Source: Carcharhinus amblyrhynchos
Lineage: Eukaryota
Reading direction: 5' to 3'
DNA length: 64,000 nt
Assembly (NCBI GenBank): GCA_965287045.1
Contig: OZ336885.1
Coordinates: 62,310,001 to 62,374,000 of the forward strand
Shown here piece after piece: positions 1 to 64,000 of the stretch. Within the stretch, counting starts at the first letter, position 1. Every line of letters begins with the position of its first letter. The translations under genes were made by a program, and so were the position numbers. Below the pieces are notes generated by a model, which did not search any database, was not told the DNA's origin, and was given only the letters and a program-made list of their open reading frames with translations.

Positions 1-1154
1 TTAAACCTTCTGCCACGTTGTAATGAATATACAAACCGGCAGTCATGGGATTAATATTTATTTCCCCCCTTCGCACACAGTTCCATGATTTTCATTATTG
101 ATATACTTTGATTCTCACAACAGTTTGAAACACCAATTATTTAAGGAATTGTACTTTTTATCAATAATGACATCATTCATGGGTCCCAAATGCACTGTTC
201 CATTGCGCTTCACCAGGCTCATCCTGCCCCATGTGCATGTATTGAGATTTATTTTTCACAGATTTTGCTGTCTTTGATCAAAAGACTCCAACGTGTTCTT
301 TCTTTTAATTGGTCGCCACTGTCGAAACGCAATGGCAGATAAAAGCAAAACTAAGGGGTAGCTCGATAAATACAGGACACTTACGGCGAAGTATACAATC
401 TCTGGGACACACATATTTATGTCCCCCCCTTCTTCCTGAATCCCCTTTTACTTATTAGGGTGGGTGTGTGCGCGCAGATAATAAAATCTGTCCTAAGTAT
501 TTTTATTTCACCATGCGGTTGCCAATACATTCTGAAGCAGAAGTGGCATTGGTCTGTTGGTGAGACGTTGATAATTAAAATGTGGCCGTCGAAGTGTGGG
601 AGTGAATCTGGGATCATTAACTCATCAACGAGGTGCTAGATCCAGTATTACTGAACTACATCTGGCGCTCGGGTATTTACCCTTTCACTACTGAACAACC
701 AACGAAGTGATAAAACCAAACATCTCGTCGATATAAATATGTTTACCTTCCGTAAATAAACTACACACGGAATGCTGAGAGATTTAAGTTGACGTCATCA
801 AATAAGGAGCTTAAAAGTGTATGCTATGTCGAACGCCTCAGGGAGTGAAGCGGTCGATTTTCAGATGCAAAAAAAAGTCTGAAATCCATGTTCCAGCTTA
901 GAAAGGAGTACAAAAGTGTCAAGCGAACACCATCTCGAAGTAATACAATCATGTATTCCCGTCTCACAGTGAACACGCTTTCTAACATTGGCTCCCCCAA
1001 CCATTCCCATGCAGATGCAAAAACTTGGGTTTCAAACTGCTCCTTTACTTTAAACACACACACCAAGCGATAGTCAGTAGATGCACCACTCCGCAACAAT
1101 CCAATTGACCATGCACATCACCAGAGAAAACCAAACGGTAATTCGATCAGGGAA

Positions 1155-1460
1155 GAAGTGACACAGTGGTATTTTCACAATACTAGAATCCAGACTCCCA
1201 AGATTAAGCCTTGGAAACTGTGTTCAATCCCCGGATGGCAGGTGGTAAAAATATAATTCAACAAATCATGTGTATTTAAAATCTAATAATGAACATAAAA
1301 TCATTGCCGATTGGCCCCCACCCCCACGCACCCACACGCACACATACAAAAAAAAAGCTGCTTCAATACACAAGTGAATTTGGCATTGATATCCAGTCTC
1401 GCCCGATGTGACTCCTGATCCGTAAAAAGACAGTTCAATATCAAGTGCCTACGGAAATGA
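1155..1460 (+). mobile_element. Degraded tRNA-headed shark SINE
   Basis: A-box-like GTGACACAGTGGTA, B-box-like GTGTTCAATCCC and body motifs (GGCAGGTGGT, ATGTGACTCC) resembling a common chondrichthyan SINE; second copy at 17005-17330. Confidence 0.6.
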
Positions 1461-2767
1461 AGAGCAAACACGAATGAACACTTAATGCTGTGCTCAGCCC
1501 ACAACGCCAACATTCGACAAAATAGCACTGCGGCCCCGATGATATTCCTAACGATGATATCACTCAGCATCCCATCCCTTCCATCGAAATAACTCTAAGC
1601 TTCTCGCTTTCCAAATATGCCACGTAAAAACCCACTGCCCTGAATGCACGAACACTACCGATCCCGCAGTCCGATTATGTGATCCACCTCACGAGAAGTG
1701 AATGACTCTAGCAGCCTTATGGATGTGCTCCAACCCCCAAACTACACAGCCCAAACAGGCGCGAGAAACTCTTTCGCACCCAAACACTTGTCAGAGCCAA
1801 CACCCGTCAAACTGAAGACTTCAAGGAACGATTACCATCGAAATAGCCCACCCAATGTCGCACCACATGATCAGATCTGCCCCCATACCCGCCACGTTGA
1901 CCGCATTCATGCCACAAATTTATTCGTGCCGGCCCTTCCTCAAATATATACTCCGAATCCTGTTGATCTCCAATCTATTGCACATCCCAACATAGCTGGC
2001 AACCTTTCCCCTCCCGCTTGTCGACCAGATACGAGAGGGGAGCAATATAACTTGACTCCGTTAGCCGCCCCTTGCAAGAGCATGTTCGGACCCACATTCA
2101 CATCGTCCATTCATGTATCTCAGAATTGTACATTCTGACTTTGAATGGGACCCTTAAACTGATTTCCTCAATGACACACTCAATGCTGTGGAAACGCGGC
2201 ATGCTGGAACTTAATCCGCTCATTTTGCACTTTGGTGCATTGGCCCACAAATAACACTTCTTCTGTAGTCTCACCCTGTATGACTGAATCATTTCCACAA
2301 AACAGCTTCTGCCCATTTTGAGCAAGGCGAAATTGCATTTTTGGAGATAAAATACACTGCTGATCACCATGACAAGGAAGTTGTGGGAATATTGTTTAAA
2401 ACTATTTGCGCTTTTTCATAACCCCACATCTTTTTTGAAGTCATCTGTCAGCGATAACTATGCATCTGGTGGATGCCCACATGCTATGTTGACATTAGAC
2501 AGCGCGAGTCAGCCACATATAGGGAAAATTATCTCTTCAGTAGTTCAGCTGCGTTTTTTTTTGAATCGCGAGCTAAAATTGTCGCATGCCTTATGAAAGG
2601 ACTCTGCTGCAAATTATGTTAATAGTACATGTCTTCTAACCCTTTACGAATTTGTCCACCTTTTTCGGGTCTCCTCTTAATCCACATCGCTGGAAAACAT
2701 TGTCAATATTTCCACATTATTTTCGGAAATACATGCATAACCCTACGATTTTTGCTATGACGTGCAG

Positions 2768-2831
2768 GTCAAATCCATCCCGCGTTTCATAAGTTAATAC
2801 TATGCACCCCTGTTTACATTCCAAAAATCTG
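2768..2831 (+). pseudogene. Candidate leader-like pseudo-exon upstream of V-like exon
   Basis: Ends at TG|gtaagg (gtaagt in copy 2 at 18689); translates HPAFHKLILCTPVYIPK; no in-frame ATG retained. Confidence 0.35.
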
Positions 2832-2873
2832 GTAAGGAATTGGTGCAAATTATCAGTTTCTCATCCCTTCAAA

Positions 2874-2908
2874 TGTGTGTGCGTGTGTGTGTGTGCCCGT
2901 GTGTGTGT
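2874..2908. repeat. (TG)n imperfect microsatellite
   Basis: Direct reading. Confidence 0.85.
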
Positions 2909-3093
2909 TTGACTGTGCATGTGTGCGAATTTAGCCATTTGTTGCAGTTTTCTAGGATCGTAAGAGATACATTGAGCATGATATAATTTATACTTGGGGA
3001 ATGCTGTGCCAAAAAAATGCAATTCACACTCCTGAAACTCACTCAATGTTTTCTCTTCTGCCATATGCCTGTCACTTTGATTACTCATTCTGG

Positions 3094-3468
3094 AGCTCCA
3101 GAAGTCTGTTTCGATTCTCCAGAATTCTCCGCTTGTGGTTTCTTTCAGCAGGCGGTTCTGCGCAGGCAGTGGAAGTATCCCCTGCCTGCTTCAACGATGG
3201 CACTAAATTCAATCAGCCGATTAACTAAGCGATTAGTACAATAGTGACTGGTGGCAACATAATTGAGTTTTTCTCGTCATTTAACTGCTGAAAAAAAGAT
3301 CTGCTGAAATATTAGTGTTAAAGTGATAACATTCTGTGCCCTTTGCCTACTCATCTTCGCAGTAATACAGAAAGCAGACTTAGGACAGGCACTTTATCCG
3401 CTGATGTTTAGGAGGAAACGCGATTTGGATGGCAGTGGAGGAGATGGAGAAACTTGAAAATTACACTG
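3094..3468 (+). pseudogene. Decayed Ig V(J)-type exon (copy 1)
   Basis: Motifs in expected order across frames: ILQNSPLVVS, GSIPC, DWWQH, LLIFAVIQKADLG, DGSGGDGET. The span is 375 nt, ending at G|gt, with several stops and frameshifts. Confidence 0.5.
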
Positions 3469-4097
3469 GTTACGGAGTTGAAATAAATATTACTGTCGCA
3501 TGGTTGATTGTCATGCTAGAAATCTGGTAACAACCGTACAATTATGTCAATCTGCAGAATCCACTGAGACAATAACGATCATCTGTTGTTTTATAGAAAA
3601 ACAATCAATGACTTAGTTCGTGGAATGACAGGAAAACACGAAGGGATTTTTTTTGCGGTGTATGAGTTTCCAGTTACGCCATATTCTCCACACGACCAAC
3701 AACATTGGTAGGTTGGAATGTGCTTCCCATAGCTAAAGAGCAAAATGTTGAAAGCAAATGTACAATTCAGTAAGGAGAACTAGAAAATATGGATGAAAAC
3801 ATCTCAGGGGGTTGCAGGGTTTCTGTGGAAATCTACAAACAACAAATTTAATTTAGTCAATGACTTTGTACAATTTGCCGAGCTATTTGTTTCTCCATTC
3901 GAAAGCAATTGATACATGAAAATTAAAGCATGTTAGGGGCATACGCACGAATGGAACTGATACGGTGCCCCTATCATGCAATTAATTTACTTCATTCCAA
4001 CAAACCGAAATATCTCTAAAGAGGATGGTAAATCATTCATCCTGAATATGTTTCCTTTCAATAACGAGTTAACTTCGGGACATTTTCTTTCTGGTAG

Positions 4098-4404
4098 CCT
4101 CTGGTGAGAAAGGCACCCTTCAACTGGGAGAACCACATTGGTCTGGCCGTTAAAGTTTTGTCAGTGAAACGAAGTAACAAGAATGCTAACGACAGAAATT
4201 TGAAGTCACCTTTGTAATTCTATTGCTTAACTTTCGAGCCGTCTAACAAAATGGGTAAGTGTTCGGCATTCACTCTTGTTAACAAAAGAATTCTTCTCTG
4301 CAGCTGAAATTTCAGAACGTTAATATATTTTGTTATCAGCGAGATTTGTTTTTGCTTTACAGAGAGAAATTTGATGGGAACTGGCCCTGCAAAGCAACTT
4401 TCAG
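4098..4404 (+). pseudogene. Two further pseudo-exons (4098-4254; 4363-4404)
   Basis: Pyrimidine-AG acceptors and G|gtaagt / G|gtaaga donors. The 42-nt exon reads ERNLMGTGPAKQLS. Copy 1 lacks 35 nt of the larger exon relative to copy 2. Confidence 0.5.
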
Positions 4405-5009
4405 GTAAGAATCGTTCATCTGGGCTTGTGGTTCAGGAACTGAATGATGTTACTCACGTAAGAGTTGAGACGGAATAGGGTATATAGAACGCAGGAGCCA
4501 TCTGTGGACACATTATTGCAACTTATGACAAATTTCTTGCAGGACCTCACATAAAGCACGCCAAATTCAATGTGTGAAGCGGACTGAAGATTGAAGAACA
4601 ACCGCTTTGTGCTGGTATTCATACTGAAGTTTCGGGTATAATATATACGCCTAATATATACATACATATGTATTATATGTATAATCTTTATATATATGTA
4701 TGTATATATGTGTTAATACGTCTGGAAACAGCGTTTGATGCGATCATCAGCATGTGGAAATCAAATGATTCAGGAGAGAAACCATATTCGTCTTTTTTCT
4801 TTAACTTCCCTGAGCTTACAATTCAATTGAATCTTTGAGGAATGACAGTAGTTTATATACATACAGAACAGCTTAAGAGGTAATTAGCAATAGCCAAATA
4901 AATTGTGTAACAAAATTTAACATGATTCTTGCATTTTGCAGCAAATGGTGAAAGTGAGAACGCTAAAAAAAACTGGCAACATCCACTAAAATTGTGGAAA
5001 AAAGTAACA

Positions 5010-5780
5010 GAATTTAAGATAGGAAATTTAGCGTAACGATGAGCGAGAATGAGCGTAGAAGCTTGTCCGCCATTCAACACGACAGTGGCTTCACATCTTT
5101 TGGCCTCTGCACGACATGTCTTCTCTTTCAAAATTACACTTCAACCAATTACGAATTAAATATTTGTCTATCTCCTCCTGACATTTACTGACTGTCCCGA
5201 CATCCAACTGACATTTGAGGTATTGAAATGAAGAGTTGCATGCGGATTGAATGAATTATTTTCACACGATCATTTTTCTTTTCTTTTAAGCTTTCTAGAG
5301 CTTATCCTGAAACTGCGCCATCTTTTCCGAGATTGATAGCATTCTTTCAAGAGGACAAATCCTCTCTGCATAAACTCTCGAATACATTTTAGAATTTGAT
5401 AGATCCCGATCATGTTATCTCTCACTTCTAAACTGGAGGGATACAAGGCTCAAACTATCGCTCATAAACACTTCAGCCATCTCTGAAATTCATTCTGGTG
5501 AGCCTTCTTTGAAATGCATCCAATACAATTACATAATAGCAAGTACTATCACAAAAAATGCGCACAGTTCTCCACGCGCGCTGTCAGTAAATTTAGCTTT
5601 TTTCTCTGCAAAACTCCAATACTTTCTTCCGACGTCACTTAAGCATCGAATGCCAAAATTCAATTTTCCTTCCTCATTAACTGGGAAATGTAGATGCACG
5701 TTTGCTGCATATAAAGGAGTGCAGTTGTCAGATAACCACCATTTCACAAAAGCTGAGCCCCAACTCTCACATACTTGATT
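5010..5780 (-). mobile_element. Old CR1-type LINE, 3' part (interrupted by Penelope element)
   Basis: Degenerate CR1 3' tail (CGCCATTCAA..A..A.TGGCT) and RT C-terminal remnant in ORF 5529-5786; continues at ~8570. Confidence 0.75.
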
Positions 5781-5789
5781 TTGCATTCC

Positions 5790-7417
5790 CCTGGACCATG
5801 ATCACACCACTGAACATCAAGCTATTATCTCCATCACCGTGAGCAACCTCACTTCCTCTGGTTGCCCTCCCCCCACAGCGTTCAACCTCACATTCTCTCA
5901 CTCCTAGACTGCCTGTTCCTACGTACTTCCGAAAATCCAGAAAACAGTACTGTTCCGGTAGACCATCTGTGCCAGCATGTTCCTCCCCACCAAACTAATT
6001 TCCCCTTGTCTTGGATGCATCTCCACTCCAGTGGTCCATTTCCTCCCCACCTACATCTCGGATTGCTCGGATGCTGTGAATCACATTGACAGCTTCCAGT
6101 GTGCAGGCCCTAAGCGCCTCCTATTCACCACGATGTGCAATCATTCTACACTTCCATCCCACACCACGAAGACCTGAGGTTTTTCCGCTTCTTTTCTTTT
6201 GAAAAAAAAACAGCCTGACCAATTCCCATCCGAAACCAGTCTCCTCCACCTGGCCTAACTCATTTTTCTATGAAGAAGTATTCCTGTAACGGATCCCTCT
6301 TGGTCCAAATCAAAGGTGAATCAATACAGACCCGCTAAGTCCTAGTTACGTTTGTCTTTTTTTTCTAACGGGGTGTGGAAAACATTGCTTGTTTCAGGCC
6401 TCCGTTCCCACAATTCCTTTCACAGTGCATCAATTAGTATGTTGGTGCTGATTCATGCTCTTATCCGTACGTGGTGAGGGGGCGGGGGGTGGGGGGGGGG
6501 GTTGGCGGTGGTAGACGGTGGCGGGAATCAAGTTTGCTTCCAGTTTCCACCCATCTAGCACCTTCACTTCGCTCATGTTAAATAGTTGCCTACCTTCCTT
6601 CACATTTTTGCCTCCATTTCTGCCAACGCTCTTTCTACCAATACTCATTAAAAGCCGAATCACACGCGGAGATTTCTGGACCACAATCATTGCATCCTTT
6701 ATCCTTTGAATACTCCTTAACCCTTTCCCTCAGCTCCTTTGCATTTGTCGCATTTGTCTCGCCGATGTCAATTTCCAAAGTCTTGCATCTGATATATGCT
6801 CCTTCCGCAACCATGGTTTCCCACTACAGTGGTCGATTGGATTCTCAACAGCAGGCGATCCATTTCCTGCACTCCGACCCTCAACCCTTACCCTGCCTCC
6901 AAATACAACGATAAAGAACAAAGAACAAAAACAGCCCGGGAAACAGGTCCTTCGGCCCAGTGAGCCCGCGCCGCCATTTTAACATTACCAGTCCCCCCAC
7001 CCCTCCCCCCCCCACCCCCGCACCCCACGTCCCCATGACCCTTATCTATTGTTTTACGACATTCCACATTGAGGGAAACTAACTCAGGGACAATTTATTA
7101 CTTCCAATCAGCCTAATAGCACGTATTTGGGATGTGGGAGGGAACCGGAGCACCCGGAGAAAACCCTCGCAAGCACAGGGAGAATGCGCAAACTCCCACA
7201 GACACTGGCCCAAATCCATGTGTCTGCACAGCAAACAGTGATAGTCACTGAGCTGTCGTGTTGCCCAGCAGCTGGTCCAGTTTAAGCACACCCTAACGAC
7301 ATGAAGCACTGGGCCACTCTGGAACATTCAAGAGCAGCCCAAGTACGACCCATCGCGTGTATGCCTCTCGTTGGACAACAAGGCGGACCGACTTTAAACC
7401 TGTGTAGACAAAAGAGA

Positions 7418-7462
<45 letters not shown>

Positions 7463-8560
7463 ATATAAGAATATATAAAGTCCCCATTGTTCTCGCATTT
7501 CACCCAACCAATTGCTGCATGCAAAGGATAATCCTTCACCATTTTTGCCTCAACTGGTGTGATGCCACCGTCAAACGCGACTTCACTTCACTCCCTCTAT
7601 CAGATTTCCACAGAGATTGTTCTATCCAAAATACCCTAATTCAGTCCTCCACGGGAGATAACAACTCTCCCATTACCCATGGTATTTTCTCATTGAATCA
7701 CAAAAGCTACAATGCCTGCCGCTTTACCTCTTCAGTACTTATCATTCAAGTTTCAGACGACTCATTCAAGTTTCACCATGGCTTGCATCTCATTCAAATT
7801 GGCCTATTGCATTCACTGCTTCTCATTTTGTCTCCTCCATATTGGAGAAACTTAACGTCGACACGGTGATCACTTCTCTGAGCAATTTGGTCTCTGCACA
7901 ATCATGACTCTGACTTCACATTTTCACACGGAATCTTCCTCCCATGCCCACATATCTGTCCTTGGTCTGCTGCAATGTTGATGTGAAGCTCAACACATTC
8001 GGTGGAAAAAATAAAAAAAAAACAGCTCACACCATCCAGCTCGGCACATTACAACTTTCAACACCTTCTGATGATTGGCTTCACCCCATCTCGAACCCAT
8101 TCTTTTTTTATATATTTTAACGGTTCCTTACTTTTCCTACATTATTCCCATTCTTTACTTTCTTCCAGCTACAATTTCTTCCCCCGCTCCCTTGTCCCCA
8201 CTTCCCGTATAATTTCTCCCCTTTTGCTTCCTTTTCACCATTTTTCTCAACTTTACACCCTCCACTCCATAAATCATCATTTGCCACACCTGACTCTCTG
8301 ATTTCAACTTTTTTTTTTCCGTTTGGTCAACCACATCTTCTAATTTACCATGGGCTTTCATTAGCAATCTTTCCTCCTTTTTTGTGCCTATGATTCTTTT
8401 TTTATACATATTTCGTCACCCTGCAGTATAAACAACTCCCATTTTGTATGCATGTTACCTTTGACTCGGGACCTGGACTCCAAACGACTGTTTTTTTTTC
8501 TCTCCTTGCAGGTGCTGCCAGGCTTGCTGAGATTTTCCACTTTTTTTTTTCTTTTGGTTA
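5790..8560 (+). mobile_element. Penelope-like element (degraded RT + GIY-YIG)
   Basis: Remnants of PKIHK-PGRPIVSACS and FQ.AGPKRLLFT; GIY-YIG remnant AYCIHC..CLLHIGET*RRHGDHFSE at ~7800-7885; typical shark PLE terminus near 8460-8540. Confidence 0.85.
6911..7480 (-). mobile_element. HE1-like SINE plus extra sequence and (TA)n, present only in duplication copy 1
   Basis: Core GGAACCGGAGCACCCGGAGAAAACCC...GCAAACTCCCACAGAC and (AAGAAC) tail; flanked by ATAAAG at 6911-6916 and 7475-7480; empty site in copy 2 at ~22780. Confidence 0.85.
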
Positions 8561-8569
8561 CAAGTTTGT

Positions 8570-9592
8570 TGCAAATTATACACGAGCATAACCAAAATAC
8601 CTGCAGCCGAACGCCCTGAAGTTTCTTTCGGTTTACAATTCAACTGCCTTTCCATTGTAATTTTCTGACCAAAATCGATAAATTCATATGCCTCAATTTT
8701 CAATTCCATGCGTCTAATTTTGGCCCATCCAGCAACACTCTTAAATCCAAAATGCAACTTTGTTTTATAATTTCAATTCCCTATTTCGTTTCTGTCATCT
8801 ACAAATTAGCTGTGCTATCTTACATCCTGGGCTCCTTGTCAGTCATACGCAGCATAATTATTTGGGAGAACTAATACGATGACCTCTCACGTGTTCCCCG
8901 TTGCCAAACGGGAAGAAAAAAAATGACCAAGATATCCCAACTTCCTGTGTTCTGTTTTTTTACAAGCTAATAGGTTATTCCTAACTCCACGTGATCTTAT
9001 CATGTGAATTAAGTTTTAGTGTGGCACCGAGTTACATGTCTTCAGAAAGTCCTTTCTACACCCAAAATCCATACTATTCACTTGGCTTGCAACATTTGTT
9101 GATGATTCGAGGAAATTTGTGGATCATAACTTATCATTTATATATCGCTTATCATGCTAATGAATTCCGTTTTCAAATTCAACGTGTCATGTTATTAATT
9201 CTTTCTTTTTTCCTCTAATAAATTGCCAAATGCAGATGCTAAACTGCTTACTCGAAAATATTCTACTTTACGTCAACCTCGCTCCTTCACAAAGAAAAAT
9301 ATTTGAGCAGTTATTTCCAGGTCACTGGAGCATTTCCCGAAATCAGAAAGTTTTGGAATAGTAAAACTAAGGAATCCAGCATGTCTGGAAAGTCTTCATC
9401 TAAGATGTAAGATTTAGGCAACCAGTTCTGTGAACTTGTTTGCTTTAATTCTCAACAGATCGGTCAGTGCAGATTTTTAAGCATATGATAATAATTGTTC
9501 TTATGTCCTTCATTTCTGTTACCAGTTTGCGTTAGTCTGGACCTGAACTGTGAAAACTCAGGCAAATTACTGATATTAATGTTGTCCATCAA
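8570..9592 (-). mobile_element. Old CR1-type LINE, RT region (continuation of 5010-5780)
   Basis: Degenerate RT sequence; minus-strand remnant YQ*FA*VFTV matching the CR1 N.YFASVFT motif at ~9545-9575. Confidence 0.7.
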
Positions 9593-9608
9593 ACATTTGC
9601 AGCTATCA

Positions 9609-9900
9609 GAAAATGTTAAAATGCAGCAAAGCATGACCGACGTTTCCCTGAAGAACCAAATTTTGGAAATAACGTCATCTGGTCTGAGTGAACAACATGC
9701 GCTGGAACGCATTTCCCCTGTTTACTGCCATGATTGCTGAAGGCAAATTCACGGATCATCGAGGGTCTGACAGCTGGAAAGATGGAAATGGATTAATACA
9801 AAAATTGGAAGCAGATAGAAATTGGAGGTGCCAATAAGATAAACAAGAGGATATCGATGAAACAATTCTAAAGCAGTGTAGTGGTACTAAATATGTAGGG
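9609..9900 (+). pseudogene. Possible decayed Ig-type exon with WxC motif
   Basis: tatcag|AA AAT GTT AAA ATG CAG CAA AGC (NVKMQQS); later WKDGNGLIQKLEADRNWRC...CSGTKYV; copy at ~24879-25150. Confidence 0.3.
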
Positions 9901-10004
9901 ACCTGGTGCCCAATCCTTCCGCAATCTTTTGCAATAGCCTATGATTAAGACAAGAACACTAATGTGGAAATCTCAATTTGAGCCCTGCATTGAAATTTTC
10001 AACT

Positions 10005-10630
10005 CCAGAATGTCATGATCATTCGCCCTTCGGTAACGTTTCCCTATAATGTCATGAATTGATCCCTCCTCATTATACGATACCAAAGCTAGAGCAGTTC
10101 GTTCCGAGGTTCATTTTCACTCAGAACCAATCCTCAATGCATTCAATGTACTTACATCAAAACTGTCATTCATAGCTGTTTAACTAATCTGACCACATTT
10201 TAAAATCAGCCATAATTATTGGCCTACCTTTCCTCCAAATCCCTAACAATTCCTAATCTATGACCTGCACCGCTACAGATATTATTTTTTCCAGCTTAAT
10301 ATCTTTCTACCATCAGGAATGTATCATTTTTTTTGCGACTGAAATTATACTGTATATTTTCGAAGAGCATTTAAGATATGTGTTGAACAGGATTTGATGT
10401 AGTAGCCGGATGCACTCTGATTCTTTCTGTCGACCAGCACCCATCTCTTTCTTCATTGTAGCATCACAATTTCTCCAACTCTCTCGAATGCCAACATTGA
10501 TCTGAACTAAAGTTGTACTGCTCTTTTCCACTGAGCTATTGTCCTGCAAGGCTTGATGATATTATTTGCATTTCCAGCAATGTGACGTGGAAGTTGGGTT
10601 GACAGAGAATACTCAAGCACAAATTATGCA
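10005..10630 (-). mobile_element. Old CR1 endonuclease-region fragment
   Basis: Degenerate match to the CR1 APE region (ATGATCA...CTCATTA.AC.ATACCA). Confidence 0.55.
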
Positions 10631-11439
10631 TTTCCAGTTGAGAAAAGCTGCGCTTCCTGCACACCACCCCCCCCCCCCCACCCCGCCCCACCATCCCCCC
10701 ATCCGCCGTCCCTCTGAAGTTTCTCATTGCAGTGTGTTAGGGAATCAGTGTATTCCTTTGAAATTCTGTTCTATGACTGTGGATTTTTCTCCGAGAGTTT
10801 CTGTTTTCAAAATTTCTCCGTCCAGCAGTAATAAAAAAAAAACTGATTATACAGCATCAAAGTCAACACATATTTTCATATGCAAACTTGTTCCAGAGTT
10901 ACGACCATGTATATGGACCGCTGGACAAAGGATCAACAAAGATTGCAAGTTACTAAGGATTATACATTGCAAGGTCAAAACTTAATTGATTTGTAACGTT
11001 AAAGTTTTTTTAATATATTGTATATGTGTTCTAAGTTATATATAAGAGGCCAAGTGAAACACGTTCTTTGCTCATCTTCGGATAAAAATCAAATGCAGAG
11101 TTTGATGACTGTTTCAAAAGTACAACAGTGTGTCTGTTATGCATCTTAACACTTCCAAAGCTATTCAGCATCTTGCTCTCCGGTATTTTTTTTATAACTT
11201 TTCAACACAACATTGCTCTCTTTAATCCTTACCAAAGCAGCACCGCCTCGAATTGATTTGAGGTACACAACTCCTCTGGATATATCAAGATCAAACCTCG
11301 TTTTCCGGCAATTGCCTCTCAGTGAAGATCTACGAAACAATCCATGTGCCTCCTTTTATTGTGTTAACTGACTTATTTTTATTCCCTAACGCGTCCAAAA
11401 TTCTGGTCCAGAGCCTTTACACTTCATGGAATGCCATAA

Positions 11440-11545
11440 GCATAGATAAGGGTCATGGGTGGAGTGGGGGGCTAGTAATGATATAATGGCGGCGCGAGCT
11501 CGTTGCGCAGAAGGCCTGTTTCCCGCGCTGTTCTTTGTTCTTTAA
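11440..11545 (+). mobile_element. HE1/CR1-type 3' tail fragment
   Basis: GAAGGCCTGTTTCCCGCGCTGTTCTTTGTTCTTT tail. Confidence 0.6.
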
Positions 11546-11729
11546 TGATCATAACTCATTCCACTTGACTGATTTACTGATGTGAAACAATGTTTACATC
11601 TTCTGTCATTTCATTTTATTTATTGCAAATAATGAGACGAACCACTGACATTCAGTTCTACCCTCCCCAGAAAGGTTATTCTTCTTATTGTGACATGCAA
11701 CTTTACTTCACCCTGACGCGCTGAATACG

Positions 11730-11730
<1 letters not shown>

Positions 11731-11766
<36 letters not shown>

Positions 11767-11779
11767 TACACACACACAC
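11731..11779. repeat. (CA)n microsatellite
   Basis: Direct reading. Confidence 0.95.
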
Positions 11780-12149
11780 TAGTAAAAAAAAACTCATCAT
11801 CAGAGTTCTGCGATTTACCTGGACACTTGGGCCAACATGATTCATTTAGAATGCACCTGAAGGAAATGTTCCGTTGCTCATTTGTCAATAAATAGAACGC
11901 ATTCCCTATACGCAAACGTTTGAGCCACACATTTGCCTCTATATACTTGTTGACACATAGCACTTATCTCGTGGCTCATGTCAATTATCTCGTCGTTCAC
12001 ACATTATTATCATTTCTGTTCCGTTACTTAATTTGGTTCCTGGCTGCTCGCATTCCTTCAGTATAACAACCTGAGGTATAGACTCGATACACTTTGGCCC
12101 TGAGAGAGATTCTGTTCATATTGTCGGGCCGCTGCAAGTGTTCAGAACA

Positions 12150-12660
12150 TCCAAGATGATGCTCAGAGAACTGAATAGTGATTAAAATATGGAGTGCTGC
12201 CTGACGGAGTGAGAGTGTTTTTGGAGTGTGAGTGGGACTTTTTTTCTCTCTCTGGAGCATAGGGGGCTCTTACAGAGTGCCAGAATATAACGAAGGGGAG
12301 GATCAGCAAGATCGTCTGTATCTTTGTCCAACGCTTGTGGAGTCTAAAACAAGTGGGCGTAGGTTTAGGGTGAGAAGGGAGAAAAGCATAAGTGTCCAGA
12401 GGGACATTTCGTTAGTCAGAGGGTGGTAAATGCCTGGAGCCAGCTGTCACAGGTAGTGGTAGGACGGGTACAATTTTGTCCTTTAAAAAACATTCAGAAA
12501 GTTGCATGGGTAAGATGCGTATTCAGGGATAAGATTCAAATCCGGGCAACTGGGATTAGTTTAGGGGTTAAAAAAGCCGACATGGACAACTTTGGCCGAA
12601 GGGCCTGTTTCCATTTAGTAAACGTTTATGACACTATGAATCTATGACAGAATCCTATGA
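12150..12660 (+). mobile_element. CR1 LINE 3' fragment
   Basis: ESKTSGRRFRVR and QRVVNAWSQL remnants; tail GGCCGAAGGGCCTGTTTCC...CTATGA repeats. Confidence 0.8.
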
Positions 12661-13244
12661 CATGTGTTTCAGAGCTGGAAAAGTTCAATGAAGAGATAAA
12701 ATCAGCGGGTACGTAGTCAATAATGATTGCATGCCTCGTTACAAGGAAATCGATACGCTCTTTTCATTTTTCAACGAACTTTAAGTGATTATTACTAAGA
12801 AGTGAAGCAATTGTTTCGTAAGAATTAAGCTCTACCATCAGAATCTGTCCAGTGTTAAACGCATACGTTCGTGTTTAGATTCAGTTATTGTATTCAAAAC
12901 AAATTCTGAGTTAGACAGTGCATTGCTTGTAACAATAAGAACAGCTCATTCTGAAGCACAGTAAACCTACATGATTTTATCCAGCTGATTGGCAGAGTCT
13001 GCGTGAATGACGCACTCAATGCAACAGACAGCGGAGGAGGCATTTCAAGAGGAATGTGAAGGAGGCCCGACCTATGAAAGTGAAGCACAGCATGATGATG
13101 GTAACGAATGTGCTATTGAGCAGATAACCGTTCTGTATGTTGAAGTGCATGGCCTGATTATTTTAAATTTCTGGGCGAGTGCCTTGTCGAACAGCTGAAT
13201 AGAAGTGATCAATCTGCAGTCAACAATATGCAGAATCTGTGATA

Positions 13245-13897
13245 AACTTGGCCTTTATAGCGAGGGGTATAGAATATAAAAGTAGGGAGGTCTCCTCAAA
13301 TGGAGAGGGCACTGGTGAGGACGCGGCTGGAGTATTGTGTGCAATTTTGGTCGCCGCACTTGCGGAATGATATATTGGCCTTGGAGGGAGTGCAGAAGAG
13401 GTTCACTCGGCTGATACCGGAGATGAGGGGGTTGCACTATGAAGAGAGTCTAAATAGACTAGGTTTGTACTCGTTGGAGTGTAGAAGGATGAGGGGGGAA
13501 TTTTGTAGAGATGTATAAGATAATGAAGCGGATGGATAGGGTAGAGGTGGAGAGATTCTTTCCGCTTAGAAAGGATAGCAGGACTGGAGGGCACAGCGTC
13601 AAGGTAAGTGGGGGGGGGGGGCGGCGCTGTTTAGATCAGAGTTGAGGAGGAACATATTCATTCAAAGGGTGGTGAATCTCTGGAATTCTCTGCCCATTGA
13701 AGTTGTGGAGGCTACCTCGCTAAATATGTTTAAGTAACGGGTAGATAGGTTTTTGATAGACGGGGGGATTAAGGGTTATGGAGAAAAAGCGGGAAAGTGG
13801 AACTGATCCACTTCAGATCAGCCATGATCTTATTGAATGGCGGGACAGGCTCGAAGGGCGAGATGGCCTACTCCTGCTCCTTTTTCATATGTTCTTA
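13245..13897 (+). mobile_element. CR1 LINE 3' fragment (young family)
   Basis: ORF 13300-13518 ALVRTRLEYCVQFWSPHLRNDILALEGVQKRFTRLIP; tail GATGGCCTACTCCTGCTCCT...ATGTTCTTA; same family as 49672-50590. Confidence 0.95.
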
Positions 13898-14058
13898 AAC
13901 GAGCTACTAAACAGAACAAGGCATCTTTGACATAAGCCGAAACAGCACGTGTTGTTCGCCGGATGGAAAAACAAATCTGTAGAATGATCAAAATCACTTG
14001 TCAACGGGGGAGGTCACGTATTTCCATCCCACTCCACTGCGATTGCGACAGCGTACAG

Positions 14059-14337
14059 GTTGTGCATTGGTCGGGGAGATGGGATTCCAAATTGCCGTCC
14101 TCGGCTGAAAATACCAAAAAGAATAATACTTAATCGACTTTCAGTTTCTGGAGCAAAGCTCAGAAAGCCAAATTGCAGTGCTGAATCTGCGATTGGATGG
14201 GTACTCAGTATTCTGGGATGGCGGGAGCGGCGTTGGTTTATTAATAATGATTAACATCAGTGACATTGATGAAAATTGGAGATGCTAAATAAGGGTGATG
14301 CTTTTCTTTTCGGAAATTAGCAAGTAGGCTCTTGAAG
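14059..14337 (+). pseudogene. Possible decayed Ig-type exon with WxC motif
   Basis: 279 nt between AG and G|gt (phase 1-1). One frame, with internal stops, contains WDGGSGVGLLIMINISDIDENWRC. Splice contexts are weak. Confidence 0.3.
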
Positions 14338-14884
14338 GTAGTCCTAATGAATTTACAAATCTATCCGTGAATTATTGAAAGGAAAGTTTGCGGCATACTA
14401 AGAATAATTCTTCAATTGGTGGCAAGGAAATATGTAGAGATGTGTCGATTTTCTGAGTGGTTGGGGTAATGGTCTTATCATTGGGCATGTATTCTTAAAT
14501 GAAGGGTTATACAGCGTTCGATTCCAAACGTGGCAGGTGGTGCAATTCGAATTAATTAGAAATGTTAAGTTAGAATTCTAACAATGACCAAGAAAACAGT
14601 ATATATTGGCATAACACTCCATCTGGTTTGCAATTTATTGCAGGAAATATGGTTAAAATGTGTAATGTGATACACAACAATGCAGTTGCCATTTGAACGA
14701 CCTCGAAACGCTGATGCGTGTGTTCCGAGCAGTTCCTTGATATGTGAAACGTCTAAAGTTAGCAATTCAATTTAAGCAGGCTTGGGCCGATTTCGCACCA
14801 GCGTGGTTTGGAGTATAAGTGAAGAATGACTGAACAAAAGGTAACATTCATGGCACACAAATGTCAGGACCAAAAAGAAGCACC

Positions 14885-15605
14885 GTAACAACTGCCCCTT
14901 GACATTCAGTGATGGTACATCACTGAAATCCCCATATCAACATGCTGGGGTTACCATTGGCCCGAAACTCAACTGGACTCACCACATTAACACAATAACT
15001 ACATAGCACTCAGAGGCGAGGAGTACTGTGGCGCGTAACTCATCTCCAGACTCCCCAAGTCCTATCCACCATATACAAGTCGCAAGCCAAGATTGTGATG
15101 AAATACGTCCTCCTTATCTGGATGGGTGCAGCTCCAAAAACACACAAGGTGTTTGACGCCATTAGGATTTTAAAGAAAGAGCCTACTTGCTTGGCAAAGT
15201 ATGTACACATTTCAGTCCCTCCACCATTTCCGCTCAGCAGCGTCAGTGTGCCACTGCCGACAAGAAGCACTGCAGCAATTCACAAAGTTGTTTTATTTCG
15301 GCAGTACCTTCCAAACCCAACCACTTCCAACTGTAAGGACAAGGGCGGGAGAGGCATGGGAACACCGCCACCTGCATGTTCCGCTTCAAACCACTCCTGG
15401 AATAATTCAGCCGTTCTTTCACAGTCGCTGGGTCAAAATCTCGCAATTCCCTTCATAACGGCATTGTGCTTCATCCTGCAGTACGGGGACTGTAACAATT
15501 CATGAAGGCAGCTCAACACCGCGTTCCCGAGAGCAACTAGGAATGGACAATAAATTTTGGCCAGTCCTCTACGCCCATGTCCCAGTAATGAAGAAAGACA
15601 TGGCA
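14885..15605 (+). mobile_element. Non-LTR retrotransposon 3' fragment (CR1/L2 group)
   Basis: INMLGLPL..KLNWTHHINT, LSTIYKSQ..IVMKY..LIWMGAAP remnants; 3' UTR GAGCAACTAGGAATGGACAATAAAT. Confidence 0.8.
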
Positions 15606-18600
15606 AGAAAAAAAAACGAGGACTTGCAATAAGTCGATTATCAAAATATTTTTTCAAAGATTGTGTTATGTTTATTTTCGCAGGATACGTTGAACCGTGC
15701 CGTCTGGCCATGGGTGCTAAGTTCCATGAATATGTTAAAACTGAAGCTTTTGTTCCAATATTTCCTGCAGGTTGCCGCAATCACATTCTACACGCCAAAC
15801 CAGTAATCACGCAACTTTCCACGATGCAGAATACATCGTGATGCTCATGTATCAATTGTCTATTATGCAAATACACTTGCCCCTGTTTATTTTATCAGAA
15901 GTGAAGTCAACTGGCACAAGTTGCGGTAGAAACCCTGAAGAATCCGTTTGGAAGATCTGCAAATTTGAGTGATGGTAAACGAAGCCTTCTCAAGTAATTG
16001 CACTTCCATTGATGTAGGAGCGAGAAAGCGTTGAGACGAGTTTCCAAAAAAAGAAGTGGAGACTATTTTAATATGCTGTTGTTGATTGGTGCTTAATTCC
16101 CGTCGAACACACTTGCAGTGTGTCACTTGAACCTATAGATACCAAGTTGTTCAGTGGAAGAGATTTTTCGAATTGTTGTACATTTTCCATGTAGCCAAAC
16201 TTGAGCTCCCAATTTTAATGCATGTCTCCAGACTTTGCATGTTGATGAGAATATCTTCAGTTACGTTACCCTATTTAGAATTATTTCATTGACATTGCCT
16301 CCAGAATGAAGCAGTGGATCTGATAACCCATTCCAAAACAGTTATTCTCGATCAAATATCTCATCGATATCTCATCCGACAAAGATGACATGGAATAAAT
16401 TGTAACGTTGGATGGAGTCAGAACATTTTTCGGGTTCAAATTATAACGACTGGAAAAGTTTTGCGCATTACATAAGAATGCATATAAGTGCCCATTGAGT
16501 AAACCTAGGTTGGGTGAAAATGGCTGGCCTGGCAGATTGTCAATCACATTGAAGACTGAACTCTATTTTGGAGTGATAACATAATACATGTAATTATTGC
16601 AACTGGAGATGATTGGATCGTAATCCCTTTCAAGCAAAACAAAGATGATGATGTCAGATTTCACATTGAGCAATGCTATGTCGATCGCCTCAGAGAGTAA
16701 AGCAGTCGACTCTCAAGTGCAAAAACAAAATGGCTGAATTCCTTGTTCCTGCTTAGAAAGGAGTAACGAAAGTTTCAAGCCAACACCATCTCAAAGTAAT
16801 ACAATCACGCATTCCCGTCTTACAATGAACACGCTTTCTAACATTGGCTCCCTCAACCACTACCATGCGGATGCAAAAATTTGGATTTCAAACTGCACCA
16901 TTATTTTAAACACGCACACCGAACGATAGTTAGTAGATGCACCACTCCGCAAAAATCCAAAGGGCAATGCACATCACCAGAGAAAAACAGTCATTTGATC
17001 AGGGAAGAAGTGACATAGTGGTATTGTCACAATAGTAGAATCCAGGCACCCACGATTAAGCCATGGGAACTGTATTGGAATCCCATATGGCAGATGGTAA
17101 AAATATAATTCAACAAATCATGTGTATTTAAAATCTAATGGTGACCATACAATCATTGCCGATTGCCACCCCCCCCCCCCCACCCAATCCCTCCCCCCAC
17201 GCCCCAACACGCACACATACAAAAACAAACTGCTGCACTGGACAAGTGAATTTGGCATTCATATCAAGTCTCGCCCAAATGAGACTGCTGATCCGTAAAA
17301 AGACAGTTGAATCTCAAGTGTCCACTCAAATAAAGATCAAAGACGAATTGACACTTAATTCTGTGCTCAGCTCACAACGCCAACATTCGACAAAATAGCG
17401 CCGCGACCCCAATGATATTCCTAAAGATTATATCGCTCAGCATCCCATCCCTTCCATCGAAATAACTCTGAACTTCTTGCTTTCCAAATATGACACAAAC
17501 CAGCCCAATGCCCTGAATGCACGAACGCTACCGATCCCGCAGTCCGATTATGTGATACACCTCACGAGAAGTGAATGAATCCAGCACCCTGCTGGAAGTG
17601 CACTGACCCACAAACTACCCAGCCCAAACAGGCGCGACAAACTCCTCCCGACCGAAACACTTGTCCAAGCCAACACCCGTCAAACTGAAAAGGCGATTAG
17701 AATCGAAATAGCCCACCAAAGTCGCACCACATGATCAGATCTGTCCCCACACCCGCCACGTTGACCACATACGTGGCACAAATTCATTCGAGCCGGCAAT
17801 TCCTCAAGTATATACTTTGAATCCTTTTGACCCCCTATCTGTTGCACATTCTAAAGTAGTTGGCAGCCTTTCTCCTCCCCCTTGACGACCAGATACGAAA
17901 GGAGAACGAAATAACGTGACTCCGTTAGCCGCCCCTTGCATGATTTACCAGTGGTATGTTCGTATCCATATTCACATAATCCATTCATGTGTCTCAGAAT
18001 TTGACATTCTGGCATTCAATGGGACATTTAAACTGATTTACTTAATGCCACACTCAATGCTGTGGAAACGCGGCATGCTGGAATATACTCCGCTCATTTG
18101 GCACTTTAGTGCATTGGCCCACAAATAACATTCCTTCTGTCGTCTCATCCTGTATGACAGAATCATTTCCACAAAACAGCTTCTGTCCATTTTGAGCCCG
18201 GCGAGATTGCATCTTTGGAGATAAAATACTCTGCTGATCACCATACCAAGGAATTTGTGATAAAATTGTTTAGTACTATTTGTGCTTTTTCGTCACCCCA
18301 TATCTTTTTTGAAGTCATCTGTCAGCGATAAATGTGAACCTGGTGGATGCCCAAATGCTATATTGACATTAGACAACGCGAGTCAGCCGTATGTCGGGAA
18401 AATTATCTCCTTAGCAGTTCAGCACAATGTTTCTTTTTGTAGCGCGAGCGACAGTTATAGCATGCCTTCTGAAACGGTCTCTGCTGCAAATTATGTCAAT
18501 AGTACATGTCTTCCAACCCTTTACGAATTCTGCACCTTTTTCGACTCTTCTCTTAATCTCCATCGCCGGAACAAATTGTCAATACTTCTGTATTATTTTC

Positions 18601-18943
18601 GGAATTAAAGGATTTCTGCTATGTAGTGCAGGTCAAATCCGTTTAATAAGTTAATACTATGTGCCCCTGGTAACATTCCAAAAATCTGGTAAGTAATTTG
18701 TGCAAAATATCAGTTTCTCATCCCTTCAAATATGTGTGCGTGTGCGTGTGCGTGTGGTTGACTCTGTGCATGTGTGCGAATTTAGCCATTTGTTGCAGTT
18801 TTCTAGGATCGCAAAATTTAAATTGAGCATGATATCATTTATATTTGGGGAATGTTGTGCCAAAAAATGCAATTCACACTGCTGAAACTTACTCAATGTT
18901 TTCTCTTCTTCCATATGCCTGTCACTTTGATTACTCATTGCAG

Positions 18944-19318
18944 AGCTCCAGAAGTCTGTCTCGATTCTCCAGAACTCTCCGCATGTGGTTTCATTCAGCA
19001 GACGGGTCTGTGCAGGCAGTGGAATATCCCCTGCCTGCTTCAACGATGGCACTAAATTCAATTAGCCGCTTAACTAAGCGATTAGCACAACAATGACTGG
19101 TGGCAACATAATTGAGCTCTTCTCGTCATTTATCTGCAGAAAAAAAAAATCTGCTGAAATATTAGTGTTAAGGTGATAACATTTTGTGCTCTTTGCATAC
19201 TCATCTTCGAAGTGCTACAAAAAGTAGACTCAGGACAGACACTTTATCCGTTGATGTTTAGGACGAAACACGGTAAGGATGACAGTGGAGGAGATGGAGA
19301 AACTTGAAAATTCCAAAG
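18944..19318 (+). pseudogene. Decayed Ig V(J)-type exon (copy 2)
   Basis: cattgcag| acceptor and G|gttaag donor, 375 nt; ILQNSPHVVS, IPC, DWWQH, ILIFEVLQKVDSG, DDSGGDGET. Confidence 0.55.
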
Positions 19319-20061
19319 GTTAAGGAGTTTAACTAAATATTACTGTCACATAGTTGATTGTTATGCTGGCATTATGGAAACAACCGTACACGTATAACTG
19401 AATCTTCAGAATCCAATGAGACAATAACGAACACCCATTATTTTATAGAATTGCAATCGATGTCTTAGGTTGTTGAATGTCAGGAAAATGCGAAGGGGTT
19501 TTTTTTTGCAAGATATGAGTTTCTAGTTACGCCATGTTCTGCACTCTTTCAACAACACTCGTCGTCAGACATTTGTACTGCCAGATAGGTGAAGATGCAA
19601 CAATGGATAGCTTACGTTTCGTCGAAGAACACGTCTTTTTGGAAGTAATGTTAAAGGAGGTGACTGAATCGTAGGTTGAAATTCATTTCCCATATCTAAA
19701 GAGCAAAATGTTGAAAGCAAATTTACAATTCAGCAAGGAGAACTAGAAAATATGGATGAAAACATCCCAGAGGGTTGCAGGTATTCTGCTGAAATCTCCA
19801 AACAAGACATTCAATTTCGTCAATGACGTTATACAGTTTGCCGAGCTATTTGTTTCTCCATTTCAAAAGCAATTGATACATGAGAATTAAAGCATGTTTG
19901 TGGCATACAAATGAGTGGAACTGATACAGCGCCCCTACCATGTTATTAATTCACTTCATTACAACAATCCGAAATATCTCGAAAGAGGAAGGTAAATAAT
20001 TCATCCTGAATATGTTTCTTTTCAATAACGAGTCAATTTGGGGTCGTTTTCTCCCTGGTAG

Positions 20062-20403
20062 CCTCTGGTCTTCTGCAAAGTCATGCGTGCGAAGTCGAAT
20101 AGGTGACAAAGACACCCTTCAATTGGGATAGCCACATAGGCCTGGCCGTTAAAGTTTTGTCAGTAAACCGAAGTAACATGAATGCAAACGACAGAAATTT
20201 GAAGTCACCTCTGCAATTCTGTAGCTCACGTTTCGAGCCATCTAACAAAATGGGTAAGTGTTCGGCATTCACTCTGGTTCGCAAATGAATTCTTCACTGC
20301 AGTTGAAATATCAGAATGTTTATATATTTTGTTATTAGCGTTTATTTTTACTTTCCAGAGATAAATTTGATGGGGCAAACTGGCCTTGCAAAGCAGCATT
20401 CAG
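20062..20403 (+). pseudogene. Pseudo-exons 20062-20253 (192 nt) and 20359-20403 (45 nt)
   Basis: Both are phase 1-1 and multiples of 3, with AG / gtaag boundaries. The first has a single TAG; the second reads EINLMGQTGLAKQHS. Confidence 0.55.
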
Positions 20404-20914
20404 GTAAGAATAGTTCATCTCGGCTTGTGGTTCGGGAACAGAACGATGCTACTCACGTAAGAGTTTTGACGGAATAGGGTATATAAAACGCAGGAGCACA
20501 CTATTGCAACTTACGACAAATTTAATGTCGGAGCTATCATAAAACATGCCAAATTCAATGTGTGAAACGGACTGAAGATTAAAGATCAATCGCTTTGTGC
20601 TGGTGTTCATAAATGTTTATATGTCCGGAAACAAAGTTTTATGCACTCACCAGCATTTTGAAATCAAATGATTCAGGAGTGAAACCACATTTGTCTTTTT
20701 TTCTTTACCTTCCCTTACCATACGATTCAATTGCATCTTTGAGGAATGGCAGCAGTTTTTTTTATGTAAAAGGTTAAGACGTAATTAGCAATAGCCAAAT
20801 AAATTGTGGAACATAATGTAACATATGATTCTTGCATTTTGCAGCAAACCGTGAAATTGAGAAAGCTCAAAAAAACCTGTCAACATCCATTAAAGTCGTG
20901 GGAATAAAAAGAAC

Positions 20915-23900
20915 ATAATTTAAGATGGGAAATTTAACGTAACGATGAGCGAGAATGAGCGTAGACGTTTGTCCGCCATTCAATACGATCATGGCTTAAC
21001 TTCTTTTGGCCTCCGCAGTGCATTTTTTTCTCTTTCAAAATTACATATCAACCAATTACGAATTAAATATCTGACTATCTCCTTACATTTGTTGACTGTC
21101 CCGACATCCAGCTGACATTTAAGGTATTGAAATGAAGAGTTGCATGCGGATTGAATTAATTAATTTCACATGATCTATGTTTTTTAAGCTTTCTAGAGTT
21201 TATCCTGAAACTACACCATTTGTTTCGAGATTGATGTAATTGTTTGAAGAGGACAAATCCTCTCCGCATAAACCCTCTAATACATTTTAGAATTTGATAG
21301 ATCCCGATCATATTGTCCCTCACTTCTAAACTGGAGGGGTGCAAGGCTCAACGTATCGCCAATAAACACTTCAGCCATCTCTGAAATTCATTCTGGTGAG
21401 TCTTCTGTGAAATGCTTCCAATACAATTGCATCATAACAAGTACGATCACTAAAAAAATGTGCACAATTCTCCACGTGCGCTGTTAGTAATTTTATCGAG
21501 TTTTGTTTTCTTCAGCAAAACTCCACTACCTCCTTCCTACATTAGTTTAGCATCGAATGCTAAAATTCAATTGTCCTTCCTCATTAACTGTGAAATGTAT
21601 ATACACGTTTGCTACATTTCAGGGGGTGCTGTTGTTTGCTGACCACCATTTAGCAGAAGCTGAGGTCCAAGTCTCAAATATGTCATTTTGCATTCCCCTG
21701 GACCATGATCACACCACTGAACATCAAGCTATTATCTCCAAAGACGGAAGCAACCTCACTTACACTGGCTGTTCTCCCCCAGAGCTTTCAACCTCATATT
21801 CTCCCAATCCTGGACTGCCTGTTCCTACGTACTTCGGAAAATCCACAAAACAGGACTGTTCTGGTAAACCATTTGTGCCAGCATGTTCCTTCCCACCAAA
21901 CTAATTTCCTCTTGTCTTGAATGCATCCTCACTCCACTGGTCCATTCCTTCCCCTCCTACATTTCGGATTCCTCCGATGTTGTACATCATATTGACAGAT
22001 TCCAGTTTGCAGGCCCTAAGCGCCTCCTATTCACTACCGATGTGCTTTCGTTCTACACCTCCATCCCACACCACGATGACCTGAGGGTTTTTCGCTCCTT
22101 TATTTTGAAAAAAAAAGCCTGAACCATTCCCATCCAAAACCAGTCTCCTCCGCCTGGCCTAACTCATTTTTCTCTGAAGAACTTCTCCTGTAACTGATCC
22201 CTCTTAGTCCAAATCAAAGGCGAAGCAATGCGGACCTGCTACGTCCCAGCTACGTTTGTCTTTTTTTTTCTTATGGGGTGCGGGAAACATTGCTGTTTCA
22301 GGTCTCCACTCCCACAACTCCTTTAACAGTACATCAATTATTATTTAGGAGCTGATTCATGCTCTCACCCGTACCTGGGGAAAAAAAAAGATCAACTTTC
22401 CTCCCAGTTTCCACCCATCTAAAACCTTCAATTGGTTCATTTCAGACACGTGCCTTCCCTTCCTTCACATTTTTGTCTCCATTTCTGCCAACACTCTTTC
22501 TACCAATACTCATTAAAAGCGCAATCACACCCGGAGATATCTGGACCACATTTATTGCATCCTTTACGCTCTGAATACTCCTTAATCTTTTCCCTCAGCT
22601 CCTTTGCATCTGTTGCATTTGTGCAGTCGATGTCAATTTCCAAAGCGATGCACCTGATCTATGCTCCTCCTGTAACCAGGGTTTCCCACGACAGTCATCG
22701 ACAGTGTTCTCAACAGCAGGCGATCCATTTCCTGCGCTCCGACCCTCAACCCCTCCCCTGCCTCCCAATACAACGATGAAGTCCCCGTTGTTCTCGCATT
22801 TCACCCAACCAACCGCTGCATGCAAAGCACAATCCTCCACCATTTTTGTCTAAACTAGTGTGATGCCACCGTCAAACGCGCTTTCACTTCAGAATTCCAC
22901 AGACAGTGTTCCATCCAAAATAACATAACTCAGTCCTCCACTAGAAATAACAACTCTCCCATTGCCCGTGGTATTTTCCCATTGAATCACAAAAGCTACA
23001 ATAAATGCCCCTTTACCTCTTCAATGCTTATCATCTTTATTTCAAACTATTCGTTCAAGTTGCAGCATGGCTTGCTGCTCCTTCAAATTGGCCTATTGCA
23101 TTCATTGCTTTTCATATGGTCTCCTCTATATCCCAGAAACTGAACGCAGACTTGATGATCACTTTTCTGAGCACATTTGGTCTATGCACAATCATGACTC
23201 TGACTTCACATTTTAACACAGAATCTTCCTCCCATGCCCACACATCTGTCATTGGTCTGCTGCAATGTTGAAGTGAAGCTCAACACATTCAGGGAAAAAA
23301 AAATAAACGGCTCATACCTTCCAGCTCGGAACATTACATCGTTCAACAACTTCTGATAATTGGCTTTACTCCATCTCAAACCCATTATTTAACTGTCCCT
23401 TACTTTTCCTTCATTATTGTCTTTCTTTATTTCTTCTTCCGGCTACAATTCCCCTCCCCAGCCCCTTGTCCCCACTTTCCGTATATTTTCCCCCCTTTTG
23501 CTTCATTTTAACAATTTTCTCAACTTTACACCCTCCACTCCATAAATCATCATTTGCCACACCTGAGTCTCTGATTTCAACTTTTTTTTTTCGTTTGGTC
23601 AACCACATCTTCTAATTTACCATGAGCTTTCATCAGCAGTTCTTCGTCCTGTTTTGTGCCTATGATTTATTTTTATATTCCTTCACCCTGCAATATAAAC
23701 AACTCCCATCTTGTATGCATTTCACCTTTGTCAAGGGACCTGGACTCCAAACGTCTGTTTCTTTTCTCCTTACATATGCTGTCGGATTTGCTGAGATTTT
23801 CCACCTTTTTTTTTTCCTTTTGGTTACAAGTTTATTTCAATTTATACAAGAGCATAACCAAAACCCCTGTAGCCGGATACTCTGAAGTTTCTTTCAGTTT

Positions 23901-24860
23901 AGAATTAAACTGCCTTTCTATTGTATTTTTCCGACCAAAATCGATAAATTCAGATGTTTCCATTTTCAACTCCATGCGTCAAATTTTGGCCCATCCAGCA
24001 ATACCATTAAACTCAAAATGCAACTTTGTTTTATGCTTTCAATTCCCTATTTCGTTTGTGTTATCTACAAATTAGCTGAGCTATCCTGGGCTCCATGTGA
24101 ATCATATGCAGCAAAATTATTTGCTAGCCCAGGAACTAATACTATGATCCCTCACGTGTTCCCCCTTGCCACCGAAAAAGAGAACCATATATCCCAACTT
24201 TCTCTGTTCTGATTTTTTCACAATCTAATAGGTTATTCCTAACTCCACGTGATCTTATCATGTGAATTAAGTTTTAGAGTGGCATCTAGTCAAATGTCTT
24301 CAGAAAGTCCTTTCTACACCGAATATCCTTACTGTTCACTTTGCTTGCAACATTTGTTGATGATTCGAGCAAATTTGTGGATCAGAACTTACCATTTATA
24401 TGTCTATGATCATCCTAATGAATTGTGATTTCAAATTCCATGTGTCATGTTATGAATTCTTTCATTTTTTTTCTAATAAATTGCCAAACACAGAAGCTGA
24501 AATGCTTACTCGAAAGCATTCTACTTCATGTCAACTTCTCACCTTGAATAATAAAAAAAAAACAGTTATTTCCAGGTCACTGGAACCTTTCCCAAACTCA
24601 GACCATTTTCGAATAGTAAAAGTAAGGAATCCATCATGTCTGGAAAGACTTCATCTAAGAAGGAAGATTTAGACAATCAGTTCTGCGAACTTGTTTGCTT
24701 TAAATCTCAACAGATCGTTCAGTGCAAATTTCTGAGCTTATGATGACAATTGTTCTTATTTTCGTAATTTCTGTTACCTGTTTTGTCTATCAATGTTGCG
24801 TTAGTCTGGACCTGCACTGTGAAAACTCACACAAATTACTGATACTAATGTTGTCCTTCA
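20915..24860. mobile_element. Duplicated CR1 (minus) with nested Penelope-like element (~21690-23820, plus)
   Basis: Colinear with 5010-9592; ORF 21883-22122 FQFAGPKRLLFTTDVLSFYTSIPH is PLE RT. Confidence 0.85.
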
Positions 24861-26380
24861 AACATATGCCGTTATCAGAAAATGTTAAAATGCAAAATAC
24901 ATGGCCTACGTTTCTTCGAAGAACGAAATATAACTTCATCTGATGTGAGTGAACACCATGCGCTGGAATGCATTTCCCCTGTTTACTGCCCAGATTGCTG
25001 AAGGTAAATTCGCGGATCATCGAGTGTCTGCCAGCTGGAAAGATGGAAATGGGTTAATACAAAAATGGGAAGCTTATAGAAATTGGAGGTGCCAATAAGT
25101 TAAGCTTGAGGATATCGATGAAACAGTGCAGTGGTACTTCACGTATCGGGACCTGGTGTCAAATCCTTCCGCAAACGTTTGCAATAGCCTATGATTAAGA
25201 CCAGAACACTAATGTGGAAATCTCAATTTGAGCTCGACATTGAATTTTAGATTCCAGAATGTCATGATCACTCGCCCTTACGTGATGTTTAACTGTGAGA
25301 TCATGAATTGATCCCTCCTCATTATGCAATACGAAATCTTCAGCAGTTTGTTCCGTGGTTCATTTTTTTCACAGAAGCAATCTTCAATGCATTCAATGTA
25401 CTTACCACCAAAACTATCATTCACAGCTGTTTAACTAATTTGACCACATTTTAACATCAGCTATAATTAGAGCCCTACCTTTCCTGCAAACTCCCTAACA
25501 ATTCCTAAGTTATGATCTGCAGAGCTACAGATTTTATTTTCCCAGCTTAATAATTTTCTACCACCAGGAACATACCATTTTTTTTTTGCCATTAAATAAT
25601 ACTGCATATTTTAGAGTAGTATTTGAGATATGTTGTTGAACAGTATTCGTTGTAGTAGTTGGATGCACTCTGAGTCTGTCTACCAGCACCCATCTCTTTC
25701 TTCAGTGCAGCATCACAATTTCTCCAACTGTCTCGAAAGTCAATGTTAACCTGAACTACAGTTGTTCTGCTGTTTTCCACTGAGCTATTGTCGTGTGAGG
25801 CTTGATGATATTATTTGCAGTTCCAGCAATGTGACGTGGAAGCTGGGTTGACAGAGAATGTTCAAGCACAAATTCTGCAATTCCAGTTGAGAAAAGCTGC
25901 GCCCCCTTCCCCCCCTCTGAATTTCCCATTGGAGTGTGTTATGGAATCAGTATATTCCTTTGAACTTCTGTGTGGACGTTTCTCCGAGAGTTTCTGTTTT
26001 CAAAATTGCTGAGTCCATCAGAATTATTAGGAAAAAAAGAACCCTGAATATCCAGCATCAAAGAAAACATTTATCCTCATATGCAAACTTGTTCCAGAGA
26101 TAACATCATGTGTATGGACCGCTGCACATAGGGAGAACAAAGATTGCAAGTTACTAAGTATTATACATTGCAATGTCAAAGCTTAATTTATTTGTAACAT
26201 TAAAGTTTTTTTTTAAATATATTGTATATGTTGTTTAACTTATTTTTAAGAGGACAAGTGAAACACGTTGTTTGCTCACCTTCGTATAAAAATCAAATGT
26301 AGAGTTTGACGACTATTTCAAATGTGCAATAGTGTATCTGTTATATATCTTAACATTTCCAAAACTATTCTGCATCTTGC

Positions 26381-29300
26381 TGTGTGCCTTGATTGGGGTC
26401 TATTTGTAATGGTACCCCGCATCTTGGGATTAGTTCCTCAGCTAATATTCTCGCCACCGTAGTGGCTTGAACTTCTTTTAGCCGGGAATGTCTCTACCTA
26501 TCTGGTGAATTGTTCAATTATCACTAAACAGTAAGTCCTCTCTTGTGACTTAGGAAGAGGTCTTGTAAAGTCAATTTGTAGATCTTCCCAGAGATCCTTA
26601 GGGAGAGGCTGGTGCGCAGTCCTGGTTTTTACAGACATCCTCGGTTATACTGGGCACAAATTACACACATATGTCTGTACCGTGCAATATGCTGTCACAT
26701 TCCTTTCCACCACCACTTCTTCCCTATACTGATTGTCATAGCATCTCTTCCCCTTGTGACAGTTCATGATAAAACTGCATCAGAGAATGCTTCAAACATT
26801 ATGGCGCTAGAACTTTATCATTTAATCCCCATACACCCGTTTCGCCAGGTGTAGCTCCTTGAGCTTTCCACCTTGCACGCTCCTCTTCAGGTGTATCAGA
26901 GTGTAGCTGTGACATGTCTGTTGGGGGGCTCCACTGTAACCGACGCGGCCGACACGGCTTCCACTTCCCCTGTTTCTAAAGCCAAATGTGCTGTTTTGTC
27001 GGCTGACTAGTTTCCTTAAAAAAAAACCATTCGGGGCCTTGCTTACCTAGTTCCTTTTAATGTGCCTTTACCTTCAATATCATGGTTTCAAATGGGAGTT
27101 CGCTGGCATCAAATAAGGCTTCGATTAACTGTCCATGCTTGACTGGAGTGCCTCTCCTTCTTCCCCAAACGGTCGTATAATCATGCGCAATTCCAAATGC
27201 ATATCTACTGTCGTTGTGAATGTTGACCCTACTTTCCGCCGCCTCAGCAAAAGCCTGGATCAAGGCCACGAGATCTACCACTTGTGCTGACATACCTCCT
27301 CCAATCCTTCCTGCTCGGACCACTTGTAAGTTCGTGTTTACCACATCCCATCCCGTTCGCGGTAACACGCCTACATACTTCCGTGACCCAACCAAACACA
27401 TGGTTTCCCCCAGTGGTTCCAAGGGCACATCCTTTATTCTATTTTTCTCTGTCTTCTCATGTGTGTTTCCACGCGTGTGTAGTTTCACTTCACGTAACAT
27501 TCCTTCGGTGGGGCTCTCTATAATGCCCCACCATTGTGTTGGACTCATGGGGAAGGGGGGCACTGTCTCCCACTTCTCATATTTGAGACAGATCGTAATT
27601 TTCGTGTATGTAACATTTCTCCCAAGGCATGTTTGGTGTGAAAGGCAATATTACCTATCATTACAATGGACTTGCAGTCTTTTACTGTCCATGCCGTGCA
27701 ATCCAATCAATACGGGGCCCTGGGCAAAAGAATAATATCCCACCGGCCACTGTTTGTCCCCATGGGTTTTGGTTATCACCGCCGAATAGTATCCTCCTTC
27801 ATTGTTACAATAGATATGAATATCCCTATTAGCGTCTGGTAACCCAAGTCCTGGGGCCGACTGTAATCCTCCTTTTAGTTTACTACATCCCTCTTCCTGT
27901 TCTGATCCCCACTCCACAACTTCGAGAGTGGGTGTCCCCTCTTATAATAGCTTTTGGAATGGCTCAACTATTTTGGCGTATTCTGGTATGAATTTGTGGC
28001 TGTTATTAAACAATCCCAAAACCTTCCTTACCCCTCGGAAAGTTACTGCCCTTGGCATTTGTTTCTATCGCGTTTTCCTGTCTACGGGCATTTCCCTGGC
28101 CTCTCTGGATATTGAATGTCCCAAATATAATATGGTCTTTTTGGGGCTTGCCTTAGTCCTTGATCTTCTAAGTGCTTCAAGGCCAAGTAGTTTGAGAGAC
28201 TATCAAGATGTCGTCCACTTACAGTAAAATGGTGCCGCCTTTCGGGAGTTCCGCTTGTTCGAGTATCTTACTAATTGTCCGATGAAATATACCCGGGCTG
28301 TTATGGAATCCCTTAGGGAGCCTTGTCCATGTATACAGCTTATCACCCACTGTGAAGGCAAATTGATTCTGTGAAATAACATCCAAGAGGATGGACCAAA
28401 ACCCATTGGCAATGTCTACTACTGTAAAAAAAAATCATTGGATGGTAACAATCGGTTTAGGGTGTGGGGGGCGGGGTGGGGGGCTGGCCACGATGAGATG
28501 CCGTTTAGCAGTTACTTTATTTAAACTCGTACAATCAATGGTTAACCGGTAACTCCCATCCGGTTTGGGCACCGGCAAATTCGGGGATTTGGTGGTACTC
28601 GTGGTCTCCCGCAGGATCCCTTTTTCCACCAATGCCTTCACAAGTTCCTCAGCCACCTTCTCGGCTTCGGGCTTAATCGGATATTGTCGGTTCGGTTTAT
28701 GCTCCGGAAATCCCACTGTTTTGGGATCAATTTTAATTAACCTGGTACCTATGTTTTTTTTGCTCAAGTCCCTGCGACGGAGGCGCATATGGTCTCAAAT
28801 CCATTGTCCTCAAATCGCCAATCGCGTGCTGTCGCAGAGACAGCATGGACGATTTCCAAATATTTTGCATAGCCTACTAACTTGACGGGGTCAGGTCAAT
28901 TCACAGTGTCCAAAATTCATTAAAACGTAATATTCTTTTATGAATTCATTCACCATAATTGTTCCTTCATTGCTCTTACTCACATAAAATTTCATGGGTA
29001 TATACAAATTATTTAATTCTACCAGCGTGGTTTCACTTAGATAGTCTGGAGTTCTCTGCCCGTTAATTCCTCTCACATAAATAATTTAAGCAGTTGTGAG
29101 TAAGGGTAAGTCTGTGGTGGATATGGAGGCTCCCGTGTCCACCAGCATCTCACGTTGTCTGCCTCCTACTTTTGGAGACGCGTAAAGCGTATCTTCCTTG
29201 TTACCCGTGCCTAAGGGGGCTGTTGACCTTCTGTTTGGCTCTTCCGTTGCGGTGGGAGACGCTGGGTTACGTCGACCATGTTTGCTCCAACAAGTGGCTT

Positions 29301-30100
29301 CAGTATGTCCACGTTTGTTGCAAAATTGGCATCTCAGCATTTGTTTCTTAGTGGCCCAACAGTCCCGGGCGAAATGTCCTGGTTTCCCACAATTATGACA
29401 AGTCCCCTTGATCCCATTAGTCAAGACTGTGTGTTCCTGCTTTATTCTTGGATATTGCTATTCGTCTGGTCTGTCCTTAATTTCAGAAGCCTATTCCACT
29501 AATTCATCATAATCCTGTGAACGAATGACTTCCATTTTAAAGATTTTGAGAAACACTGGTGACAGCCGTCTTTAAATGCCTGGATGAATACGCTATCTGT
29601 ACGGATGTCTTCGGGCAACCCCGAGCTTTGCTGATAGAACTTAAAACGTCTCTCCCCATATTCAGATGCCCCTTCACCTTTCTGTTACTTAATATTTGTA
29701 ATTTTGGGTGAGTTGGTTGGCAAATTACCCAGCACACGCTGAACTTCTGCATTTAACCGACTAAATGGTTCCGGTTGAGCCTTCACTTCTGTTGTTAACT
29801 CGACTCCGTGTATCTACGTTCCCCCCACCACCCCCCCCCCCCCCCCCCAACCCCGCACCGACCCCCGGCAATAAAGCCAAGAGCGGTCGGCGGCGTCCTC
29901 TCAGTCCGCCCCGTCATCCATCATTCTCCATTTGTCCGTTCGGCAGGAGGCTCGTACCAACTGATGTATGTTCGTAAGTGTAACTGGTGGTCAACTCAGA
30001 CCAAAATGTGGCATTCGCACTCCGGAGCCGAAGAGTCCCCAGCTGCATCAGGATCTCGTGTCTTTTCCCGGGCTTAAATCGGACAATTCGGGTACTTATA
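26381..30100 (-). mobile_element. Truncated endogenous retrovirus (gag-pro-pol), spuma/loki-like RT
   Basis: Two CCHC knuckles and protease LVDTGAS (ORF 29086-29424). RT motifs QYPIKPEA, PVPKPDGSYRL, DIANGFWS, WTRLPKGFHNSP and *VDD (28210-28221). RNase H SAQ...NIHNDSRYAFG (27057-27400). Integrase WEDLQIDFT...LIPRCGVPLQIDPNQG cut at 26381. Many frameshifts. Confidence 0.92.
29942..29963 (-). promoter_or_regulatory. Candidate LTR end and primer-binding site
   Basis: Minus strand reads ...CA-GT-TGGTACGAGCC upstream of gag; tRNA species not identified. Confidence 0.4.
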
Positions 30101-30167
30101 TATTGTCTCAGCTTTTCTGCAGGTCTGAATAAGCGGCGCTATTATTGAGCTATTACTTCATTTCAGC

Positions 30168-30438
30168 TCATGATTCGAAAGTGATTGGCAGCCTCAATAA
30201 CATAAGTACTACCGAAGAACATATATCTCTGGACAAAACTTAGGCTGGAAAGCAGATTTTGCCAGATAGTGTGCAAGACACTTTCTGAATGATCAGCCTG
30301 CACAAACTGTTTCAAAGTTAACATTGAGATATGCCACAGAAGATTTAAAGTAATGATCAAGGCATTCATCGTATTTACTGGATTTCAAACTATTTGTTCT
30401 GGATAAATAAGAAACGACAACGAAGTCGAAATCATTAG
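30168..30438 (+). pseudogene. Possible decayed Ig-like exon
   Basis: catttcag| acceptor and strong A|gtaagt donor; IYLWTK, SKLTLRY and NDQGI motifs in different frames. Confidence 0.3.
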
Positions 30439-30539
30439 TAAGTGACATCCTTATTTACCCTCGAAACAACTGAATGTATTACACAGACTATTTATACACA
30501 TGATAGTTAACATATTGACTGATTTCTTCCTGAATGAGC

Positions 30540-30635
30540 AAAGAAAAATAGTGAAGGAATAGAGAAAGGAAGGAAGGAGGGAAGAAAGGAAGGAAAGAAC
30601 GAATAAAAGAAGGACGAAACTCAGGAAGAAAGGAA
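30540..30635. repeat. Purine-rich (GAAG/GGAA) low-complexity tract
   Basis: Direct reading; abuts an assembly gap. Confidence 0.85.
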
Positions 30636-30767
30636 NNNNNNNNNNNNNNNNNNNNNNNNNNNNNNNNNNNNNNNNNNNNNNNNNNNNNNNNNNNNNNNNN
30701 NNNNNNNNNNNNNNNNNNNNNNNNNNNNNNNNNNNNNNNNNNNNNNNNNNNNNNNNNNNNNNNNNNN
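30636..30767. other. Assembly gap (132 N)
   Basis: Direct reading. Confidence 1.
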
Positions 30768-33700
30768 GGAGGGAAGCAAGTTTGACAAAAAAGAAAATTA
30801 ATTTTAATCAGCACATTTGAACGAGAATACGCACAATCGCAGTGACAGAGAACTATGTAGTGTTTGCGGCATTGCTTTTAATGGCGTGAGACCAGCGAAC
30901 TGAAGGGTTGATGTCTGTTACGATTCAATTTCCTGAATTTGTTAAAGATTGTGATACGTGTTTGAGCTTAATTTGTCCAACTTGGTGCACCATGTTTTGG
31001 GAAGGAAACATTTCCTTTCTGGTCAGTGTCTATGGAAGGCCACTGAGAAGGGAGACGTTGCTGGAAGACAAGGTCGATTTCATGGTATCACCGACTCTCC
31101 GTGCATTGCGTCCCGCCTAAATTTCCCAGCGGAGAGAAAGTATAGATGTTTGGCCTTTGGTGGTAATTAACAGTTAATCCTACCGGCGGGATTTTCCATT
31201 GGTGCCAAATTCCTAGAATCCTAAAATCATGAAATCTCAACAGTGTAGTAAGAGGATATTCGCCCAGCCAGTCTGCACGGACAGCAAACCAAACTAGATA
31301 TTATGCTCAGGTTTAACCCTGCAGATCCCCCTGACAATAAAGGCGAGATTATACGGTCTTCCTGGAATGAGGCCAGAAACTGACATTTATATCTTCCGCC
31401 CTCGCCTGCGTCCGTTTTTTGGAGGTTTGGGTGGTAGAAATCCGGCGTAGGTGTCAATGGACCATTTTGATTGACATTTACCAGCACGGATTTGGAGAGT
31501 GTGAGGAAATTAGAGGACTCGGAATATTCGACGCAAACACGGCAAGAATATGCAAATTCCACCCAGGAAATAACTTGAATTCGGAACTGAGCCCTCGTCA
31601 ATGGAGCTCTGAATGAACTCACCAAATTTCCTGAAGGCCACCGCCGCAACGGGCAAATAAAGTTATTTGCAGCTGCGTCAGTTGGGCAACATTTATTTCC
31701 TGCATCTGCTATTCCATCCAAACATTGGCATCGAGGGAATGCATGAAGCAAACAGCAAATACAGTTATCAGTTTCCTCAGTTTTTGGGCAATGTTGAATA
31801 TCGAGTGTAGTTTAATGTTTGGATTCGCTGAAATTGTACGAAACATTCTGTGCCAAGATGGCTTAAATGACGTTACTGATTATTGATAAAACTGTCCTTG
31901 TAGCAAGTAGATCAGAGTGAAGGCGGGCACACATGACGAATAAGTTCACTGGCTTAGAGCTGCATTGCATTAGTTAATCAAACTCACAGTGAATATATGG
32001 GAACAAAATGATTTTGCGATCTCCGGAAATCGTCGTTCAACGGATCATTTGTTCTTCGAGATTTGGATGTGAATGCGAGCATTCAAAGCAGGAAATGATG
32101 TTACAACTAATCTAACATATATTGAAAGGTAATTAATTTCGTTTGCAGTCCAGAAATCAAAACAAACTTAAATGTAATTTAATATATAATGAGACTTCCC
32201 CACCATTGAGAATCAGTTAAATAATACATCCTTTTTTCTGAGAAATATAATTGCAGTCATACCATCTTCATAACGCCAACTGCGTGTTTTGTTGTAAAGC
32301 AAGCAGAAAAATGGACACGATTGAGGGTAAAAAAAAACACGACAAGATGTGCTGGGATATGTCTGTAAATGAGCAACGTGCTATTGTGTTACTTTGTAGA
32401 ACTCTTTGTAGAAATTAATTTCGGATCTCCTAATTCCTATGCTCATTGATCTCTCCTCCGATTCACCGGGACGATCGCATTGGGGAGTGAACAGGCAGAT
32501 TCCAAAATACACGCACAAAATACACGATCGCTTTCCTAAAATGCATAAAGAAGCGGTGTAAAACCCGAGAAGTTTAAACGCTGTCTTTATCCCATAAGAT
32601 TTTAATCTGAGACAACACTGTTATATACAAGGTCCGCCTTGTTTCCTTGAACTTTGAATACTTCATGTATTGGGATACCTGATGTTGTCTGTGCCACTCC
32701 GCAAGTTCCTTGTTGAACGGGTTATGAGAGGGAAGAATTGATCTCTTTTCTGCAGAGGCACATCAACGTTTTCAAAAGCAGCCACTTAACAAACCAATCA
32801 ATACCTACATATAGGTGCTGCAAGTTTCTTTGATGAGTGTGTTTTTACTTGCTTCTGTCGGTGTCGCAGCACATTTACGGTGTGTTATTCAAACAAAACT
32901 TCCAAACGCAGTGTGACTTTTTACGAATGCAGACGTCTTGAAATGTTTGGCTGCCAATTAATTATTAGCAAATGCAGCAGACAAATGAGGCATACATACT
33001 GTCCCAATCAAAGCACCGTATGGACGATTTCATATCCTTTAGTGAATTAGCGTAAACGTAGATTAGAACTAGGAGATTGTTCGACAACATTTTCATACTT
33101 ATTAAAACCGTGTTTTCAAATTATTTGCATCTGGATCAGCCAAAAAAGCATTACTTCCTCTGAGCATCTGAACATCGATATGTCATCTACAACAGTGAAA
33201 TACTCCCACAGGACTAACTTCGTTTTCACATGTTAAAGCTAACCATGAAACTTGAACCAGTGCCAATACTATTCAGAGGCAAGTTGGCAGGAGGCACGTA
33301 TTCAAAGACAACTCTCAGCAAATCCTCGGCTTTCTAAAGTAAACACAATTAGACAGTTGATAATGTTTTTCTGCAGATGTCCCGTGTAACGTTTTATAAT
33401 CCGTTCCACTCATATTTATACTTTGTTTGCATGCTTATCTGTTACATGTAGACGTGATTGTCTTCTGGTTAGCTGCTCTTCCTTAGCATTGGGACAATAG
33501 AACGTCACGAAATGTTGTTAACTTCTGTAGGGTCAGTAAATTATTGCAAATACAGATTGAAGTGTTTAAGGAAAGTCAATGTAATGCATTTTCGGAAATA
33601 CCGACTTATTTTTTTAAAAAACGTTATTCCAATCCAAGCAAGTCAAATTAAATCCAATACAGAGTCCCAACAAGTTGGGACATTCCCGATCCAAGCACAC

Positions 33701-33892
33701 AAGACAGGGCTCTCACCACCTGTCTTGGGCTTGACCTTCATGATCGATGCTGATTGGAGTAGGTGTAGCTCCTCATCCAAGGCTTGATCTTACTTGCATC
33801 TTAGTCAAAGGGCCGAAATGCCGCTTTTAAAACAAATGCTTCAAATGAAGCTGAAATGCAACCTCATGACTTCAACCAAGTGCAGCATGTCA

Positions 33893-33931
33893 ATACTACA
33901 CTTGATCTTGACAAAAAAGCCGAGAAGCGAT
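33893..33931 (-). ncRNA. U2 snRNA 5' fragment (nt 1-39), not a full gene
   Basis: Reverse complement ATCGCTTCTCGGCTTTTTTGTCAAGATCAAGTGTAGTAT has 35/39 identity to the vertebrate U2 5' end. Confidence 0.9.
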
Positions 33932-34214
33932 ACAGATTTGTTTTTTTTGTTCACTTTATTCCAATCCAATCAAGTCAAATGAAAGCCAATTCAGAGTCCC
34001 AACAAATTGGGACATTCGCGATCCAAGTTGACAAGACGGCGCTCACCTCCTGTCTTGAGCTTGATCTACAAGACACAAGAGAAGGTGTAGCTCCTCCTCC
34101 AAGGCTTGGTCTAATTTGCATCTTAGCCCTTAGGCCGAGATGCCGCTTTAAAAAAAAATGCTTCAAATGAAGCTGAAATTTAACCTTACGGCTTCAACTA
34201 AGCGTAGCATGAAA

Positions 34215-34252
34215 ATACTACACTGATCTTAGCCAAAAGGCCGAGGAGCAAT
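34215..34252 (-). ncRNA. U2 snRNA 5' fragment, second copy
   Basis: Reverse complement ATTGCTCCTCGGCCTTTTGGCTAAGATCAGTGTAGTAT (2 substitutions, 1 deletion vs U2). Confidence 0.9.
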
Positions 34253-35139
34253 CACTTTAGAAACATATTTCTCTAGGAAAACACTATAGAAATGATGCCC
34301 AAGACGGATTTAAATATAACATAAATATTTAGAAGTAAGTTTAAAGTCTGCGTTCATCCAAACTTGGTGTCTCCATCAATTACGTGAGATGGCACATTTA
34401 ACAGTACATGTCGTTTGACGAAGGGACGTTAACCAAAAACCGTAGCCCTAAGTATAGAGATAGAATACTGACAAATATAGTATGATGGGGGGCTTTTTGG
34501 AAAGTATTGACCAATATTATTTTGTGCAATGAAATTTCCATATCACATGATCTAAAAATAACTTGCACGATTGGAGAGTAGAATTGTTCAGATAAAGTAA
34601 CAATTTAGATGATTACATCGGGGGACAGGCAGTGCTTCAATATCGGTTACTTTCCGTGTACATTCCAAATCATATTGAGTCGTAAAAATGAATATTGTAT
34701 TATGTTTTAAAGACATTGACAGGCTTCTTAAGCCGTCAGGTAAAAAAAAAACATAATTTGCAGGAACAATCGTTCTGTTTGAATTTAATCAACTCTTTAA
34801 AATAGAAGTATGAATTACGGAATTTGATACTGAGGCCACTGTTTGTTGATCCACATTATCTTGCGAAAATTGCAATAAAACTGCGCAGCTATGTATGAAG
34901 TCAATGAAATTCTAGAGGCAGCAATGCTGCAAATGTTTTCTTTTCATATGTTTGTTCAGATATATGCGTTACCTCGGACAGGAGAAATGACTATTTCTCT
35001 TTTTTTAAAATTTAGTTTTGTGGTATCATCTCCAGCATGCCAATCAAAACAGTGACGTATTCGTTTAACAGCACACCTGAAAAAGAAATTAAATTATTTG
35101 CTTTTGCATCAGAATGCTCTGCAATCGTAGTTCCTACTG

Positions 35140-35285
35140 AGACACCACCCACCTGAAGAAGGAACAGCCAATTCCGAAAGCCAATGGTGTTTGCTACAAA
35201 TGAAGCTCTTGGACTTGAACCATGTGTTTTGAGACTTCTTACTCCGCTTACCCCAGTCCAATGCCTGCATCTCCACATCATGCCA
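35140..35285 (+). mobile_element. Penelope-type terminal repeat fragment with hammerhead-ribozyme-like core
   Basis: CTGAAGA (35153-59), A, GGAA-CAGCCAA-TTCC stem-loop, GAAA (35176-79), followed by the common shark repeat TTGGACT..AACC...ACCCCAGTCCAA..C..GCATCTCCACATCA. Confidence 0.65.
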
Positions 35286-35357
35286 AACATTCAATGCTAT
35301 GGAATTTATGTCCACAACAGGATGAACATCCGAAATGATGTAACATACTGAGTAATA

Positions 35358-35686
35358 AGAACATAAGAACATAAGAAATAGGAGCAGGAGTAGGCCATCT
35401 AGCCCTTCGAGCCTGCCCCGCCATTCAATAAGATCATGGCTGATCTGTTGTAGCTCAGTTCCACTTTCCCGCCCTCTCCCCATAACCCTTAATCCCCTCT
35501 CTTATCAAGAACCCATCAACCCGCTTCTTAAAAAATATTTAGCGAGGCAGCCTCCACCACTTCAACGGGCAGAGAATTCCAGAGATTCACCACCCTTTGA
35601 GTGAAGAAGTTCCTCCTCAACTCCGTTCTAAACCGCCTCCCCTTTATCTTGAGGCTGTGCCCCCTAGTCCTACTGTCTTTTTTGAG
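35358..35686 (-). mobile_element. Young 5'-truncated CR1 with 9-bp target-site duplication
   Basis: Nearly identical to 49676-50010; (AAGAACAT)n tail; TGAGTAATA at 35349-35357 and 35683-35691. Confidence 0.95.
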
Positions 35687-36074
35687 TAATAGCTGAAATG
35701 GAATATATCGGCCCTTGGAGGATTTTGAATTATTTGAATATTTTGAATATGACGATTGCCGTTATATTGATTTCACAGAAACTCTTCTCCCCACATCACT
35801 CCTAAAATCTTTTACGCTCTTACGCCCGACGCTATGTTGCAGGCTTTCAGCTAACATCCAAAATCTCAACCATATTTGCTACGTTACAAACACTATGCGT
35901 TTTAGTTGCACCTCTGCCTATAATAAATGGAAATTCGCCTACTGGGCTCAGTATTGTATTTATGACAACAAAAGCAAAACAGCTGTAAATCGCCACACAA
36001 TAGATTCTTAACTTTGTCTGTGGTGGTATTAAAAAAAAAGCTAACAAACATTGAGCTTCCAGATGCAATCATAT

Positions 36075-36415
36075 AAAATCATAGAGAACCGACAGTGCAG
36101 AAAAAAAAAGCCATCTGCCCCATCGTGTCTGCATCGACCACAAACCCACACAGGCCCTACCGATCTTTCCCTACACATTTACACGCTAATTCCTCGCAGC
36201 TGAGGACACAAAACGGTAATTTCAGCCTGGCCAGTCAACCTAACACGCACATCTTTGGACTGGGAGCGGAAACCGGAGCATGCGGAGGAAACCCATGCAA
36301 ACACGAGGAGGATGCACAAGTGCCAAGGATACAGTGACCTAAGCCAGGAGTCGAACTCAGGTTACTGAGCTGCGAAGCAGCAGTGCTAACCTTTTTGCTA
36401 CCCTGCCGCCTATAC
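36075..36415 (-). mobile_element. HE1-like SINE
   Basis: GGAAACCGGAGCA.GCGGAGGAAACCCA.GCA core, tRNA-like head (GTCGAACTCAGG...GCAGCAGTGCTAACC) and CR1-type tail. Confidence 0.85.
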
Positions 36416-36754
36416 TCCAAATGCATTGTGAAATATACTTCGGAATAATACTTCGTACATTTTGTCCATGATTTTCCTGAAATCCATTTCGGGGAGCACC
36501 ATTCATTAGCTCGTTAAATGCAATTCTTGAACAAACCTATCAAATTACCTTGAACAATGTACGTTTGGTGAATCTAGGACGTTTTGTTTCGGTCCTCTTT
36601 CCTGCATCAAGTCCATTTATATTCAATTATTAGGGAGCATATTTAATATACCGACTGTTTTTGATGGCACAATTACAAAGCAATGGCACTGACAGTTATC
36701 CAGATTCAAATATTTATCTGTATTCTCTCTCGATGCAGGTATTCAACCTGCGCT

Positions 36755-36755
<1 letters not shown>

Positions 36756-36830
<75 letters not shown>
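36756..36830. repeat. (TATC)n microsatellite
   Basis: Direct reading. Confidence 0.98.
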
Positions 36831-36831
<1 letters not shown>

Positions 36832-37181
36832 ATCTGTTAACGATGCATTGCATGACATTAGAAGTGCAACTCCGTCAGTGTAGACTTAACATACAACAAA
36901 ATATCAGCTATATCCGTTCAAATGCCAGTTATTTTTAAAACTGTCCTGTAAGCATTGTCTGTTTTATAAAAACATGATTACTTGCATTAAAATGTCTATA
37001 TCTTGTATTCAAATGGCTTTGTTCTGCAGAAAGCGACAAACTCTGAGAAATGAAAATACGTCGCCATTCTTTTTTGCTAGTGAAACCAATCATTAATTTG
37101 CCATTGTTTCTAGCCATATCGTTGTTGGAAAAAGATGAAGGTATGTTTGCTAACCTTTTCTTAACTGAGTGCGTGTAACAG

Positions 37182-37501
37182 GAAATATTTATGTTTCAAA
37201 ATCCAACCACAGAATCACAAGGGCCAAAACGCCAATATTATGGTCGAAATACATTCTTTGCAAACCCCAATGGAACAACACCATTCTTGCCTCTTTATTT
37301 CCTTCTGACTCAAGTCCAATTTCTTTCTGCATCATTTTTCTGTTCCAATTACAGCATCTCCTGAAACATCCCCTGTGTGAAAATGTTCCTCCACATATAC
37401 TCAAATGAGTTCTTGAAAATTAATTTATATGTGCCGCTAACGACCTCACTGGGTTGCCTACCGAAATGATTGATGAAAAACGGTACCAAGTCAGCTTTAT
37501 G
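37182..37501 (+). pseudogene. Possible decayed V(J)-like exon
   Basis: Begins GNIYVSKS; ends FICAAND...KNGTK with a G|gtaagg donor; preceded by leader-like LPLFLAISLLEKDE G|gtatgt (to 37140). Confidence 0.3.
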
Positions 37502-37729
37502 GTAAGGTGTCACGATTTTACAAAAGTCCAAAAACTTCCACTACGAAGAAGAGCGCATAATCCGCAACTGCGTGACACTAACCTAGTTCTACTAAAAGAA
37601 ACGGATCACTTAAACCATTATCAAGATCATTTTATAAACGCCCTACTTTACGATACCTAGATATAATTGAGCACTACTGGATATTTTATTTGATTAATTT
37701 ATTAGTGCCAAAAGGAGGCTAACAGTAGC

Positions 37730-38338
37730 ATTGAAAATGTGTTCATGGGACAATCCCCAGTCGCCACACTTGGACGCATGTTTGCGTACGCTTTGTGAGC
37801 ATTTGGCGTTGGCAGTTTTCCGAACGTTCACAACTGTCGGAACGTGGGAGGACATCAGAGCATCTGGAGGAAATCCACGCATGAAATCGGAAAATGTGCA
37901 GACTCCGCCCAGTGACCCAATCCGGAAATCGAACTCGGAGGCATGAGCGCTGTGACGCAACTGTGTAATGACTGTGCCGTCGTGCTGCTTGCCTAGCTAT
38001 ACGTTTAGAAGGGATTGTTTCAAGTACTTTACTTTTTTGTAGGTTATTCTTCTATCTGAATGGGCAACGGATTTCCGTGACGTGGTGCCGTGTTTACCTC
38101 TCACCACAGACTTTGGAAGACAAGCAGAATGCATTCATTCTTTCACGTTATGGGGTTATACATCAACAAGTGTCTGCCAGTATTTGCCTGCGCGGCAGAT
38201 CCGGGACTCAATTTGTATGACAGTGGACTTTTTCTTTTTCAAAACTGCAGTGTAAAGATCGGAAGCTGAATAAAGATACATAGCTTGCAATGGGGTTGCA
38301 ACCGGGCCAGGTACAGCCACGCGCGCCCATCTCACAAG
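37730..38338 (+). pseudogene. NKp30/NCR3-like germline-joined VJ Ig exon, split by a SINE and frameshifted
   Basis: VFMGQSP (to 37759), then the SINE, then one frame AIRLEGIVSSTLLFC-(14 aa)-W in SVTWCR (Cys 38038, Trp 38083), followed by QIRD/LNLYDSGLF..CSVKIG and GVATGPGT. Order and spacing match a V domain with a J-like G strand. Confidence 0.7.
37760..37990 (-). mobile_element. Degraded HE1-like SINE inserted in V exon
   Basis: GTGGGAGGACATCAGAGCATCTGGAGGAAATCCACGCA...CAGACTCC..CCAGTGACCCAA..CGGAAATCGAAC motifs. Confidence 0.75.
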
Positions 38339-38495
38339 GTCGAACAAACACGCACACACCCACACGCATATTGAGGCCTGAACTTCATGGCAACAATCTT
38401 AACAGAAGTTTACCGAAATCATAAATATGCATGGCAATCCAGGCCCAGGCCCAGCAAACATGATTCAAGTGGCAATATCAAATTGTGTCTTTCAG

Positions 38496-39072
38496 AACTC
38501 AAGACTTTGAGGCGAAGTCTCGAAGAAACAGGTGAGGAAATTAGTCGACTCAAATTTCCAGTGCGTTGCTGATTTACTTCTCCGGGACATATAATTGTGT
38601 ATTTTTCAATTTGCTAAAGGTAGTCAAATAGACATTCCGATGGTCTCGTCGATTAAATGAAACGAAATGTTGCATGCCCATAATAGACAGCAAACAGTAG
38701 TTGAATGATCATTTATCGGCTTATTAATCGGGTGATAGGACGCGATGTTTACTGAGACACCGACTGTTTTTAAGTGTTTTACTATGTCCTAATGATTTAT
38801 TGTAGAGCAAAAGCTGATCCAAAGTCAGAAAGGTAAGTTAACATAACTACACATTATGTCGTTCTGTTATTTGGCAGTTGAATTAATTATGATTCTCTGG
38901 TAGCCGCGTTGCCACAATTCATATGTTTATTTGTTTTAATTTTCTGTACGTTTCAGAGCTGCTTGCGAGATGTAAACCCGACAGTGAGTAAATATATAAA
39001 TATATCAACAAAATATCATGCTTCGCTCGGCGGTGTGCGAATGGTAATATGATGCTCTGTTTATCAGATTAA
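38496..39072 (+). other. Micro-exon cassette A: 38496-38531 (36 nt), 38806-38832 (27), 38957-38983 (27), terminal 39068-39072
   Basis: AG acceptors with GT donors (gtgagg, gtaagt, gtgagt), all phase 1; the spliced frame is open: ELKTLRRSLEETEQKLIQSQKELLARCKPDN*. Confidence 0.75.
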
Positions 39073-39169
39073 GTCTGTGCCAGACCATTCTCCTGCTTCA
39101 TTTCCTGCTCACTAAATGTGTCCTTCTGCAAACAAGTGCGCGCCTGCAACATGACAGCAGTCACCAGTC

Positions 39170-39527
39170 TTTTTTAATGTTATGTTATGTTCGCGCAATC
39201 CCAGACTGACTCTGAGAAATCCATTGATGGGAGCTTCGAATTTACATGGCCATTCCATTATCTCTATGTGGATTTCAATGTAATGAAAACATGCATAGTT
39301 TTTTTTTTAATCCCCTTCGTGAAGAATGGCCGTTTTAAATGCATTTCAGATGGCAAAACGCGCAAAGGCATGCCACATGGATTTAAATACAGGAAGAGAG
39401 ATACATAGTTTAAAATGGTAGTACGACCGAAACTGACGGCCCCAAAGCATCACGGCAATTAATACATGAACATATATTGATCGGTCGAGGAAGGCGAACG
39501 TTCATAATGTTCACCGTTTTAGAAATG
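39170..39527 (+). pseudogene. Possible decayed V(J)-like exon
   Basis: AQSQTDSEKSIDGSFEFTWPF start and IGRGRRTFIMFTVLE end, followed by gtaagg. Confidence 0.3.
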
Positions 39528-40891
39528 TAAGGAACGACCATCGAATTACCATTACTTCAATTATCAACTGATTCGCAAAAACATTAAAGCTGTTCATCTG
39601 GACAATTAATATTACGACATTCTCCACAAGATTGTTTGGATGATGGCTCAAGCAGGGTGCAGGCGCATCCAATAGCGGCTACGCTATCCCCATTCTGCAT
39701 GCGCTTTGCTAGATATTTACCGAAATTTGACGCACGCTTGAGTACATGATAATACATCGGAAAACAGGCCAAAAGCGGAAGAGTAAACCGGGCTGTCTGT
39801 GAAAGGAAATCGAACAGATTTTTATCGTAATTATAATCGTGACATTTCATCCAGTGAACATTGCAGATTGGCATTGCCCTGGTGGATTTCTCCCGGATCA
39901 ATACATTTAAGCATCAAAGTAATCCGAATCATCAGTGAGGTCGGGAATGTGGTGCTGCTGATCATTTACCATAGTTTCTGTACGGTTGACCCGTATTAAG
40001 AAGGTCTATTTTGCTTTTCAATATAGTCATTGGTACTCCACATGATGTGTAGGTCATGAAAGTAAGGGCCCGGGTTTGGAGAAATCCTACAATGGTTAAA
40101 AGAAACGGTTTCTTTGGGCACTTCATGGCATGGATAGGTCAGAGAGGGACTTTTGGCATCCAACAATCTTCTACATGACATGGGAAGTTCGGAAACGGTA
40201 CAGAGTTTGTAGCTGAAACGCAAGTTACATTTTACCGAAATGCGATCACAACGCTCTTGCTAGGGTATTTTTTTCAGAATACGCGCATTTGGATTCCGTG
40301 GAGAAGTAAGAGTGGATTTAATGATCATTGGTACTGATATGCACCGTCAATGTGATTGCAGGCGAATGGTTCAGAGAATCACAAGCAGGTAAACATATAA
40401 AACAAAAATCGGGTTCAGTCGTTTTTGCCAGCATGCGTTATCAATTGTTTAAATAATTCAGAACATCTAATGGCTACGCAAAGACAGACCAATTTTAGAT
40501 CAACGTCCTTTGCCTTTTAGTGAAATGTTTCTCTCCTTGTCAAAGATGTTTCAAGTAAGCGTTTAAGCCTAACAAAAATGTTTACAGATAAGCATGCAAG
40601 TAAAACGGCAAGAGCTGAGACGATGCACACACGCAAAAAAAGAATCGTGCGAACGAAAGGTAGAAGCAGAAAATAGGTTTGTCAACGGAACTGACTGACT
40701 TTTTTATTTTCATTTTCTGTTTGAAAATCAAATATGGTATACGTACTGCACATGTGTCGCTCGGTTGCCTTTGCGATTTCATAAACACGTATCCGAAAGA
40801 TCATCCGCATGTAATTGGTGATAAAATGCTTAAAGTTTGTTTCATCTTCAATGGCGTCTGGATGAGCAACATGGCTTTAACATGGTTTCAG

Positions 40892-41195
40892 TGAAATTTT
40901 AGCAGCGAGAAAAGATTAAGGTTACGAGAGATATGCATTTCGAGGAAAGTTATTAAATGGAAGAAGCCGTTAAGTTGTGTGCCAAGATCAATTTTACTTA
41001 CAAGTCCAGAAGGGATGGTTTGTACCTACTTGCTAATGCCAGGCACTATATTTTTTTGAATTATTGTTACAAAAAACTAGAGCAAGTAGTTGGAAAATCG
41101 AAGGCAGTAAACAACGTGATCGAGGATACCTTTAAAACATTAGGGGAAATAAAACATGCTGATGGAAGGGGAACAGAACGATAGAAAATTATTTG
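40892..41195 (+). pseudogene. Decayed V(J)-like exon
   Basis: tttcag| acceptor; NGRSR*VVC...KGWF...RASSWKIEGSKQRDRGY in one frame and HADGRGTE in another; leader-like TDFFIFIFCLKIKY G|gtatac upstream (~40680-40736). Confidence 0.45.
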
Positions 41196-42449
41196 AACTT
41201 GGAACGGAAAGGCTCGATACTTGGCAGCTAAGAGAAAGATAACTTTCATCGTATCCTGAGCGCATTTTCGGTTATCAAACAATCGTCGGGGGGTCGTGGG
41301 AGTGGGATTTTTAGCAGATATTCATGAAATTTAGGCACGTTGTTCCTGATGCACTGGAGAATTACATTTGCATGCGCTGAATGGTAAAATTATATTTCCA
41401 CAAAAAAATGGAAATGGACAAATGTAGAGATGCAGTCCATCCTTGTTATGGGAAAGAAAATACGTTGGCTGTCTTTGCATCAGGGTATTTTATTTCCGAG
41501 ACACGCATTCTGTGGTCCACTGAAACAGGACACTAGTAAATATTTTCGACGATTTTTAGAAAATCAATAAAAAGGTGACTGTTTTAATGATCCAAAGAAT
41601 GTACAATGTTGTATGAAAGCCTATGAATGCGGCTGATGCGCTTCCTGTATGATCGTGAGAATAACTCAATTATTAATCAAACGATAATTTCATTTGCACA
41701 GCAGAACAGCGTACGTTTTTTTTTCAAATATTTACCGATGAAGCCTTTGGATGAAGCAATTCATGTACCTTGCCAGGAGATTATCGCAGATATTTTAATA
41801 ATACCAACGATTATTATCACTTTAAGTTTGTTTTTGTTTTTGTAATCACTTTAATCATAATTTAAGACGTTTTGTTATATTCATTTTGGCGTAAGACATG
41901 TGTGGAACAAATACTGATACGTTTCCTTTTCGTTGTCGTATCCTAAATTGTCTCCTCTCTTCCTCTTTATCCCTGTCTACCATTCTCTCTCAATCTACTT
42001 TTCTCCCTGTCCTTTTTTTCGCAAATTGATAAATGGAATAGCTAGGAATATTAAACTAGAGCCAGCACTGTCGTTACGAAAGCAAATCAATGCGTCTACT
42101 TACTGTAATGACGAAGGAAATTTAGGATTTCAGATACGACTCTCAACAACTTTAACAGATGCACCATTGAAAGCATTATTTCTGAATGTATTAGAGTTTG
42201 CTGTGGTTCCTGGGCTGCCCAGCACCGCAATGAAAAAATATTTTTAAAAAGGTCATCAATATAGCCCAATACATCACACAAACCATCCTCCGATTCACAG
42301 ACTCTCTCCGCACTTCCTACTGCCTGGGCAAAACGTTCAGCACAATTAAGAACCCCGCACGTTCCGGAAAGAAGAGGTGATTCTCCCAAAAGTGCTGAAT
42401 TGGTGCGAAAAATGTTCTAGATCACGACTATTTTCTCAGTTTAACTTCA

Positions 42450-45400
42450 CGCTTGAATCTGCCCAGTCTCTCCACTGCAAAAGTCATAATCTTGAATATC
42501 ATTAAAATCCGGTGAGGGAGGGAAGGTGGGCAGACGATTCGCGCCAAAGAGCCAAAAATTGGCAGGATGAGCAGGAATCCTTGTATGCATGCTTTACTGG
42601 GAGATCGTTGAAAACACCTCCCCGCATTCAGATCACTGCCATTCAACCTCTACATATATAACTTGCCTCATCCCTTGTCCACACAACAGGAAAACAGACA
42701 TTGCCTTCGTCATCGCTAGCCCACACAAATCCACAAGGCATCGCTGGCCTCATCGTTGGCCCCCACAGCCTCCCGACAGGCATCATTGGCTTTATTGCTG
42801 ACCCCATCCCCGCATCCCCCGCCCACTCACAGACATTGCTGACCTCATCTCTGCCCCCCACAAACCCCCTAAAAACATCGCTGGCCTTTTTGTTGAACCC
42901 ACAACGCCACCCCCGCCCCTGCAGCCATCGGTGGCCTCATTATGTCACACCCAATTTGCCTCCCCAAACATACAGATGTGTCTGCCTCCTCACCTCATGC
43001 CTCCCCGAATCCGAACAATGTAGATACCCGATCCCCCCATCCCTTGAACATACTGCCCTCACTGCTGCCCTACGTGTGTTGACACGCACAACCACAGTTT
43101 GTGATCATTCCCTCTCTTCAATGGGGTTCTTGAGTATTGCACCCCACTGGGCACAGCAGCTTATCGATTCGAAGCCCTGAGTATTGCTCGCCATGCACTG
43201 CAATATGTTAATGCTTGCTATCCACCTTATGTTCCACAGGAAAATAACATCCAGAACGCACGGGAAATGTCACAGATTAGAGGTCGCCTGCCTTACCAGC
43301 GGCAACAAACCAGCATGGAAAAGTGTGCGATTCAACTGGCAGGGCGTGCTCGAATAATCAACGATAGCCAAGTCGGCGTCCAGCAAGCAAGTGAGCAGAA
43401 GCGCATCCTCATCCAAGGGCCTCCTCTCAATAAGTGTGATGCTGCATTGAATGCCATGCCTCCCTCCCGCTAATCTGCGATTTTTTTTTAACAGCCCTAG
43501 GCGCAAAGGAATCTAGCCCTTTGGATGTTGCCTGAGCCCCTGCTGTTCTGGAGCAAACTGCCAACAACAGCTCGGATCAAGCCTTGGAAGGAAGCACTGA
43601 GGAATCCTCCGAGGACAGCACCACTGAAGCGTCACCAGCATGTGCCATACAATCCACCAATGCAGAGACAATCACCATGGTGGGGATCTTTAGTTTTGAG
43701 ACTTCTGGGTTATGAACTGATGAGCATATCACAGATTTCAATTCACATCGGGTGGAAGCGGACTCATCCGAAGGCTCGGGAACATGGAGGTCTGCCAGAG
43801 CCCAGGAGACAGCTATCCCTAAGCAAGCTGCTGGGCGTCTGTGTTTATTCCTCCCAAGGTTGGTGGAGATGCATCAGGAAACCCGAGGATTTGGGGAAGG
43901 GCTGTCAGCAATCATAATGCGAATGAAAGGCTGTGTTGTGGAGTCAAACAGAGCACTGGTGCAGGAGGTGGTGCCAGAAAAAGTGTGAGATTCAGGCAAA
44001 AACTGCAAGGGTGGTGGCCGTAGTGAAAAGTCTAGCTCAGGATCCTGTCCTCATGGGTGAGAGGCTCCAAGCCATTTTGAGACATATGGGTCACGGGCGA
44101 GTGTGTTTGCAACATCCAAGAGGCACAGCGTTCAATGATGATGGACGTCGATGGAGCATGTGAGAGACACTGCTGGCCTGGGTTGGGACTTTCACTGTCA
44201 TCCTGAAGACACAGCAGGTCGTGACTGTGCGCCTATGCAACTCAGCCCAGGTTTAGATGGGTAGTACTGAACGGCTCCAGGGCCTGTTTCGCTCACAGAA
44301 TGCTGTAGAGGAGGGGATCTGGAACATTGAGGTATGTGCTCATGGCATCATGGAGCAGTCACATCTAGGCCTTCAGCAGAGCTTACAGAGGGCAGAGCTT
44401 TTGGAGCTCAGTCCTACTACCCTGGCACTCCATGGAGTGCCCCTGGGGCCTCTGGACACCTCAAAAGAGGAGGAAGGTCTTGAACCCATGTCGGAATCTT
44501 CTATCCAGGTGATCCCAGAGGTCCCAAGGCATTCCGATTCCCCTCTTCCTCACATCGGGGCATCTCATGGCAAGAGACATGAACAGGGTAGCACCAAAAC
44601 AGTGCCATTCTCAAGTCAGCCGGGGCTTTCCATGTCCCCGCTAACCCAACGGACGTCGGCCAAGGGCATCTCAGGCAATGGGGCGTGCATCACAGCTGGA
44701 CAGCTTCATGTTTGATGTGCAGACTGCATATCACCGAGAAGAAGCAGTAGACAGTACAACGTTAGAAACACGGGTTAAGTAGAGGACACAGGTGAAGGTC
44801 AACAATCGTAAGGGTTTGGATATCATTTTTGATCAGAACATAACTTGTTAATTGCATATGACACATTGAAAAATATGTCTTTGATTCGTTCCCCCAGGCC
44901 CCATCACCCACCGACACTCGACCTCATCCCCCACCCTCACAGCTCACTATCCCTGACTCTCAAACATATAGGTGCTGTCTGTTGGGCCTGGCAAATTGAG
45001 CTGCATGTATTGGAGTCCCTGTCCGACATTCGCCAACATCCACCAGACAACTGGTACGAGTGATACCCTCTCTTAACCAAGCAACATGTGTCTCAAACGT
45101 TACAGTTAGGATGAACCAGAGTCACAGTGTGTATTTGGAGTGCAGGAAGGAGTCAGATTTGAGTTGCGCTAGGGGCAGGATACCCATGTGCAAAACAGTG
45201 TGTCATTGTACAGCCTTCAACCAGTATTTGCTAACGTTGCCAGTCCAAACACATCAATCGGGTCAGCTGTTCTGGGGAGTATGGTGGTGGGATGTCTGAA
45301 GCAGGGAGAGTGTAATGTGGTGATTTTAGGTCTAGTTCTGTTTGGCAGGCGGGCCGGGGGGGCGGGGGGGGGGGGAGGAGGGAGGTGGAATGTCAGTTAC

Positions 45401-48400
45401 ACTTGCTCCTGGATGTGGTGGATCTGTGTTGGCTGCAATCCCCTCATTGCACAGCACCAGCTAGTTGAAGTGGGCTGCAATCAAAGCGTCCCTGGCTGTC
45501 CATTTCTGCCGGACATCTGTCGTTACCGCCTGGCCTGGCACGGCTCGTTATTCATATGGTGGCATATCCATCCCACCCACTCTGCACTCAAACTGTTAGT
45601 TTTCCTCCTGCTCCAGCTGGTCTCCCCACTGCTGGGCGATGTTGTGGAGTGTGTAACAAACCATAATGATGCGTGAACCACGCACAGGGTCATGCTGGTG
45701 AGGCCCCCAGAGTGGTCCAAGAAACGGTACGTCATCTTAGGCAGGTCAATGCACTTCTGAATGATGGAACGGATGACTACAAGGGCCTCATTGTAGCGAG
45801 TCTCTGCCTTTGTCTCGGGTATTCACACAGGCGTCATCAACCTTAGCAGGTAGCCTTTGCTCTCAGTAGCCATCCCTGCAGCCTGAGCTGGTCTTCAAAG
45901 TGCACAGAGATGCCTGACCATCGGTCACAAATCTGTTATCTGGGTGGCGTGCATCGACCTGCATGATTGCTTGATGGTCGTAGATAACTTTGCATTCATG
46001 GAATGGAATTCTTCCTGTTCAAAATTTGCTGCAACTCTCTATGGGAGAGCGGGGGCACAAGACGATGTGTGTTTCATCCACTGCACCTTGCGTATTCAGA
46101 ATCCCAGCAATGGATGCAAAGCTGAGGGCCCGGGCCTCCTGCTATACCTGGCCCATATTGAAATTAATTAACAGCTCTGCCCGGGTACACACAAGGCATC
46201 TGCGACCTGTCGCAAACAACTGTGCATTCGGCCTGGGACCCAAGCCACATCACCTTAGGGTGCCTGGAATTATCCACAGGCAAAGAAATTTAGGGCAGCC
46301 ATCACCTTCTCGTCCACAGGGATCGAGTTGCCCGCCCCTCCCTGAGGTGCCACGTTTGAGAGTACCTCAGAAATGCGTCGCACTGTGGTCTTGGACAGGC
46401 ACAGCCAGTGATGGCACATCTCACCCAAAAGGGCATCAAACGAATTGTGGGGCCTGAACTTGCTTGTGTCGTGGTTCCCCAAGACGACAACTTATTTAAC
46501 CCGATTGAAACAGAGAGTCTGAGTTGTAATCTTCCAAGCAGTAGACTTTATTTTCCAGTACAAGAGAAATAAAGCCGGGAGGTCCGGAACACTCCGCAGA
46601 GCCCTCGGCTTACAGTCTTTTTATGCACATTTCAGCTCCATATCTCAAGATTCTTATCTCGCTTTTACAATGCGACCTCGTTTAGCCACCATTGTTTCTG
46701 TACTGACCCCTTATTTACCTTGCTTGAGATTGGTCACCCATTGTTACATCTCTTTTCCTCTCGAAACCATGGTAGTTACATCCTTTGCCCTTATCTTTAC
46801 GACTCTGCTTGTACAACAACAGTGGTTTAGCTGACTTAGGCCGAATGTGAAGAAAAACATGCTCACTTTATTCTTTCCTGCTTGTTACAATCATATATTA
46901 AGCTGGACAGCTGTATAGTACCCATTGTCTCCCCAAGTGACTGCTGTTTGCATTTGCTAATAAGTAACTGCTATACTGCTTCTCTGGGCCTCCTGCTTTG
47001 ATCACATTTGCTACACTTGATTATATTAGGTTACAAATCAGCTATACTTGATTACCCATCCCAATTCTACTTCAAGGAAGACACTCTAATACTATCCGTG
47101 ATTCCATACTTCATACCCAGTTTAGGTACAATTATTCAGTACAAATTCTCTAAGCACTAACATGCTTACATATTGAGTACAAATTTCCTTACACTTGTCA
47201 ACTGCAACCTCCACCTTCTGTGCACTTTCTTCGGAGGCCGGCTATCGACCTCCCTGCCCTCAGCAGCAACCCCCTGCCCTCCCTACTGTTGGTAGGGGGT
47301 CTACAGAGGGTCTGTTGGTGCCTGCTCCTGCGATGGTTTCTCCACACCCGCTAAATCCTGAGCCACTGCCCCTCTGCCACCAATATGGCCAGCTCCAGAT
47401 CTAGCAAAGTAAAATACATCTGCACAGTGGGGTTTAGAAAAAAAAATAGAATGACTGGGTTATTCTAATCATATGCACAGACCAAGCAGCATCCCAATCC
47501 CTCACTGGGGCCAAAGAAAAAAAGAAAACACTTGAGTAGCTGGAAACACCACGCAATCAATGATAACATGCACACTGCAATTAGGGTTGTGTGGCATTCT
47601 CATCATGACAAATACTGTCAGCGACTATGCAGGTCAGTGTGCAGCCCAGGTCAATGCATACCGTGGAGCCTTTGTTATGTGTGCAACTGCAGCCTCTGTT
47701 ACAGGCATATGTTGCTCATCCACGTTGCAGTGACAAACGGCGAAAGAACACCAGATGAGTGTCAGTGACAGCAGATTCCACTCAGTCCATGTCTCTGCAC
47801 CCTGGACTGAGCAGGAGCTGCTTCATCCGGTTGGATCTCAGCTAGTACATGAAACATTCCTCCCCCATTCTGGAACAGCAGCACACAGCCGAGATCCTGA
47901 GTTCAAACAGGGGGAAGACAGTGCCAGTGCAATGTGGGGGAGGATGAGTGGGAGCTATCGAGGCTGCTTCCCACACTGCGTGACAGCGCTGCCTGGGGGA
48001 GAGGGGGGTGGTGAGCCGGGGCCCATGTGCTGCCTCCAACGCTGCGCTGCAGATGTGCCTGGGGTGGCGGCCGAAACGAAAGCTCTCGAGGCTGCCTCCC
48101 ACACTGAGCTACCCAGCTGCCCACAGAACCGTTGTGGAGGGATGGGGATCGAGGGAGAGGGCGTGGATAGGCGGGATTCTCTGACGAAACTTCACCAAGA
48201 GGGCTGTGAGGAATTTGAAGCCCCCCACCCCCCCCCCCCACCCCCCACAAACACATACCCATCCGTGTTATCACTGCTCGATTGGCCAACACCTCACGGC
48301 TGCAGGAGTAAGGCTATTGTGCATCTCCGGGGCTTGCCTGCAACATTCCACGCACCCCGCTAGAAGCACTTACTTCCTCACGCCAGTGCACTGCTTCTCA

Positions 48401-48683
48401 GCAAGGTTGAGACTTTTAAGTACCGACTCCGATTTGCGCTAAATTTATATCGCGAAAAAGATAGGAGACGTGAACGCGGGAGGAGATTGCCGTGTGGATC
48501 CCTATAATGGCATGTTAACGTATGTAAAGTCATGCGAATCAGTGGCCTGCCTGTTTTTCCGGGCTCCCGGCGGCTCCCTTGTTCCCCATTTGTGAGATGC
48601 AAGTGGGGAAGCTGCAAAATGGCCAGCACGTATATCTCTCGATCCACCAGGAAAGGTGCGGGTTGCGATGAGAGATTCAACCC
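42450..48683. mobile_element. Degraded PIF/Harbinger DNA transposon(s)
   Basis: Minus-strand HARBI1-like transposase remnants (FRPHNSF..., IPVDEKVMAALNFFACG, RFLDHSGG; ~45420-46466). Plus-strand Myb/SANT-partner-like remnants (~43240, ~47880-48060). Weak TIR-like ends GCTTGAATCT / AGATTCAACC. Possibly a mosaic of two elements. Confidence 0.75.
46467..47193 (-). mobile_element. Solo LTR inserted into the Harbinger transposase
   Basis: TGT...ACA termini; 4-bp TSD CTTG (46463-66, 47194-97); minus-strand TATA-like (~46620) and AATAAA (46547-52). Confidence 0.85.
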
Positions 48684-48684
48684 C

Positions 48685-48905
48685 ATATCCTCTTCCACGT
48701 TCTTCCGTCGTAAAAAAAAATATACGAACGTTTGCGGACAGGTACCAAGGAGCTCAAGAAGATTTTGTTCCCTGCTGCCATCAATGGACCCACCTCGAAT
48801 TTAGTTGATCTATCGCTGCACCTTAGCTATGACTGTAACAATGCATTCCCACGTCTCTCCTTTCCTCCTCTATGAATGCATGTGACAATAATAAATCAAA
48901 TCAAA
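48685..48905 (+). mobile_element. Rex1/Babar-like LINE 3' fragment
   Basis: CTTCCGTCG..AAAA.ATAC...GTACCAA..A.CTCAAGAA...TTCCCTGCTGCCATCA; tail shared with 50975-51430. Confidence 0.6.
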
Positions 48906-48989
48906 TTATGGAGGCTAAGTCTAGATTCCACATTTATTAAATGAATGCTAGCCAAGCTAGACTCGCCCTTGAAGGCATTTATAACGAAA

Positions 48990-50830
48990 CAGTTCAATTT
49001 CTTACTTTAGTACCTGCTGTACCAGCATGCTAGATGTATTTTGATTCATGAAGTCACCCACATCCCTTTGCACACGATCACCCCTAACATTCTTCCCATT
49101 AATATAATAAGTTGCTGTCCCCATTTTTTTAATGACAAAATGCATTATCTCACATTTACCCGTATTGAGTTTCATCTGCAACATCTTGGCCCACTCTCTT
49201 AATCAAACGATATCGACTTGTAAGTTTCTTCTTTGCACATTTCAACTTACTGTCCAGCCTAATTTTGTGCATTTGCAGATGTGACTATGGAGTCGTATAT
49301 CCTTGGATTAAATTCATTAATATGGATTACAAAATGCTGGAGGCCAATGACCAATCCCTGTGGCACCCCACGAATTGCTTCTTGCTATACAGAAAAAAAG
49401 ACATTTATCCCAGCTCTCTGTCTTCTTTCCATCAGTAAGTCACTTGACAAGTTATTGAGTTACACCTAATCCATGCGATCTAACCTTGTGAATTAACCTT
49501 TTGTCCAGCTTCTTATCAAATTCATTCTATAAGTCCAGATATATTACATCTGCAGGATCCCCATTATCCAGTTTGTTTGTTACATCTTCAAAGAAATCTA
49601 GCCCATTGTCAAACGTGATGTGGCGACATCAAACCACGCTGATTCTGATGGATCGTGTTTTGAAATTCCAAATAAGAACATAAGAACATAAGAACATAAG
49701 AAATAGGAGCAGGAGTAGGCCATCTGGCCCTTCGAGCCTGCCCCGCCATTCAATAAGATCATGGCTGATCTGTCGTGGCTCAGTTCCACTTTCCCGCCCT
49801 CTCCCCATAACCCTTAATCCCCTCTCTTATCAAAAACCCATCAACCCGCTTCTTAAAAATATTTAGCGAGGCAGCCTCCACCACTTCAACGGGCAGAGAA
49901 TTCCAGAGATTCACCACCCTTTGAGTGAAGAAGTTCCTCCTCAACTCCGTTCTGAACTGCCCCCCCTTTATCTTGAGGCTGTGCCCCCTAGTCCTACTGT
50001 CTTTTTTGAGCGGGAAGAGTCTTTCCACCTCTATCCTATCCATCCCATTCATCATCTTATACGTCTCAATGAGATCTCCCCTCATTCTTCTAAACTCTAA
50101 CGAGTACAAGCCTAGTTTATTCAGCCTCTCCTCATAGCTCAACCCCCTCAACTCCGGTATCAGCCTAGTAAACCTCCTCTGCACTCCCTCCAAGGCCAAA
50201 ATATCCTTGCGCAGGTGCGGCGCCCAAAACTGCACACAGTACTCCAGCTGCGGCCTCACCAATGCCCTATACAGCTGCAGCAAGACCTCCCTACTTTTAT
50301 ATTCAATCCCCCTCGCTATGAAGGCCAGCATCCCATTCGCCTTCCTGACCCCCTGCTGCACCTGCAGGCTGGGTTTTTGCGACTCATGCACAAGGACCCC
50401 GAGGTCCCTCTGCACTGTCGCCTGCTGCAGTTTTTCGCCACGTAAGTAATAGTCCTTCCTACCATTCTTCCTACCAAAGTGGACCACCTCACACTTGCCA
50501 ACATTAAATTCCATTTGCCATTTCCTGGCCCATTCGCCCAGCCTATCTAGATCCTTCTGCAGACTCTCCACACCCTCCGCACAATTTGCCTCCGCACAAA
50601 TCTCCCAATACCGCTTTCTTGGTAATTCGATCTACCATTTTCCCAACAGATGTTACACTAATAGGTCTGCAACTTACCACATTTTGCCACTCTCACTTTT
50701 TGAATAAGGACTTACACTAGCAATTTTCAGTCCATTGGAACCTTTCGTGAACCCAGAGCATTTTGGAATACTATAATCAATGGATCCGCTATCTGCTGCC
50801 ATTCTGAACCGTGTATGGATGGGGATTTGT
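48990..50830 (-). mobile_element. Older CR1 (48990-49670, 50600-50830) with nested young CR1
   Basis: ORF 49002-49184 MKLNTGKCEIMHF...QRDVG; RT sequence resumes after the insertion. Confidence 0.75.
49672..50590 (-). mobile_element. Young 5'-truncated CR1 LINE with uninterrupted 263-aa ORF2 C-terminus
   Basis: ORF 49780-50571 (LQKDLDRL..WQMEFNVGKC..LEYCVQFW..RGHSLK); (AAGAACAT)n tail. Confidence 0.97.
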
Positions 50831-50974
50831 TGCCTTGCATGCACGAGATGGCTCTGCGCTGTCGGGAGTTCTGTTCGGTGGATCTCCAGAACATGCCCCC
50901 GCTTGGATGAGTGGAAGGCTGGTATTTGGATGACTTGTCTGAAGTCATGGCTGTGTATGAGCCGCGAATGAGCT

Positions 50975-51430
50975 TTGAGTCTCACCAACGCTTACAGATG
51001 CATCAAAAACAATCTTTGTGGTTGCATCATTGCTTGATATAGCTCCCGCTTTGCCCAAAGTCGTAAGAAACTGCAGAAGGACGTGGACATAGCCCAATGC
51101 ATTACGCAAACCAGCCTCCCATCCGTTGACTGTGTCTACACTACTCGCTGCCTCAGCAGAGCACCCAACATAATGAGGGAGGTCACACACTCGGAATGTA
51201 TTCTTTTTCACCTTCTTTGGTGGAACAAAATAAAACACAGTCTGAATTCATGTACCAACCAACACAAAATCAGCTTCTTCCCTACTGCCATCAGACTTTT
51301 GATTGGACTGACCTTGCAATAAGTCGACCTTTCTCTACACCTCAGCTATGACTGTAAAGCAGCATTCTGCACTGTGTATTTTCCCTCTCTATGAACGGTA
51401 TGTTTTGTCCCTACAGCGCACAAGATACTA
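50975..51430 (+). mobile_element. Rex1/Babar-like LINE 3' fragment
   Basis: RKKLQK.VDIAQCITQTSLPSVDCVYTTRCL...SFFPTAIRLL. Confidence 0.75.
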
Positions 51431-52599
51431 TATGTTCTAAATCAGACCAAAATTAACAATATTATCTAAATCCCTTTTGGAATGACGTACCAACCATAAC
51501 GGAGTTAACGAACGCACTTGAAAAGTGAGAGGGGAAGAAATTCGGAACATTGCACGGAAGTGCCCAGGTAACAGTCAGTTGTGCAACGTAATAAGCACAT
51601 GAAGGAGCCAGTTGATCGACGAGTAATGTCAGAAGTTGATGCGAATTTTATTGGCATGCCCAATGGGAATGGTGTGTCGTTTCACTTTAGATAAAAAAAA
51701 AATCAAGTGTGGTTTCAATTTTTGTTCTGCCACTTAACTTTATTTTACTCGCTGGATAATCCGACAACTTCACTTTGTCAATGTCCCTATAAGAAGGTAA
51801 CGTTTTATGAGGATAATATGCGTGCCCACACGACTTCCTTTGACTGAGCATGGCAGAGGCTGTTTTTTTTTCCCCAATACTAGCATTGTCAAAATGAGAA
51901 TTAGACTTAATTTCCATTCCTGCTCTGCCGCTATTATGGCTAGTTATTGATGACATGGGGGTCCAGGGGTGATGTAGCTTCAGAAGACGACATCAATGTT
52001 ATGAATAATTGATAACAGGCATGTTATATGTGGACAACCCTATTTCAAGGAGAGCTTCTGGGTGTACATAGAGTCATCGTCCCAGTTCACCATCTGCAGT
52101 GTTGATTATTTGAGATTTGAGTGAACATTACTCCGCAAAAGAAATGTTTCTCTGCTACCACGAAGCATCGTTCAGAAGGTTGAACTTCACAATTTCGACT
52201 GTCTTTATTTTTATTGGCCTGGCTTCAGGAATGGGATCATGTCTGCATTAGAGACCCAGCGAGCTGATCAGGGAGATTCGCCAGATCTGAACGAACTGCC
52301 TTGGTGATGTTATATGGCTACAACGCAGTTTCCAGGAAACACAAAAAAATGTTTTTTTTTAAGTGCAATGTCCAAATATCTGTGAACAGAACTGTGTTGT
52401 AAAAAAAAAGTTCACTTCCTTTGTTGAGGGTGGACAGCACTGAAGCTTTCGACAGTTCATTTGATCGCTCAGCAAAAGCAACCATTTCCCAGAGATCCCT
52501 CCCGAATTAAACAAAAGGATCAATTAAGTTCAGAGTTTCGTTTTCATCCCAATCATTGTATCAGTGAATACTACTTCGCGTAATGATGCCAGTCGACCC

Positions 52600-52880
52600 A
52601 TCCAGTCTGCACCATCCACAATCAGAACCAGTTACTATTCCCGTAATTCAACGTTTTTATTCCAGCTATCGCCCTTCACACGCAGGGTCAATTTAGCATG
52701 GCAATCTACCTAAGCTCCAAATGTTTGCACTGTGGGATGGAACCGGAGCACCCGGTAGAAACCCAATCAGCCACGGGGAAAATCTCCAAGCTCCAGGCAG
52801 AAAGTCAGCCAAGCCGATAATCGAAGCCGGATCCCTAGCCCTGTGATTCAGCAATGCTAACCAAGATGCCACTGTGATGT
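52600..52880 (-). mobile_element. HE1-like SINE
   Basis: CAATTTAGCATGGC.AATCTACCTAA...GGAACCGGAGCACCCGG.AGAAACCCA core. Confidence 0.8.
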
Positions 52881-53311
52881 TCCGTTATGTTAATTTCCAA
52901 CTTAAAATAATCATACTAAATTACGAAAACACAACCTTCAAATCACTTGAAACGAGAAAACCTAAGTTATCCATTACGCATGTCAGGAATACACGACAAT
53001 AATGTGCTGCGCTGCAATTAGATTATCTCTGATTCTGAACGGAAATGAAAAATCATGCAAAGACAACTATTTTGTGTCTGCTCGTCTCAAGCGATTTCCG
53101 AACACGGTTAGCAAGATCATTCCCGTGCTGTATAGATCGCATTAAATAAGGACGGTGTTCATGGGAAAGCAGCAGAGCTATGGAAGTTAAAGTGAGTAGA
53201 ACAGTAGCTTTTTCTTTAAAACATGCAACGAGATAAATGAAAAAATCCTAATCGTGTCATTTGCATATGTGCAATTCCGTATGGTGGATCGCGAATTAAA
53301 GTGTATCCCCG

Positions 53312-53443
53312 NNNNNNNNNNNNNNNNNNNNNNNNNNNNNNNNNNNNNNNNNNNNNNNNNNNNNNNNNNNNNNNNNNNNNNNNNNNNNNNNNNNNNNNNN
53401 NNNNNNNNNNNNNNNNNNNNNNNNNNNNNNNNNNNNNNNNNNN
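53312..53443. other. Assembly gap (132 N)
   Basis: Direct reading. Confidence 1.
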
Positions 53444-53869
53444 CCCACAAATGGACGAATTCTTTAGATTGTGTTGGAGGAAAATGATCTAGCTGTCTTT
53501 CATCCTGTAGAAGTCAACAACTTCTGAAAAAAAAGGAGAATGTTATTCTGATGAGAAATCCTGTGTAAATGCTCTTCAATCGCTTCGTGATACCACGTTT
53601 GACAAAGGAAGATCAATATTAGGTGTAATGTGCAACTAAAATGATAATGCAGGATGATGTCCAGCATCATTTGCGTGCAAGTGGGAATGGAATTGTGGAA
53701 AGTAAAGCAGTTACTTTATTTAATCTCTATCCAGCTGCATCGAAGTACTGTGCAAGCCAGAAGGACATTGCACAAAATCAGACGGGGAACTGAACTCGAT
53801 TAATCATGACATAATAATATCTAACATAATAATGTAATTTACTGATGTTATTCGAAACCAAATGTCTAG

Positions 53870-55438
53870 ATGAAGAGCCGCGCTCCAAAAACGAGCAACG
53901 GGTAGCAACGATAAATAATTGTGCATTGCTAAATAAGTAAAATTGAAATAATTCCAAACGAGTATAACTATGGCAAAGAATTCGAACCCTTTTCGGGAGC
54001 GATACAAATTAACACAATTTGTACAACAAATATTTGCTGCCACAAATCTACTCTCCTCATGTTGATAGGCTGGAAAATAAAACATTGTATTTCCTTTTTG
54101 ACCAAGATGCAACTAGCATTTGGCATGAGCGAATGATACGTAAAATTATTATAGATGTTAGCCAGTGGACGGACATATGGGGAGATGATGTCGTAGTTTC
54201 ATTACCAGTCTCTAAAAAAAAAACATAACCCGCCATTTATGTTACTGGAACATGCAATTTAATCCGAAGAATCAAGTGCCGTATTTCAAAACAGGCGTAT
54301 TAATAATTCAAATTAGTTATTAAAATATAGAAGTGAAATTGTGGGTTTTAACCTATAGCAATGACATCGAAACAAAAAGGAGTTCTGTCAAAAAAAAACT
54401 TTAAGGTAGGACATCACAGTTGTCTTGTCTGGAAAACATGTGAAAGCATGCATGCAAGAAATTTCTAACAAACTGCTCAATTGTGGGATTTGAGGAGTTT
54501 GGACAAATGGTGTCTTGCTGTGACCCGCAGATTCAAGAGCATTTCAAGCAAATGGCATCATGCTATAATTGGCCTGAGCCTGCCGATATCTATTGTGGGG
54601 TTCCAAAAACATGTCAGACACGAAGGTTGTTGAACTGATTCTGAATCACGAGCATTTCACTTATTCAGGAACAGTTCTCAAAGATTAATATTTCAGTAAT
54701 TGGAAAGTTGTTATTTAAGGACAAATGTCATGGGGGATTTAGCGAACTGACTGTTCATTGCCTCAGCTTAAATCTCAAAAAATGCTCGATTTCATTCATC
54801 AGGATTTTTCTTTCGATGTCTTCGGAAATGACAAAACGGTGGACCATAATTCGATTTGATTTTTCCAAGGAAACCAACATTGAGGAAACAAACAGAACCT
54901 TTTCAGGATGTTAAAGAAACAAAAAAAAAACGCTTTGGAGGAAAACGTTTTTAAATTGTTTGAAATTAAATACAAATATTGGATAAGATGATAAGAAAAA
55001 AAATCTCATACAAAATGTGGGTACCTGGTGCTGTGAATATTAAACGATATTGTCTAAACATTGCCTAACACAGAGAAACAAACAAGTGTATCAGGTGAAT
55101 TGCATCATAGAGTTCATAGGGCAACGACTGAAAAGTAACTGCACTGAGAGCTGTTGGTTCTGCAGTCACAGACTGTCCATTTTAGCTTTTAATTGACGGG
55201 AAGTGGAACATAAATCATGTGTCATAACTACTTTATAAAATTAGCTGGGATTTAAACAGTGAGAAGGGTGCAACAACATGAGGAGTTATGTTAATTGCTC
55301 GGGTACAGGCACGATGTACACCAGCTATGATTCAATATAACATTTTTGAAAATGCTTCTCTGAGCGAATGGGCTCATGCAAGTTTCTTTGCCGACAGATG
55401 GGTGTCTTTGGAACTACTAATGTAAAGTTGCCTAGTGG
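53870..55438 (+). pseudogene. Up to three consecutive decayed V(J)-like exons (~53870-54200, ~54531-54860, ~55074-55438)
   Basis: EEPRS...TINNC...LWQR...NDT*NYYRC; ADIYC...SELTV...VFGND; VYQ..IIEFIGQRLKSNC...MLIARVQ...GVFGTT. Motifs are scattered over frames with many stops. Confidence 0.3.
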
Positions 55439-56019
55439 TTGCAAAAGAGAAAAAATAAAATACGTGCGAACATTCCTTCCTTTTATTTGAGGTATGGGAT
55501 GAATTTAATCATACTGACATTGAGACATAGGACTTTCCAGAGATTAAACATGGAGCTCTATGCAATGTTCTCCCCACCCCTTACAAAGGATATGGCGAGT
55601 TTGTGTGTCCTCGAAGAACGAGATCAACGCTTTTTAATGACATCATTATTTCATTAGTTGTTTGTTAAACGAGAAATTGTGAGAGATGCTATCCATAAAT
55701 TCCATGCCACTAAGAAAAATGGAAAACAAAAAGTTCTAACTGAATCAAATTACATTTCGAATCGGGTATCCACGCTGAATACTTCCCTGAAATGGTTAAG
55801 TTGAAGAAACATGAAAGTCTCACTAAAAACAGTTTAAATATTTTGGTATCAGAGGAACAAACTAGAATTATGAATATGTGTGGTAACCCTCAGAGTCATC
55901 TTGTCAGCTATGATCTCTGCAGTTTTTTTAATAATGTGAGGAAATTTGGAATTGGGCCAGGCAATAATGTGGTTCTCACTTAGAAGGCCAGTTATACTTT
56001 TCTGAAGTATTTGTGCAAA

Positions 56020-58495
56020 GAAAGGATGTGAAAGTGATTGGGGTGATTGGGGAGTTAAACTGCTGGTTAAGGGGATATGTCAGGCGTACTGCGGGGGAGT
56101 GGGGCGGGGAGCTCCTCGGAGGGTTCACACAGCAAGACAATTGGGAAGAGATCAAGAATGGAAAAGATATAGTAACAATGTTAGGTTTTACTGGAGGTCA
56201 TCCAAATCCCAGCGGCAGATTGTGGAACAGATTTGTTGACAGATTTGGCATATTGCAAAAGTGACAGGGTTGCTGTGTTGGGAAATTTTAATTTCCGCTA
56301 TCTTGTCTTTGACTCACTTATTGCTTGGAGCGTGGATGAGGCAGAGCTTGGAAGCAACATCCCGGATGGCTTCCTGAAACGGTATGTAGATGGTCCAAGA
56401 AGGGAAGTGGCCATACTGGACTTGGTGTTCGGAAATGTTAGTTCGCCAAATTTTTTGCAGAGGAGCAGTTCGGGAACTGTGACCACAATTCAGTGAGCCT
56501 TGATGTACTGATGGATAAAGATAATTGTAGTCCTGACGTTAAAGTTTTAAATTGGGGGACGGCTAATTACAAAAAAATATTAGGCAGAAACTGAATAATG
56601 TAGTTTGGGGGCAGATGTTTGAGGGAAAATCAATATCTGTGAGAGGCTTTCAACTGCCTGCAAATATGACGGACAGGTATGCCAAGGTTTGCGAACCTTG
56701 GGTAACGAGAGATATTGTGAGCCTAGTCAAAGGGAAAAAAAATAAAGCATTTGTCAAAGCTGGGAGGCTGGGGATGCACAAAACAAGCTTGAAATACAAG
56801 GAAAGTAGAAAGAAAGTTAACATGGAGTAAGCAGGCCTGATAAAGGGTCATGAAACAGTATTGGCCCACAGGATTAAGGAAAATGCCAAGGCTCTTTATA
56901 CATATATAACGAACCAGAAGGTAGCCAGGCAGATGTTTGGCGCACTGAAGGACAAAGGAGGGGATCTATGCGTGAAGCCAGAGATAATAGGCAAAGTAGT
57001 AAATGAGTTTGTAATGGCTGTATTTACCAAAGAGAAGGACTAAGTGGATGACAAGTCTGGGAAAGGATGTGTAGATAGTTTGAGTCATGTGAGATCAAAA
57101 AGGAGGAGGGGGTTCTTGGGAAACATTAAGAAAGACAACTCCCCAGCGCCCAATGGGATACACGCGCAATTAATGAGAGAGGCAAGGACCAAAATTGGTG
57201 GGGCCTTGAGAGCGGTCTTTATACTGTCAGTGGCTACAGGGAAGGCCCCAGAAGTTGGACAGTAGCCAATGTGACTCTTTTGTTTAAGAAGGGCAGCAAG
57301 ACTAATCCAGGTAATTACAGGCCGGTGAGGGAAATTATTTGAGCGAACTCTTCGAGATAGGATTTATTCCCACTTTGAAACAAATGGGCGTATTAGTGAG
57401 AGGCATCTTGCTTTTGTGAAGGGGAGATCCTGTCTCACGAACATGACCGAGTTTTTCGAGGAAGTGCCAAAGATGATTGATGAGGTCAGGACAATTGATG
57501 TTATCTCCATGGACTTCAGTAAGACTTTTGCCATGTTCCCTCATGCCAGGTGAAGTCGCTTGGTATATCGATTGGTTAGTATATTTGTGGACGAGACAAA
57601 GATTGCTGGATCTGCGCGTAGTGATGACGACTATCAGAGGGTATAGCAGAATAGAGATAAGTTGGAGACTTGGGTGGAGAGATAGCGGATGGAGTTTAAT
57701 CGGGACAAGTGTGAGGTAATGCATTTTGGAAAGACTAATATTGATGAGAAAAAAAATACAGTAAATGGCAGAGCCCTGACGAGTATTGATTTGCAAAGGG
57801 ATCTGGGTGTACTGGTACACAGGCCACTGCAAGTGACAATGCAGGTGGATAATGTAGTCAAGAAGGCATACAGCATGCTTGTCTTCATTGAACGAGGTAT
57901 GGAGGTTAAACTTTGGCAAATCATGTTGACGATTGAGAGAAAATTAATTGGTTCGTACCTAGAAAATAGTGCTCAATTCTGTTCGCCACACTATCAGAAG
58001 ACTGTGAAGGCCTTGGAGAGGATACAGAAGAGATTTGCCAGGATGTTGCCTGATATGGAGGACCTTAAATATGAGGAAAAGTTTGAGAAACTTGTTTTGT
58101 TTTCACTAAACCAATGGAGGTTGAGGGACAACCTGATAGAAGTCGACAAGATTATGAAAGGCACGCACAGTGTGGATAGTCAGAAGCTTTTCCTAGGGTG
58201 GGAGTGTCAATTACTAGGGGCATAGGTTTTAGGGGCGAGGGGCATTTTTTAAAGGAGATGTGCGAGGCAGATTCTTTCGAAAAGGGTAGTGGGCGCCTGG
58301 AAGAACTTGCGGAAGGAAGTAGTGGAAGTGGATACGGTAGTGACGTTTAAGTGGCCTGCTGACAAGTACAAGAATCGGATGGGAATAGAGGGATATGAAC
58401 CTTGAAGGGTAGGGGTTTAGTCGGGCAGGATGGTCGGTGCATGCTTGGAGGGGCGAAGGGCGTGTTCCTGTAATGTAATGCGATTTGTTCTTTGA
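56020..58495 (+). mobile_element. Degraded CR1 LINE (endonuclease + RT)
   Basis: VLGNFN, AILDLVF, IKENAKALYTYI, SPAPNGIH, MEFNRDKCEVMHFG remnants; CR1 tail. Confidence 0.92.
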
Positions 58496-58724
58496 TTCAA
58501 GGAGCCTTCTTAATCACATTCTTTTAATTGTCCTTCACATGCCACTCATTGGTCCAGGCAGATGGCACGCAGGACCAATTGACATAATTCAAATCGCTAA
58601 TCAACCCTTTTCTTTAGTGAGCAGAACAAAACATTTATTAATTTAAAATAATTTCAAGAACCACAATGTGCATGCATCTCTTTTTCTGGATTAGAATTAA
58701 GTGAATGTATTTTGCATATTTCAG

Positions 58725-60077
58725 AACTGGACAGCGTGAAAAGAGCGCTGAAAGATAAAGGTCAGATAACATTTGCACTTATCCAACGGACGCTGTATAT
58801 GGATTTGTTGTTTACGACTTAGAACATTTCAATCTGATCAAATGAAGAGAATATTAAACATTAACAGAATTTAGTTGGACTTTCTAGCTTGGTGCATCAC
58901 TCGATGATAAATGATGATTATTTAGTACGGTTACATCTGCAGGACTTTATCGAAATAATATTGCTCTCTTAGTGAATTATTGTTCGAGCTGAAAGACACT
59001 TTAGTGATATTTCGCATCAAATGTGTTTTAACGGGTCCAAGCCAAATGGGAGCCGACACATTCATTTGTATGGAGACAGTAGCATCCGGCAGTTGCAGCA
59101 TCTCAATCCAATAGGCAGTTACATTTTTTGCAGTATAACTGTATACCTGAAAGAATAAAACACACTATTTTTGGTCACATTAATGTTCAAATTCAGACTG
59201 AATAGTTAACATTTGATTTATTTCAAAATCATTTCTACAAACAATTATGATCTGATACCTGTGTCAAATAAGTGCCACTTCCTGATCTTCAACCTCGTCT
59301 GCTAAATTGCTATAGTTATGTACATATCACTGTTTTTTTTAATTTTGAAAAATGATTCTAATCTAAGCTCAGTTTCTGGTAGTTTTCTTATAATCGTATA
59401 AATCCAAAACGAGCCTCATTTTACCACTATTTTTTTCACAGAGGAGAAATTAACTCAATGCAAGAAAGGTAGATCACTGAAAACATTTCTTTTGTTGTTG
59501 TTGTTCAGAATGTATTTTTCGTCTCGTGTTGTTTCGTATTATTGCTTACTTTACTCGAACAATATTAACTTCAATATTTTACATGATGCATTTTTTTTTA
59601 GAGTTGGAAGCAATGTGTAGATGGAATGGTGAATTTAGTCAAATAATATACTCGACTTGACAAATTTAAAAACAACAACAACAAGAATATTATCCCCCAG
59701 TTTCCACTGTCGTGACTTACAGTGTTCAGGATTAACTCAGTCTTGTTTTCTTTTAATAATTTAAGTTGTTTTAACACAATTTCCCTTGCGTCTCACAGGA
59801 CAAACTTCATTTGAATGTTCTGCAGGTTAGCGCAATGATAAATTAAGTCACGCCTTGAACAAACATAATCAATTGTTGTGATGAAATGTTGCTGCAAAAA
59901 TAACTCACAATCTTGTTATATAAACGTCAATTATACCAACAGGTCGTATGAAATATGTGTTTCGCCTTTCAATTTACATTATAATATTAGTTTCATCTGA
60001 TTTAAGAAGAGTAAAATGCACATCTTGCTAATTTCAAATCAGACACAACACAAAATACAAAACATCGTGTGGACTGA
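58725..60077 (+). other. Micro-exon cassette B: 58725-58760 (36 nt), 59442-59468 (27), 59602-59628 (27), 59799-59825 (27), possible terminal 60043-60077
   Basis: Pyrimidine-AG / G|GT boundaries, all phase 1; the spliced frame is open: ELDSVKRALKDKEEKLTQCKKELEAMCRWNGQTSFECSADTTQNTKHRVD*; aligns exon-for-exon with cassette A. Confidence 0.75.
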
Positions 60078-60329
60078 CACGCCAGCAAAGTATCACACAT
60101 TGCAACGACATCACAACTGGTTCATTAGTTAAGCAGAACATTTCCGCGGACCACATTCAACTTAGCTAATTTGCTTTTCAATTACAATTCAATCATTGTG
60201 TTTAAACAAAAAAAAACAGATAAAGCCATTGGAATCGTTTCGGAGGAGAAATTGAAATTTTTGGATATCATCAGAGCAGCGAAGTTTCCTGCCATCATTC
60301 TCGATGGATGGGCACGAGATTCCTTGGCA

Positions 60330-62140
60330 GATCAAACAAAGAAGTTTCAAAGACTTCGACACCTACATAAAGGGCAAAAGAGGAACGAGAGACAGTGCAG
60401 GACCTCTTTAGGATCAACAAGCTAATTCGTGTGCGGATCCGCATGGTCATCTATGTGTGGATCAACAGAACATGTGCGAGATCATAAATTGATACATCTC
60501 ATCTGTATTCACTGTTGAGAAATGTATGGATGTTATGGAACTTGGCGAAATAAATAGTGATGTATTGAGGAATGTACATTTAACAGAGAAGGAAGCGCTG
60601 GAAGTCTCAACGTGCATTAAGGTGGATAAAACCCAGGAACCTAATGAGATGGATTTCAGACCGCTGTTGGCTGATAGGGAGGAATTGTGGGTGCCCTAGG
60701 AAAGAAATTTGAATCATCAATAATGACAAATGAGTTTCTGAAGAATGCAGAGTCTCAAATTCTATGCCTTTGGTTAAGAGGCGCTGCAAGGAAAACCTAG
60801 GGAACGAGAGGCCGTTGAGACCGATCGCTGTAGTGAGCATGTTGTTGGACGGTATTGTGTTACAGACGAGCTACGTGCATTTTGAGATGCATGGACTGAT
60901 TCGGGGCAGTCAGCATGGCGTAGTAAGTGTAACATCATGTCTCACAAATTTTATTGAGTTTTTGGAGGAATAAACAAGAATGTGGATGAGGACAGTGCGT
61001 TGATGTTGTTTACAGGGAAGTTAGCAAGACCTTTGACAAGGAACCACATGAGAGGTTGTTGCATAAGTCCAATGAACGGGGTCCAATGTGAGGCAGTTAA
61101 ATGCATACAAAATTGGCTTGATGGCAGAGGGTAGAGTGTGGTTATTACTGTAACTGGAGACCTGTTACTCGTGATGTCAGGTCCACAGCTACTTGGCGTA
61201 TACATGAAATATTTGGTGGAGAATATATTAGTCATTGCTAGTAATTTGCAAATTTGACATCAAAATTAGTAGCATTGTGGACAGTGAAGAAGGCTTTCTA
61301 AGATTGCAACGGGACCTTGATCAATTGAACTAGTGGGCTGACACATGTCAGAATAAGTTTACTAGAGTTAAGTGCGGGGTGAACTAGAGAAGGCCTTAAT
61401 CAGTTAATGGTTGGCTGTTGCGCGTTATAGAATAAAGCGATCTAGGGCTACAGGTTCATAACTTCTCGAAAGTGGAGTCACAGTTGGAGAGAGTGGTGCA
61501 GAAGACATTCGACATGCTTGGTTTCATTGGTCAAAAAATTGAAAACAGAAGTTGGAATGTCTTGCTGAAGTTGGACAAGACATTGGTAAGGTCACATTTG
61601 AAATATGGTGTATAGTTCTGATCACCAGATTAGAGAAAGAATGTTATTAAATTGGAAAGAGTTCATAATACATTTTCAATGCAACTGGGACTTGATGGAT
61701 TCAATTAGGAGGAGAAGCTGGGTAGGCTGGGACTTTTGATTTCTGTGGAGAGTAGGGGGCTTCGTGGTGATCTTATGAAGGTCTGTAAAATAATTGGGCT
61801 CTTAGACCACCGAGATGTTAAATATATATTTCCCAAAGGTAGGGCAGTCTAATACTTGAGGGCATAGATTTACGATTACAGCGGAAAAATTCCAAAGTGT
61901 CCAGAGGAATAACTTTTCACACAGAGGGTGGCGAGCGTATGGAACAAGTTGCCAGGTATAGTCGTAGTTGCAGATAAAAGTTTGTATTTTAAAAAGCGTT
62001 CAGAGAGTTGCATGCACAAGATTGGTCGAGAGGGACATGGACCAAGCGCTGGCAATTTGTATTTGCTTATGGGGTTTAAAAAGTGTTGCAAGGACATGTT
62101 AGGCCGATGAGCCTGTTTCCATGCTCTAAACCTCCATGAC
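60330..62140 (+). mobile_element. Degraded CR1 LINE (RT to 3' end)
   Basis: PLVKR..KENLGNERP, LIRGSQHG...SCLTNFIEFLEE, QRVASVWNKLP remnants; tail GGCCGA.GAGCCTGTTTCCATGCT. Confidence 0.9.
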
Positions 62141-62592
62141 GTTAAAGTCTACGACTTGAAACGGCATGACCTGGAAAATTCTGCAACAATTCCTTCGACT
62201 TTATAAAACATAGGAGATTGATGGAAGTCGCAGTCCCATTGGCCGAGAAGGAAACTTGGTTTAGTGAGGCTATCGGACTTTTGAACACACTTTTAAACAT
62301 ATTAGCCTGCCGTTTACCAACCTCTAGATAGAAACATAATACGTAATTCATAATTAAGGTGAATATTTCTCAATGATTGAACTGTTAAGATATTGCAAAA
62401 AAAAACATGAGAAGTATGGAAAGTTGTATATACCTGCATCCCAGTTCCGCAGCAATATCTGTTGTATGTACGAGTTACACAAAAAAAACTCAATATGTCC
62501 ATAAACTTCATTGCATTTGATGGAGGAATATGTGGCAAATTCGAGTGTCATTTTGACGTCAGCTGTACAACCGTTGACACATACAAGTTGAC

Positions 62593-62883
62593 CTCCTTCC
62601 CGAAGCCTACAATGGCAATTGAATTGTGTATAAAACAAAACAGTCTTCAAAAGCACTGCAGAAATCTGTTTCAATTGAATATTTGTTCAGCTTATTAACT
62701 GGCAGTTGCTGCCTGCCATTTGTTCAAAATAACCATGTAGTTCCTGACACGCTTTGAACCATTTGACTTTGAAAGCTTTAATTGTGAAGAAGCAGAGTTG
62801 TGGGAAACAGACGAAATGATGGAAACGGGGAGTTCCACTGGTCGGCGCAACATTAAGGGCCCAAGGGCATGTACTGCGCTGTT
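62593..62883 (-). pseudogene. Possible decayed C1-set Ig domain
   Basis: ORFs 62687-63094 and 62354-62674 share one frame with a single TGA; FVC...FF...KVKWFKACQEL...QFNCH with Cys-Cys spacing of 63 aa; splice contexts are poor. Confidence 0.35.
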
Positions 62884-64000
62884 CTAAATTCGATGTTCTA
62901 TGTTCCAAGTGCGGCACTGGTATTCCCATTGCCACTTCTGCAAAGCGGTTCACGTGGCAAACTTTGTGGGTGCAGAGAAGACTGTAACCGACACGAAGAG
63001 CTATGGCATAAAATGTCGAAACTGAACAGGTGATTCCGCAAAATTGAAGAACGTCCAATGAAACCAATGCGAGATGAAAATACTGAATCAACATTCAATA
63101 CAAATAACAACAAAATACAGTTATGAATCTTCAAGTCGGTTATAAATTTAACTTCTAAATCTCTCTGTTGATTATCGTCGGTATAGTTGAAAAACTCCAG
63201 TCATGTTTCCACATACATTTACAAATACATTTCCAAATACATTTACAAATAACCCATAACAGAATGACAAAAAAAAATGTGGTAATATATTTCATTAATT
63301 GCACACAGGGACGCTAGAGAATAAGGAAACTACTGACTCACGTTTCAAAGCACCAAAAGTGGATGTAACAGGCGTGCAATTAAGGAGGAATAGTCACGCT
63401 AAATGTTATTTTATTAATCCGAGATGTGCCGTTTAGGTGGAGTAATGTGGAAAGTTTCTGAATTTACGAGATAGGGCCATGACAAAGCTGCCCTGTCAGA
63501 ATGTAGGTGCTTAACAGATGGTCCAAGATTTTTCCTTCTGCGCTGTAGAGAGTGAGCGGTTAATCATGCTGCAATACTACATTCTTACATGCAATCAGTT
63601 AATTGTGGAATGGTTGGCGATTGTAGTCTTCAGAATATGCAAAAGTAGTCACTATATCTCAGAAAAAAATATGCACGTGTATGTGTATCAGGTCAGCTGC
63701 AAAAATTCGCCTAACAATAACTTCGAAAAAAAACTGTGCCAGTTGCACAGCGTTGTTCTAGAAGTCTTTCAAAAATTACTGTAACAGTGGATAAGAACAT
63801 CCCATTGTAGATCCTGATTGTCTCACTTAGCACTCAAGTAGAACATGCACGTGTTCTAGCTTGTATTCTGCATCAGAAATTCTACATGTGGAATTGTGAT
63901 TACATTGTAAAATTAAATTAGATATCCATATTTGGGGAAATTGAGAAACGACATGAGTTTTCTGCACAGAAGTACGAGAGTGATACTTCCACGATGTAAT

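Follow-up and report, generated by a model that had tools for sequence, protein, structure and literature searches.

Positions 37996-38315 of the stretch of DNA analysed here (64 kb, referred to throughout as the window) are read, with an even chance of this being right, as the remnant of a long-dead immunoglobulin (Ig) V-type exon, not assignable to any one family and situated in a decayed gene cluster. On this reading the remnant would be non-functional now, and the cluster would be a set of duplicated, decayed surface-receptor-like genes in a genome that is probably that of a shark or ray. A short interspersed repeat (SINE), the absence of RSS motifs and the presence after the SINE of ordered V-like motifs in the same orientation as the exons nearby together make a dead V-type exon plausible. 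We infer a common origin of the V-like fragments in one V exon: the gene would have lost its function, its exon would then have drifted neutrally, and this drift may have left it with in-frame insertions, a stop and three frameshifts. A SINE in antisense orientation would have landed at or near the 5' edge of the exon, duplicating 10 nt.

An initial annotation had described the same region as an NKp30-like, germline-joined VJ exon killed by a SINE insertion. Such a killing is not inferable, as the stretch carries no fewer than four further lesions, too many for a single sequence to show whether the SINE arrived before or after the gene died. The main contending explanation, which we hold to be just short of an even bet, is chance: the region would be an intron of a decayed gene built of a hydrophobic exon and heptad exons, its Ig-like words would be stitched together over three frames, and the SINE alone would be real.

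Research on single-exon VJ genes treats them as relatives of the gene split by the RAG transposon, and intact shark genes of this kind (NCR3, UrIg and UrIg2) are already known (PMC12227049, PMC10751288). Since working shark versions are known, a dead copy adds little. The literature search, outside which the primary shark NCR3 and B7 papers lay, returned no SINE-disrupted shark NCR3 copy, and so provides no evidence of novelty. At best, the stretch is a dead member of the VJ kind, already known in type; at worst, it is a SINE beside a coincidence.

An old antisense SINE beside the V-like stretch

A short interspersed repeat occurs five times in the window, and its copy at this locus is real, old and antisense to the V-like stretch. 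A profile built from the four other copies matches 37814-37990 (E 4e-19; identity to each of them 63-67%), a longer SINE profile matches 37802-37989, and firm homology extends over 37802-37990 overall. This confirms as a dispersed repeat the insertion proposed in the initial annotation, but gives no support to the junction with QSP that was described with it. The element is a tRNA-type SINE on the minus strand, probably near full length (326 nt, 37666-37991), whose right end is its head and whose left 135 nt are presumably part of it. Retroposed copies lose their 5' end, not their 3' end; since this copy has an intact head and 5' loss is the usual course, it should extend well leftward.

A candidate target-site duplication of 10 nt lies on either side of that extent, with its left copy at 37656-37665 and its right copy at 37992-38001 (both read on the plus strand). 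The copies agree at 9 of the 10 positions; among 391 random flanks, 4 did as well, so that the support is modest. The same rule applied to a near full-length sister SINE (36068-36415, 348 nt) gives a 9/10 duplication at 36058/36416. On the other hand, similarity of the left part to the tails of the sister copies was faint: one of four comparisons gave 10/500, a tail-only profile missed it, the pooled and anchored tests were null (569/2644; 60/300, 176/300 and 209/300), and so were ten tail-end comparisons (best 77/500). With direct tail similarity weak or absent, the left end is placed by the duplication and the length of the element. Pattern searches for the A and B boxes of Pol III detected the two in the sister at 36.4 kb and neither in the locus copy, in which a B-box-like word aligns with that of the sister.

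Placing the left end at about 37666 by the duplication means that QSP (37751-37759, plus strand, frame 2) is probably inside the SINE and derived from it, rather than being the A strand or preceding sequence. The initial annotation had set the SINE directly after QSP. This does not hold: firm homology begins some 40 nt later, the best duplication puts QSP within the element, and excising 37760-37990 as had been proposed leads to a stop two codons past QSP. The surroundings of 37760 yielded no target-site duplication, as 27% of shuffles score equally there. The right copy of the duplication also contains the AG that would serve as a phase-1 acceptor at 37997; as an acceptor it scores 2.2 (rank 179 of the 3518 AG sites), against -0.9 for the left copy.

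The repeat is a putative HE1-like SINE. HE1 is derived from a tRNA, is known from zebrafish and elasmobranchs and has a consensus of 402 bp (PMC2911107). Like HE1, the repeat of the window (about 330-350 nt) is dispersed; its head is tRNA-like, and its 3' part is similar to the ends of the LINEs in the window.

V-like fragments and the case for coincidence

The V-like stretch begins with 63 open codons in frame 1 (37996-38184, plus strand, AIRLEG to SASI), in which a B-strand-like Cys (38038), a C-strand-like Trp (38083), a D-strand-like Arg (38146) and an E-strand-like ASI share a single frame; four hallmark units in one frame of this length argue against chance. The canonical Cys-Trp spacing claimed earlier stands (15 codons, same frame), and Trp and Arg are 21 codons apart. 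Farther along the plus strand lie QIRD (38196-38207, frame 0), the F-strand-like LNLYDSGLF..CSVKIGS (38207-38266, frame 2), followed by a TGA at 38267-38269, and GVATGPGT (38292-38315, frame 0). Every word of the peptide quoted in the initial annotation is thus present, but the words are spread over three frames, and reading from AIRLEG to GPGT takes three frame changes, one stop and three extra F-strand codons.

In the usual DxxxYxC motif, Asp and Cys are 6 codons apart; here DSG is present, Phe stands instead of Tyr, and 9 codons lead from Asp 38219 to Cys 38246. The two Cys codons span 208 nt, and the hallmark-like units are in the right order, cover the size of an exon and share the orientation of the adjacent exons. 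GPGT (38304) is 58 nt past the second Cys, beyond the stop and a frame change, and the LxV that should follow it is missing.

Some of these words coincide with splice-like signals, as the chance reading would have it. The TLLFC codons form a pyrimidine run into an acceptor-like site at 38043 (rank 46/3518), which the codon of Cys 38038 overlaps, and GPGT overlaps a donor-like site, since its GT at 38311-38312 could serve as a phase-1 donor (score 1.6; it ranks 155th among 3324 GT sites). From AG 37997 to this GT there are 314 nt, both sites being phase 1 with respect to the adjacent frames. That the J-like GxGT belongs to the same exon, as had been proposed, is not confirmed: GVATGPGT is there, but no strong phase-1 acceptor lies upstream and the possible donor splits GPGT. 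RSS motifs with 12- or 23-nt spacers and up to 3 mismatches have no match anywhere in the window (chance expectation 0.88 and 1.02), which agrees with the earlier statement that none is present; their absence is uninformative, since any non-receptor DNA would pass as well.

As the negative database searches described below are weak, a motif-chain test was run, in which ordered generic V-domain hallmarks (residue classes, frameshifts allowed) were scored in the window and in simulated 64-kb windows; its controls, all of them negative ones, were these simulated windows and shuffled unit orders. Rigid motifs gave the locus 20.9 bits, under the null mean of 23.3 (255 windows). Finer units with broad classes and cheap indels, a model designed after the locus had been seen, gave it 45.5 bits; the next locus of the window has 24.3, and none of 582 null windows reached the score (maximum 34.7). 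When the units of this model were left out one at a time, the locus still outscored all 15 nulls in 9 of the 10 runs; with the DSG unit dropped the score was 31.8 bits against a null maximum of 33.9. Shuffling the order of the units lowered the mean to 18.1, the best of 60 orders attaining 44.3.

Other settings were less favourable. Nulls were as good as the locus in 27/60 cases with strict antibody-type classes, 4/60 with broad classes and costly indels, 60/60 with strict classes and costly indels, and between 32/100 and 100/100 over six settings in which a neutral-decay codon model was used together with strict classes. The locus was the best plus-strand locus in 5 of the 11 settings and significant in one. 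Chance is favoured by the ten settings without significance, by the fact that the best pattern of 64 kb was picked and by the negative outcome of every database search; the 45.5-bit score beyond all simulated windows and its stability under leave-one-out speak against it. We regard the motif-chain evidence for a V domain as suggestive.

Pfam returned no family for eight single-frame pieces of the locus (E up to 10), none for three locus frames with stops written as X, and none at E up to 10 for a 90-residue reading of strands B to F across the first frame break; such scans are subject to HMMER filters that drop weak matches. For the B-to-F part, finding no Pfam family after repair is the outcome that the initial annotation had named as counting against a V-set domain. 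Its proposal of a dead V-type exon is left plausible by the ordered V-like motifs after the SINE, but has no profile match. In the PDB, where matches with E up to 10 were considered, the B-to-F reading hit neither an antibody nor a TCR nor an NKp30 chain, and a 21-residue F-strand piece was unmatched. Searches of large protein sets yielded 13 and 9 word-sharing candidates, none of them at E up to 10, and brought up no shark NCR3 sequence; the best score of an Atlas search was 0.80, with nothing Ig. Several matches were set aside: a CDX homeodomain (PDB, E 0.077, from a two-frame profile) and nectin-2 (PDB, E 0.56, best stretch out of register) were taken as chance, two matches among 1.84 billion representatives were both repeat proteins, and a phage tblastn search gave nine records at E 4-8 only.

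The fold predicted from the single sequence of a 74-residue frame is a poor model (mean pLDDT 42.1), with two strands and one helix. Profiles made from multi-frame alignments test little, since the motifs came out misplaced or diluted in them. The database negatives are weak, as a sequence so decayed could fail though real; with SINE copies 63-67% alike, heavy decay and search failure are to be expected.

One of the PDB matches leads to a further alternative, namely that the stretch is a proteasome PSMB8/PSMB5 exon starting from the acceptor at 38043 or a germline-joined Ig light-chain VJ pseudogene; the pair can hardly be credited. The proteasome match covers 27 residues at E 1.2, which is chance level, and its identities are sparse beyond ISV. 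As to the light chain, the Trp-to-Arg spacing is shorter than that of light chains, no antibody chain of the PDB matched, and neither RSS nor constant exon was seen. Germline-joined IgL lambda does occur in cartilaginous fish; "germline-joined" also refers to the RAG-joined shark IgL lambda, distinct from never-split VJ exons (PMC12227049).

Neighbouring exons and candidate families

Upstream of the SINE, an exon-like segment of 111 nt (37030-37140, plus strand; donor rank 14/3324) encodes a 19-residue hydrophobic stretch with a hydropathy of 2.1, where 2.0 is reached by 0.17% of 19-mers; it may be a transmembrane exon or a leader exon, and ATG 37050 is open as far as the phase-1 donor at 37140. 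The next exon-like segments past the V-like stretch are hydrophilic, the first being some 180 nt downstream. These plus-strand, phase-1 exons measure 36 nt (38496-38531, heptad-like peptide; donor rank 3), 27 nt (38806-38832; donor rank 1) and 27 nt (38957-38983), and are homologous to 58725-58760 (20/36 nt, shuffle P 0.0012), 59442-59468 (17/27 nt, P 0.0006) and 59602-59628 (13/27 nt, P 0.0054), with the similarity between 38496-38983 and 58725-59628 somewhat inflated by conserved exon-edge bases. Short phase-1 exons (36, 27, 27, 27 nt) occupy 38496-38983 and 58725-59825, and part of a third unit lies at 12673-12708; the heptad-like short exons are still open and several of their donors are strong. 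The second unit, too, has a hydrophobic segment (55853-55962, about 110 nt) followed by 36/27/27/27-nt exons, and of the two hydrophobic runs one has Lys and the other Arg.

Between 55853-55962 and the short exons of this second unit there is no V-like match, which again favours chance, although a LINE fills most of the interval. No paralogue of the V-like stretch was found within the window; a region pair at z 4.9 (1/66) was rejected, as it was not reproduced (87/300). By eye, E/F-strand-like words occur at 36480-36600 and 55370-55440, about 400 nt before each hydrophobic segment, with no Pfam support.

The family hosting the heptad exons may be butyrophilin/BG-like. As in butyrophilins, chicken BG and MOG, a hydrophobic exon is followed by 36/27/27-nt phase-1 exons, in two units; unlike in them, the V-like stretch comes after the hydrophobic exon, and no Pfam V, C or B30.2 match is seen. 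V, transmembrane and heptad regions are all present in butyrophilins and BG (PMC8813856). The two readings of 37030-37140 have different consequences. If it is a transmembrane exon, the V-like stretch is intronic, between this exon and the heptad-like ones, which is no place for a V exon. Were it a leader, a phase-1 exon of 314 nt matching the phase of its neighbours on either side would run from AG 37997 to GT 38311, the GT of GPGT would be a donor and not a J motif, and a transmembrane exon would find no room. The NKp30 layout, a V domain and then a transmembrane segment with Arg, results from neither. No transmembrane exon was seen downstream of the V-like stretch, the nearest hydrophobic exon being the upstream one.

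Two narrower versions of the dead V-type exon follow, which we consider about equally likely, each of them individually improbable. In the first, the remnant would be the host family's own V exon (B7/butyrophilin/BG-type), in a series of leader, V and heptad exons whose transmembrane exon is lacking or lost; this version is unlikely, even though its phases fit, with ATG 37050 and donor 37140, AG 37997, GT 38311 and the 36/27/27-nt exons all in phase 1. The 185 nt between 38310 and 38496 are too short for a transmembrane exon, no B30.2 or Ig Pfam match appears where expected, and both splice sites are weak.

The second version, a dead paralogue of NCR3 (NKp30) with a never-split VJ exon, is likewise doubtful. 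The order Cys, Trp, Arg, Asp-Ser-Gly, Cys and Gly-x-Gly-Thr looks like that of NCR3/NKp30, RSS are likewise absent, and the short Trp-to-Arg spacing of 21 codons and the glycine-rich run before GPGT resemble NKp30. Unlike NCR3/NKp30, the stretch has no measurable sequence match and carries three frameshifts and a stop, its A strand is gone if QSP belongs to the SINE, and it is followed by heptad-like mini-exons, beginning with one of 36 nt, instead of by a transmembrane exon with Arg. In addition, the PDB matches include no NKp30 chain, QSP is probably in the SINE, and LEG is two codons too far from Cys for the pattern proposed. The name NKp30 comes solely from this resemblance, the match is too weak for it, and we consider the assignment improbable.

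From the literature, NKp30 has one IgV domain and a transmembrane segment with Arg (PMC6514059), NCR3 is a non-rearranging MHC-linked VJ gene for which eight nurse shark accessions are given (MT914154-MT914161; PMC12227049), and in three species of cartilaginous fish the chromosome with MHC class I also carries butyrophilins (PMC12841164). This linkage of MHC and butyrophilins makes the neighbourhood plausible for NCR3. A closer formal parallel to the initial proposal, a single-exon VJ without RSS, is offered by the elasmobranch UrIg and UrIg2, described as non-rearranging VJ-C1 genes (PMC12227049); unlike them, the locus showed neither C1 exons nor a split leader, and no Ig match was obtained in the 142 of 353 open reading frames (ORFs) scanned.

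A more specific proposal, to which we lend very little credence, is that of a non-rearranging VJ exon spliced in phase between leader and heptad (perhaps also B30.2) exons in a butyrophilin-like gene. If true, this would be an exon-shuffled receptor joining an NKp30-type VJ to a coiled coil, with no transmembrane segment, and would represent an undescribed shark family, intact members of which could possibly be found elsewhere in the genome. The stretch would matter only if it pointed to such an intact, undescribed VJ-plus-heptad family. As a decayed copy of uncertain family it is at most one data point on how immune genes arise and die out, and it opens no pending question to testing; the decayed host cluster is the better lead.

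Further observations across the window

The window is repeat-rich DNA of vertebrate type (G+C about 41%). Pfam was applied to the 142 of its 353 ORFs that have at least 82 aa, among which only retroelement domains passed the cut-offs and no intact Ig, B30.2 or MHC gene, nor any MHC marker gene, was found. Another 35 frames with stops written as X covered most of the plus strand of 45169-64000 and three spot regions including the locus, and 15 further spot frames were added, 1-45168 being mostly covered through long ORFs alone; in the frames scanned, no B30.2 or Ig match was obtained at the places expected for the host gene. Rfam gave no match in the window. Possible decayed linker and B30.2 remnants were noted by eye at 15676-16400, 39580-40400 and 60030-60400. 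A weak alignment joins 39497-41206 to 59923-61659 (0/60 shuffles), the latter being largely LINE.

A 10-kb duplication relates 821-11177 to 16673-26381 at 83-85% identity, and both copies carry exon-like segments with strong splice sites (4363-4404, 42 nt; 20359-20403, 45 nt). The minus strand of 26400-29900 holds the remnant of an LTR retroelement, with a zinc knuckle and two RNase H-like domains by Pfam. Beside it, at 30040-30110, a second DSGxY-like word (NSGTY) occurs, with no Pfam match. LINE fragments are also present in the window (RVT_1, Pfam E 1e-4); we presume the LINEs to resemble the CR1 type and the short repeats to resemble shark HE1 SINEs. A 322-nt unit, which has a hairpin-like word inside, is found twice, head-to-tail, at 33624-34249 (81% matches). 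Young copies of a LINE 3' end, 97.6% identical, lie at 35355-35686 and 49680-50010; they show recent retroposition here, alongside the much older SINEs.

Follow-up and report, generated by a model that had tools for sequence, protein, structure and literature searches.

The micro-exons of the window (the whole stretch of 64,000 nucleotides analysed here) are, in our judgement, probably modules from the interior of an array of ~146 exons, all on one strand, that likely makes up one ~850-kb gene, with a predicted product consisting of a ~1,470-residue coiled-coil rod and a C-terminal B30.2 (PRY-SPRY) domain. A sequence-only reading had pointed to six tiny exons arranged as two 36/27/27-nt cassettes, A and B, and these six are confirmed as real: positions, AG..GT ends, lengths and peptides all match the sequence, and all six are stop-free in the phase-1 frame. 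Two cassettes are indeed seen, but six further array exons of the window (at 4363, 12673, 20359, 34713, 37114 and 59799) had been overlooked. In all 12 micro-exons called in the window the phase-1 frame is open and at least one other frame contains a stop. The features are given below in window-relative coordinates, where negative values lie upstream of position 1 and C16:63,068,075-63,068,595 corresponds to +758,075 to +758,595.

1..64000, plus strand: entire window, inside the array, which spans -94,721 to +734,793
821..26381, plus strand: two of four ~16-kb tandem units (83-86% alike), each with a 42/45-nt and/or a 36-nt exon
4363..4404, plus strand: 42-nt phase-1 micro-exon, copy of the 45-nt module, inside a 16-kb tandem unit
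12673..12708, plus strand: 36-nt phase-1 micro-exon, xLEKFNEEIKSA, also present as copies upstream (-4673, -22361)
20359..20403, plus strand: 45-nt phase-1 micro-exon, xINLMGQTGLAKQHS
34713..34739, plus strand: 27-nt phase-1 micro-exon, xIDRLLKPS, with a weaker score
37114..37140, plus strand: 27-nt phase-1 micro-exon, xISLLEKDE
38496..38531, plus strand: 36-nt micro-exon, cassette A exon 1, number 17 in the 146-exon model
38806..38832, plus strand: 27-nt micro-exon, cassette A exon 2
38957..38983, plus strand: 27-nt micro-exon, cassette A exon 3, with core Cys
58725..58760, plus strand: 36-nt micro-exon, cassette B exon 1
59442..59468, plus strand: 27-nt micro-exon, cassette B exon 2
59602..59628, plus strand: 27-nt micro-exon, cassette B exon 3, with core Cys, exon 22 of the 146-exon model
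59799..59825, plus strand: 27-nt micro-exon, xQTSFECSA
+758,075 to +758,595, plus strand: terminal B30.2/SPRY exon, phase-1 acceptor in frame with the array (Pfam SPRY E 1.3e-15)

The introns of the two cassettes had been described as dissimilar, and this stands: self-BLAST of the window gave no detectable similarity between cassettes A and B, and only ~58% of the aligned columns of their introns match in a gappy global alignment. The paired exons have 20/36, 17/27 and 13/27 bases in common.

Exons of 27 and 36 nt are far above chance in this DNA. When 559 kb were scanned with an untrained splice matrix, using the antisense strand as comparison, we counted 35 sense vs 11 antisense candidates of 27 nt and 31 vs 7 of 36 nt, and candidates of other lengths from 15 to 60 nt averaged 8.8 (maximum 19). 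Phase-1 stops occurred in 3 of the 66 sense 27/36-nt candidates, compared with 39/66 and 27/66 in the other two frames, and in 7 of 18 antisense candidates. A second stretch of 160 kb gave the same bias (stops in 1/17 in phase 1 vs 10 and 6 in the other frames). Over 875 kb, a trained exon model, built on the same DNA that it scanned and controlled by the antisense count, gave 126 sense vs 1 antisense matches at score 19.

The whole array comprises about 146 phase-1 micro-exons of 18-45 bases (average 30 nt) on the same strand over ~830 kb, with a median intron of 3.2 kb and a longest intron of 26 kb; the model was assembled from 129 scanned exons and 17 added by hand, with 1 dropped. Cassettes A and B, which had been taken for paralogous cassettes of separate genes, are modules repeated within this single array. 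Nor do they form a tail, being exons 17-22 of about 146, and in two sister arrays the cassette modules recur close to the 5' end. Judging from their sequence, the 146 micro-exons likely splice into one ~850-kb cartilaginous-fish gene. Joined, they give 4,416 nt and 1,471 aa with no stop, 35% E+K, and a periodicity that peaks at 3.5 residues (0.68, against 0.20 when shuffled); cysteines have a hydrophobic residue at -3 in 35/44 cases and at +4 in 30/44 (background 0.20), that is, they sit at coil-core positions. The earlier reading was right on the coiled-coil product and on cartilaginous fish. The rod is interrupted on its N-terminal side because several N-terminal exons contain Gly/Pro. The sole RNA-candidate read run extends over introns (depth 5-9, differences of 2-4%) and therefore behaves as DNA, either of another individual or of a close relative; its gap at 58.9-59.5 kb carries no evidential weight.

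The claim that no B30.2 exon follows the cassettes did not survive, as one lies in frame about 700 kb downstream of them, and we infer that the array is spliced onto it. A C-terminal B30.2 exon, a feature of butyrophilins, is thus present after the array, and the predicted product has the coiled coil followed by B30.2 that is typical of TRIM proteins. The best solved match of the domain is TRIM21 (E 5e-20), and BTN3A1 matches at E 4e-19. The six best B30.2 matches of the genome are all on this chromosome, spread across 6 Mb, one per array; each is open and oriented like the micro-exons preceding it, and the six cluster with cartilaginous-fish proteins alone, where these are named (100/100). 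The end of this gene has its orthologue in the catshark (Scyliorhinus) protein XP_038668997, whose B30.2 domain is 76% identical and is joined to counterparts of the last three micro-exons. This protein is an automatic 358-aa model that begins in retroelement-like sequence and covers the last exons only. In Callorhinchus, the 1,697-aa model XP_042192744 has a rod of ~1,450 residues, with a hydrophobic residue at -3 in 13/20 and at +4 in 16/20 of its cysteines, and a B30.2 of the same clade. Both are automatic models and partly wrong, and their RefSeq names ('nuclear-pore anchor-like' for XP_042192744, 'TRIM39-like' for XP_038668997) reflect weak similarity, not function. The joined rod scores 51.6 bits against the Callorhinchus rod, a value also reached when the exon order is shuffled (maximum 53.5), and 30.8 bits against the catshark tail, inside the shuffle range (maximum 33.5). 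Database relatives are annotated as 'TRIM39-like', 'TRIM58', 'TRIM69-like' or 'zinc-binding protein A33-like', and RefSeq isoforms or model versions of three relatives differ mostly by blocks of 9 and 12 residues, also of 6, 7, 10 and 18. Among 631 candidate proteins of 933-2,970 aa there were 2 matches, both from Callorhinchus, and no full-length shark orthologue; a search at shorter lengths gave 1 match in 36. A literature search, made in main texts and largely in journals outside subscription, found no description of this gene family.

We regard it as unlikely that the exons belong to several smaller genes or short isoforms, each cassette having its own transcript with a nearby terminal exon and the B30.2 exon being joined by the last few exons only. 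Most database relatives are short (175-460 aa), exon-poor gaps reach 26 kb, and each cassette is followed by an open frame that runs into a stop (39350 and 60220), all of which would suit such an arrangement. As terminal exons, however, these two frames were considered and not supported (at 60220 the acceptor is rich in A and the ORF matches no Pfam family), and the self-comparison matches listed include no repeated large exon and no head or terminal exon repeated among the cassettes. There is a single B30.2 per array, and the Callorhinchus model is one chain.

It is more doubtful still that the array encodes the cytoplasmic part of a butyrophilin/BG-type membrane protein, whose upstream signal, Ig and transmembrane exons would have escaped the searches through divergence, small size or displacement by an inversion. 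Extracts of PMC4046983 describe heptad repeats followed by B30.2 in butyrophilins and BG tails made from 13-36 small exons; the match of the B30.2 domain to BTN3A1 falls little short of that to TRIM21, and one sister array carries a block of 21-nt exons. Against this, the assignment to the Ig superfamily made in the sequence-only reading found no support: Ig families matched 0/72 ORFs of the window and 0/97 ORFs (>=72 aa) of the ~38-kb head interval between two divergent arrays, no phase-1 Ig exon and no transmembrane exon (hydrophobic, phase 1, 51-399 nt, strong splice sites) was found in 864 kb, and a motif scan of 1.25 Mb and two other head regions gave nothing convincing for Ig, RING or B-box (for Ig, the 1.25 Mb gave five short chance-type IgC matches and a single pattern, which lies in retroelement-like sequence). 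None of the six database relatives scanned has an Ig domain, the family members screened have no 19-residue hydrophobic stretch above 1.6, and none of the best 150 of 1,793 V-set candidates genome-wide is on this chromosome. Pfam gave no RING or B-box match in head-interval ORFs or in the six relatives, nor was a RING/B-box motif found in the 1.25 Mb, 41 sampled loci or the two other head regions.

The start codon, first exon and signal peptide of this gene were looked for and not found. A signal-like exon at -116155, which heads the neighbouring minus-strand array and has a strong phase-1 donor, was discounted as maybe a pyrimidine tract ending in AG/GT. Signal-exon candidates of sister genes were also discounted, being equally common antisense (5 rows sense vs 6 antisense in the gene-4 head region), as were the hydrophobic starts of three database models, which end where an acceptor would lie and may be intron read-through. 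Comparison of the heads of four sister genes, with retroelements masked, gave no common head exon and nothing else beyond an inverted repeat near -102 kb. N-glycosylation sequons are no more frequent than chance would give (6 vs 4.7).

The array gains exons by segmental duplication in ~16-kb tandem units. Over 24 duplicate exon pairs, two of them doubtful, dN/dS is 0.64 (Fisher p 0.04), and exons are no more alike than their flanks (identity 0.828 vs 0.835; exons more alike in 11/24 pairs). The purifying selection that had been proposed for the tail is weak at the sequence level, as is amino-acid constraint on the array exons. One decayed exon copy has lost its donor (-11778) and two carry in-frame stops (-49166 and +425868). 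That the gene as a whole is decaying, a formerly functional array now largely pseudogene with drifting exons, would fit these copies, the dN/dS and the flank-like identity but is very improbable, given that only 3/66 untrained 27/36-nt candidates have an in-frame stop, all six B30.2 exons are open and the B30.2 domain is 76% identical to its catshark counterpart.

For the single-gene reading, we propose that the segmented rod would dimerise in parallel and hold the B30.2 pair at its tip. Since a 27-nt and a 36-nt exon together would encode 21 residues, or three heptads, duplication, loss or skipping of symmetric exons would leave the frame intact, and selection appears to act on frame, length and heptad pattern more strongly than on sequence. 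A coiled coil rises 0.15 nm per residue, which would make the rod about 220 nm long, a length-adjustable spacer that may display the B30.2 domain for a partner. Cross-links between the two chains could form at the core cysteines, which recur every 21 or 30 residues. The most likely role would be host defence, by analogy with the B30.2 domains of TRIM proteins and butyrophilins. More tentatively, this may be an ancient cartilaginous-fish family of six giant genes filling 6 Mb of one chromosome and making exported, disulfide-stitched coiled-coil fibres of up to ~220 nm, with a B30.2 pair at the tip and no Ig, RING or B-box, the rod length being adjusted as exons of 9 and 12 codons, more than 100 in number, arise, die out or are skipped.

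If spliced as modelled, this would be an extremely exon-fragmented vertebrate gene design, with about 146 exons over 850 kb, and a natural system for mass micro-exon splicing and coiled-coil length tuning. This one chromosome would carry the design six times, relatives occur across chimaeras, sharks and rays, and annotation splits or mislabels the family, the catshark orthologue being a 358-aa fragment. A long rod with B30.2 and without Ig or RING would form a third architecture beside butyrophilins and TRIMs and would bear on the origin of butyrophilin and BG heptad tails.

TRIM proteins (TRIM21, TRIM39, TRIM58) share the order of coiled coil and B30.2, and TRIM21 is the best solved match, but their coil is about ten times shorter than the micro-exon-encoded rod predicted here, and no RING or B-box motif was found in the 1.25 Mb or in relatives. 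Butyrophilins have small phase-1 heptad exons, and the likeness to butyrophilin/BG heptad exons noted earlier is borne out by such exons here, mostly of 27/36 rather than 21 nt; the order of heptads and B30.2 and the BTN3A1 match are further likenesses. Unlike butyrophilins, the array has about 146 exons rather than a few, no Ig or transmembrane exon found, and a B30.2 in a separate cartilaginous-fish clade. Chicken BG is not known to carry B30.2. As far as extracts of PMC4046983 describe it, BG (zipper protein) also builds a long coiled coil from many tiny exons of variable number, with tails of 13-36 exons, each 21 or 24 nt long and encoding one heptad, and an Ig-V ectodomain; the present array differs in its mostly 27/36-nt exons, a pair of which spans three heptads, in an exon number 4-11 times higher, and in the B30.2 end. 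Vespryns (ohanin), according to extracts of PMC4566206, carry a B30.2-like domain in an extracellular venom protein with a short N-terminal extension; they would resemble the present protein in location if it were exported, and have no long rod such as the ~1,470 residues predicted here before B30.2. XP_042192744 and XP_038668997 share with this gene the B30.2 clade, a rod with core cysteines, and blocks of 9 and 12 residues.

The six micro-exons of cassettes A and B, the two 36/27/27-nt sets of the sequence-only reading, all have the AG and GT ends and the peptides assigned to them, and self-BLAST of the window returned zero similarity between the two cassettes. The paired exons have 48-63% of bases in common. 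Splice scans located six further micro-exons in the window.

Micro-exons of the window
38496-38983, plus strand, cassette A
58725-59628, plus strand, cassette B
4363, further micro-exon
12673, further micro-exon
20359, further micro-exon
34713, further micro-exon
37114, further micro-exon
59799, further micro-exon

The phase-1 frame is open in all 12 of these exons and at least one other frame has a stop in each. When an untrained splice matrix was run on 559 kb of DNA around the window, 27- and 36-nt candidates were 3-4 times commoner than other lengths and than antisense candidates, and stops among 66 such candidates numbered 3 in the phase-1 frame versus 39 and 27 in the other frames. The micro-exon feature is real. 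Immediately 3' of cassette A, a segment of 28 nt (40,278-40,305) is bounded by a good acceptor and a good donor; it could be a frame-shifted copy of the missing fourth exon or chance.

We read 1.25 Mb of DNA without gaps (-400 to +850 kb, both counted from the window start) and sampled beyond it. Micro-exons on the plus strand extend from -94.7 kb to +734.8 kb, and a trained model at score 19 gave 126 sense matches versus 1 antisense match. The gene model of this array contains 146 exons (129 from the scan and 17 by hand, one having been dropped); 88 exons measure 27 nt and 45 measure 36 nt, and the remaining 13 have other lengths between 18 and 45 nt. Contrary to the claim that no B30.2 exon follows, a SPRY/B30.2 exon with a phase-1 acceptor in frame lies at +758 kb, about 23 kb past the last micro-exon. 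The cassettes had been taken for a coiled-coil tail, but their exons are numbers 17-22 of the model and two sister arrays (related arrays on the same chromosome) carry closely similar modules towards their 5' ends, indicating that they are N-terminal rod modules.

Among the 150 of 336 candidates scored, the six best genome matches to the B30.2 exon all fall on this chromosome (60.45-66.44 Mb), each of them 3'-terminal to micro-exons that share its strand; sampled micro-exons range from -1.75 to +3.7 Mb. The best match off this chromosome, C9:106,383,667, may also belong to the family. Other B30.2 exons form very large clusters at C9:96-112 Mb and on C41, C53 and C73. Within a minus-strand sister array, 13 candidate single-heptad 21-nt phase-1 exons form a block at -254 to -210 kb (L076-L081).

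Joined by script, the 146 exons encode 1,471 stop-free residues, 35% of them Glu or Lys, with a hydrophobic periodicity that peaks at 3.5 residues (0.68 versus 0.20 shuffled); 27 plus 36 nt make 21 residues, or three heptads. The rod cysteines sit in the coil core, with a hydrophobic residue at -3 in 35/44 and at +4 in 30/44 against a background of 0.20, and are often spaced by 21 or 30 residues. The elephant-shark rod has the same pattern (13/20 at -3, 16/20 at +4). Such regular core cysteines would suit a disulfide-linked fibre of putative export. Exon anatomy, frame, periodicity and terminal domain are observed, and we consider it probable that one giant gene encodes a segmented parallel coiled-coil rod presenting a pair of B30.2 domains. 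The approximately 146 micro-exons and the B30.2 exon would be spliced as one transcript, parallel dimer geometry would present the B30.2 pair, the symmetric exons would allow rod length to be adjusted by duplication, loss or skipping, and the B30.2 ligand would presumably be of defence type.

A protein search of 1.84 billion representatives found members labelled as coming from catshark, skate, electric ray, basking shark, epaulette shark and elephant shark, plus two unnamed proteins. The B30.2 domain is 76% identical to that of the catshark RefSeq model (XP_038668997, Scyliorhinus). In a midpoint-rooted tree of 34 rows, built on the B30.2 domain only, one clade (support 100/100) unites the six local domains with eight database proteins and leaves TRIM- and butyrophilin-like rows outside, and the window's gene is sister of the catshark model. 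Most differences between isoforms and model versions of the relatives are blocks of 9 and 12 residues; RefSeq isoforms are usually based on RNA-seq. In the catshark model, B30.2 is preceded by and joined to sequence corresponding to the last micro-exons, and Callorhinchus XP_042192744 carries rod and same-clade B30.2 in one chain of 1,697 residues; beside such a chain, several short genes at the locus seem unlikely. Alignments of the joined rod with the Callorhinchus rod and with the catshark tail were no better than exon-order shuffles, so that the case for rod orthology comes from composition, block sizes and the Cys pattern rather than from alignment.

The proposed membership of the IgSF was not borne out: Ig, RING and B-box matches were found in 0/97 ORFs between two divergent arrays and 0/72 window ORFs, and no convincing motif of these types occurred in the 1.25 Mb, in the 41 loci sampled or in two additional head regions. 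A transmembrane exon was looked for and none was found. Signal-peptide candidates are present, but the antisense strand has them no less often, and in three database models the hydrophobic start may stem from read-through of an intron. A butyrophilin- or BG-type membrane protein with a hidden head would share the heptads, but the array fails the Ig and transmembrane tests and we regard this reading as quite improbable. Midway between two divergently oriented arrays is a short inverted repeat (L031; -102,627 and -101,915), both arms of which terminate at a donor-like site on their own strand.

Segmental duplication enlarges the array: four units of about 16 kb (83-86% identity) at the window start and upstream all contain exon copies, and repeats of greater length occur between +390 and +620 kb. 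Some exon copies have decayed, one lacking a donor and two having in-frame stops. For 24 duplicate pairs, drawn from 67 candidate pairs with no exon reused and including two doubtful ones, pN was 0.160, pS 0.235 and dN/dS 0.64 (Fisher p 0.04). Constraint falls on frame, length and heptad pattern. The suggested purifying selection is weak at the level of sequence, and duplicated exons are no more alike than their flanks. A decaying gene, to which the damaged copies might point, is the least probable reading.

A minus-strand stretch at 26,400-30,070, which from its motifs we take to be a decayed LTR retroelement, resembles a copy at -172 kb (69% alike across 3.7 kb). Remnants of LINE reverse transcriptase, from a family that abounds in this region, lie at 49,660-50,630 (minus), 35,355-35,686, 56,000-58,450 (plus) and 60,430-62,150. 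A block richer in GC at 43,100-48,400 includes fragments that, judging by motif, look like a Harbinger-type transposon, and comparable fragments recur between +375 and +413 kb. Positions 52,718 and 55,264 are joined in one contig of X1, a single sequencing run that behaves as DNA, which suggests a 2.5-kb insertion/deletion difference within an intron. Long retrovirus-like open frames (-373 to -364, -311 to -304, +342 to +351 and +780 kb) sit inside or between arrays, some copies being 90-97% alike. By their motifs, we assume the flanking exons to belong to a Na/K-type ATPase alpha subunit at -2.05 Mb (L137) and a guanylate-binding protein at +4.69 Mb (L135).

No description of the family was found in searches of openly accessible literature. 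The available part of PMC11788884 presents Ig+SPRY as a domain pairing of jawed vertebrates and does not mention a rod-plus-B30.2 family beside it. The array fails the RING/B-box test for TRIM proteins, and vespryns have only a short extension (PMC4566206) in contrast to the long predicted rod. According to PMC4046983, butyrophilin tails consist of heptads plus B30.2 and the chicken BG tail is encoded by micro-exons. The array product would work like both of these tails; the 21-nt exon size of chicken BG equals that of the sister-array block at -254 to -210 kb.
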